A DNA stretch of 60,354 bases, the filler included, from Asterionella formosa (taxonomy: Eukaryota): assembly GCA_002256025.1 (NCBI GenBank). It is 6 parts of 6 records of this genome, joined end to end, with 100 filler letters (N's around TTAATTAATTAA, not from the genome) between each part and the next. Parts side by side here need not be neighbours in the genome. Positions count along the whole stretch, not along the records: positions 20,186 to 30,158 come from NKIB01010003.1; 5 more parts are not named here. The stretch is one strand, 5' to 3'. Made by a program: the position numbers and the translations under genes. The notes beneath the pieces are model-generated. The model was not told the origin of the DNA. It saw only the letters and a program-made list of their open reading frames with translations, and made no database searches. Shown here piece after piece: positions 1 to 60,354 of this stretch. The stretch's first letter is position 1. Every line of letters starts with the position of its first letter.

Positions 1-310
1 GGTGTCTGATTCCCCCTTTTTTCATGAAAATACCAGTACTGTAGGTATCGTTTGTTTAATTAATTTTTATTTACTCCGTAGGCAACAGTGAATAGCTAGC
101 TATACTGTATGGCATATATATTATTTACTGTGTTTTGACTCCGCTACCAGGTATCATGGCATAAATTGCAATGTAAAATATGATACATACGCCGGTCTGT
201 ATACTGTAGATATTTGTCTATATGCATACCGGTAGTTCACGTGGGCGCATGCAATCAAAAATAATGTGCAAGAAATAAAATAATCATTTCATTTTTGACA
301 ATCTTCCATC

Positions 311-1264
311 ATGACATTCATGTTTGTAGTATCCTTGCTGTTCCTTCCTTGTCACTCCTTCTTGCTGATACCAATGTATGCTGTTGGTGGTGGTGGTGGT
401 GGTGGTGTTTGTTGGAAGCGACATGAGAGTTTGTTTGCATCTTCAGTGGATGGGAACAACAAAAACAAAAACAACAATGTTGAAGAATTCAATTCGTCAT
501 CCAACCAAAACAATCGTAAACGATTTCAAAAATGGATTCTTTTGGTAGACGATGACGATTCTATTCGAAAAGCTGTTGGTCAATTTTTATTTGATCAAGG
601 ATATCAAGTAACGGCATGTCCAGATGCAACAACAGCACTACAAGTGGCCAAGCAACAACAACAACAACAACAACAATTTCGTGATACTACTACGAATAAC
701 AAAAAATATCCTGATTTGATACTAAGTGATGTACGAATGAGGCCCATGGATGGGATTCAATTCTTAAAAGCCATTCGTGATGATAAGGAATTGCAGCATA
801 TACCAGTTGTACTATTATCTGCCAAGGGATCCACACAAGATCGGATACGCGGATATCAAGCAGGAGCTGATGCATATGTACCAAAACCATTTGATCCACA
901 AGAATTATTGTCCATATGTGAAAATGCAATTGCTAGATTTGATGCATTGAATGGGGATTCAATACAAGTAGATGACTTGGCAAATGATTTGGAAGAAATC
1001 AAAACTATGCTGCTACAACAGGGTGGTCGTGGGGTTGGCAATGGATGGGTGGAAGCAACTAATGTCTTTTTAGCACCAGATGAAAAAAAGTTGCTTGAAT
1101 TGGTGGCCCAAGGATTGACCAACGCCCAAGTTGGTGAGGGACTGGAACTATCAACAAGACGTGTTGGGGACCTGTTGTCAGCATTGTATAAAAAGACTGG
1201 AGTTGCCAATCGTACCGAGTTGGTACGGTGGGCTATTTCCACAGGAAATGTTAAATTAACATGA
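311..1264 (+). CDS. ycf29: NarL/LuxR-family response regulator, Ycf29/Rre1-like, with predicted plastid-targeting presequence
   Basis: Receiver domain is intact (ILLVDDD, PDLILSDVRM phosphoacceptor Asp, VLLSAKG..DRIRGYQAGADAYVPKPFDP). C-terminal LuxR HTH (GLTNAQVG..LELSTRRV..LYKKTGVANRTELVRWA). N-terminal hydrophobic signal ends CHS-F, followed by a low-complexity transit-like stretch. Confidence 0.85.
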   Translation: MTFMFVVSLLFLPCHSFLLIPMYAVGGGGGGGVCWKRHESLFASSVDGNNKNKNNNVEEFNSSSNQNNRKRFQKWILLVDDDDSIRKAVGQFLFDQGYQVTACPDATTALQVAKQQQQQQQQFRDTTTNNKKYPDLILSDVRMRPMDGIQFLKAIRDDKELQHIPVVLLSAKGSTQDRIRGYQAGADAYVPKPFDPQELLSICENAIARFDALNGDSIQVDDLANDLEEIKTMLLQQGGRGVGNGWVEATNVFLAPDEKKLLELVAQGLTNAQVGEGLELSTRRVGDLLSALYKKTGVANRTELVRWAISTGNVKLT

Positions 1265-1558
1265 GCTGTTAAAGTGGATACCGCTATTAACTGTTTTGTG
1301 TGTTCAATATTCAGAACAATTTGGAAATACATTATACTATTTGTTGAGTGTGAGTACATGAAGGAACAAATTGAATGCCAAGTATACTGGGCCGTTGAAC
1401 TCCAATGTTATGATCAAGGAGCCATTAAGGTCTACAATGGATCTCTAATTCCATGTGCTCATATTTCTTCTCAATAGGCATGCTGGGAGCTGAAATCATT
1501 GATTAGAATATCAGCATGGTGTACCATTGGCAATTTGCCAGCGCAACATTTTTCAAAG

Positions 1559-3016
1559 TTAGTCTTCACTACAGCTACTTTCATCAGATGGCTCATCGTC
1601 ACTAAACTCGATTGCCTGTGTTTCCTTAGTAACAGTTCGTGCCACATCAACATTGTTGGCAGCCAAATGTGGACTTAGTCGACACAAGCTAATCAAGACT
1701 GCTTCTTCTGTTCGGATGGTACGACTTCCTTGATACGGGCAAGTGTTGACCCACATATCAAAGAGTTTGTAACTTTGCGACCCAGGGACCTTGAGAGTTT
1801 CATCTGCATCCACACATTCTTCAATCCCCGCCACGCCTCCAAAGACAATCAATGAGTGTTTGAACATTGGTAGGGTAAAGTCCTTGTCATCGACAGTAAC
1901 AGTGCCTCGCTCACTCGTCCCAATTTTCAAATCATACCCATTTTCAAATGGACACTCCTCAAAAACGGCATGGATGGAGGAGGCCAACCGTGTTGTGTAT
2001 CCCCAATACGTCCCATTGAATTCTCTTGGTGCAGAGGGCGATACCACAGTCCCTACTATTTTACCTGTGCTCCCATAAGCGGCAATGTCCAATTCCACAG
2101 TGACACGAACCCCAGCCAGCAGGACTCGATCAATCTCTACAGGTCGATTCTTAATGCCACAATTGACCAACGATCCTCCCTTGACAGTTCCAGTTTTATC
2201 TAAAACAACTCCTTCACGATATTTGCTTCGTTCCTCCGCACGTACATGATGAGGAGAATCCAAGGGACTGAGCAATCCAGTAAATTGTAAATCTGGATGC
2301 ATGGGAAAGAATTGTCGACGCAAATACTGTGGGCATTCACAATATTGCAATACTCGTGCCATGAATGTATGTGGATCCGATCGTTTGAATGTACTTGATG
2401 TGGGGTCTAGCTCCTTGATGGCGTCTTCTTTTTCTTCTTCCGCTACCGCGTATTCTTGTTCCTTATTCGTAGTACGACTTGGATGTTTGTTGTTGTCACG
2501 TGATGGTCTATTGTTGCTTCGATGGTAGCCCCGATGATCTCCATTAGTAGCAGCTAGCTTGTCATCAAAGACAATGACTTCATCCACATGAAAGACAGCA
2601 CAGGCTCGTGCAATTTGTCCCACCAATTGTGTTTTCAATTCTCTAGTTTGACAATTCGAAACCACGGATCCTGGTATGGCAATCGACAATGTTGAATGCC
2701 GTGGTTTGTTCCGACATGGTACAGATTCCATCACTCGACCAAACCGATGAGTACTACTATTAGAAAAAGTTGTTGGTTTATTGTGTTGTTGAAAGTTCCT
2801 TGTTGGTGGGCGGCGGTTAGGAGCATGTTCGTTCGGAGTCGTCGTCGCAGTGGTCGTAGTCGTCGTCGTCGTAGTAGTAGCAGTCTTTTTGCCATTATGA
2901 TCTGGTTGCACCTTGTCAATGACTCGTCTTGGACGAACTCCACCACTCTCCTCAATACGTTTTCGTTTCAATGCCTTGGCTTCCTCCTTTCGCTTCCTTT
3001 TGTTTGCATCTTCCAT
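1559..3016 (-). CDS. SPOUT1: SPOUT-family RNA methyltransferase C9orf114/SPOUT1 (DUF171)
   Basis: Motifs TLSIAIPGS, GQIARA..VF.VDEV, LQY.ECPQYLR, LLSPLDSPHH, YWGY, LIVFGG, NTCPYQGSRTIRTEEA. Likely start is MEDANK at 3016. Confidence 0.9.
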   Translation of the reverse strand: MEDANKRKRKEEAKALKRKRIEESGGVRPRRVIDKVQPDHNGKKTATTTTTTTTTTATTTPNEHAPNRRPPTRNFQQHNKPTTFSNSSTHRFGRVMESVPCRNKPRHSTLSIAIPGSVVSNCQTRELKTQLVGQIARACAVFHVDEVIVFDDKLAATNGDHRGYHRSNNRPSRDNNKHPSRTTNKEQEYAVAEEEKEDAIKELDPTSSTFKRSDPHTFMARVLQYCECPQYLRRQFFPMHPDLQFTGLLSPLDSPHHVRAEERSKYREGVVLDKTGTVKGGSLVNCGIKNRPVEIDRVLLAGVRVTVELDIAAYGSTGKIVGTVVSPSAPREFNGTYWGYTTRLASSIHAVFEECPFENGYDLKIGTSERGTVTVDDKDFTLPMFKHSLIVFGGVAGIEECVDADETLKVPGSQSYKLFDMWVNTCPYQGSRTIRTEEAVLISLCRLSPHLAANNVDVARTVTKETQAIEFSDDEPSDESSCSED

Positions 3017-3924
3017 AATAATGATACTGTTTCTATCCTTGTGTTGTAAGTGAATGAATGAATTGTAATGTATTAACAAATAAAATAAAATAAATAAAAT
3101 AAAATAGTATTACATTTTATCAAAAAGTGATGAAAGCGCCTCCATTGAAAGGTTTTTATATACCGGTGGTATTGGTACTGGTAAATACCGGAGCTAATGT
3201 AATTACCGTATGTTCTTGTTAGGTCTACTCTCAGCAGTGCTGGCAGACAGACGCCCGCAACAAATATTTTCAATAAACTACAGCAGTGGTAAGCAAAATG
3301 ATGGGCAAAACATACACACAATAAAAAGGAATGGCTGAGGTGCAAGAAAGTGTGAGAGGATTAATTACGACGACACGAACGAGGGCAGGACGAGCGGCAA
3401 TTTGCCGTACAAAGGTCCAGACGTGATGTACAGGTATCCATATCTGTACGTGGTTATAGATATCACTCCGTTCTGTATGTTTGCATTGTACCGGTAGGTA
3501 CGAATCGCTCACAGAAAACTGAGTACCAGGTACTATATGTACATGTATACTGATTAGAAAATGACATCCGACAAATAAATACCGGTATTTTAACCACAAT
3601 ACACAGGTAGTTTATACAAAGTAGGAATAACGAGGAATGCAAAATATCTTATAACATATTTAGGCACATGTCACATGGTAATACAACATGCCGGTGGACA
3701 ACTCTTTCCTCATCAGGAGTACCTGGTACTGTACGATACATAAGGCTAAAGAATTACCGGTGTACCGGTATATCAAATCATTTCCCAGACTCATACCGCT
3801 AGCCATATGCATAGTAGTGGTACACATATCATGGATCCTCAGCATTTGTCTTTGCATCAAAAAAAGATTTTTATATCATACATAAACTGAACAATCATCA
3901 TTGCATCCATTTGGCATCGTCAAC

Positions 3925-4809
3925 ATGGCAGGCGACGGCAACGACGATAACAGCGACTCCTTGGTTCACCTCATCCCCACCAATAAGAAAGCAAGAGCAA
4001 CGAAGCTTCGGTTGTTGGGATTTTGTGGAGCTGATGATTCAGTTCATCCACATTTGCTTGGATTGATCAGTCAGGCCTATCCCTTTGTTGAATTCGGTAT
4101 TTTGTTTCGACCGGACAAGGAGGGGACTCCACGGTATGCCTCCAGGGCATGGGTGAATCGCCTCTCCGTCGTGGCGACAGCCCGGATGATGCAACCACAG
4201 CAGCAGCAGCACAATTCCAAGTTCTGTTTGGCAGCACATTTATGTGCAAGCCGTGTCAATGAAGTGTTGGATGGCAATGATGATTTTGTATCCTCACTCA
4301 AGGGACTTGGATTCCAACGAGTACAAATTAATGCTACTGCTGTGAATGGGGTTGATACTTCTCAATTGGGAAAATCAGTAGAACCATTGTTACAATTGAT
4401 CAACAAACACGTCGAATTGGAGTTTATCATTCAACAGAATGAAGAAACGCGACCATTGTGGGAAACCATTCTCGCCAAAACGTCAGCCATGGACGGATCT
4501 TTTCCTCCCAACATGACCATGTTGGTTGATGAGTCCAAGGGGACAGGAACACTCGCAACACGGTGGCCAAGTCCACCACAAGAATTCGATATTGGATATG
4601 CAGGGGGGATTGGACCTGACAACATTATTCAAGTGTTGGAACAGGTGTCTGATGCTGCCAAGGGACGGGATATTTGGATTGATATGGAAAGTTCCTTGCG
4701 GTCCATTAAAAATGACAAGGATGTTTTTGATTTGGACAAGTGCTATGCTGTTATTGATGCTGTGTGTAAAGCGGGATTTCACAGACATCCAAAGTATTTG
4801 CCATCCTGA
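3925..4809 (+). CDS. Phosphoribosylanthranilate isomerase (TrpF)-like TIM-barrel protein of unknown function
   Basis: Intronless ORF with GFCGADD, VEFGIL, AAHLC, FQRVQIN, DESKGTG, GYAGGIGPDNI and WIDMESSLR. These resemble the C-terminal phosphate-binding motifs of TrpF-type barrels. ATG at 3925. Confidence 0.6.
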   Translation: MAGDGNDDNSDSLVHLIPTNKKARATKLRLLGFCGADDSVHPHLLGLISQAYPFVEFGILFRPDKEGTPRYASRAWVNRLSVVATARMMQPQQQQHNSKFCLAAHLCASRVNEVLDGNDDFVSSLKGLGFQRVQINATAVNGVDTSQLGKSVEPLLQLINKHVELEFIIQQNEETRPLWETILAKTSAMDGSFPPNMTMLVDESKGTGTLATRWPSPPQEFDIGYAGGIGPDNIIQVLEQVSDAAKGRDIWIDMESSLRSIKNDKDVFDLDKCYAVIDAVCKAGFHRHPKYLPS

Positions 4810-5002
4810 CGAGTATGAACCCTACAATTATACATAATATTAATTTTTTTACTATTAATATTATTATTATATAATTCGAGGACAGGGTTGCTTTTGTTTG
4901 GTCGCAAGCACGTTTATAAAGGGCAAGTTAGTAGTAGGACGAAGAGATTGAGAATATTTTTTTTATTGCAGTAGGATAATCATTGAGTGCGTGGATGGGT
5001 CA

Positions 5003-6182
5003 TTACAATTGATCAAAACGATCTTCCATGGCTTTTAAATTCCCATCCATTCGTTTGGTCATTTCCATCATGGATTGTTCCAATGATCCAATAGATCCTT
5101 CCATGGATTTCAACGATGATTGAATATTCCTTACATCTTGTTCAGCCCCACTCATCCGTGCAGTCATGGTAGAAGATTGAACATGTAAATGTGCCAATTG
5201 TTCCAATCGATGTGCCAAAAGTGGTAAATGTGCTGAAAGTCCTTCCAATTGAACCAATTCTCGGTGCAATTCAGCAATTACTTTCGAATCAGCAGCAGTA
5301 CTAGAGCTAGTATTCAAAGATGATAGTTTGTTCATGGCCTTGGCAGCACCCTCCAAGTCAGCACTAAAACCATTCATTTGGATATGTGGAAGTTTTGGAA
5401 AGGGGGATAGAAAGCAAATTGTTAGTCAATATACGTGATAGTTACATGGCACCACAAAAACTATTGACTTGGGGTTTTTTGGATCCATCACAACCAAACC
5501 ACTACTGTTAATAATAATCATCACACCCACCCACGCCCACGCACAAATACATACAATATATATGTGTATATATACTTACCGTATCACCTTTGCCTTGATG
5601 GATGCATCGTCCAATGATTTAGCATCCACTTGCTGTACTTTAGCTTCCATTTCCTTCAATCTTTGCATCACAGATTTGTTGTTGTTCTGATGCGTATCAC
5701 CAAGCAATTGTTCCATTTGAATCAATCGTTGTTCTAAAAATGATGAAGCAGGTGAACGTCCATGTCCAGTAGCGCCATATAGTTCATAGACAATTCTAGT
5801 GTTGTCATCCGTGGTGGTTCGTTGGTTTTTGATTTGCTGTTCTTTCAATACATACTGCTCCATCAATTGTACCAAGTCTTCTTGTGGCAACGGCTTTGTC
5901 ATGGCTTCCAGTTTCTGCTGCAATTCTGTTGCGGTGTTTGTCAATTCTTGGTCTGTCGTGTTGTTTGTATTTTGTACCAACAATGCAACTTCCTTCTTCA
6001 ATCGAATCATTGTATCATAGAGAGATTCCTCTTGTTCTTTGGAAAAGAACAAAGTAGCACTATCATTCGTCGTTGTTGAATCCAACAAGAGCTCCTCGTT
6101 ATCCATTCGTGCGACCGAGGCAGGCACAGGAGGACAAGGCAATGGTGGTAATCCATCACTACAGTAAATAGATTCTCCTCCA
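5003..6182 (-). CDS. DCTN2: Dynactin subunit 2 (dynamitin/p50)-like, 5' part lost in N gap
   Basis: Coiled-coil with IVYELY, LEQRL..ME.LLG and LP.L..RL..L..LH. GT-AG intron 5579-5364 (CG|GTAAGT...TTAG|T) joins ORFs 5576-6142 and 5003-5377 in frame (VIR-ADLE). Confidence 0.7.
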
Positions 6183-7177
6183 NNNNNNNNNNNNNNNNNN
6201 NNNNNNNNNNNNNNNNNNNNNNNNNNNNNNNNNNNNNNNNNNNNNNNNNNNNNNNNNNNNNNNNNNNNNNNNNNNNNNNNNNNNNNNNNNNNNNNNNNNN
6301 NNNNNNNNNNNNNNNNNNNNNNNNNNNNNNNNNNNNNNNNNNNNNNNNNNNNNNNNNNNNNNNNNNNNNNNNNNNNNNNNNNNNNNNNNNNNNNNNNNNN
6401 NNNNNNNNNNNNNNNNNNNNNNNNNNNNNNNNNNNNNNNNNNNNNNNNNNNNNNNNNNNNNNNNNNNNNNNNNNNNNNNNNNNNNNNNNNNNNNNNNNNN
6501 NNNNNNNNNNNNNNNNNNNNNNNNNNNNNNNNNNNNNNNNNNNNNNNNNNNNNNNNNNNNNNNNNNNNNNNNNNNNNNNNNNNNNNNNNNNNNNNNNNNN
6601 NNNNNNNNNNNNNNNNNNNNNNNNNNNNNNNNNNNNNNNNNNNNNNNNNNNNNNNNNNNNNNNNNNNNNNNNNNNNNNNNNNNNNNNNNNNNNNNNNNNN
6701 NNNNNNNNNNNNNNNNNNNNNNNNNNNNNNNNNNNNNNNNNNNNNNNNNNNNNNNNNNNNNNNNNNNNNNNNNNNNNNNNNNNNNNNNNNNNNNNNNNNN
6801 NNNNNNNNNNNNNNNNNNNNNNNNNNNNNNNNNNNNNNNNNNNNNNNNNNNNNNNNNNNNNNNNNNNNNNNNNNNNNNNNNNNNNNNNNNNNNNNNNNNN
6901 NNNNNNNNNNNNNNNNNNNNNNNNNNNNNNNNNNNNNNNNNNNNNNNNNNNNNNNNNNNNNNNNNNNNNNNNNNNNNNNNNNNNNNNNNNNNNNNNNNNN
7001 NNNNNNNNNNNNNNNNNNNNNNNNNNNNNNNNNNNNNNNNNNNNNNNNNNNNNNNNNNNNNNNNNNNNNNNNNNNNNNNNNNNNNNNNNNNNNNNNNNNN
7101 NNNNNNNNNNNNNNNNNNNNNNNNNNNNNNNNNNNNNNNNNNNNNNNNNNNNNNNNNNNNNNNNNNNNNNNNNNNNN
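6183..7177. other. Scaffolding gap (~995 N)
   Basis: Run of N. Confidence 1.
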
Positions 7178-7367
7178 CTTGATTACTACATAGCTAGCAA
7201 ACGAGCACCATCAAAATGGCGACGAATGGAATCCATTCGATACTATTTCTGTATACCGGTAATCGCAGCCATTGGCATTTCATCAACAGCATCAGTGCGT
7301 TGCTGTTGAAAGTCCCAGCACACAATCACATAGCCAGATCCACACACGTGCAATCAATCCAATCACA

Positions 7368-8976
7368 ATGAGCGCCGACGACGACACCAAGCAGACAACT
7401 CCATCAACTGAGGAAATCAGTATTGAACTGCCGGGCCCGTCGTCAGTTTTCCTTGAGCCGACAGCAACGGCCAGCGCACCACTCCAAGACTCGGCTGCTG
7501 CTGCTGCTGCTGCTGCTACTACTGACACTGCTACTGTCACTACTACTGCTAGCTCAGAATCCGATCCTTCCGAACTGACTCGTCGCTTGCAGCGACTAGC
7601 TCTAGACCGTCAGAAAGTAAACAGAGGGGACACCCTCAAGGTGATTCAAGACGATGCCGCCTCCCATTTGAGTTCCGTCAAGACCTTCCAAGAACTTAAT
7701 CTACCCCCATATCTACTAGACGCCGTCTTTGCAATGGGTTTTGATAGACCCTCGGCCATTCAAGAAGAAGCGCTTCCCAGAATCCTCGCTGATCCGCCTA
7801 GGAATGTTATTGGACAGGCACAATCTGGTTCCGGCAAAACGGCGGCCTTTTGCTTGGGAATGCTCTATCGCATTGCTATTGATACACCCGCGACGACACA
7901 GTGTTTGTGTGTCACGCCCACTAGAGAACTGGCTGTGCAAATCTTTCAAAAGACCATTTCACCAATGGCAGTAAACATGAAAGGGCTCAAGGTACAGCTG
8001 GCCCTGGCAGGCGAACAATTGGACAAGGGAAAACTTGTCGATGCACATTTGGTGATTGGGACTCCAGGAAAGGTGGTTGATTGGATCAAACGAAAAATCA
8101 TTAATCCAAAAACAATCAAGGTCTTTGTGTTGGATGAAGCTGATGAAATGGTTGGAGAAGGAGGACATCGAGCCAATTCATTGTTGATTAAGAAGCAATT
8201 GACACCAAAATGTCAATGTCTATTCTTTTCAGCAACCTTTCCTCCAGACGTGGTCAAATTTGCGGATAAAATGGTATTCAAGCCAGATAAGATTTTGATT
8301 GAGGCGGGACCAGAATTTTTGGTACGTGTGCATTTCTGTAGCCAGGTGTGCTGGAGAGATAACTGTGGGTGGCACAGTCTACATTATTAGTTGTACTTGG
8401 CTCACATTCAATTTGTTTCAATAAACACAGGTATTGGATGTAATTAAACAACTATGGGTTGATACAAGAGCCTATGATGGTGGGAAGCTTGCCTTCTTGG
8501 GTGACATTTACTCACTTTTGACAATTGGACAAAGTGTTGTCTTTGTAGGAACCAAACGGGATGCAGACATGGTGCATAAAACATTGACCAGCAGTGGCTA
8601 CTCGTGTTCTCTTCTTCACGGCAGTGTCGACAACGCCGAGCGAGACTCCACCATGGAAGCATTTCGTAATGGTGAATCCAATGTTCTTATTACGACCAAC
8701 CTATTGGCCCGTGGTGTTGATGTGGACAATGTATGTCTTGTGGTCAATTATGATGTCCCAGTTGATCGAGATGGCAATCCGGATTTTGAAACATATCTAC
8801 ACAGAATTGGTAGAACTGGCCGTTTTGGACGCAAGGGAACAGCAATTAATCTAATTTCGGATCAACGAGCCCTTGAAGTCTTGGCTTCCATTGAAGCTCA
8901 TTTTTCCAATGGAAAGGAAATGATTGCTAATGCACCAGCAGATCCCGAAGAGCTGGCAGAAATGATTGAAATCTAA
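7368..8976 (+). CDS. DBP5: DEAD-box RNA helicase DBP5/DDX19 (mRNA export), two exons
   Basis: Q motif (F..PSAIQE), AQSGSGKT, PTRELA, GTPG, DEAD, SAT, ARGVD, PDFETYLHRIGRTGRFG. Intron 8322-8430 (TTG|GTACGT...ACAG|GTA) joins the two ORFs in frame. Confidence 0.93.
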
Positions 8977-9429
8977 TGAATGAAGGAAGCACTTTTACAA
9001 TGAGTTGACAAAAACAAATGATCAAGACAAAATACAGTTGAAAGATCAAACTTTAAAAATAGTAATCTAATAAATGTGGAATCATCTGTTATATTGTTTA
9101 CTGTGCATTTCCATATCCTGCTTTGATGACGAGAACAGAAATGGACATGGTCACTCAATGATTATGATTCCAAAACTTCACCGCATTGAATGCAACACTA
9201 CATTGACATACAATCATTCCATCCTACAATCTTCTGGTAACAGATGCAAAACACGTATGGTAAATTCAGTTCGTAGATATTAGGATACTGTTTCGAGAAA
9301 GTCTAGCAAATGAAAAAGATTCCTTGGTGGTAATATGGTGCCGCCATTACATATGCTGATGATGTGTTCTCCCTTTTTCTTTTGTGGAGGTGTCTCTGTA
9401 CACTTTAGAACATTCATCATTCGACCAAA

Positions 9430-9997
9430 CTAATATGGTTGGTCCTCATCATCTTCACCAAATAGTTGTTTGGTGAAACGATCATAGTTGACAGCTCTGA
9501 TTCTAGCCAAATCAAAGCAAAAATCTCCATCCTGCCCGTCCATTAAGGTAATACCAATGTGTTCGATTCGAACGCCGGCATCCAACTTTCGTTGTGTCTC
9601 ACGGACTCTCCCCTGGGCTGTCAAGACAAAACTTTTGAAAGGAATGAATAGTTTGGTAAATTCTCCTCCAGTTTCCACGTTCTTGGCTTGGTCTGTATGG
9701 ATCCCAATGGGTCGTATGCAATACACATACAGATCATCCTCAAAGTACGTGGATATCTTCATGCTGACACTGTAGGGTCGACCATCCGCACGGACTGTCA
9801 GTTCCAAGTGATTGAACCAATTATCAAGGTTATGCCCTTCAAATGGCACGTGCGGAGAAAGGATGGCGCAATACCCTGATCGAATCGCGCGGCTCTTTTC
9901 TCCAACCCTAGTATCCAATGTTCCCCACCATCGAATAAATGGAACAAATCCTCCTTGTTTGTGGTCGTCGTCTTGGTCGATTTCCTCTTTTTCTATT
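9430..9997 (-). CDS. NDUFAF1: Complex I intermediate-associated protein CIA30/NDUFAF1-like, 5'-truncated at scaffold end
   Basis: RSGYCAI, LELTVRADGRPY, IPFKSFVLT..GRVRETQ, IGITLMDG.DGDF..DL..IRAVN match the CIA30 domain. Confidence 0.8.
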
Positions 9998-10097
9998 NNN
10001 NNNNNNNNNNNNNNNNNNNNNNNNNNNNNNNNNNNNNNNNNTTAATTAATTAANNNNNNNNNNNNNNNNNNNNNNNNNNNNNNNNNNNNNNNNNNNN
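9998..10097. other. Artificial scaffold linker N44-TTAATTAATTAA-N44 (also at 20086-20185, 30159-30258, 40227-40326, 50296-50395)
   Basis: Five identical 100-bp spacers with a core that gives stops in all six frames, spaced ~10 kb apart. Confidence 0.98.
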
Positions 10098-10849
10098 ATT
10101 AAATATATGTAGTCAAAAGGGTTACTATTTAAATTACGAGGGCATTTATCACAATTATTAGATGATATAACGAAAAATTATGATCAGATGATCATAATCC
10201 TATGATGCATCATGGAAATATGATGGTTTTTATTTGCAGATGCGGCGAGTTCAGAATGACACTAACAGCAGGGAGAGAGACGCAACATTAGTAAGGCATT
10301 GCTTGGCACAAGATTCAGAAAAGAAGAAGAAAAGGGCAAGACAGGAACAATATACATTGAGCCGAGTAGAGAGAGAAACGTTGGGTCACTGGCATGTAGA
10401 TTAATAGATAGCATTGCTAAATTTGATAGTTAAATTACGATCCGTTTCAATCTATTTTGAACAATGCTTGTGATTAGAATTATGATTATGTTTACGGATG
10501 ATTTACGATAAAACAATTAAAATGACAGCATAGAGTTGAGCTGATTTTAGGATGCCTTGTAGTAATAATTTACATCGGGCAATTACAAAAATTGAAAATA
10601 ATATGAGAAGGTTTTTAATGATGATGAGTAATGTTGTTGATCAGTTTATATACATTGTGTGATGATAATGTTCTTATTATCATTATACTTCAAGGTAGAT
10701 ACAATATTAATAAATTGTAATAGTTATAGGGTACCTTGATCATAATTTTGATCCAAATATTATCATATATACGAAAATCCTGTGCCACTTAGCGTACAAT
10801 ACCCTTGATCCTATATGCATGATACTTTTATTTGCAGACGGATATAGGA

Positions 10850-10955
10850 TCTGGCGAGAAACTTCAGAAAGTAACTTCGGTTTTTAAACTATGCTATAAA
10901 GACTAGAAATTTCGGGGGGAAAAACCGAAGTTCCTTTCTGCAGTTTCTCGCCAGA
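10850..10955. repeat. ~36-bp inverted repeat (hairpin/mini-MITE) with ~34-bp spacer
   Basis: TCTGGCGAGAAACTTCAGAAAGTAACTTCGGTTTTT versus AAAAACCGAAGTTCCTTTCTGCAGTTTCTCGCCAGA, two mismatches. Confidence 0.85.
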
Positions 10956-11092
10956 AGTTAAATACTGATGCTATTTGAAGGTTACCTAAATTCGACAAAA
11001 TCGGCCTTTTCTACGGTCTCCGAAAAATTGGAATCAGAACCACTTAGCGCCGAAACTTCATCATTGGACAGGTAGTCTTTGTAAATTTACCA

Positions 11093-12196
11093 GTACCAGT
11101 TAAAAACTGTAGGCCACCGCTATGACGATTTTTGAACTGTAAGCCACCGCTAAATGGAGTAAACGCACGGTTTGAACTAAGTTTGCAAGATACGTTAATT
11201 ATTGTCAAGAAGGAGTTGCTCAGATTTATATAGCGAGTAAATACTTCTGTACTGCTTTCAAATAAACTATGCGTCAGAAGCATTTGGAGATGTTGTATCG
11301 CGCCTAACAGGTGACGTAATACGAAAAGAATTTCTGTAGTATAAACGGAGTAAGAAAAATCACGGTTTGGGGGGAAATTTAAATTACGGACAAGGACGGA
11401 CGCGATGGAGTTATACCAGGCGAGCACCGGATATATAAAAACCACGCGATGCGAATCGAAGGAGTCGAAGCTGAGATTTTAATAAAGCGACAACGCGATG
11501 ATTAAGTTCTAGCTTTTCGAGTTGAATCGAACAACCAAGAATCGGCAGCTAAGACAACAAGGGAAGAAGACAGCAACCACGTGAGGTTAAACGAGTAAAG
11601 TAGTACAGGGGTGAAGCACACAATGCTTTGAATAACGATTCAGAGAAGCAGTCTAAAGCATCGCCAAGCCTTTCGCAATTTATAGTCTGAATCACCCACC
11701 CTACGTCCCTCCCTCGGCAAAGTGCAACTCGATTGCCGCAGAAACCAGAGATTGGATCCAGACCTCAAACCCGGATTCAGGAATGGGACACGTTTACTTA
11801 GCACCGAATTCAAAAACCCAGTTATGCTACTTCTACTTAGTATTCCTGGCTCGTTATTCTATTATTTTATGGATCACTTTCATATATTCCAGTGAAGTAT
11901 CCATGAAGCTATGACACAGACTAAATATGGAGCAAGACGAAATGGACAAAACAGTAATTGTGTCAAAGTTACTTCGATATACACATGTATGAATAGAAAA
12001 ATATGCACTGCAAGCCACCGCTATGCAACAATCTTAATAACTTTGAAAAAATTATATCTACATGGCTTTATACACTGAATCGAAACCAATTACTTATTCG
12101 TTGAGTAGAGTGCATCGTCGAACATAATTTTTGTACTTGCATCAGGTTTTGGAAGATGGAGTAAAATAACGGTGGCTTACAGTTTTTAACTGGTAC
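11093..12196. mobile_element. Non-autonomous TIR DNA transposon (~1.1 kb), probably Tc1/mariner-type (TA|CCAG...CTGG|TA)
   Basis: 27-bp inverted repeats GTACCAGTTAAAAACTGTAGGCCACCG (11093) and CGGTGGCTTACAGTTTTTAACTGGTAC (12170), one mismatch. Internal repeats of TAAGCCACCGCTA-like motif. A diverged copy of the right end lies at ~20345-20470. No transposase ORF. Confidence 0.75.
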
Positions 12197-12719
12197 CAAA
12201 AGTTCCATTGTAAGTGTGCACAGTATTATATATGTACTGATAGGCCAAGGCGAAATACTCAACTCCGTTTGATTGTGAGAGAAATTGCAAACCCACACCG
12301 GCCACATTGGATACACATGTAACATTTCTTTGGATGTACCGGTAGGCCTGTACAAAGAAAACGAAGTAACCTCAAAAAGAGATGGTCAAGATCGTTCAGT
12401 ATGTCATGCGAATAAATGAATTAGCAGTATCGTGCTATCATGCATACGACAGGATGAAACGTACGTAAAAAAACCGTTCCAATCTGTGAGTGAATTGCAG
12501 GAATGATTTATGGTATGTCTCAAAAATTCAGTAATAGCCAAAAGTTTTTGTCATTTCCATATTTTACGCATGGAGTAGTTAAAAGCATACATGTGCATGA
12601 CAATCATTATCATGCCTCATGCATCATGCTCATCATCATACATCATAGATACCGTTTGTTGTATATACCGGTATGAGGGTGGACAAAATGTCCGGCATCT
12701 TCCATCTATCATGCATAGA

Positions 12720-14720
12720 TTTCTACGACAAGTGGTAGATTTCAATTGGTGATGACGGAGCCAAGGCCATTGCAGAGGCTCTCAAGGTCAATACTGTCTT
12801 GACTCAACTTAATCTTGTATGGAATTCAATTGGTGTTGATGGCGCAGAGGCTCTCAAGGTCAATACTGTTTAGACTATACTCCATCTCTACCGTAATTCA
12901 ATTGGTGATGATGGCGCCAAAGCCATTGCAGAGGCTCTCAAGGTCAATACTGTCTTGACTACACTTCATCTCTATAGTAATTCAGTTGGTGATGATTTAC
13001 TAAATGATATAAACAAACTGTCAAGGAAGATAAGATGAAGAAAGTTAGCAAAAGTTTTAAAATCGAAATGCAGGTGAGTTCATGTGTGGTATCAGATATT
13101 GCATCATATCTTGACAAGACTTTAAGTTTCTCATTCTTCTCTTCTCTTGTTTCAGGCATTAAAGAGGTTCTGACACCCCCATATTGTATCTTTGTATGGC
13201 TATCATATATCCTCTGATTCGCCTTCTCAATACCCGTTGTATGAGTATGCATCCAGGGGTTCGCTTGATAAATTTTATGCAAGTGAAGAAAGCAGAGAAA
13301 GCCTCTCAAGTGAGATCCAACTTCGAATCATGTTCCACATTATTTGTGCCATCCACTTCCTTCATACAGAGAAAAGTGATACTGAAATAAGTGACAACTT
13401 TATTCTGTTTCATTGTGACATCAAGTCGGCTAATATCTGCCTTAGACGAGACTATACTGCCAAACTGATTGATTGTGGCCTGGCCAAGTTTGTGCCTGTG
13501 GATGACTCAATTGCAATTCCTTTTTCAGTTCAGAACACAACAATTGGTGGAGTCTTTGGGACACCTGGCTACATATGTCCAAGGTATTCTCATGAGAAAA
13601 AGACATTTAAGGCATGCTATTATGTTTACTCGTTTGGCATTGTCATGATTGAGCTTGTGACAGGCTGCATTCAAAATGGGCAGAAAGGAGATTTCTTTAA
13701 ACGCTACTTCCCAGAAAATTTTGATGGAAATCCAGCAGAGGCATTGAAATTGGCAATTCAAGAATTGGCGAAAGATGTTGATCCTCTTGCAGATGAATGG
13801 GAAGATGGAAGTCTGTCTTCTGTGTGCTCATTAGCCTTTCATTGCATTCAGTACCGTTTTGGAAATAGGCCAACAACTAGTGAATTGGTTGAGAAACTGG
13901 GTGAACTTGTTTGTCAAACATATCATAATGTTGGTGGAGGTCCCATAGAATCCTGTGGTGGAAAAATGGGAACATTGAGCTTGAATGAAAGTAATAAACA
14001 ATGTCATGTGTGTAGCAAAGTTTCTACTTTTGTTTTCATGTGCAAAGATCATTCCACATGCCAACAATGCTTTGAGGATCATGTCATTATGCATCTTGGT
14101 GATGAGACCATTCAGTGCCCAGTCAAAGGTTGTGACCAGTCTTTTTCAAATAAGGAAATGTTCAAGAGCCAGATCTTGTCCAGAAATCTGTATGTTCTTC
14201 ATGTGAGGAAACAAGATGAAAATGAGTAATGGTCCAAACTCTTGCAAAACCAAAAAGAATTTTTGGAGAAGATATCTCATCTACAGTCACAAGTTACAAA
14301 GGGCCTTGCTAATCTTACTGCTGGAGTAGAGGCAAAGTGTCCCAAAATTGTCTATATTGTTCCACTCTATGAAGAAGGGGCCCCAAGCCAAAACATTGGA
14401 TAAAAACTGAAGTTCAGATATTCTTTGTTTTCAGCATTTAGGTGTTGATGTAAAAGAAGCCTGTTTTACTATGCAAGTTACCAGGAAATTGTTGACCGGT
14501 GTTGCACCTGCTATCAGATATGCTTTGTTTCTTCTAAAAGTTGCAGCACCTGCTGGTTAAATTTTAGCTGGAATGAATTGTCCAATTGAATCAATTGAGA
14601 AATTAGCCAATGTTATGATATGAGATCCCCTTACAAAAGAGCTTGATAAAATCCTTTCAAGCAAGTCTATTCTTGAGTTGGATTGGAAGAGGCTAACTCC
14701 AATTGTTGGACCATCCCGTG
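12720..14720 (+). pseudogene. Disrupted LRR (RNI/NLRC3-like) - protein kinase (IRAK/TKL-like) - RING gene
   Basis: 28-aa LRRs SIGDDGAKAIAEALKVNTVLT.L.L..N at ~12740-13000, one with a TAG. Intron 13074-13155, then ALKRF*HPHIVSLYGY. Kinase motifs YEYAS.GSL, HCDIKSAN, IDCGLAK, GTPGY, YSFGIV. Cys pattern CHVC..C..H..C..C..CP...C. Further stops after 14229. Confidence 0.75.
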
Positions 14721-15299
14721 ATAAAATTTCTGAAAAGGACCATAAGGAAAAGAACCGGGTTCCTGTTTTGGACAAAGTTGGTAACATCATATGGTTGAAG
14801 AACGAGTTTGAAGTTGAATATAAGTTTTTTTTGTTTCCTTTCTGCATTTTGAATGTCATTTCTTATGGGAGAAGAAATTCCAAGGTTACTTCATGATCCA
14901 GTTTTCTCCCATCACAATATTTATTCATTTTGGGAACATAAAAGTAATAATTTTGAATTTACAATAGATTTTTTGACTTGAGAAGGGGGAAAACGATTTT
15001 GGAAATCAAATTCAAATTACATTTCATGATTTTTATACATTCAGATCACAATATATACCATTAGTCACCACTTTGACCTTGGATTTCATCTTTTTGAATT
15101 GAGAAGTGGGAAAACAGGTTTGCTCTGTGACTATGGTATAGAGACTAAAAATTACTTAGAAGTACCCGAATGGCAAGACGATAGCTGGAGCGGGAATTGC
15201 CCCGACACTGGTGTACGCACCACCGTGCCAGGCACGTGCACTGACAAAAGGTACCCTGGTACTAGATACAGCCATATCATTTGTTCATCCAGTTTGTAG

Positions 15300-18155
15300 A
15301 GGCACACCAAGGAACTCCTCATTACTACAAATGCTGGTGCCGAAATTGAAATACCAGAATCTGAAAAACCTGTTGGGTGTCTATCAGTATAATATTGCTG
15401 GGTTTGATACTCAAGGAACAGCCTGCTATACTATAGCTGCATACCTGCTGGTATCAGGTACTCCGACCATTTTGGTAACAAAGGTGTTCTTTGCCTCTGT
15501 CAACCACTACAAGGCAACAGCAAGCAGAATCAACCTAGCATCACAGCAAATCCTCCTACTCATTGCATACACAAAGACTTTTTGATAAAAGGTACAACTA
15601 CCTAACTACATCAGTACAATTTTACTACCTCTCAACACTAGCTACTGGAATAACAACTGGTGAACCGAAAGGAGATTCTTTACTGAATATTGCAATTGCA
15701 ATTTTACTACCTCTCAACACAGTCACACCCTCAAGATTACAATCCTCTGCTTATTGCTCTTGACAATATAGATTCCTGGTCAAGAATATTACTTAAATCT
15801 ATTTTTCTCCATTCAACGACATCATCCCTCACTGCTGCCTCATTTGGATAAAACCTATCTCCTGTGTATCTTCCTGGGCAAACCCATTGTGATCTTCCAC
15901 TACCACACTGACAGTTGATCTACCTACTTCAGCTACAATGTCATTCATTTAGGTTCCACCTGCCAATAGAAAATGTATTTCCTTAAAAATCTCCTCAGAT
16001 CATGAACAGAAACATTGCCGGTCTCCTTCTATTGGTCATGTTAGACATCAACATCATTCTATTGATCATGTTTCTGCATTTTCTGGATATCATCGCCATC
16101 ACCAACAACACTCTCAAGAGAAAAAGTTCTTGTCTCCTTCTATTGGCCATGTTGGATATCTATATGTTAGACATCATTCCCATCAAAAAACCAGTCAGGC
16201 ACATTTCATGTCACCTTCACAGCCTACCCATTCTCCTCTTGGTCATGTTAGACATCATTCCCATCAAAAAACCAGTCAGGCACATTTCATGTCACCTTCA
16301 CAGCCTAAGCATTCTCCTCTTGGTCATGTTAGACATCATTCCCAGCGAAAAACCAGTCAGGAACATTTCATGTCACCTTCACAGCCTACCCATTTTCCTC
16401 TTGGTCATGTTAGACATCATTCCCATCGAAAAACCAGTCAGGAACATTTCATGTCTCCTTCACAACCTACCCATTCTCCTCTTGGTCATTTTAGACATCA
16501 TTCCCATAGAAAAACCATTCAGGAACCTTCCCATTCTCCTATTGGTCATGCTGCTGAATTTGCTGGATATTCCAATACTTTCATCCCTCATTCACCAAGT
16601 CCCCATTCTTGTAATTCCATTGCTCATTCGCCCTTCAGCACAGTATCTCCCAGTTTGGGGTTTCATCCACAATTCCTATGATTTTTCTTGTCAAATCAAT
16701 AATATTCTGGTTGATGGTTGTTGTCTAATCATTCATGATGATGATTTCTTGATTGAATGCCAATTCAATCTAACTCAGCCATGATGCTAACAATCTTTGC
16801 CATGTTCTACTTACAATGTTACATCTTGCACCATAACATGCACCATGTTGTCCCCAGTTTCCATTCACTATACCAATCAGTCAATTATGTTTGATATCCA
16901 GCTTTTATGGGACATCTTTGGTTCATAATCCAAATTGTTTGTATACATTCTCCACTGAAAGATTGCTGGCATTTCACAATGCAATATTTGCAAGATCTCC
17001 TGGTTTTGGAAATGTTTAAGCATCCTGACATGGGCGAATTTATGATTTACAGAGTTATCTTCATATTACTGTATGAATATCATTGGAAAGTTCATACCAT
17101 GTCCATTTTGCCTCACATACAAGATTGCTCAGCTCTTTGGATTGGAAACCCTGCTCCTTTGATTGATATTGATGTTCATCTCCATTGTGAGGCATTTTAC
17201 AAGATTGAACTAGATGCATCTATTCTTACTTTTTCTGGACACATACTCTGGTTTCTAATTATTACACTGCTCATGAACAAGTGCATGCTATTTCATCCTC
17301 CTGATGACCGCATGGGAATGGATACGGCATTCTTTGGTTTAGTACAACCAACAGTGAAATCCAATGAATTCTGCCTATACGTTTTGCAACTACTTGCACT
17401 TGGAATCCCATCTATTCAGGAAATCAATAAATTCTGTTCCATTCTGTCCAGCAATATTGGCGATGCACATCACTCCTTGTCACCTTTATTTTGATTCCAG
17501 CCAGGTTACCATATTATACTGTGCCTCAACACACACTGCTCACCATCTTCTCTATTGTTTTAGGAGACACACTGGAATATGGTCTTAGTAGCCTTATTGT
17601 CCTTCTGAATCAATTAGACAATCAAATTAGTGGCCTTAAAGTTCTTCTGAATCAATTGAACAATCAAATTCATGCCCTGACAAGTTTCGGGAATCAACAG
17701 AGCTGTGCATCCTATTTTCCTTCTGTTTGCAAAAGGACCAGCAATCGAGGCCTACACGCAAACACCCAAATTAGTCATATCTCTTTGTTCCAGATTGACT
17801 CCTCTGTTTTTCCTCTTGATGCCAAGTTTCTTTCATTACCTTGACTTTTGGTGCTTCTTATGCATCATTACAAGAATATGACGGACTCTAAATTCCATCA
17901 TTTGGCTGGTTTTGATCACCTACTCTTGCTTGCCTTGGCCTCACCAGTCCCAAAGACCATCAGACAATTCCTGTTACTTTGCTTCCGGGTTTCTCATTCA
18001 TTCATGAGATGGGGTTGATGTTATGAATCACTGTCCTGTCAGGATGTAGATTCATGTGTCTGTCTGTTTGTCTGTGAACGCCTGTCTCGTGTTCTCGCTC
18101 TACTTTCTATCTCTACATAGTCTACTATAAATATACTTTAATCACTCTTTTAACA
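15300..18155 (+). mobile_element. Highly degenerate LTR-retrotransposon-like region ending in a putative 3' LTR (18019-18155)
   Basis: Purine tract GAGATGGGGTTGA directly precedes TGTTA...TAACA (137 bp, contains TATAAA). Upstream sequence is CpG-poor with broken ORFs. Boundaries are approximate. Confidence 0.45.
16165..16525 (+). repeat. 81-bp tandem repeat, ~4.5 copies (27-aa His/Ser/Pro-rich unit)
   Basis: GGTCAT(G/T)TTAGACATCATTCCC recurs at 16241, 16322, 16403 and 16484. Confidence 0.92.
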
Positions 18156-18387
18156 TACCCCCTTCCAAACTCCTCTTGAGCTTGTCAGGTTAGTTAATTG
18201 ACTCACACCACTCTCCTCCTCCTCCTTCATCCTCGTCGTCCTTCGCTACCGTTCCCTCTTTCACTGCATAATATCGCACCTCCTGGTCCAACAATTTCTC
18301 AGAAACATCCTTTGCCATTAACACAATATAGTAGAATTCCTATTGAGGCAATTATTGAGATGATGCAAATGAATCAGCAGAATGCTG

Positions 18388-20085
18388 TCATTCCTCATTC
18401 TTTTTCTTGTCCTCATACTCAGCCAAGATCCAAAGAGCTGCACAACCATAGAGTAGAACATCAGCATTGGTTAAATGAGTCTTCATTGCAGACAGAATCA
18501 TAGTGATACTTCCTGCATAGTGTTGCACATCCACATTGGAAGAATGAGTCTTCATCAAGATTGTAGTGATACCTCCTGCTTCAGCAATTGTCGTATTGTT
18601 GTTATCATTATTGTAAGGCAAAACAAAAAGTGCTCTACAAACAGCTTCTTGCACTTCAGCTTTTGATAAATGAGTCTTCATTGCAATCAGAATCATCGCA
18701 ATACCTCCTGCATCAGCAATCATCACCCTGTTTTTGTCATTATTGTAAGACAAGACAAAAATTGTTCCACAACAAACTTCTTGCACAAAAAAATTGGATG
18801 AATGAGTCATCATTGCTGACAGAATCAAAGTTATACCTCCTTCTTCATCACAAACACAATTGCACTGATACCTCCTGCTGCAGCAATCATCAACTTGTTG
18901 TTTTCATTATTATCAGCCAAGTTCGAAAGTGCTGCACAACAAAGGTATTGAACTTTAGAATTGAATGAATGAGTTTTCATCGCTGACAGAATTGTAGTGA
19001 TACCTCCTGCTTCAGCAATTGTCACCTTGTTGTTGTCATTATTGTAAGACAAGACAATAAGTGCTCTACAACCAGCTTCTTGCGCAAAAAAATTGGATGA
19101 ATGAGTCTTCATCGCAGACAGAATTAAAGTTATACCTCCTTCTTCAGCAATCGTCACCCTGTTCTTGTCATTATTAACAGCCAAGTTGCTAAGTGCACCA
19201 CAAACATACTCTTGCACATCATCATTGGGGGAATGAGTCTTCATTGCAAACAGAATCGTAGTGACATCTTTTGCTTCAGCAATTGCCACCCTGTTCTTTT
19301 CATTCAAAGCCAAGTTCTGAAGTGCTGCACATCCATAGTGTTGCATATCGATATTATATGGATGACTTTCCATCTGAGACACAATCATAGCAGTACCTCC
19401 TTCATCATCAATCATCACCTGGTGGTTGTTGTCATTCTCAGCCAACTTCCAACAACAATGTGATGATTGTTAAAGAAGATCATATAGAGAAAGCTATCAA
19501 TGTTTAGAAAATATGATCCTACTTAGACTTTTCTTTCTTTTATATGATAATACAATTTGTAATTGATACAAAAAATATTAATCAATCCTCATAAATAAAA
19601 CCATATTGACTACTTCCCATGTTGGGTCAATATGAAAGGTGCTCCATAACCTTTTTCTTGCACACCAGCATTAAAAAAATGATTTTAAATAGCACACTCA
19701 ATTGCAACTTTTTCACCAGCATTGGAAATCATTGCCTGGTTGTTGTCATTTTTATAAGCCAAATTCTGAAGTGCTGCACAACCATAGTGTTGCACATCCA
19801 CATTGGAGGAATGATTATTCATCACAAACACAATTGCACTGATACCTCCTGCTGCAGCAATCATCACCTTGTTGTTTTCATTATTATCAGCCAAGTTCGA
19901 AAGTGCTGCACAACAAAGGTATTGAACATTAGAATTGAATGAATGAGTTTTCATCGCTGACAGAATTGTAGTGATACCTTCTGCTTCAGCAATTGTCACC
20001 TTGTTGTTGTCATTATTGGAAGACAAGACAATAAGTGCTCTACAACCAGATTCTTGCGCAAAAAAATTGGATGAATGAGTCTTCA
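18388..20085 (-). pseudogene. Armadillo-repeat protein gene fragments, internally duplicated and frameshifted
   Basis: ~43-aa ARM units (N.DNKVTIAEAGGITTILSAMKTH....VQ..GC.AL.NLA) in ORFs 19685-20026, 18831-19445 and 18388-18828. Segment ~19815-20085 nearly duplicates ~18842-19112. Frameshift at ~18830. Confidence 0.75.
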
Positions 20086-21388
20086 NNNNNNNNNNNNNNN
20101 NNNNNNNNNNNNNNNNNNNNNNNNNNNNNTTAATTAATTAANNNNNNNNNNNNNNNNNNNNNNNNNNNNNNNNNNNNNNNNNNNNTACTAGTGCCTACGA
20201 GGACAAAAAGAATTATAGCACGTTACTTTGTCTATGACAAGAAAATTATTGGGTGTTTGGTTCCACCTCGAGAAAAATGTACAGGGGGGTCCAGCAACCA
20301 TAGGGGGGGTCCAGGACAATGAAGTATACGGTAGATTACTTTTGTTCGTTGAGTAGAGTGCATCGTCCAACATACACTTGCATCAGGTTTCGATTGATAA
20401 ATTACTTAAAAAAATCTCAGTCGGGAAGGTGGAGTAAAATAACGGTGGCTTGCTGTTTTAATCGGTACCTGGTACAATGAATTTAGGGGTTCTGACTATT
20501 TGCTGCATGCTGCCTTCGGTCATACATGTACCGGTAGTCCAACCAAAATGGGGTCATAAGAAAAACGGGGTCATTTAAATCCTTCTTTCTTGTCGCAGCT
20601 CCTTCTAACAATTGCTAAGAGGCTAAAAGTTGTGACTCGTCAGCACGGATTTCATATATGCACCGGCATCATATTAAAATTGTTTTTCCAAATACCAGGA
20701 CCACTGCCAGGTAATCTTAGCCAATTAATTATTGTGAGCAGTTTTGGTCGTTGCTTTCGCTCCTTCTTGGGCCATTCCTTTAGTAGCTGCCTTCGGCCGA
20801 CTGTTCCTTGCCCCGCCCCTTCTTGTTCCCAGCATCAGCCTTTGTCAGTGGTGAACTTACCTGTATATATGCACCAGGTACCGTCATATGGTACCCTGGT
20901 ACCAGGTACCGGTATTCAGCCATGCTTGGACGCGGAAAATGACATGAGCATCGCGTTCGTACGACCACCGGTATTCACATGGGCATATGTACATGTATGT
21001 AAAACAACATAACGACGAACGAACAGAGGTCGTCCACCAGGGTCGTAATCATGTCCTCGTCCATGCCGGTGCCTGGTACCGTATACCGGTACATAGACTA
21101 ACAGGTACTCCCTGCCTATGACTCTACCAGTAGCCGATTTTTGACAATGTTCGAACGAAAGCTTGGGATTCTGTGTTTTTCCATCCACCTATAACCGCAA
21201 ACAAATGATTTGCACAAGCAAAAGATGTAGCTGGATGAATGACCCAAAATCTTGAGTGCTATTAAGAAGAGCAATCATGAACACCCACAGGCGATTGCGC
21301 TAGAAATGTTTCAATATCAAAGACCAGTAGTTCATGGTAAAAGTCTATATATAAATATATATCGCTGTACCATAAAGGTCACTGCTGT

Positions 21389-22984
21389 TTAAATACTCGA
21401 CTTTCTAACCACACTCTGTCTTGGGGGAATCAATGTACCAGCTACAATTGGAGGAATGGCATCATAGTCACGGCTTGCATCTCTGCGGTCGGTCCGTTTG
21501 GGCGTTGTCTTGATCCGCCCTGGACTTTGCAAAAGATTTTCTTTAGGTGCTTGTTCTCCTGTCACCCATGGGTGTCTGAGAGCTTGTTCTGCTGTGTATC
21601 TAGTGCGTGGGTTAACATCTAGTAGGTGACTCAATAGATCCTTGGCTGATGGACTGAGAGTCTTTGCCCAACGAGGGAAACGCAGTACAAATCTGGCTCT
21701 AACTAAGTCATCGGAAGGGACAGTTTGCGAATCATCATCAAAGGGAAGGCATCCACATAACAAGACAAAGACAATTACTCCCAACGCCCATGTATCGACA
21801 GCTCTTGAATAGTCGCGTCGTTGCAACATTTCAGGTGCTAAATAGCCTCGGGTCCCCAGAAACGATCGAGCCACTTGCTCTTCCATGCACTAGAATGTTG
21901 TGTATGTGTGTGAGAGAGGGAGAAAGCGAGAAAGAGGGAGTGTGTATTTGAACAAAGGCAATCATGACAAATGATTGCAAAACCCATTGTGTGAAGAGCA
22001 ACTCACCTTACTTAACCCAAAATCAATAATCTTGACTTCCAACTCTTGGTCACACCCCATTCTAGTCGATGGTTTATGTTTCAATAGTAAATTTTCCGGT
22101 TTCATATCCCGATGTATAATATTTTTGGAATGCATAAAGACCAACGCCGACGTGACTTTCCTAACAATCCTACTTGCTTCTTCTTCCGTCAAAGTTCCCT
22201 TTTGCACAACATAATCAAATAATTCTCCTCCCTCCATCAATTCCATAATAATATAAATTTGATGTGGTGATATGAATACATCATAGAGTCTAATGATATG
22301 TGGATGTTGCAAACTCCTCAATGCTTCAATTTCTGTATGAAATTGTGCCATGAGCCCATGGAATCGTTCTTCCAATTCTCGCTTGTCAATGATTTTACAA
22401 GCATAGGATTCTTGCTGTTCTCTATGGATGCATCGATGACAGGTCGACGTCGATCCAACGCCCAAAACTTCCTTGAGTTCGTACTTGGCCAAGAAACGTC
22501 GTTCTGCGTCCTGTGTATGAGTAGTTAGTAAGTAGTGAGTGTGTAAGACGAGAAACAGAGTGCAGAATTCATGAAATAATTCTTAGTTTGGCAGAGTGTA
22601 CCTAGAGAAAGAGAGTCCTGTTCCATAACGTACCTGGTCATCATACACTTCGGCATTCCCACCATTCCTGGGTGGCAATGGTGGTACAAGTAGTTCGTCT
22701 GTACTACTGTTTGTATTCCATTCATTCGAAGTATCCTTTTCCAATCCCCCATACTTGCTTAGAAATATGGGAGAGGATGCTTCCATAGCAGCCTTGCGTT
22801 GTCTCCTCCGATCCGAAGGCGTCGCTGGCATTGGTGTTCCAAGTAGCATGTGCTCATCGTCGTTCTTGTTGTTGCTGCTGTTGCTTTTGTTGTTGTGGTG
22901 GCTTGCCTGATGATGATGATGATGATTGGGTGGACAGAATAGACTGAAGCAGTTGTTGTTGGGTTTCGAAGAGGCTGATCCCAT
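21389..22984 (-). CDS. CaMK-group Ser/Thr protein kinase, three exons, possible N-myristoylation (MGSASS)
   Basis: LGVGSTS, YACKII, ELMEGGELFD, HRDMKPEN, DFG, GTRGYLAPE, DTWALGV. Introns 22633-22511 (CAG|GTACGT..CAG|GAC) and 22006-21890 (AAG|GTGAGT..TAG|TGC) keep the frame. Confidence 0.9.
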
Positions 22985-24137
22985 GATTTGATTTCTGATT
23001 CTTTGTTGGTTTGATTGGCCTTTGCTTGCTTTTCTTTCAATCTTTTGTTGTATTATTCAATAGATGATTGTCCCCAATCGCTGTTGCTAGCTTTGCTGAT
23101 GTTGTATGGATTGCACTTGGCTTTACAATACTCAAGTTCCATTCAGTCAACGAAATGTTTCACCCCCGACGCGGCACATGTGTGATATGCAACAAAAAGA
23201 GGACTACAGGAAGTGGGAGTGTTGTACTACCGGTATTGTGGTTAGTGCATTGTTCATATTCCGGTATTTTAGCAGGAAACCATGACGTCAACTGCAAATG
23301 CAAGAACGCCGAAACGTGAGGAGGCGGAGGCGGGAGGTCTCGTCAACCAGCCAGATTCATACATACCGGTATGTAGGCACCGGTATACATTTTAACAATG
23401 AAATTAGGGTGGTTGAGTAGTCTACCGTACTAAATGCCGGTTTAAAAAAATTGGTATTGTGCAGTTATTACGGTTATATCCATTCTACATTGCTTACCGG
23501 TATACTGGTTGCGTATCTGGTACATGGTCTGAGAAGCACAACTTTTATCTACCGGATAACTGGTTACCGGTACCATGATGTCTCCCTTTGCAACAATGCA
23601 AAGGAGTACCTGTACCGGTAGGTACATAATTTTCCATTCAGCGTGCAAAGTACTGCCCTTCATTTACCGCATGTAAATATCGGCATACCAGGTACCACAT
23701 CTAAAACAATTGACATGTATGAATATAGATACGGTATACCGGTATGTGATAAATTAAGCCATCATGATTGATAGAATGAATTTACCGGGGGTATATATAT
23801 ATTGAAAATGACTACCGATACCGGAAATGCTGCTCGTTGCACTCCTCGAAAGGTCATTCCTTCAAAATATGGCGGTGGCATAATTACAGTTCATACATAT
23901 ATTTGATTGCCTTCTTCCTTTTTTTCGCTCAGCGCCGTGGTAGTTATAATTCTTCCTGCTTGGTGCTAGATCAATATCCTTGCATGGGTGTACTGCCCTT
24001 CCATTTTCTCTAATCGTCGTTCCCTTGAGAACAGACCTTTATTTGTTCCAGTAGGCAACTGCAGCGAGTATTTCGTTGTTTCCTTGTTCAACCAGAAAAT
24101 ACGTTGTCATTCATTTATTTTCAAGGTTTGCCATACG

Positions 24138-25688
24138 ATGAGTTCAAGTAACACCATCAACAACAATGATACTTCTCACCAGCAATTGAAAGAAAGAACA
24201 AACAACAACAACGACAACAACGACTACCATGTCAATGAACACGACAATAATAATATTGACACCATGTACGACGACGATCGCTCCCTACTCAGCGCCGATG
24301 AGGACAATAATCAATCCGTCACTAGCACGTCAAGTAGCAAACTGATGACTCTCATGAATGAAGCATTTGATTTAGATGCAGAAATTGTGTTCCCCATTCG
24401 CCGTCGAGCTGACCGCAACCGCAACAACCTTAATAATAGCAACAACGACCTGGATTCAGTCGTTACACATGTCACAATCAAGTCCATGACATTGGAGGCC
24501 ATTCATGAAACGGCATCCTTTGTCATGGCACATTGGAAAATACTCTTATTTGGACAGCTCATTTCTCTCGCCATGGCTACTGGAGGTGCGGCACAAGCCA
24601 CCATGAACTTTGAATGTCAGGTATCCGCACCATTGTTTACATCTGGGGTCTTTTTCACTCTCCTATCACTTTACCTAATACCTGTTTATGCACGTGGAGT
24701 GGCACTAAAACGAGGACGACTCACAGAAACAACAACAACAACAACAAAAACATCAATAAAAATCACTGCGATAGGACAAGGAGATGCCTTCATTTGGTTT
24801 CTACGTATCTTTCCAATCAAAACACAACCATGGAGATATCTTGTCATTGCATTCCTAGATGTGCAAGCCTGTTATTGTACTATCCTTGCCTTCAAGTATA
24901 CTCCCATGACATCTGTAACATTGTTTGCATCCTTGGCTGTACCTTCTGCCATGGTATTATCCAAATTATTTCTTGGGCGGTCCTTTGGAGTTGTACATTT
25001 CCTGGGAGTGAGCATGTGCATGATTGGGGTGGTCTACAATGTCCTTGCCGACTATCATGTCGATGAAATGCTTGATGGAAATACCACCAACACCACCACT
25101 GCAGACCAAGATGAGTACCCCAATCGACTGTTTGGAGACTTTTTGGCAATCATGGGTGGCATTATTTATGGTATTGTTGATGTTGTAGCAGAAGGTGTTT
25201 TGAAAGCTGACAAGGGAGATACAACAGAATTTCTCGGTATGCTTGGGTTCTTTGCATCCATTATATCCATGACTCAAGGATGGCTTACTGAACGTAATGA
25301 CATTATTGAACTCTATACTGGAGGGTCTTGCTCAGGGTATGGAACAGCAGCCTTGGTACTGCTTTATGTGATTGCCAGTTCATTGGAATTCATTGGAATT
25401 GCTCACTTTCTTAGCAAATCGGAAGCAACATTACTCAATCTTTCCTGCCTGACAGACCCCGCCCTTTGGTCTGTACTATTTACAATCTTTGCTCAAAATG
25501 TCACTCCTCCTCCTCTCTTTTGGGCAGCCTTAGTGTTTGTGGTGGGTGGTCTCATTGTATATGAATTGGCACCAAGTCCCATAGCAGCAACAGAAATTAC
25601 AATTTCATCTCTTTTGAAAGATGATTTTGATCATGACAATCAAAGCGAGACCCATATAAGTTACACTCCCGAGGTGCAAATGGTATAA
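24138..25688 (+). CDS. Solute carrier SLC35F1/F2 family (DUF914, DMT superfamily) transporter
   Basis: ILLFGQLISL, WRYLVIAFLDVQA, AFKYT.MTSVTL, GDFLA..G..IYG..V.AE, EFLGMLG.F, SEATLLNLS.LT. About 10 hydrophobic segments. ATG at 24138. Confidence 0.85.
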   Translation: MSSSNTINNNDTSHQQLKERTNNNNDNNDYHVNEHDNNNIDTMYDDDRSLLSADEDNNQSVTSTSSSKLMTLMNEAFDLDAEIVFPIRRRADRNRNNLNNSNNDLDSVVTHVTIKSMTLEAIHETASFVMAHWKILLFGQLISLAMATGGAAQATMNFECQVSAPLFTSGVFFTLLSLYLIPVYARGVALKRGRLTETTTTTTKTSIKITAIGQGDAFIWFLRIFPIKTQPWRYLVIAFLDVQACYCTILAFKYTPMTSVTLFASLAVPSAMVLSKLFLGRSFGVVHFLGVSMCMIGVVYNVLADYHVDEMLDGNTTNTTTADQDEYPNRLFGDFLAIMGGIIYGIVDVVAEGVLKADKGDTTEFLGMLGFFASIISMTQGWLTERNDIIELYTGGSCSGYGTAALVLLYVIASSLEFIGIAHFLSKSEATLLNLSCLTDPALWSVLFTIFAQNVTPPPLFWAALVFVVGGLIVYELAPSPIAATEITISSLLKDDFDHDNQSETHISYTPEVQMV

Positions 25689-26259
25689 ACAACAGTGAGC
25701 AATGATTGATGATGGTGGTATGCAACATTTTTCGATGAAAGGGGCAGCATAGAAATTATATATTCATGGGGGGTGGGGGCATTGGTATTTTATGTTAGTT
25801 TTTGTAATGTTTCATTGGTAAAATATCTTACCATTTTCATAGTGCGATGTAGATTGTTTTCGAATTGTGAGTTTTCTCTCGTACCAAATTCTTTTTGATT
25901 CATTCGATTCAGTTTGTAGTAGGTAATTCAGCATACCGGGACTTTTCTTTCCTAAAATAATTTCTCCATCGACAGGTTGGCATAGAACGATTCGGCTCAC
26001 TGTTGTAAGCCAATTGAGTCAGTCACCTACGTTCTTGACGCACGTGGTACATATTTTGTGGAATAAATATATATAACTATGCATCATTTTTTATATTTTT
26101 ATATTTTTGCTCTTTGTTATGATTATTATGTATTGTTTTGTTTCGCCGTCTATGGTCCATACCAACTGGTAACTGGAGTATACAACATATCGCTCGTGAT
26201 GATCAGATGCTAATTCATTTTTCAATTTCAAGAGTCCAAATCAAACACATGAATAGAGA

Positions 26260-27246
26260 ATGATTCGTTCCTGTTGTTTCCTATTTCTGGTATCCGTTGC
26301 ATGTTGCTGTTGTTCCTCCTCAGTGGCTGTGGCCCGAGATGAGTTGCAAAAGCCGATGCGACCTGCTCTCGTTCAAGAGGCGCTTGACAAAAACAAGGAC
26401 ATTTACTACTTTGGACTTGGCAGCAACATGTCAAGACAGAAACTACAAGGCCGTGCCCTCGACGGGGCGCCCATCCATATCCAAACAATGGAGGCTGCGG
26501 TAGTTCCCAACTATAGATTGGCATTCAACCTCAAAGGCTTCCCTCCTTTGGAACCTGGGATGGGATCCTTGGAACCCTCCGATAGCAATTGCAAGGCATT
26601 GGCAAAGTATCATCAGAATGAATGTCATGGCGCATTGGTCAAGTTATCTGCACAAAATTATAACCGTCTAATGCAAAGTGAAGGGGTTGGTGTTGTCAAC
26701 AGTACCAGCAACAATCCGTCGTATGAAGAAATTGTCGTCATGGCATTTCCCTACCGAAACTATTGGTGGCGACATGGTCAACGACCAGTCCCAGCCATTG
26801 CCCTACGTGCACGAGATCATGTACGCTTATCTCATGATCCATGCCCATCCAAACGATATATGAAACTGTTGAGAGAGGGAGCCAAAGAATTGGGATTGGA
26901 TCCAGAGTATCAACTATTCCTGCAGAACCATCCAGTCCAACATATATCCACGTGGGTACGGAATATTGCCTTGTGCAATTTGGTATTTTTGTCTACATTG
27001 TCCTTTCGACTCAAGGTTAGAGTTGTATCCAAATTACAAAACTGGTTCTTGTTCCAAGTATATGTACCATCGAATCATAAAAATGGTATAGTCAAGTCTA
27101 TGAGTGGATTCTTGACTTTGCTTATCCTGGCACCTGGAGCTGTTGTTGGCTCCATCCTTATTGTACTCATGAAAACAACTGGGACAATGCCGCCATTCTT
27201 GCTTCGTATGATGACCATGTTGGGTGAAAATCATGATGAGAATTAG
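26260..27246 (+). CDS. Gamma-glutamylcyclotransferase (GGCT/AIG2-like) protein with signal peptide and C-terminal hydrophobic helices
   Basis: YYFGLGSNM, YRLAFN, CHGAL..L, L..SEG, PSKRYM.LL.EGAKE.GL.PEYQ.FL. Confidence 0.8.
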   Translation: MIRSCCFLFLVSVACCCCSSSVAVARDELQKPMRPALVQEALDKNKDIYYFGLGSNMSRQKLQGRALDGAPIHIQTMEAAVVPNYRLAFNLKGFPPLEPGMGSLEPSDSNCKALAKYHQNECHGALVKLSAQNYNRLMQSEGVGVVNSTSNNPSYEEIVVMAFPYRNYWWRHGQRPVPAIALRARDHVRLSHDPCPSKRYMKLLREGAKELGLDPEYQLFLQNHPVQHISTWVRNIALCNLVFLSTLSFRLKVRVVSKLQNWFLFQVYVPSNHKNGIVKSMSGFLTLLILAPGAVVGSILIVLMKTTGTMPPFLLRMMTMLGENHDEN

Positions 27247-27750
27247 TCAACACGTGCTAAAAACGCTGTAAAACATTTGGATATAGGAATACTTGATGGC
27301 CTCTCTCTCTCTCTCCCCCCCCCCCAAGAGACCTTCTTGCATCCGACACATACTAGGATGCTCCACCTTTTTATACAAAGCTATGTCAGATTTAGCAACA
27401 ACAATATTTTAGATTTATACATGTTATCCTTTTTATTAGGATGTATTCTCTATTCTCATAACAAAATGGATTGTTACTTGGTAAATCGTTTTGATGTTGG
27501 TTTCACACTAAAAGAAGCTTCAGATTTTATCATCATAATAATATAACAGATGAACAATAACTTCAAAACAAGGCAGACGATTGAAGGGGACCTATAATGT
27601 TCGACAGAACATACACCAATATGGCTGATACCAATAGTACTAGTTTCCTTTTGTACCTTCCATTCACTCAGAATCACTTGAGACTTCAGATTTGCGTTAC
27701 AGCACACGTGACGCGAAGCAGTGTTGAAGGGATCGGAATCTTCCAGAGTT

Positions 27751-29760
27751 TCATGTCCTTTCATTGCTAATACTATCAACGGATAGAGACTCGGAGCACC
27801 TTTCCTGATGAAGCTCACGAATAGTCTTCATAGCGTTCATGTATTTGGAACTGCATTCCATCAATCGATCATTGCCCATGATTTTTTCAACCCTAGCCTT
27901 TTCCATTGCCGATTGCCAGTGGTGTGCCTCGATGGCGTCACCAACGGCCAATGCTTCTTGCATCATCTCTGTTGCATTCCCTTCTTTTGTCATTGCTCTT
28001 GAGATATCAGTCAAAATTGGGTTGGATTCGTTGAGCTGGGCGGTAAAGCAATCTACTCGTTGCTGAGCAAAGGATTGAGCGACAAAATCACCTTTAGCCT
28101 TGGCGTGCGAAACCTCCATCATCGCCTTGCTGACTTCAATAGAAAGAAACAAAGTTAAAAAATTTCGAATACCAAAACCTCCACAACCTGGTTTGATCTT
28201 GGCTGGGCATCCATCCTTATCTTTGCATTGTGAACACACTCGTTGAATAAATTCTAAAAACGGGGCTTCCTCCACAACATGGCGTTGAAGAATGTTGCAA
28301 GTAAATATTTGATACAACAGGTCGTCGCCTTGCACATCAACAAGAATTTCGTTTCGTACAATACCAAGGTAGGTCTTTTCAGAAACATGATGCTTGAGCA
28401 AATTGTGCAAATTAATGTACCGTGATTTGAGAATTGTTACAAGGACATACTCCGCCCTTTGATGGTATTCCTCAAGTGCACATCCCTTCAAATGCTTGAA
28501 TAATCGTTGGTCCATCTCATCCCGTGTCAAGTCTAAATTCACTGCTCCATCACTTGTGATGATTCCTTGCTCGTGACAAGCTTCTAGTATGGCTTCTGCT
28601 GTTGCCTTTGTGACTCCCGCCCCAGTTTCCAGCTGATGCATGGTCAAAACGCCATAATACGATCGTGGTATTTGTAAAAATGATACCCCTTCTCCTGTAA
28701 TGTTCCGGTAGTCATTGGCTCTCTGACAGAAGGCCACCAGATCTTCAACTCTCGATGCGACATGTTGAATCCCTTGACCAAGTTCCTTTAAAAATCCATG
28801 CACATGCCCCACCTCTGAGAGAGCATTGTTGATGGGTAAGTACACTTGCGATTGATCTTGAAGTGCCATGATCTTGTCGTTGGTTTTCAAACCTGACACG
28901 TTCCCAGTAACTGTGGATTCAATTTGTGCTTCTCCCGCGGCAACAACACCTGCATTAAAATCCACTTTTGGTAAAAATCCAAGCGTATCCTGAAGTATTT
29001 GAAGGACACTTTGTCTCGAAACCACGTTGGACACCCAATGATCACAAAATGCTGGCTGAGAATCCACTGGAAAATACGCTTCCACCGGAGTCAATCCCGG
29101 CAAGACAGCAGGCAATGGCTCATGAGTTGCTTGGATAAATCGAAGGACGGTTCCAGTGTCAGCGGTGACACCATCGGCCTTGTAGTAGGCGAATACCTCT
29201 AGGATTTCCTCCGTTCTCGAAAATCTTCGGAACAGTAACTTGGGATGAAGTCGTATGTACTTGTCTTCAATTTCTTTTATATTATCCACATTAAATGCCA
29301 AGACCGCCACTCCTTGTCGTTGTGCATGCTGGTTATAAAATCTCTGCAAGTTCGTTTCATCGAAAAAGGGATAGTGGTCCTCCACAGCAGTGTGGTACTT
29401 TGGGTTTGTTCTACTCGTAATGACAAACTGCACTCCTTGTTGCATCTTTCTGGAGGATATCACGACTGTTCTAGTATTGCACAGGACATTGTGATTGGGG
29501 AATCTGACAGCAGTCACGCGAAACCCAAATGCCACCAGGAGCTGCTTGACAATGTCTCTGTGTTGAGAACAAAAGTGTGTGGTCATGCGGTGACGTTTGC
29601 TTTTCATTAGTTCCTTCATTGTCGTTTGCTGTTTCAGTGCTGCCAATTGATTCAAGTGCTCTTCTAGATGCTTGTAGTAGAGAACGTCGTCTACGCGATC
29701 AACGTACAAATGAACGTGAGAAAAGGAAATTCCATTTCTTTCTGTTTCTGTTGTCGTCAT
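27751..29760 (-). CDS. HPPD: 4-hydroxyphenylpyruvate dioxygenase-like protein (enlarged, ~669 aa)
   Basis: FSHVHLYV, DH.VSNV, LPIN, GIQHVA, P.SYY, ILVD, LYQIFT, FLEFIQR, GGFG.RNF.TLF.SIE. The His/His/Glu Fe triad is present. Confidence 0.85.
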   Translation of the reverse strand: MTTTETERNGISFSHVHLYVDRVDDVLYYKHLEEHLNQLAALKQQTTMKELMKSKRHRMTTHFCSQHRDIVKQLLVAFGFRVTAVRFPNHNVLCNTRTVVISSRKMQQGVQFVITSRTNPKYHTAVEDHYPFFDETNLQRFYNQHAQRQGVAVLAFNVDNIKEIEDKYIRLHPKLLFRRFSRTEEILEVFAYYKADGVTADTGTVLRFIQATHEPLPAVLPGLTPVEAYFPVDSQPAFCDHWVSNVVSRQSVLQILQDTLGFLPKVDFNAGVVAAGEAQIESTVTGNVSGLKTNDKIMALQDQSQVYLPINNALSEVGHVHGFLKELGQGIQHVASRVEDLVAFCQRANDYRNITGEGVSFLQIPRSYYGVLTMHQLETGAGVTKATAEAILEACHEQGIITSDGAVNLDLTRDEMDQRLFKHLKGCALEEYHQRAEYVLVTILKSRYINLHNLLKHHVSEKTYLGIVRNEILVDVQGDDLLYQIFTCNILQRHVVEEAPFLEFIQRVCSQCKDKDGCPAKIKPGCGGFGIRNFLTLFLSIEVSKAMMEVSHAKAKGDFVAQSFAQQRVDCFTAQLNESNPILTDISRAMTKEGNATEMMQEALAVGDAIEAHHWQSAMEKARVEKIMGNDRLMECSSKYMNAMKTIRELHQERCSESLSVDSISNERT

Positions 29761-31119
29761 GATAATACTGTGCAAAACTCGACTAAACCTTACTATCCTT
29801 CAACTTCTATATTTTATATTAGGATCAATTGACTGACAAAAGGATCTCAGTGACGGTGATGCTAATTCTGATTCTGATTCTGAAATGAAGCGAAGCGAAG
29901 CCAAGAATTTTTTAACAACATCAGGGACGAAGTTTAGAACATTTCTGTGAAGGATGACGAGTACCGATAAGGAAACGAAGCATGCACATACAACCATTCA
30001 TGAATAGAAGGAAATGATTGTTCAGATGTCAGTTGAACACGACTCGATCCAAGCAGTCTATGGGAACGAATGGACCGAATCTGGGAATCAACCGGCATTG
30101 CTCGCTCGCACATTGTTCGTTTGTTTGTTGGATTCACAAAAAGCAATAAAGAATAGAANNNNNNNNNNNNNNNNNNNNNNNNNNNNNNNNNNNNNNNNNN
30201 NNTTAATTAATTAANNNNNNNNNNNNNNNNNNNNNNNNNNNNNNNNNNNNNNNNNNNNTATTCAGATAATATATAGATATATTCAAGTAAGCATTTTGAT
30301 GTATTCAACTAATTCATGTGATCCATTCAAAATCAACTAGGCTTATTTACGTGATGGTCACTTCACGTAATACGCGGCTTAGATGTGCTGTGCTGTTAGT
30401 CGACATCGTGAGTTTCTTGTTTAAGCTGTTTTGCTTTGTGTATGAGGGAATCAAATGCTAAGAACATTTTGTGCCCAGTTTGGATTTTGGAATTGATTTG
30501 GTCGTGGAAACATTATGCTAGTAGCCTATAAATGTTTCTACGTAGCTACTGACAAATTACCACTGCCAAGTCCATACTGAGAGAATTGTATATCTCTGGT
30601 ACCTGGTACTGCTATGTTACAATAAACCGTGCATACCACAAATTATGTAGACTAACTGCAAATACTCAGAAAAAAACTTCTGGTATCATTATTGTATCTC
30701 CGTTTCGAATTGTCCAAAGCTTTGCCAAACCTTTGGATGATTTGAAACGGAGATACCTCTAGCTTCATCGTATTATTCCATGAGAGGTGCGTTGAAATAT
30801 ATGGACAGATATTGCCAAAGCTTTGGCAAATCTTTTTGAGACCAACTTCATCATGGCCTAGTTCACAAACAAACCACGGTTTTCGTAAAGTAGTCCACAA
30901 ATATCCTTTACCGAATACTTTAACTGCAATATTACGCCTTTATAAATTGTCGTTCACGCATTTTTCAGGTTGTGGCATTCATTCAAAATAGGAAATTCTT
31001 ATGATTCACCCAAAGCTTTGGATATTTGGTACCATGTCGAAAGTCTACAAGGACGCCTTGTTTCCGTTGGTAGCAAATTTTTATAGCTGCTGAAGGATTG
31101 GGTGTGCGTGTGGAATTGA

Positions 31120-31575
31120 TATGGTTTTGTATAACGACTTCATCTGGAGGACAGTCCTTGTTGCATGAATGATATATCGATGATACCTTACTCTATAATA
31201 TACGCCAGTGAATTGAGACTTGCAACATGATGCGTTGATTGATCATTGATGGAGTAATAGGGAAATGAGTATTGGGAAACAATCATTACCAAATGGTGTG
31301 GTTTTGTAATGATGAAAAGATATAGTGACTTCATCTGGAGGATGGTCCTTGTTGCATGAATGTTATATCGATAGTACCTTACTCTATACTATGCGCCAGT
31401 GAATTGAGATGCTCAACATGATGCGCAGGTTGATTATTGATGGAGTTATAGGGGAATAAGTTATGAGAAACAAAATTATCACCAAATGGTGTGGTTTTTT
31501 AAATGAAATGATGTAGTGACCTCATCAGGAGGATGGTCCTTGTTGCATGAATGATGTATTGATATTACCTTATTA
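31120..31575. repeat. ~191-bp tandem repeat, ~2.4 copies
   Basis: GAC(T/C)TCATC(T/A)GGAGGA..GTCCTTGTTGCATGAATG at 31136, 31327 and 31518. Confidence 0.85.
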
Positions 31576-31599
31576 AGATACAAATTTTACGCCTCTAAA

Positions 31600-32250
31600 T
31601 TGGATGATGCGTGGACAGCCTTACACATTACTCAGAATAATCATCAGCACTGAGACAGAAATTTTTATCAGAAATAATCAATGAGGCAATGATAAAACAA
31701 ATAAATCTAGAGAAGCTGCTCTAAAGAGCATCAAAGAAGCTGAATACATGGCCAGGTTATGGCCACGCCTACGTAAATACTCTAAAGGGGAGGTACGGTC
31801 TGGTTTGAGCAAAATAAAAATACCGGTTTATGATATGACAGGTGAAATCATAGACTACCATATGGTACTATCTGAGTCAACGGAAATGTTCAAGCACCTT
31901 ATCCAATGCAATAGTCATCATTTTGCACAAGCAGCACATACACCGTTTGTTAATAGTATTTTTGGGAAATATTTGCATCCATTTGAGCAGAATCGGTTCT
32001 CTGAGTCCATATTGGAGGGCACCATAGACCTGACAAAGTATGAGTTTAATTCAGCCATTAAGAGATGTATAATGGAAATGAGGCATCTGCTAGGCAAAAA
32101 TGGTGAGGATCCTATAAAATCTTCCATAACCATTGATGAGTTTAAACAAGGATTCAAATCAGTTGCGGAAAAGACTTCCTCATCCCCAAGTGGGAGACAT
32201 CTGGGACACTACACAAAGCTAGTCTCAAGGATGACATTCTTTGCCTAGTT
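31600..32250 (+). mobile_element. Non-LTR (LINE-like) retrotransposon fragment upstream of the RT core
   Basis: HFAQA.HTPF and ITIDEFKQGFK..EKTSSSPSGRHLGHY(TK) are the pre-RT motifs of stramenopile LINE ORFs. Truncated at ~32250 by another repeat. Confidence 0.7.
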
Positions 32251-32253
32251 TAG

Positions 32254-34397
32254 CGTCTGTAAATAAAAAATGTCATGAATAAATTATCAAGGGTATTGTA
32301 CGCTAGCAAGTGGCACAGGATTTTTACATCTATGATAGTTTTTCGATCAAAAATATGATCAATGTATCATATGATTATGATCATGCAGTAAACTTTTACC
32401 GAGCTTGAAGTATGATGAGACTATCATAGTTATAATACCATTGCATCATATAATTAGTTAAACATGGTCATATGATGTGTATACTTTCGTCATACATCTA
32501 TCTTAGCATGATCGTAATTCTCATCGATATCACTGTCTAAAATAGGATGAAATTGATCGAAATTTAGAACTATATTTAGCTAAGAATGGTTCTATGATTC
32601 TATCATATCTTAAGTGGCTACAGAATGTTCTACAATGCTCTCATCGCAATGATTGTTGGTGCCGCTTTCACTTCCACCTCCCCCTCTCCCAATCCAATTC
32701 TGAAGGTTGTTGTACTGGTTGCCTTGCCGTTGTTCCCCTGCTTTGTTCCATTTACTCCTGAGTGTTGTTCTAAGTTTGCATTCACGCATTTTCCTATTAC
32801 TATTGAATCCGTTTCGTTGTTCCAATCAGCCATACTAACAAAGAGAAGCAATTCATTGTTAGCTGTTCATGTTTTGCTTACAAAACAACATGCATTTTGC
32901 TTCTATCTTGCTTCACTTACCACAAATTGAGGAAGTAACTGATGCATATTTCTGTAGAAGAATGTGTCAGTCGAAGATTGAATGAGAAGCAAAGTATCGA
33001 TTAATAAATGGGCTCCAACACTGCTCTTTGTAACTTACAAATACTGTTTGTCTACCATTATCCTGAAAGAAGCAACACATATGTGTCAGTTTTTCTAACA
33101 GTTGTGGATTGATCCAAAGATGGCTGATAGGCAGCACTTACCGATTTATTTTGTCTACATTGATGGTTGACCAGCCACCAAATCGAAAAGGAGCTATTGA
33201 ATCACTGAAAGGGGACGAGTCAGTCCGTATTTGTAATCCCAGCAATTGATCATCTTGGCATTTGCTCTTGACAAACCGAAGGAACATGAAAGTCATCTGC
33301 TCTTGACTTACCATCAATTGATTCCACCCTTCTCTTCTAAGCCGCAAGTATCATTGTGCTGTATTATCACTTTCGTTTTCCGCGTCATCATCTGTGTTAA
33401 TCCTTCAATTCAGGAGCAAAGTGTATGCGTGACAAGGAACATGAAAGCATGATTTCAAATGTTTCAGCCATGAATACATAAATATATATATATAAAGATT
33501 TGTAAGAAGTTTAAATGTATATATAGTTGAACATTTGCATAGTTTTAAACACGCTCATTATACGGCACATCCTGTGTATACTAATATCAATTTTGATTAT
33601 ACATAGTTCAAATATATACAATGCATGATGAGTTCATAGTTTTCCACAACCTGTTGAGTTTTTTCAATTTGTGTTGTGTCAATTCTTGTACCTACAAGTC
33701 AGTGGCTGATTTAATTAAGCCCCTTAATAAACAGGAGTCATCACCAATTTTTCAAATGGTCGAAATCATACATTTATGTATATAGACATATTGACCAAAA
33801 TTCATATGGCCTACCGGTAGTGCTGTATAATTGCTGGTAATTACTTCTATCATGGAAATACCACAATAGTGCAGCAGAAAACTGAAGATGCTCATGTGTA
33901 TAGGTTTATTTGATCATATATTTAAGATCAATTAATCCTGATTCATGAAAATAAATGTTGATCATTCATTTTCTCATCAACGACACCGTTCATCATATGA
34001 TCAATATGTTATGATCAAAGGTATAGGATAAACAAATCTAAATTCATTGATTAAAGATCATAGTTTATACCGGAGTAGTTGCTCATGCAAGGCAACCCCT
34101 TCCTCCCCTGTATACCCCCTTCCTCCCCTGTATACAGTACGGAAGTGATAACCCCCAAGCTACCAAATTTTTATGTCTTGTAAGAATTATCGCAGCATGC
34201 ATGCATACATGACTCCTACTGGTGTATACAATGCGGAAATGATGACCACCAGACTACCAATCCTATAGGTCCTGTAGAATTATCGCAACATGGCTGCATA
34301 TATAATGAAAGGGCGGGAGGAGTCATCCATGCACCTGTATAGTATGAAATATGGAAATGATCAAATATAGCTAGTCTACACAAGGAGCAGTGCATCA
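32254..34397. mobile_element. ~2.1-kb dispersed repeat (non-autonomous TE), inverted copy at 50396-52692
   Basis: Colinear reverse-complement similarity over the whole length (e.g. ORFs 34216-34398 vs 50397-50582, 32630-32851 vs 52097-52324). A shared terminus CGTCTG(T/C)AAATAAAA-like is also found at ~10840 and ~10240. Confidence 0.85.
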
Positions 34398-34699
34398 TAT
34401 ATGCCCTGCTGTTGTTATTTTAATTCCTATGAAATCTCGCTCTTGATCTGTTCTGCGCTTTTTCGCCACAATTGTTTTCATTGGCTGTTTCACTGGACAG
34501 AATTAGAATTGATTGTGCTTTGAACGAAGCAATGATCAAAGTCCACCCCATTGGAGAATGGTGAGTCTCACAACTAAGTATCAGCCAGTCGATTAAAATT
34601 GGACTGTCTTTTGTGCAAACTTGTTGTGTTTGTACTTGACTTGGCAGCTGTCAGCCAAGAGCAGCCATGGCATGCCACCATTTATTGTCTATACAAGTT

Positions 34700-36330
34700 T
34701 CGAATGCATTCAGCTATGATAACTTTTGCTCCCCCCTCCTAAACACTATCTCACCACGCACCCTTGTAATAGATTTTTCATTATCGTTTGGCCGCACAGA
34801 CCCAGGTTACTCAATGCCTTAATCTGCAAGGGGTTCAGCCAAGCAGGTCCACGTTGGCGTAAAGAAAACCTCAACCCCGATTTTCCTCACATGCTCCACC
34901 CATCGAATTCTTCATTGATGAAGTCAAGGGAGCTATATTGACGACATCAGGTGGCGCAGGCTTGTGTATTTTTCATCACTGATTCATTACGGTTAATCAA
35001 AACAGTTCTGAGAACAGATAACTTCCTTTATGTTGAAGATGGAATGGAACAAGAACGTTTATCTTTCCTTCCAGATGAGTTTTTTGTAACAGAAGAAAAA
35101 GAAAATCCATTTTTACATGTGGCAAAATCTTTTTGTCCTTCTGAGAAAATCTATAACCCTCCTATTTGTTTGTTGAAACAAACATTCAAAACAACTGCAA
35201 CATATAAAGCATCCACACAATCAATGAAAATAGTAGAAAATTGAAAGTAACGCATGCGATTGATGCACATACCTCCAAATGTACTGTCAAAGTATACCTT
35301 CCGTTCCTTACTACTTCTTGAAGATAGAAATCAGTTTCTCTATGAGAAACTTCTTCAACACCATTCCAAATGCAATCCGCCAATTCGGTATTTTCCTTAA
35401 TGGCAAGAGCAATTTCAGGATAGCGTTTCATCAAGAATGTGAGGCATAACCTTGCAAACCAATTACTGCATGGACTTGATATTCCAATACTACTACTTGG
35501 TACAAATGTTTGAGCAGGATGTTTGTAAAACTGTAAGGATCATGAAAGTCATCATTGTTTATAATTTCATCCAAAACAAGGTTAGCTATTCAAGGGAAGT
35601 TAATGTGTACAGGAATCTTACCTGAGTAATTCACCAACTACTTTGCTTACATGAGAGGATGTTATCGATGCAACGATGTCCTTTCGTTTTGTATAGACAT
35701 CGTTAGCAAGGCTAGAATCACGGTATCCACTACTAGAAGAAGTATTCAGCACAATTTTGCATTCCAAGAGGGCAATCTTAAAATGAAGTTGTTGAACATA
35801 AAATAACAACGGAAAATGATGCTTCGGGTCAATCAATGTCTCATGACTAAGACGGAATTGTGAGATATTCTTTTGATCGTCATCTGTGGCAAGCTGTAAC
35901 TCTATAATATTCGTCTTTGAAATATCGGTGACTGGCTCATCCTCATTTCTTCCTTGAATGGGTGGATAGAAAGGCGGTATCTTCTTGTTACCATGATTTG
36001 ACAGTAATGAAGTACTAACATCTTTGTCAGAATCTGGATCTTGATGATGAGGTCGTTCCTTTTCTGCGGTTGATGTATCATTACCATAGTGCTCATAAGC
36101 ATGACTTGCATAGTCAGACAGTTTTGTTAACGGTGTAACGAAACCTTATTTTGTCTTTGACATGACTTGGAAGCCTTTTTTTCAGAGAATTGTCATCATG
36201 ATTGATGTTTCGTAACTTCTTTTGAGATATCCTCTCACCAACACGTTTACCAGTTCGTTTTGTTCCCTTGTTAGACATGGTGATAACGAAGTAGGAGAAG
36301 AATACCGGTAATTGAAGATGTTTCAAAAAT
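34700..36330 (-). pseudogene. Degraded coding-like region of unknown family (probably TE-borne)
   Basis: Chain of short minus-strand ORFs (36114-36326, 35618-35836, 35186-35434) and a GTAAG donor near 35620. No recognisable motif. Confidence 0.3.
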
Positions 36331-36960
36331 AAAGCTTGAAACTTTATCTACCAGTACCGGTTTGTTACTTTCAAAAATAAAATTTACCCAGTAGGTGTGT
36401 TAGGTCATGAAAAATTATTAATGGATCATTCATTGATTAACGTTTTTTACTTCAAAGATGAAATCCGAGTATATAACGATATAGATACATTATGTGTCGA
36501 TCATGATCAAACTAACATGCATTGTGTCGATATCGGTCAGTCATTCTAATATACCGGGTATCTTGAATATAGGTGATGTACTGTACTCTCCGAGTCATGT
36601 ACCGGTAAGTACCAATATACATCATAGTTACTTGTTATGTACCTGGTACCAGTGGCACCTGGCACCAATGACAATTATCTACTATTTCTTACCATAGATA
36701 TGATTACGAACATGTATACGGTTGAGGATATTCCAAGTCTTGAAAAGTTTATCTTATCACATACTTGTAGGAAATTGAATGCTCCTTTGCTTGAAATACT
36801 TTATAGACATTCATAGGTGAAAATAATACATAAATTTTGAAGAATTGGAAATTTTGATAAATGATTGCGAAATTGAAGTACCGGTACCTCTTATTTCACA
36901 CAACCTGATGATTAAGTAAGGATCGACAGCCTCTTATCGAACTAACCTGAAAGCTCTGGT

Positions 36961-37515
36961 GAGAATGAGGATTGATACCCTGTTGCTTCACCTGTCACCT
37001 GTCACCTATCAATCAACCATGAAAGGAAATGTAAGTATATGCTCTTTACCTGTTCATCTATCATTAATGATAGATGTGTACTACAAATGAATTCGACATT
37101 AATAATATATCTCGTCCCTACCTGCAAATGCGAGAATGAGGATTGATACCAGATCACTCATCAATCAAGCATGATGGGCGATGGAAGTTATATGCTCTTT
37201 ACCTGTTCATCTATCATTAATGATAGATGTCTACTACAAGGAATTCATTAATAATATATCTCGTCCCTACCTGCAGATGCGAGAATTAGGATTGATACCC
37301 AATCACTTATCAATCAAGCATGATGGGCGATGGAAGTTATATGCTCTTTACCTGTTCATCTATCATGAATGATAGATGTCTACTACAAGGAATTCGACAT
37401 TTATAATATCTCTCGTCCCTACCTGCAGATGCGAGAATGAGGATTGATACCCAATCACTCATCAATCAAGCATGATGGGCGATGTAAGTTATATTCTCTT
37501 TATCTGTTCATATGT
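36961..37515. repeat. ~150-bp tandem satellite, ~3.5 copies
   Basis: GAGAAT(G/T)AGGATTGATACC at 36961, 37132, 37281 and 37433, with shared ATCAATCAAGCATGATGGGCGATG and TGCTCTTTACCTGTTCATCTATC. Confidence 0.9.
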
Positions 37516-40326
37516 CTATTGGAGCACAAAGTTGTATTTTCTCTTCAATTTTTTTTGTAGAAACCCTTGCTTGCTTGTTATTGATTCTATCGCTTCATGT
37601 TGTTGTTATGAAATCTTCTTGGTGCACTTGAGTGTAAAGAAGAGCGCTTGTGATCATTTATTGTGGATTGTTTCGTTGCATCTATGTGGAGATGATTTAC
37701 TCATTGCAACACGTTTGCTAACGTTGTTCTTATCTCCTACAGGAAAATCAGATAAAAAGGTTAGAGAATATGAGTTTGCTGTCATTCGTTATGGTTGAAT
37801 TTTGAATAATACATCAGCAGTTTCGATGACTCTTTCATTTCATCTTTAAGAATGTCAAAGGGAATGATAGATGTCACTGAAACGAAAGGAATCAACGATG
37901 ACCTATGTGCTCATTCTGTTAAAGGATGTGAAGTTGGAATGGATGCTGCATGCATAAAGGATATAAAATTAAGTAGCAATACATATAACTCGACTTTTCT
38001 AGATCGTTGATCGAACATCATATTATGTTTGACCAAAAGTAAGATTGCTTTAGATCTGTAGAAATGAATGCGTAAGGTCGAAACCTTAGTATTATTTGAT
38101 CAAACACTCCAAATGTTAGATCAATAGATCAATTGACTTCATAAAACGGTTGTTATCATTAGATCATAAGTTGGAACATTACTTAAAAAAAGTAATGGTT
38201 CTGTATTAATGATGGTGTCATTGTTGGAACGATAAATTTTTGCATGCATTGATATAGTATAAAAAGATTGAATGTATAATACTAAGGGAGCACAACCTGA
38301 TGCAACAACAAAACTGTTTGATAAAAGAACAGTATGTATATAAACATGCATACATATGTTTATGATCAAACACGCAAAAAGTTATTGATCAATAACTTCT
38401 TATATATGATGATCAATAAAAAAATACGTCATACTGCGATAATTTTGGGGCAGTTGACAATTGAGCAAAAATGTTAGGCCTAACGCATTTTTCATTCATA
38501 GACGTTGTCTTACTAAAACTAGTCATAACTTGAAAACTAGAAAAAATCTATGTATACATTGTGAATAATATATCGTTAAGTGCCTCAAAGCCATTCGAAG
38601 TAATGTGCAATGTGGCATTGATAAAAATCCAGATACTTGGTATATTTCAGCTTCACCACCTTATACCAGTTCCATTTTCGCTCTGTCATTTGGTTGTACG
38701 GCCTTCCAGCAGGGTCTAACCGACAGCCGATGAGCAATTGGTGAGTGTTCAACCGATCACACAAAGATTCTCGAGTGTTGATGGATGTACTCAAACTAGG
38801 TCATCATGATTTGTTCGGATGCATTTCAGTGCATTGGTTCTTTTGAATTTTCTTGAGATAGCCCGGGACAATACTTTGCCATTTGGTGTGAAATCGAGCT
38901 GAGTTGTGCTTCACCAAGTTATTTCACATTTACCGGCATATGCCTAAAACGCTTTTTGAAAGCATCCTTGCTTGTTTTTCAGGATCATTATTGTCTTCTC
39001 AGATTTGCTCCATTTCCTCTTGCTCTTAAATCCATTTGTTGATTAAAGTAATAGCACCAGTGCTGTATTTCTCCATGTCTTGTTCCACCAGCTTAAAGTA
39101 TTCTTCCTGAAGTCTTGCTTGCTCATTCTTGTCCTCATGCTTCACACTTGCCGACCCAATCTCTGCCATGCATTCTAGCGATTCTAGCAACTTCTGCCTT
39201 GGCTTCTTTGAACGGAATACCTCTGCCATCACTATGCCACTTCTAAATGTAGCACTCTATGTAATACCAGTACAGGGTAGTCTATTGAGGTCTTCTAAAT
39301 ATCGGTACCAATACCAGTTACTACTCTGGAGTGCCAGGCTACCTGGGTGCTAGTACGGTACTCCGAGTACCTGGTAGGTCTACATATTAATCATACGTAA
39401 AATACATGGACGAAAAGAATTGATTTTCCAAGACAACAATATACGACTAATCTGAGTTGAAATTTCAACCAAAAGGAGAGAAAAAATTCAATCCCCAGCG
39501 CAACTGGGTTGAATTTCTTGGAGATCAGTGCCTAATTTCACCACGGTAAAATATTTTATCGTTACTGTCAAGGTACCATAATGTCCCGATTAGGACAATA
39601 CTAGTGGTCTACAGGAAAATACAACTTGGGTTGAATTTTACGATTAACAGGTATGTACCTGGCACCTGGTACCAAGTATAAGGTACCAGGTACCAGGTAC
39701 CAGGTAGAGTTGACCTGACCTGTTCGACACACTCTTGGGGCAAAAAATCGTGTGCCCCCCTTTTCTTTAAAACGGCAATTTAAAGTGCGGAATCGATAGC
39801 TGACCCTTCGTACTATCTAAAACTTTTTTCCATTTAAAAAAAGATTGCATATTTATAAAGTTATGGTCGTTTCCGCATAAACGTCCATTTTCGAGAATCC
39901 AAGAATCCTTGCCGATTCGCCAAGTACCACGCCCTACGGGCGCGCTACGGGAGAAATAGAGACAAATAAAAGCACGGTAGTTGTACTAGCTAAATATTTA
40001 ACACGGTAGAATCACATTCAAATATGTAGTCTACCGTAAATACCGGAAGTTAAACTCCACTGGGAGATAAGCTGCAAGGACGGAATTTTTGGAACATCCT
40101 ATAAACACAAACTGCTGGGAGTCAAGCTCCACGTAACCGAAATACTATGTATTGCGTAAGAGAAAGTATAGTGCGCATGATCGTGAAATGAACTTCTCTG
40201 GTTGTGAATTGGTGATACGTGCTGCTNNNNNNNNNNNNNNNNNNNNNNNNNNNNNNNNNNNNNNNNNNNNTTAATTAATTAANNNNNNNNNNNNNNNNNN
40301 NNNNNNNNNNNNNNNNNNNNNNNNNN

Positions 40327-40806
40327 GACAGCGACGATTCAGTTTATAACAATATTCAGTCACAACAGGACGAACAATTGAGACTAAAAACTGTCCAAGG
40401 GTTGAATTCAGAAACCATGCAATATTCAGATTTTCAAGATCGCACCGGCTTTCTCCCTAAAAATGCAATGGAAATGCCCCTTCCTCCTCAATTTCAACTT
40501 CCAAGTAAACATTCTCTGAACATGCATCCAATTGAATAAGAACTCATGTTATTCCTCAACGAGAATTACCTTCCACCAGTTTACTTTGATCATCTAATGA
40601 AATGGATGTTCAAGGCAAAAGCAATGAAATGTTTTGATGGAAGGTATCAAGCTCCATCCTACCAGACTTTGAAAAAACGCATGGATATTTCATTTCCACC
40701 AACATTAGCTGGTGGTCAACTGTTGACCAAACAAATAAAGATTGATAACAATTCAAATATGATCATCCCATGCACACTCCATTATTTCGAACCAGTAGCG
40801 TGTTAA
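40327..40806 (+). mobile_element. Possible transposase N-terminal fragment (Plavaka-like)
   Basis: LP..YFDHLMKW..A....F...APSYQTL.K resembles the N-termini of such elements. Weak and truncated. Confidence 0.3.
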
Positions 40807-41690
40807 GTTGACTTAACACGCCCTGTGATGGATTCACACAAGTCTGGAAATTCCTAGAAGGTATAAAACATCAGAACATGCACGCTCTCAAATATCTCAT
40901 CATGGATAATCAAGAAACCAAATCTGACCTTCAAGTTGCTGTGATTAAAATGAAAGACCTATGGAATCAAACCAAGCCATACACCCCAAATAACAATCGC
41001 ACTCATCGTGAAGACCAAAGTATTAGTCACGTTGACACACAAGGAGGTCGTGGCCGTGGCCAAGGTGGCCACTACAGTAACCGCGGTGGTAGTGGTCATC
41101 GTTCCCGCGGTCACAGAGGACGTTCCTATTCCAACTGTGGCAGCGGTCGCCGCACACAGTCACGATCTGATTACATTCCTACCGAGGTCCTAGAGTCCTT
41201 GACACCCCAACAAAGACGTTTTATGTTACAAGGACGCGATACACTCCGGCGCATTATGAGTTCACCATGAACCTGGTTCTACTAATTTGGCTGATGTATT
41301 AACCAAATGGCTTCCTCCTCACAAACATCTCAAATTATGCCTTCGCATGTTATGGTGCTAAATTTACTTTTCATATTCAAGGTGGTTCATTTATCATTTC
41401 CCTCCTTGGGGGACTATGCAATTCTCGCCATATATATGGCAACTTCATATATATATATATATATATACTTAAATATGAACACGTCAGCCCTTTTAACGTC
41501 AGACGACGTCAGAAATAAGTCACAAGAGAATGATACTTTCTCTTGTTTTGTACGCATAACAATCGGTGTTTTTATAAGCACTTATAATCTTTGTTTGTTT
41601 GATCGTTTTCATCTCTTTTATCTTTTCCATAGTTCTGCTTAGCCTCTTCACATCGAGATCTTTAAAAATTATGACTCAAAACTCAATATT
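40806..41690 (+). mobile_element. Internally deleted Ty1/Copia remnant: gag C-terminus joined to RNase H end, PPT and LTR
   Basis: KVWKFLEGIK, an RGG-rich stretch and YIPTEVLESLTPQQR (gag) run directly into HEPGSTNLADVLTKWLP (RNase H end, ~41265-41320). GGGGACTA then an LTR-like sequence follow; 41580-41665 recurs at ~43283-43365. Confidence 0.65.
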
Positions 41691-41699
41691 CCTACCGGT

Positions 41700-42930
41700 T
41701 CTATTCTTCCCGGTATACGTGTGAAAAGGCTTTTTTGTCAATATGGATGCACAAAATAATCACTCCCAAAGTAATTGTGAAACCAGCGCACAAATGAGTA
41801 TTAAAAAGGATATTACTATTGCCTGAATATAAAAGCTCTCCAAATAGCATGCTTAAGAGCACAGAAGATTGCATACACCAAAAAATTCCATAGGAATGAC
41901 TTGCCTGGCACAGGTCATGATTACTTGCACATACCGGTAGATTTTTAACGGATAGCATGGGCATCACTGTCATAAACTTGTTGTTACAATCCAATTCGCA
42001 TTATCCTCTGACAAAGGCTGTATCTGCATAAGTGTTTGAAAAGGTATTGTTATGATTGTAAATAAATCCTTAAAGGCAAGCAATAGTTGCAAATAGTCTG
42101 GCTCCAATGGTTTCCAAGCAAGGATCCAATCCATCAATTGTGAGGTAGTTACGTTCACATTGTCTTGCCTTCGTGATGAGGATTGGCTGGCAGCAGAGAG
42201 CAACTGTGTGCAATGGACGGAAAGCCACCAGGAGGAAAGGTTAGTCGGTCTAGCATATATTTTCCATTCCCAGAACTGGCATTCAACCGAAGGGATTGTG
42301 CATTCACTTCAATAAGCTCGTGTGCAAACCTGTCATATTCTAATGCCAACACATGTTGCACCCCAATCTCCATCTGGGGTTGCCATGGATGTACGACAAA
42401 ATTCTCGTATTATTGTATTTGTTCTGTACATATCTTGCAAGTCTTGCTCTGTCTTAACATTGTTGGTAAAAGGAATGGTTGTAAAGATAACTGTTTTGAA
42501 CCCAAATATTTCATTAGCGAGAGGTCAATTGTTTTCTGTAATGCTGGTGCTGTAATTGCTGCAAATTCAACAATCCACCAGTGCATTATCCGGAAAATGA
42601 GTGCATCTATAGATCCCACTGTTTCGACTTCTGTCGAGGATGCAGAAAAATTATTGTTGTACGTGAAATTAACCAAAGTCCGAACATCGTCTCTTAACCA
42701 ACCTCCACCTCCGGCGTTGGGCAATGGCTTTCCTTCCGATATCCTCCTCAGCATAGCGGTGCATGATACGCCAACTTGCCACCACCCCACCCCTCGCATT
42801 GGTGCAGAAATAACCATACCTTCATGTCCACTCCATGATTCACGTTCTAAGAGTTGCTGGTCAAAGGTAGCGCCCCCAGCAGCTTCCTCCAAACTTTGAG
42901 AAGAAAAAAAGGTTGGTAACAAACTTCAAC
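41700..42930 (-). pseudogene. Interrupted ORF of unknown family
   Basis: ORFs 42410-42922, 42155-42373 and 41970-42203 link through one stop and one frameshift into ~300 aa. No family recognised. Confidence 0.35.
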
Positions 42931-43016
42931 ACCCCCCTACCTTTGAGTTCCGACGGCAGCCCGCGATGGTTATACCGGCGCTTTCGATTTCCTCGGCCCG
43001 AAAAGCCAGCATTTTC

Positions 43017-46000
43017 TGTTGGAGAAAATATGTTAGGAAAGAAAATCCCGGTATGAATTACCTAATACATATTGAATCGAATGAATCAAGAAAGAATATG
43101 GTACCAGAGAATTCGAAAACAATCTACACCAACAGTAAAAACCCATAATTCTATTAAAACTCTTAGGAACGATTACAATCGATCACGGAGACATCGTTGT
43201 TATATCTACAGCCTATTTGGTCCCTGACATGTCCTTACAGGATACAAGAAAGCATATAGTGCTTCGGGACGCAATTTCAACACTTATAGTCTTTGTTTGT
43301 TTGATCGTTTTCATCTCTTTTATCTTTGCCATAGTTCCGCTTAGCCTCTTCACATCGAGATCTTTACAGTTCATCAGACCCATCGCCTCTGAAAGGGCGA
43401 AAAGAAGAATTTGAGAGGAGCAAACGCGAATCAGTTTTCCGAAAGAAGAACAAAACAAACAAACAAAAAAAACAAAAAAGCGGCAGTTATCTGTGCCTCA
43501 CAGTTCGCCTTAGCGACTGATTCTGATTCACGTGATCCCTGAACACTCAACAGTCACTCGGCAACAATCAATACCCAAAGAGCATCACCGAATCAAAGAA
43601 TGTTCTCAGCAACCATCGGTTTGATGTAACAAATAAATCCAACAACAAGAAACCAGGAGATAATGATAAAGAGAGGAAACAAAAGGATGCAGGCAGGGAA
43701 GACAAAGATGTGAACTTATCGTTTGCACAGTTAGAAGGAAAATGTTACTGCTGCGGTAGAGCAGGTCACAAATCCCCTTCGTGTCGAGACAAGAATAAAC
43801 CCAAAGAGGAATGGGCTATCAACAGGGCCCAAAGCCATGCACAGGCACAGGCTAATACATCCGACACGAGTACAGTTACCTCTGTTAATTCCAACAACCC
43901 GCCGTCATCACAAGCTTCACAACAAGCAAATGCCAATCAATTTGGATGGACGGGAGCTCATATGAAACTACAATTTTACCAAGCATCTGAGATGTGTGAC
44001 TGGATACTATTGGATAATCAATCAAGTGTCAGTCTTTTGCAATCCAAAAATGGTTAAAAACATTCGAATGTCAACCAACGGAAGCATGCACCTGGCCACA
44101 AATGGTGGATCCATGGTAACTAATATGAAGGCTGATCTTCCAGAATGGGGAGAAGTATGGTTTAATGAAAAGGCAATCACAAACATCTTCAGTTATACCG
44201 AAATGGCAGATAGGTACAGAATTACCTACGACTCTAAGAAAGAAGATGCATTCATTGTTCATTTGCCTGACAAAACAGTTCGATTTGAAAGAATTGGGAT
44301 GAACTTATATGTTTTCAAGCCAACTACAAGAATTAGAGCGGGGAATGCTCAAATGTTGAATACACTTGAAGAAAACAAAACATTTTACACTGAACGTCAT
44401 TTTCAGAGAGCTAAGCGAGCTCGTGATCTATTTCATGCCTTGGGTACACCATCAATTAGCGATTTCAAGGCAATAATTTGTATGAATACGATCAACAATA
44501 ATCCAGTGACTACCGATGATATCAAAATTGCAGAGAAAATTTTTGGACCTGACATCGGAACACTAAAAGGCAAGACAACTCATCGCAAGCCGCTGCCAGT
44601 CGTGAACGACTACATCGAGATTCCTAAGGAGCTTATCCAAGCTCAACGCGAAGTGACTCTTTGCATGGATGGAATGAAAGTCAATGGACAATCATTTATC
44701 ACAACAATTTCTCGAAACATTATGTATAGGACAGCGCAATGGGTCAAGAATCAGACAGCTGAAGTCTGTCGAGATGCTTTGATTCAAGTATTCCGTGTTT
44801 ATAATACCGGAAGATTTAAAATTACAACAATCCACTGTGACAACAAGTTTCGACCTTTGATGGAACAAATTTCCAATGAATTTCAAGTCACTATGAACTA
44901 CGCAAACCCACAAGAACATGTTCCTGAAGCGGAGCGAAATAATCGAGTGATTAAAGAACGCGTGTGCGCAGCTTATCATCGATTACCTTTCAAACATTTG
45001 TCACGACTGATGATTAAGATTCTAGTGACAGAATCTGCAAAGAAACTGAATTTCTTTCCGGCAAAGAACGGGATATCCCCGTATTACAGTCCTCGTATGA
45101 TTCTACATCAACGAAACCTGGACTATGCTCGACATTGCCAGTATACATTTGGCACTTATGTCCAAGCACATGAAGAACCTGTGTTTTGAAACACTAATGC
45201 ACCTCGCAGCCTAGATTGCATTTATCTACGCTACAATGACAACATGCAAGGAGGTCATGAATTATTACACCTACCTACAAATTCATTGATCACTAGACAA
45301 ACAATTACTCCTCTACCACTTACCCCAGCAATCATGAATCAAGAACACGCCCTTGCTGTGCAGGAAAATATGCCAGATGGTCTCAAGATATCAAATCGAA
45401 CGGGACAACTATTTTATGATAGTGCTTGGATTGCAGGAGTGGATTATGATAATGAAGCAAGCATTTGAAGATGCACAAGATGAAGATTATGAAGATCAAG
45501 ACGCTAGTGACAACGAAAGCAATGATGAAATTCTCGGAGAAGAAGACTATGATGAAATGACTCCGGATGAAATATATGAAGCACAACAGCTTGAATTAAA
45601 CAACCATATCCAAGAGGTAGAACTGTATCCAAGAGGTAGAACAGCTTGAATTAAACAACAATATCCAGGAGGATGACCCTGAACCTGAGGGAAACAACGA
45701 GAATAATACTGAAATGAATGCAGATGAAATCCAAGATGAGGATGAAGAGCCAGCAAATGAAACTGAAAATGATGAGGCAATGTTAGACGAAGTCAATACA
45801 AGCACTCAGGATGACTCAGACCCAAATGTTAGAACTACAAGGTCTGGAAGAGTCTCAAGAACACCATCAAAACTAACTATGGTCCAAAATCATTTGCATA
45901 CCCAAGCACACTGTCGAGAAGAATACACGACTGATAATGCGAGAGTGATCGCAAAGACAATGTGTTATATGAATGAGATGTGTATCGATAAAGAAGCATT

Positions 46001-47782
46001 TCACTTTGTTCAGTCATACAGCTTAAGGAAAGGCCTCAAGAATTTGGCCAGAAAGGAAGAGACGCTGCTTATAAGGAAATGAAACAACTACATGATAGAG
46101 TTGTATTTGAACCGATTAGGATTGAAGACCTAACCGATATCGAAAAGCGACGTGCAATGGAAAGTCTAATTTTTTTGGTTGAAAAGAGAGACAAGAGCAT
46201 TTAAGGCAGAGCATGTGCCAATGGCAGTTCGCAACGTGAATAAATGGACAGAGATGAAGCAGCTAGTCCTACTACCATGACTGAATCTGTTATGATAACA
46301 GCAACAATTGATGCAAAGCAAAATCGCGATGTTATGACTGCAGATATACCCAATGCATTTGTGCAAGTGGATATCGATGAGAAAGAAAAGGGGGAACAAA
46401 TCATTATAAAGATTAGAGGTTTGCTTGTCAATATGTTGACAGAACTCAGCCCCGAGACTTATGAAAAATATGTTGTTTATGAAGGGAGCAACAAGGTCCT
46501 ATATGTTAGGATGATCAAGGCATTATATGGCAAGTTACAGTCATCATTGTTATATTACAAGAAATTTCGGAAGGATATTGAGTCAATTGGATTCAAGGTA
46601 AACCCATATGATCCATGTGTTGCAAATCGCATTGTTAATGGCAAACAGCAAACAGTTACTTGGCCCTTGGACGATTTGAAATCAAGTCACATGGACAGCA
46701 AAGTGAATGATCAATTTTTGGAATGGCTCAAAAAGAAATACGCTTCTGACGAAATTGGTGAAGTCAAGGTCATGCGTGGAAAGAAGCATGATTATTTGGC
46801 GATGACACTAGATAACTCTCTTCCAGGAGTGTTGAGGGTGAACATGACCAAATATGTGAAATCAATGATTGATGATTTTCCAGTGAAACTTGAAAGTGTT
46901 GAAAAATTCCCATGGACAGATAAATTGTTCACAGTCGATACGAAATCAAAGAAGCTTGAATATTATAAAGCAAAAATATTTCATACTTTTGTTATGAAAG
47001 GAATGTTCCTATGTAAGCGAGGAAGACAGGACATTCAACCAGGAATTGCATTTCTGGCAACCCGGACTACCAAACCGAATGAAGGCGATTGGGTAAAATT
47101 AGCCAAGATCATGAATTTCTTGAAAGCAACTCAGAATGAGGTTGCATCTATGAGTGCTGATGACACTCAGAGCATTAAATGGTACGTTGATGCGGCGTTT
47201 GCAGTACACAAAGATTTTAAAAGTCACACTGGCTGGAGCCACATTGTCACTTGGAAATGGAATTATTTGTTCTATGTCCATGAAACAGAAAGTGAACACT
47301 AGAAGTTCGACTGAAGCAGAATTGGTTGGTGTCGATGACATCATATCAAAGGTGTTGTGGACGAAATTATTTATTGAAGCACAAGGACACTAGGTGACTA
47401 CGAATGTCATTTATCGTGACAACACTAGCGCAATGAGTCTAGAAGCAAATGGAAAAGCAAGTTCAGGAAAACGAACACGGCATTTCAACAACAAATATTT
47501 TTAATACGGATCTTATTGAAAGAAAGGAAGTACAAATCAAGTACTGTCCCACGGATGCAATGTTAGCAAAGACTACATGACAAAACCACTGGTTGGAACG
47601 AAATTTATTCATTTTCGTGAGCAAATTATGAATTCAAAGTGAGCATCCGTGTCCAGGAGGAGTGTGTTGGAGAAATTACTTTAGGAAAGTAAATCCCGGT
47701 ATAAATTACCTACTACATATTGAATCGAATGAATCAAGAAAGAATATGGTACCAGAGAATTCGAAAACAATCTACGTCAACA
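43017..47782 (+). mobile_element. Ty1/Copia (CoDi-like) LTR retrotransposon, degenerate
   Basis: Direct repeats TGTTGGAGAAA...AACA at 43017-43134 and 47665-47782, with PPT CAGGAGGAGTG. Gag knuckle CYCCGRAGHKSPSC, protease WILLDNQSS, integrase (D..KVNG, HCDN.F, EHVPEAERNNR), RT (DIPNAF, KALYG, NPYDPC), RNase H (YVDAAFAVH, RSSTEAELVG) in Copia order. Multiple frameshifts and stops. Confidence 0.93.
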
Positions 47783-48960
47783 GTGGGCGCACTCTGATAA
47801 TAAAAAATTATTATATCATGTGTATATTATAACACAAATTATTCTGGTGATCTGCTACATTATATCGTCCTTGCGCTCAAATAATAGAGATATTTTAGAT
47901 TACTTCTCTGACATTATATATATTATTAACTTTTATATTCAACAGTTAAATTTTCATATCGATGCATCCTCTTGTATGCAATGACGCCTCTTGTTCATTA
48001 TATGCATGAGTTCTATATATTCATCATCGTCGGTCACTGACCATGTCGACTTTCATCCCATCTCCTGATGATGATGATGACATTATGATCACATTGCTAC
48101 TGTTAGCAATGTGCTATCCACCAGTAAATAGGACGCCATCGTTCAGGGAAAGTTTGACTGTTGATGAGGTCAGAAAAAGAAGTGGCAAAATCCGTCGCCA
48201 CGCACTACAGCATCCATTATCGAGTCCATTCTGGACTTTGTTCAACAGCAAGCATGATGATGCTCTGATTACGTTGTGTGGGTTTGACCATGCTTCTTTC
48301 GAGCTCCTACACCAGCTGTTCAAACCTTGTTTTTATTCCTTCACTCCCTGTAGGAAAAATACGGATTTCATTGTTAGAAATTCAACAACAAGGGAAATTC
48401 TCGTTGTGCTGTGATGCAACAACTTCCCATACATGGGACCCAATCGGCAGGTGAGTAGAAATGGTTTCCAGCAATGAGAGAATCTCATTGATCCTGAACT
48501 GTTGACCCCGACTCTGCATGCTTCGGCGAGCTCTTGGAAACGTTGGTGCTCGCCTGGCAGTTGCTGTTCATGAAACTGAACTAGTAGGAGCACATGGGGA
48601 CTGAGTAACCCCAGAAACACCAATCTGAGAAACACCTGGGACACCCATCCTACTGTCCTCATCGTCACTGGCAAACTCATCAGCACCAGTGTCATCTTCA
48701 TTCTCGTCGTCGTCCTCCTCCTCTTCTTCTGGTTGAGTCTGTTGTTGTTCTTGTTGCTGGTGACGGCGACGTTCAAGCAGCCTTGGAGAGGAAGGGAATC
48801 CCTCCCTGGCTGCTCTCCTTTGACCAGAAGAAGATGACGACATGGCCGATATCTAAAAGCGATGACGATCGATTTATTGAGGAGGTTGATTGATATGTAA
48901 CGATATGCATATGTATATGCATACCTATTTTGGCAAGAGCAAGCCATTTTGAGTATGAGC
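47783..48960. mobile_element. Internally deleted PIF/Harbinger element (5' end of transposase on +, 5' end of Myb-like accessory gene on -)
   Basis: 48043-48390 matches the N-terminus of the 55632-56375 transposase (FWTLFN.KHDDALITLCGF). 48395-48850 on the minus strand matches accessory gene ~53940-54440. Terminus is homologous to ~56400-56625. Confidence 0.8.
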
Positions 48961-49469
48961 AAGCAAGTCTTGAAATATTCCGGGAAATTCTATATAGTCA
49001 TTCATGTCTAAACATCTTTTTATATAATGCACTGTTATTTATAACTGTAAAAAATTTGTGTTTGTGTTGACCAGGTTTGTTAAAGTATTACCTTTTGTAT
49101 AGATCTATATTGTTAGACAAAGAAGACTTTAGATAGAGATGTTCGTTTCTCTTTCCGTTTCTATATTCTTATTGTGAGTTTACTAATCTAGTTTAGGTTG
49201 TTCTGTTTGAACAAAACAAACGAACTATTCTCCAAATGCTGTTTCCATTTCTAGGAACATACAATCATAGATAGACCCATGTCTATCTCACACTTACTGA
49301 TCATAGGTATTTAACCATGATCATCCATTTCAAACTATCGGTCTTCCGAAATAGCTTATATTGTCCGGTTCATCATAGTCGGAGTAACAAAGTATAATGT
49401 GTGGTTGATGAGAGCTTGGTACATCAAAGTTGACTCATTCGAATCGTTTGACTCGTTTGACTTCGAGTC

Positions 49470-50295
49470 CTAACTACGTAGATGAGCTCACTTTAACACT
49501 CTCCTTGTTCCAACAATCCATCATCCCGTTTTGGATCGCGTATCCGTGCATGTTCATAATCTTGTCCGTGACATTTTTAGTTAGAACATTTGCTGGATTC
49601 TTTTCCGTATTGACGTAGTCAACCTTAATCGTTCCGTTTTCGACTTGTTCTCATACATAGTGGTATCTTACGTCGATGTGTTTTGTACGTGCCCCGACCT
49701 GATGATTTTTCGTTAAATAAATCGCACCGGTATTGTCCTCACCCATTAGACTAGGCAGGCATCACGATAGTGGTTATTTCGCCCAGTAGATTCGTTGCGA
49801 AGACAGTTTCCTTTGAGCCGTTACTGAGTGCGACATATTCACACTCGGTGCTTGATTGCGTTACGATATCCTGTCCTTTTGATATCCAGTGAATTAGGGC
49901 GCACCCTCCGATCGTGCCTAAATAACCGCTGACACTTTTTCGTGTATCAGGATTAGAGGCGAAGGCGCTGTCCACGACATCTTGAATACGTAGCTCGTTG
50001 GGAGCACGTAGTTTCATTCTGCATGCAATGTCCCCATGTAGACACATATACCCGAGTAGGCGTTCCAATGCTTGCCAGTGCGTTTCGCCTGGGTTGTCGA
50101 GGTGCTGTGACAATTCACAACATGCGTTGGCGCATACTGGCGATATTTTCTTCACGAAGTAAAGTATCTTTCCAACGAGGGAGCGATATTCCTTATTCTT
50201 GATCGTCTCTCCTCGGTTCTTACTTAGGACCGTTCCCGGGAATCCCGGCGTTGAGGCTTTCTTTGGTTCCTTTCCAAATATAGTCGTGTAGTCAT
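49470..50295 (-). mobile_element. Ty1/Copia RT C-terminus/RNase H fragment
   Basis: YRSLVGK, HW.ALERLLGY, VDSAFAS.PDTRKSVSG, QSSTECEY, EDNTGA, RTKHIDVRYHY, NPANVLTKN. Truncated at scaffold end. Confidence 0.88.
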
Positions 50296-50395
50296 NNNNN
50301 NNNNNNNNNNNNNNNNNNNNNNNNNNNNNNNNNNNNNNNTTAATTAATTAANNNNNNNNNNNNNNNNNNNNNNNNNNNNNNNNNNNNNNNNNNNN

Positions 50396-52692
50396 GATGC
50401 ACTGCTCTTTGTGTAGACTAGCTATATTTGATCATTTCCATATTTCATACTATACAGGTGCATGGATGACTCCTCCCGCCCTTTCATTAGTAGATATGCA
50501 GCCATGTTGCGATAATTCTACAAGACCTATAGGCTTGGTAGTAGTCTGGTGGTCATCACTCCCGCATTGTACATACCAGTAGGAGTCATCATGTATGCAT
50601 GCATGCTGCGATAATTCTTACAAGACATAAAAATTTGGTAGCTTGGGAGTTATCACTTCCGGACTGCATACAGGGGAGGAAGGGGTTGCATGCATGAGCA
50701 ACTACTTCGGTATAAAGTATGATCTTTAATCGATGATTCTTGATTTGTTTATCCTATACCTTTGATCATAACATATTGATCATATGATGAACGGTGTTGT
50801 TGATGAGAAAATGAACGATCAACATTTATTTTCAAGAATCAGGATTAATTGATCTTAAAAAATATGATCAAATGATCCTAAACACATGAGCATATTCAGT
50901 TTTCCGCTGCACTATTGTGGTATTTCCATGATGAAAGTAATTCCCAGCAAGTACACATATACAGAACTACCGGTAGGCCATATGAATTTTGGTCAATATG
51001 TCTATGTACATAAATGTATGATTTCGACCATTTGAAAAATTGGTGATGACTCCCGTTTATTAAGGGGCTTAATTAAATCAGCCACTGACTTGTAGGTACA
51101 AGAATTGACACAACAAAATTGAAAAAACTCAACAGGTCGTGGAAAGCTATGAACTCATCATGCATTGTATATAGTTGAATTATGTATAATCAAAATTGAT
51201 GACAGTATACACAGGATGTGCCGTATCATGAGGGTGTTTCAAACTATGCAAATGTTCAACTATATATACATTTAAACTTCTTACAAATCTTTATATATAT
51301 GTATTTATGGCTGAAACATTTGAAATCATGTTTTCATGTGGTTCCTTGTCATGCATACACTTTGCTCCTGAATTGAAGGATTAACACAGATGATGACACG
51401 GAAAACGAAAGTGATAATAAAGCACAATGATACTTGCGGCTTAGAAGAGAAGGGCGGAATCAATTGATGGTAAGTCAAGAGCAAATGCCTTTCATGTTCC
51501 TTGTCATTCTGTTTCCACTTCCTGAAATGAAGGAGCTCAAGCAACACAGGATGCGAAAAACTGAAGTGACAATACAGCACGATAAGAATGAGTGAATATG
51601 ATGGAAAAGGGCGGAATCATCAAGCTCTGCATAGCATCCTAGTTTGTCAAGAGCAAATGCCAAGATGATCAATTGCTGGGATTACAAATATGGAATGACT
51701 TGTCCCCTTTCAGTGATTCAATAGCTTCTTTTCGATTTGGTGGCTGGTCAACCATCAATGTGGACAAAAGAAACCGGTAAGTGCTGCCTACCCTATCAGC
51801 CATCTTTGGATCAATCTACAACTGTTAGAAAAACTCACACATATGTGTTGCTTCTTTCAGGATAATGGTAGACAAACAGGATAATGGTAGACAAACAGTA
51901 TTTGTAAGTTACAAAGAGCAGTGTTGGAGCCCATTTATTGATCGATACTTTGCTTCTCATTCAATCTTCGACTGACACATTCTTCTACAGAAATAGTATG
52001 CATCAGTTACCTCCTCAATTTGTGGTAAGTGAAGCAAGATAGAAGCGAAATGAATGTTGTTGTGTAAGCAAAACATGAACAGCTAACAATCATGAATTGC
52101 TTCTCTTTGTTAGTATGACTGATTGGAACAACGAAACAGATTCAATAGTAATGGGAAAATGCGTGAATGCAAACTCAGAACAACCCTCAGGAGTAAATGG
52201 AACAAAGCAAGCAGGGGAACAACGGCAAGGCAACCAGTACAACAACCTTCAGAATTGGATAGGGGGGAATGTGGAAGTGAAAGTGAAAGCTGAAGCACCA
52301 ATCATTGCGATGAGAGCATTGTAGAACATTCTGTAGCCACTCAAGATATAGAATCATAGAACCATTCTTAGCTAAATATAGTTCCAAATTTCGATCAATT
52401 TCATCCTATTTTAGACAGTGATATCGATGAGAATTACGATCATGCTAAGATAGATGTATGACAAAAGTATACACATCATATGACCATGTTTAACTAATTA
52501 TATGATGCAATGGTATCATAACTATGATAGTATCATCATACTTCAAGCTCGGTAAAAGTTTACTGCATGATCATAATTATATGATACATTGATCATATTT
52601 TTGATCGAAAAACTATCATATATTTGAAAATCCTGCGCCACTTAGCATACAATACTCTTGATCATATTTTCATTATTTTTTTTTCACAGACG
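50396..52692. mobile_element. Inverted copy of the 32254-34397 dispersed repeat
   Basis: Reverse-complement match, plus a ~165-bp insertion at ~51480-51645. Confidence 0.85.
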
Positions 52693-53864
52693 TAGGTATA
52701 GTTTCAAAGTACAAACGTCATATTTTTATTGTAACAAGGGGAATACGGGAATGCTGGTAGGAGGGCGAACCTACAGTTTCACAGTACTAGCTAAGGAACG
52801 AGTACAGTTTCACAGTACGAACTTCATGATTTCTACTGAAACAAGGGGAATACGGGAGTGCTGGTAGGTTATTGATTGATTGCACGCTATACATTGAACA
52901 AAGATTTTTTGCTCCAACATGACGAATGGTGCACATGCAATGCTTTCTGTAATTATATTGTCATGTAAAGTTGCCAATACGTAATAACTTCACTGCCATG
53001 TACTCCTACAACAAGAGTCATTGTATTATACATGACTTAATGGCATACAGAATCTGAAAGAAGGAAAACGCTGATGTATTGCTAGTTAGACAAATGTTAC
53101 CATCTGCTACACGACCGATCTTTAACTGGTGTCCACTTTGTGGGTACAAAGTTAGGAAAAATCGGAAACCATCCAGATTGTATCAAAAAATTTGCTCAAA
53201 TAGTTCTTTCCTACCATTTGGTTGCTATTGTGTTTGTTCTCAGGAACACCAGCTCCAATGATCATAACATCGTCGCGATTTTGATCTATGACATCTTCTG
53301 ATCATGATATCAAGGGCAGAACTGGATCTGACAACATTCCTCAGCAATCATCCGTTAATGTGTCGCTCCCTGAAAAAAAATGATATTTTCACAGATGGTT
53401 GTGATATTGCCACTATAGAGTACCAAGTCGAGACTACATACATTGATTCGATTTCTGTTGATTGTTGTTGACGACATGATTCATACTTTATGTGCTGGTA
53501 GCACCGGTATCTTATAATGGTAGCATCACTCAATTTCCTCCAGAAAAATCGGAATCATAGCAAGTTACTTTGTCTATGTCCAGAAAATTATTGGGGTGTT
53601 TTGTGCCTGCTAAAAAATTTACAGGGGGGACCAACAACGTCAGAGGAGGGCCAGAACAATGAATTATACTGTTGTCGTTGTGAGATGATGTTTGGTGCAT
53701 CATGTCGTCTCAGCCTTGACTATGAAGAAATCAACGGATATCGCCATGAAAAATGAAAACGACGCTCTGCTATTGGGTACATATATTAAGCAAGATATAG
53801 AAAATACAATCATAAAAGAGGCCGAAGCAACAGTTTTAATAACTCTAATATTGATAATGAAAAT

Positions 53865-54960
53865 TGAAATAGGTATGCATATTGTTACATATCAATCTAC
53901 CTCCTCAATTCATTGATTGACATCTCTTTAAGATTTCGACGATGTCGTTATCCTCTTCCGGTCAAAGGAGAGGACCAGCCAGAGAGGGTCTCCCTTCCTC
54001 TCCAAGGCTGCGTGAGCGTCGCTGTCACCAACAAGAACAACAGTCAAATCAAAAGAAGACGAGAAGAAAGAGAAGATGAAGGAGGAGGAATAGGATGGAG
54101 ATAACACGGCCAGCAACAACGACAGCAGGTTTGGTGCTTCCGTTGTCTCTCATATTGGTGTCTTCCAGTCTTCTTCAACAGGAGACAGAAATGAATCTTC
54201 ACGCCACAATAGCGTTACTGCAAGCAGCTAAACAGTTTCAAAAAGAACAAGTGGCGGCATCAACAGCAGAAGAAATCTTCCACTACTTTTTCCAAGGGCA
54301 CGCCGCAACCTACAGAGTCAGGGTCAACAGTTTCGACTCAACAAGGTTATGTCATTGTTAGATTCTGTTATGACGCATCTCCCAATTGGATCGCATGAAT
54401 GGGAATGTGTTGCTGCTGAACACAATGAAATATTTCCAGACAAGGATCGAACTGTAACTTCAATTTGGCGAAAGTTTTCTCAGCTTCACAAGGCAAAAAA
54501 ACTAACAGGTGACCCAACTTGTCCTCCCAATGTAGACAATGTTGAACCTAAGGAAACGTCAACTAATAAAACTACGACTTCTAAAGAATGAAATGGAGCA
54601 AATTCAGCTGCAGTAGCTGTGAATTATGGTGGTTTCACTGCTGGTACAAGATTTCCTCGACCAATGGTACCCCCGGATTAGAAATATGCATGTGTCAAAT
54701 AATCTCGACTCCTCCAGATGGCTGGAGAGAGTGATACTGAGGAGATACAACATCAACAACAGCATCAACAACAGCATCAGCAACAACGTCAGCAACAACA
54801 TCAGCAACAATGTCAGCAACAATGTCAGCAACAATGTCAGCAACAATGTCAGCAACAATGTCAGCAACAATGTCAGCAACAACAACAACAACAACAACAG
54901 CAACAAAAACAACAACAAAATCAACAACAAAAACAACAACAGCAACAACAGCAACAGCAC

Positions 54961-54998
<38 letters not shown>

Positions 54999-56625
54999 AC
55001 AACAACAACAACAACAACATGATGAACATGATGATGATGTCGATCATGTCATCAGTGTTAAACCACAGGGCACCAGAAAGAACAAATTCTAATGCTAGCG
55101 TGGATCCCATTCAGTCAATGTTGAACTCCACAATCAATCACCATATAATAATAATGAAAGTAGTGATGATGAATAATTTAAAAAAAATTTTAAATCAAAT
55201 AAATCCAAGAATTAAAATGCATAGTACCTATTATAACTTCTGTGCAAATAGGGCATATAAACAGAAGCAATTTGATTCTGACCGTTTTTACTTGCCCGAA
55301 ATTTTTAAAGTGAAAATTTTAAAGCGACACAATCATTTGCAGGATTAGTTTTCTTTCACCTCTCTTCATAAAGAAATTTGTCTTTATCCTAGGAAAGACC
55401 CCTGAAGACATCACATTCTCCATACGGACAACTTTCAGACTGAAGTTGCTTGATGGTTTATACCAAAACTTTGTCAAGGATTCCCATTTGTTTCATATTA
55501 TTTTGATGGGATTTCAGCATTGCATTTGATTTCTTAGATGGAAATGCTGAATCCACAACCACTTTTTACCTGTATCCCTGTAAACCATTTCAACTTGATC
55601 ATAGATTGATGACCAAATTGCCATGGTGGAGTCATGGAGAACACCAGGGCATTGAAATAAGAACAGCGAATTTTTCCATCAGGCGAAAAAGAAACAAGTT
55701 TGTCACATAGTGTTCATGAGTCCATCCATTGTAGAAGCTGTTCTGCTGTGTTTCATTTCCAGCTTGTTGCAGAGTTAGTTTCAGGCCATCCATTGTTCCC
55801 CAACAATTGCTTATCAGTGGGTATTTCTGATTGATCATGGTTGCAAACAAGGTGGCTTCTTCTGCTGTAGGCAGTCTCACAATGGCATCCTCATTTGTCA
55901 GCAGAACTTTTACAGTCATTTGCCTTGAAAACCTCAACCAATCACTCAAGGACCCATGAGTTAATCCGAAAATTATTTGCATAATCATAACGGAACCACG
56001 AGCGCTGGTCCATGCTAACCCAAGCGCCAAAAAACTGATGGAAATGAGGATTCTGGGACGACCCTTTTTGGTTGTTGAATTTCTAACAATGAAATCCGTA
56101 TATTTCCTACAGGGAGTAAAGGAATCAAAACAGGGCTTGAATAGTTGGTGTAGGAGCTTGGCTGAAAGAAGCATGATCGTGAAACCACACAATGTGATGA
56201 GAGCATCATCATGCTTGTTGTTGAACAATGTCCAGAACAGACTTGTCTTGTTTGCTAGATCGCATGCTACTAGCAGTAGTAATGTGATGATCATATCATC
56301 ATCATGCTCATCATCACAAGATGAGCGGAAAGCCGACATGGTCAGTGGCTGATGATGGTGAGTAATGGAACTCATATACCAGTACTCCCTTTATAGTAAG
56401 AGGAGAAGGGAGGCACAACACACAAGAGGATGCTGCATCGCTATAAAAATTTAACTGTTATAAATTATAGCTAAATATTTGTTTAATTTCCGATAATCAA
56501 GCAATCTAAAATATCTCTACCACTATCAGAGCGCAACAACGATATTATGTATCAAATCACCAAAATATTTTGTGTTACAATTCACACATGATATAATATT
56601 TTTTAATAATCACAACGCGCCACTG
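53865..56625. mobile_element. PIF/Harbinger DNA transposon, two convergent degenerate genes (DDE_Tnp_4-type transposase on -, Myb/SANT-like DUF6818-type gene on +)
   Basis: Transposase: KYPL..NCWGTMDGLK, FYNGWTH.HYVTN, HDST, VVDSAF (frameshifted). Accessory gene: LPIGSHEWECVA..HN..FP...RT..S..RKF..L...K.TGDPTCPP.V. Confidence 0.85.
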
Positions 56626-57247
56626 CAGTAATACTGCAAGCTTTATTTGGGGAAAGACACCAGTATACTGGTGTACTGTGTTCACTTCGCGAACAGTTAA
56701 GTATTTCAATCTGTTATGACGCATCTCCCAATTGGATCGCATGAATGGGAATGTGTTGCTGCTGAACACAATGAAATATTTCCAGACAAGGATCGAACTG
56801 TAACTTCAATTTGGCGAAAGTTTTCTCAGCTTCACAAGGCAAAAAAACTAACAGGTGACCCAACTTGTCCTCCCAATGTAGACAATGTTGAACCTAAGGA
56901 AACGTCAACTAATAAAACTACGACTTCTAAAGAATGAAATGGAGCAAATTCAGCTGCAGTAGCTGTGAATTATGGTGGTTTCACTGCTGGTACAAGATTT
57001 CCTCGACCAATGGTACCCCCGGATTAGAAATATGCATGTGTCAAATAATCTCGACTCCTCCAGATGGCTGGAGAGAGTGATACTGAGGAGATACAACATC
57101 AACAACAGCATCAACAACAGCATCAGCAACAACGTCAGCAACAACATCAGCAACAATGTCAGCAACAATGTCAGCAACAATGTCAGCAACAATGTCAGCA
57201 ACAATGTCAGCAACAATGTCAGCAACAACAACAACAACAACAACAGC

Positions 57248-57344
<97 letters not shown>

Positions 57345-59056
57345 ACAACAACAACAACAACAACATGATGAACATGATGATGATGTCGATCATGTCATCA
57401 GTGTTAAACCACAGGGCACCAGAAAGAACAAATTCTAATGCTAGCGTGGATCCCATTCAGTCAATGTTGAACTCCACAATCAATCACCATATAATAATAA
57501 TGAAAGTAGTGATGATGAATAATTTAAAAAAAATTTTAAATCAAATAAATCCAAGAATTAAAATGCATAGTACCTATTATAACTTCTGTGCAAATAGGGC
57601 ATATAAACAGAAGCAATTTGATTCTGACCGTTTTTACTTGCCCGAAATTTTTAAAGTGAAAATTTTAAAGCGACACAATCATTTGCAGGATTAGTTTTCT
57701 TTCACCTCTCTTCATAAAGAAATTTGTCTTTATCCTAGGAAAGACCCCTGAAGACATCACATTCTCCATACGGACAACTTTCAGACTGAAGTTGCTTGAT
57801 GGTTTATACCAAAACTTTGTCAAGGATTCCCATTTGTTTCATATTATTTTGATGGGATTTCAGCATTGCATTTGATTTCTTAGATGGAAATGCTGAATCC
57901 ACAACCACTTTTTACCTGTATCCCTGTAAACCATTTCAACTTGATCATAGATTGATGACCAAATTGCCATGGTGGAGTCATGGAGAACACCAGGGCATTG
58001 AAATAAGAACAGCGAATTTTTCCATCAGGCGAAAAAGAAACAAGTTTGTCACATAGTGTTCATGAGTCCATCCATTGTAGAAGCTGTTCTGCTGTGTTTC
58101 ATTTCCAGCTTGTTGCAGAGTTAGTTTCAGGCCATCCATTGTTCCCCAACAATTGCTTATCAGTGGGTATTTCTGATTGATCATGGTTGCAAACAAGGTG
58201 GCTTCTTCTGCTGTAGGCAGTCTCACAATGGCATCCTCATTTGTCAGCAGAACTTTTACAGTCATTTGCCTTGATAACCTCAACCAATCTCTCTAGGAAC
58301 CATGAGTTTATCCGAAAATTATTTGCATAATCATAAAGGAACCACGAGATCTGGTCCATGCTAACCCAAGCGCCAAAAAACTGATGGAAATGAGGATTCT
58401 GGGACGACCCTTTTTGGTTGTTGAATTTCTAACAATGAAATCCGTATATTTCCTACAGGGAGTAAAGGAATCAAAACAGGGCTTGAATAGTTGGTGTAGG
58501 AGCTTGGCTGAAAGAAGCATGATCGTGAAACCACACAATGTGATGAGAGCATCATCATGCTTGTTGTTGAACAATGTCCAGAACAGACTTGTCTTGTTTG
58601 CTAGATCGCATGCTACTAGCAGTAGTAATGTGATGATCATATCATCATCATGCTCATCATCACAAGATGAGCGGAAAGCCGACATGGTCAGTGGCTGATG
58701 ATGGTGAGTAATGGAACTCATATACCAGTACTCCCTTTATAGTAAGAGGAGAAGGGAGGCACAACACACAAGAGGATGCTGCATCGCTATAAAAATTTAA
58801 CTGTTATAAATTATAGCTAAATATTTGTTTAATTTCCGATAATCAAGCAATCTAAAATATCTCTACCACTATCAGAGCGCAACAACGATATTATGTATCA
58901 AATCACCAAAATATTTTGTGTTACAATTCACACATGATATAATATTTTTTAATAATCACAACGCGCCACTGCAGTAATACTGCAAGCTTTATTTGGGGAA
59001 AGACACCAGTATACTGGTGTACTGTGTTCACTTCGCGAACAGTTAAGTATTTCAAT
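54364..59056. repeat. Near-identical 2346-bp tandem duplication (54364-56709 / 56710-59055) of the Harbinger element plus flank
   Basis: ORFs repeat at a constant offset of 2346 (54626 vs 56972, 56038 vs 58384). Confidence 0.95.
54745..55020 (+). repeat. CAA/CAG microsatellite with CAGCAACAATGT subunits (second copy ~57091-57366)
   Basis: Direct inspection; reads as poly-Q/QQQC. Confidence 0.95.
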
Positions 59057-59827
59057 ACTGAAATGACAGTATACCAGTACTATACCAGTATACTGATACT
59101 GCTACTACCAAAGCAGCATTCTTGTTCTCACTCCAAAAAAGCGTGCTCACGCGTTTTGCTTGTTTTGGCCTACTAACGAAAATTGCAGCATGCAATCAGA
59201 TGCAGATGTGAGGGTTAACAACGCTACCTGTCACCCATCAATCAACAGTGAGAGCAGAGGTAAGTTACTATACTCTCATTTGATGCTCGATAGGCAGACT
59301 ATGTCGATTGGAACGTGAAGTGCGTGATATAGATTGTTTATGTCATCAGTTCATGGCACATGTGTGGCTGGAGATGCTTGGAGAATGTTGCTTGCTACCA
59401 TTCTTAATGGAAGCAACAATCAACCATGAGAGCACAGGTAAGTTATATGCACATTGCCTGCTCATACGGAAATTGGAGTGATGGATTGTTCATGTGATCG
59501 TTTCGTTGCACATATCTTCATAAATTAAGGTATTGAAGACCACTGTGGCTGTGCTCGTTCTGATAGAGGATGCACAGTGGAAAGTATGGGTGACCAGAAG
59601 TAGAATATTTGAGTATTTAATAGCAATCCATTTAATTCGATTTGTGTTCATCATTGATCGAACATGATAATAGGTTTGATCAGTAGTAATGAACGTTAGA
59701 TCGAAAGCTAAAAATTCTATCTGATATTAGCATTCCAAAGGTTAGACAGAATGAATAACTGATTTGATCTCACGATTACTATCTTTAGATCAAACACCAA
59801 AACGTTAGTTGATTTATCAATCATTTT

Positions 59828-59905
59828 TTGTATGATCAATCAGTATTTCTGTATGATCAATCAAAATTTCTGTATGATCAATCAGTTTTTTTGTATGATC
59901 AATCA
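59828..59905. repeat. 21-bp tandem repeat (TGTATGATCAATCA core), ~4 copies
   Basis: Direct inspection. Confidence 0.85.
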
Positions 59906-59964
59906 AGAAATAATACGTCATACTGAGAATTTTTGGGGCAGTCATATAAGCCACGAAATACGCC

Positions 59965-60354
59965 ACTTTTCGAAATTTCGTCTACGTATGAGTGTTAATT
60001 ATGTGGTACTTCACATGCATTAATGCCACTCTTCACGTAAAAAAGATTACTTTCAACGGTTTCATGTGAAGTTTTAACTGCTTCATGTGAAGTTTTCACA
60101 ATGAATTTTGAACGCGAGACTGAATTAGTTGATGTTTCAAATAATTCATTTGACTTTTCGAAATTTCGTTTACGTACGAGTGTTAATTATGTGGTACTTC
60201 ACATGCATTAATGCCACTCTTCACGTAAAAAAGGTTACTTTTAACGGTTTCATGTGAAGTTTTAACGGTTTCATGTGAAGTTTTAACTGTTTCATGTGAA
60301 GTTTTCACAATGAATTTTGAACGCGAGACTGAAATAGTTGATGTTTCAAATAAT
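59965..60354. repeat. ~188-bp tandem repeat, 2 copies, with variable 20-bp TTCATGTGAAGTTTT subrepeats
   Basis: ACTTTTCGAAATTTCGT at 59965 and 60153. Two subrepeats in unit 1, three in unit 2. Confidence 0.9.

Follow-up and report, generated by a model that had tools for sequence, protein, structure and literature searches.

According to the relevant passages of PMC6943129, the excision of ITm elements involves a cut of the non-transferred strand that lies a few bases in from the element end, end-joining leaves 2-4 terminal bases behind, and the footprint of Sleeping Beauty is TACAGTA/TACTGTA; for Tc1, the footprint TACATGTA is cited in the pertinent part of PMC3520976. The Passer elements of fish, as described in sections of PMC9976928 and its supplement, are DD35D transposons that start with TA-CCGTA, leave footprints of 0-4 bp and prefer promoters or transcription start sites (TSS); Passer is also listed for nine stramenopile species (PMC9976928, PMC7386202), and the pogo classification used here is that outlined in parts of PMC7325037 and PMC7386202. 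Among the oomycete promoter motifs covered in the motif sections of PMC3597505, PMC3520976 and PMC10031896, M94/motif-9/streme-5 is TACCGGTA and M93/motif-1 is TACATGTA; Seidl et al. dismissed a footprint origin of TACATGTA on the grounds of its abundance and conservation, and these sections describe no indel test.

We propose, at a probability of roughly 0.88 and on the basis of sequence comparison, that the TACCGGTA copies of the diatom genome analysed here are accumulated excision footprints of pogo-superfamily, Passer-like DD35D transposons and of their MITEs, with terminal inverted repeats (TIRs) beginning CCGT.

The divergent promoter cluster and the abundance of its word

The window, that is, the whole 60,354-nucleotide stretch of DNA that was analysed, comprises six separate contigs of ~10 kb each, with N spacers between them, from the 68.4-Mb assembly of the diatom Asterionella formosa; the named relatives of one of its genes are diatoms, at ~50-60% identity. 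A sequence-only reading had listed 22 copies of TACCGGTA. All 22 coordinates are exact, as against a mean of 0.29 and a maximum of 2 copies in dinucleotide shuffles (n=100), and the six copies at 23228-23744 are confirmed. The region that holds these six is indeed divergent and intergenic, but the 520 bp assigned to it is too short: it spans ~1,153 bp, with the six copies in the central 517 bp. That intact genes are spared also held, with 0 of the 22 copies in Pfam-supported ORFs and the copy at 20907 in an unscanned 150-codon stop-to-stop frame. The copies at 33812 and 50968 were inherited within copies of one repeat. The features of the region are as follows.

21392..22984, minus strand: protein kinase gene (Pfam PF00069), left neighbour, in several frames/exons, with a probable ATG at 22984
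22985..24137, no strand: divergent intergenic region with the cluster, single-copy apart from one near-identical second assembly copy
23228..23235, no strand: TACCGGTA, putative excision scar TA-CCGG-TA, the origin being argued from repeats elsewhere in the genome
23364..23371, no strand: TACCGGTA, putative scar, exact word match
23423..23429, plus strand: TACCGTA, minor scar word TA-CCG-TA, enriched in the sample
23495..23502, no strand: TACCGGTA, putative scar, exact word match
23565..23572, no strand: TACCGGTA, putative scar, exact word match
23607..23620, no strand: chain of two units, TA-CCTG-TA-CCGG-TA, with one TA in common
23686..23694, plus strand: TACCAGGTA, putative scar of family C (CCAG/CCAC-ended)
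23730..23744, no strand: TACGGTA followed directly by TACCGGTA
24138..25685, plus strand: SLC35F/EamA transporter gene (Pfam PF06027), right neighbour, ATG at 24138
227, 3489, 3580, 3763, 7254, 12337, 12666, 20529, 20907, 21084, 33812, 36303, 36600, 36879, 41932 and 50968 (range 227..50975): the other 16 copies of TACCGGTA

The divergent promoter also contains a palindrome, TGACGTCA, at ~23284, which we take to be CRE-like. Elsewhere in the window lie a receiver-domain plus LuxR/GerE protein (299-1261), here a response regulator of bacterial type carried by a diatom; a broken copia-type retroelement remnant (43500-47300) with an RVT_2 match below cut-off; and a tandem pair (54600-56400 and 56950-58740) with a unit of ~2.35 kb and long Q-rich/N-rich simple-repeat frames.

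The second assembly copy of the region (L167) is identical at all six sites, with no indel. Comparison of 20186-30158 with sequencing runs X6-X9, in which repeat fragments dominate, gave no motif indel among 12 of 75 indel rows, and one X7 contig is 7 bases shorter somewhere within 23524-24189. The SLC35F protein had no relative in a metagenome scan.

Genome-wide, there are 28,528 copies of TACCGGTA and 1,718 of the reversed word, an excess of ~17-fold; for TACC(A/T)GGTA the corresponding counts are 26,886 and 902. In a sample of 361.5 kb, composed of the window and 40 stretches chosen by position (20 of the 40 on contigs first met via a repeat search), we counted 148 copies of TACCGGTA against 3.0 expected under a Markov model of order 2 and 8.8 under order 3. 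An order-6 model expects 138.6 copies and absorbs the signal, an outcome that had been named in advance as one that would remove it; we judge this comparison invalid because TACCGGTA dominates its own sub-words, which makes it circular. Among the 16 dinucleotides in XY-CCGG-XY, only TA is enriched. Several related words are in excess in the same sample, namely TACC(A/T)GGTA (131 vs 3.2 expected), TACCAGTA (89 vs 13.4), TACCAGGGTA (19 vs 0.6), TACCCGGTA (12 vs 1.1), TACAGGTA (36 vs 13.2) and TACCGTA (52 vs 25.5), and within the window the relatives named earlier are likewise enriched, with 12 occurrences of TACCAGGTA/TACCTGGTA, where four had been noted, and 11 of TACCAGTA/TACTGGTA. The Sleeping Beauty-type words TACTGTA/TACAGTA, said to co-cluster, show no enrichment within the window, with 9 occurrences vs 6-10 expected, and a weak one in the sample (69 vs 54.7).

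The distribution of TACCGGTA in the sample is strongly biased, with 1.38 copies per kb in the 500 bp upstream of ORFs, 0.40 downstream, 0.45 elsewhere and 0.054 inside ORFs of at least 200 codons; the upstream excess over downstream is 3.5-fold (p=5e-5). A palindromic word that is dense upstream and clustered in divergent promoters could be a binding site for a transcription factor or a chromatin protein, of the oomycete M94/motif-9 type, arising through point mutation and maintained by selection, and the same octamer is listed among the promoter motifs of Phytophthora and Plasmopara in the oomycete reports as excerpted. Moreover, the suggestion that the promoter copies keep their CpG receives some slight support, the ratio of intact to decayed copies being 46:16 upstream and 84:63 elsewhere (p=0.028), a comparison that is confounded because TACCAGTA can itself be a primary scar. 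Against such a site speaks the upstream profile, which is flat at ~1.0-1.4 copies per kb over -100 to -700, with no peak and no sharp position when counted from the ATG rather than the TSS. Together with the whole-word insertions and the flank profiles described below, this makes a selected binding site a very improbable origin of the word.

Gain of whole words at TA in repeats

The indels that bear on the origin of the word all lie in repeats rather than in promoters, within 858 kb of loci of the same genome aligned all versus all. These alignments contain 54 TACCGGTA sites, 8 of which were unusable; at 19 of the 46 usable sites a homolog carries a bare TA, 16 are otherwise different and 11 identical, so that the TA-to-motif indels which the sequence-only reading had proposed to look for do exist. 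The 16 otherwise different sites show, in a smaller run, mostly single changes of C-to-T type or extra small insertions. Among control words of the form TA-N4-TA, 15 of 643 sites are empty, the majority of them microsatellites (Fisher p=8e-16 vs TACCGGTA), and among GA/CA-N4 words 19 of 1,437. When an insertion is called from at least two empty homologs that outnumber the carriers (e.g., 1 vs 28, 1 vs 23), 10 of the 19 empty-site cases are insertions, none is a deletion and 9 are unpolarised. These alignments show a net change from TA to TACCGGTA in repeats.

In one 600-bp family each of the three six-base insertions reads TACCGG and is confined to a single one of the 30 copies; in one 2.8-kb family TACCGG accounts for none of 12 six-base insertions. 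A few TA-to-word indels were also found for TACC(A/T)GGTA, TACCAGGGTA, TACCAGTA and TACGGTA; for TACCWGGTA, 23 sites were unusable and 2 of the 12 usable ones are empty, although the alignment at one of these two is doubtful. Two of six 'empty' rows for TACCAGTA were discarded as alignment artefacts caused by a neighbouring insertion.

Two-base direct repeats can promote deletion, and the empty sites could in principle reflect the loss of an old motif by slippage between its flanking TAs, or else an assembly artefact. Yet control words of the same structure are empty at 1.3-2.3% of sites, the polarised sites are all gains, and independent freshwater-run contigs cross the sites at 23228 and 23364 gap-free, which renders slippage or artefact hardly credible. 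The insertion of all six bases at once at TA in unrelated repeats also argues against the stepwise origin by point mutation that a binding site would require.

Two repeats of the window were also noted. One, at 32254-34969 and near 50968, is at least 2.7 kb long, with ~500 candidate matches, a sharp left end and one ancestral TACCGGTA; the other, at ~11378-11980, is ~600 bp long, has 580 candidate matches, is often tandem and is nested in a family C element. In the repeat family of 32254-34969 (L001-L030) and a further family (L106-L135), 87 insertions of 3 bp and 50 of 4 bp far exceed the 25 of 1 bp; 32 insertions are perfect 3-bp duplications, and a dinucleotide XY plus G, C or GC precedes a repeated XY in 22, 9 and 18 cases. 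These XY-type insertions suggest a second class of scar, left by an element that duplicates 2 bp irrespective of their sequence; a generic TIR scan found no source for the XY-G/C/GC-XY insertions.

Element families with matching ends

The DDE_1 domain (PF03184) has 93 matches in the genome, and among 35 loci examined around them we found complete-element ends of three kinds, TA-CCGTATAC in family A, TA-CCGTAAAA in family B, and TA-CAGTG; the remaining loci of the 35 contained no such end pair. Complete elements of the form TA-CCGT...ACGG-TA measure 2.4-2.7 kb. Family A is young and high-copy, with 334 exact ends, a ~640-bp MITE and near-identical copies. Its ends are followed by TA in 36 of 38 cases, and those of family B in 17 of 17, which shows that both families insert at TA and duplicate it. 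Both transposases, encoded in family A by the long members, are of the DD35D type with a DDE_1 domain; the ORF of family B has 420 aa, and the family A copy examined is broken over two frames. A BrkDBD match (E=0.0067) lies below cut-off, and HTH_Tnp_Tc5 gave no match. PF13358 and PF01359 (DD34E/DD34D) have no match in the genome, and a PF01359 control likewise matched nowhere. The earlier attribution to Tc1/mariner excision is supported as to the kind of event, excision footprints, and needs correction as to the source, which appears to be pogo-type, DD35D and Passer-like rather than Tc1/mariner proper; TA-duplicating families with the ends CCG, CCAG/CCAC and CAG, as sought, are all present. 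Two other TIR elements were seen, one GGG-ended with a 3-bp duplication (L096:5924-7388), presumably Harbinger-like, and one flanked by TTAA (L086:1734-3996). The window itself holds the following element sequences.

20186..20333, plus strand: family A end, terminus GTATACGG, with TA at 20332-20333; it opens the contig that holds the cluster
11088..12195, plus strand: complete family C element TA-CCAG...CTGG-TA (element at 11094-12195)
20420..20474, plus strand: diverged end of family C, after which comes TACCTGGTA (20466-20474), identified by eye, with an approximate left edge

Family C, with CCAG or CCAC ends, comprises a MITE of ~740 bp and 223 exact ends, CCAC being the commoner. The copy at 11094-12195 has its left TA in common with a TACCAGTA word and carries the nested ~600-bp repeat. 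TA follows every one of the 31 intact ends and TACC 21 of them, and 11 directly abut a scar word; TACC still follows 13 of the 20 ends with no adjacent scar, and family C shows a target preference for G-TA-C. A GTAC duplication was rejected, TA duplication being favoured 54 to 2. A single ladder of 4-nt overhangs was also set aside: the CCAG subfamily is consistent with it, but the majority of ends are CCAC, which do not predict the enriched word TACCAGGGTA.

The long copies of family C encode a broken, Pfam-negative protein (L269, C1997:17287-20192; L270, C5148:37674-41362) with 244 relatives of at least 421 aa, mostly 500-1,000 aa, including hypothetical proteins of Fragilaria crotonensis. 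Residues D13, D162 and D200 are invariant, in DD37D spacing. The predicted model (pLDDT 82) aligns with Mos1 (Z 8.6, rmsd 2.9, 138 aligned) and Metnase (Z 8.3), and since retroviral integrases score almost equally (Z 8.1), the fold leaves the family unfixed. A search of the PDB with the family C profile gave no sequence match, and the match between the profiles of families C and B is not significant (probability 0.13). These features indicate an unannotated DD37D transposase family in diatoms.

The sequences that flank the words point to the same two sources. Flank profiles, taken over the five bases beyond TA from 52 and 31 ends as rounded frequencies, and partly circular for chains, correlate for TACCGGTA with the targets of families A and B (r=0.80) and hardly with those of family C (r=0.17), whereas for TACC(A/T)GGTA the match is to family C (r=0.98) and not to A and B (r=-0.15); 5 of 36 family C ends were excluded for a changed terminus. 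The binding-site model does not predict this double match of word to family. TACCGGTA is mostly solitary, with 15 of 147 copies in chains, and the flanks of TACC(A/T)GGTA run on into another scar in 94 of 262 cases; adjacent CCWGG units are in the same orientation in 19 cases and in opposite orientation in 15, unlike the outcome of slippage.

A repair or polymerase process independent of transposons might instead place fixed words at TA, with the match to element ends being secondary. Scars are far more numerous than elements, and the general indel spectrum is odd, with 3-4 bp insertions exceeding 1-bp insertions (87+50 vs 25, one family). However, each of the two words fits its own resident family, both in the element ends and in the target profile, and hairpin repair copies variable flank sequence and would not yield a fixed word. 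We regard such a process as improbable and retain transposon excision as the preferred origin.

Proposed mechanism and relation to known systems

Under the footprint model, an element would go in at TA and duplicate it, and a staggered excision cut would leave 2-3 terminal bases on each flank. End-joining could then yield TA-CC-GG-TA, either by 2+2 fill-in or by the pairing of two CCG overhangs via CG, two routes that give the same product here. Family C would write TACC(A/T)GGTA likewise, joining TA-CCA and GG-TA from CCA ends. Given that family C prefers G-TA-C and that scars begin with TACC and end with GGTA, old scars might become new targets, so that chains grow by feedback. The pile-up upstream of genes may be a consequence of insertion that favours promoters combined with selection that purges scars from ORFs; the scars would need no regulatory function.

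A rough balance of gain and decay predicts that TACCGGTA occupies 0.16-0.56% of TAs, against 0.68% observed, the pooled gain rate, which rests on 3 events, lying ~fourfold below the observed density. As this balance roughly fits, selection is not required for the density, though it may contribute. Nevertheless, with ~55,000 scars and some hundreds of counted element copies, the model has to suppose a very large flux in the past.

As an addition to the footprint origin rather than an alternative, promoter copies might have been co-opted and retained by selection. The six copies within 517 bp, the excess of the observed 0.68% of TAs over the pooled neutral estimate of 0.16%, and the lesser decay of the upstream copies are all in keeping with co-option. 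Yet unmethylated promoters would show lower CpG decay even in the absence of selection; scars are already dense in the sequence that borders present-day family A insertions, at 0.78 per kb over 27 flanks; and a promoter insertion bias is reported for Passer in the passages cited (PMC9976928). On balance, we consider co-option unlikely, though less so than any of the competing origins.

For comparison with other lineages, we examined the orthologous methyltransferase locus of other algae, where 36 of 70 loci are at least 3 kb long and together contain 19 copies of TACCGGTA in 281 kb. This paucity may be a further argument against a conserved binding site, although the algae are distant relatives. 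Three samples of one species contribute 10 of the 19 copies, and the footprint-word pattern is lineage-dependent. That alga (L238-L240) has the same word set in 11 kb: TACCGGTA, TACCAGGTA, TACCAGTA, TACCGTA and TACAGTA. Same-species pairs among these algae are 99-100% identical, with few gaps.

The words of the diatom have the form of canonical Tc1/mariner footprints, in which TA plus 2-4 terminal bases plus TA results from a staggered cut and end-joining, and they differ in sequence because the element ends differ. Excision footprints are textbook knowledge, yet are treated as rare, being known as single events or assay products, whereas in the diatom two words, in ~55,000 copies in 68 Mb, are the top non-coding words. 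Our literature search, mainly of open-access papers, found no report of footprints in diatoms or genome-wide.

With Passer, as described in the source passages, families A and B have in common a DD35D DDE_1 transposase of ~420 aa, TA duplication, a short CCGTA-type TIR and a length of 2.4-2.7 kb, values that fall within the 1.6-4 kb and 400-500 aa expected of Passer, for which BrkDBD and/or HTH_Tnp_Tc5 are the expected DNA-binding domains. The likeness is drawn from triad, ends and size rather than from a tree, with BrkDBD sub-threshold and HTH_Tnp_Tc5 absent from the matches. Family C resembles Mos1/SETMAR-type elements in its Mos1-like predicted fold and three invariant Asp residues, and differs from them in the lack of a Pfam match, the DD37D spacing, the longer relatives and the strong preference for G-TA-C.

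The two scar words dominate among upstream motifs, so that a motif search would present them as cis-elements. Indels of TA versus motif, combined with flank matching, offer a simple test for abundant palindromic promoter motifs, first of all the effector-linked motifs of oomycetes, and scars may preserve a history of transposition that outlasts the elements themselves. The oomycete M94/motif-9 is the identical octamer, abundant upstream in a stramenopile, and is read as a transcription factor site in the parts of those reports cited above; the other oomycete motif, TACATGTA, is not enriched in the diatom sample (8 vs 11.4 expected), unlike TACCGGTA. As a tentative generalization, to which we give somewhat less than even odds, transposon visits may be a leading mutational force in the promoters of this diatom and probably of other stramenopiles: each active family would write its own word, one would regenerate its target and build arrays, and the commonest promoter 'motifs' of a genome would be a readout of the active TIR ends, such that the oomycete TACATGTA and TACCGGTA would be Tc1- and Passer-type scars, marking open and frequently hit promoters instead of transcription factor sites, some of them possibly co-opted later.
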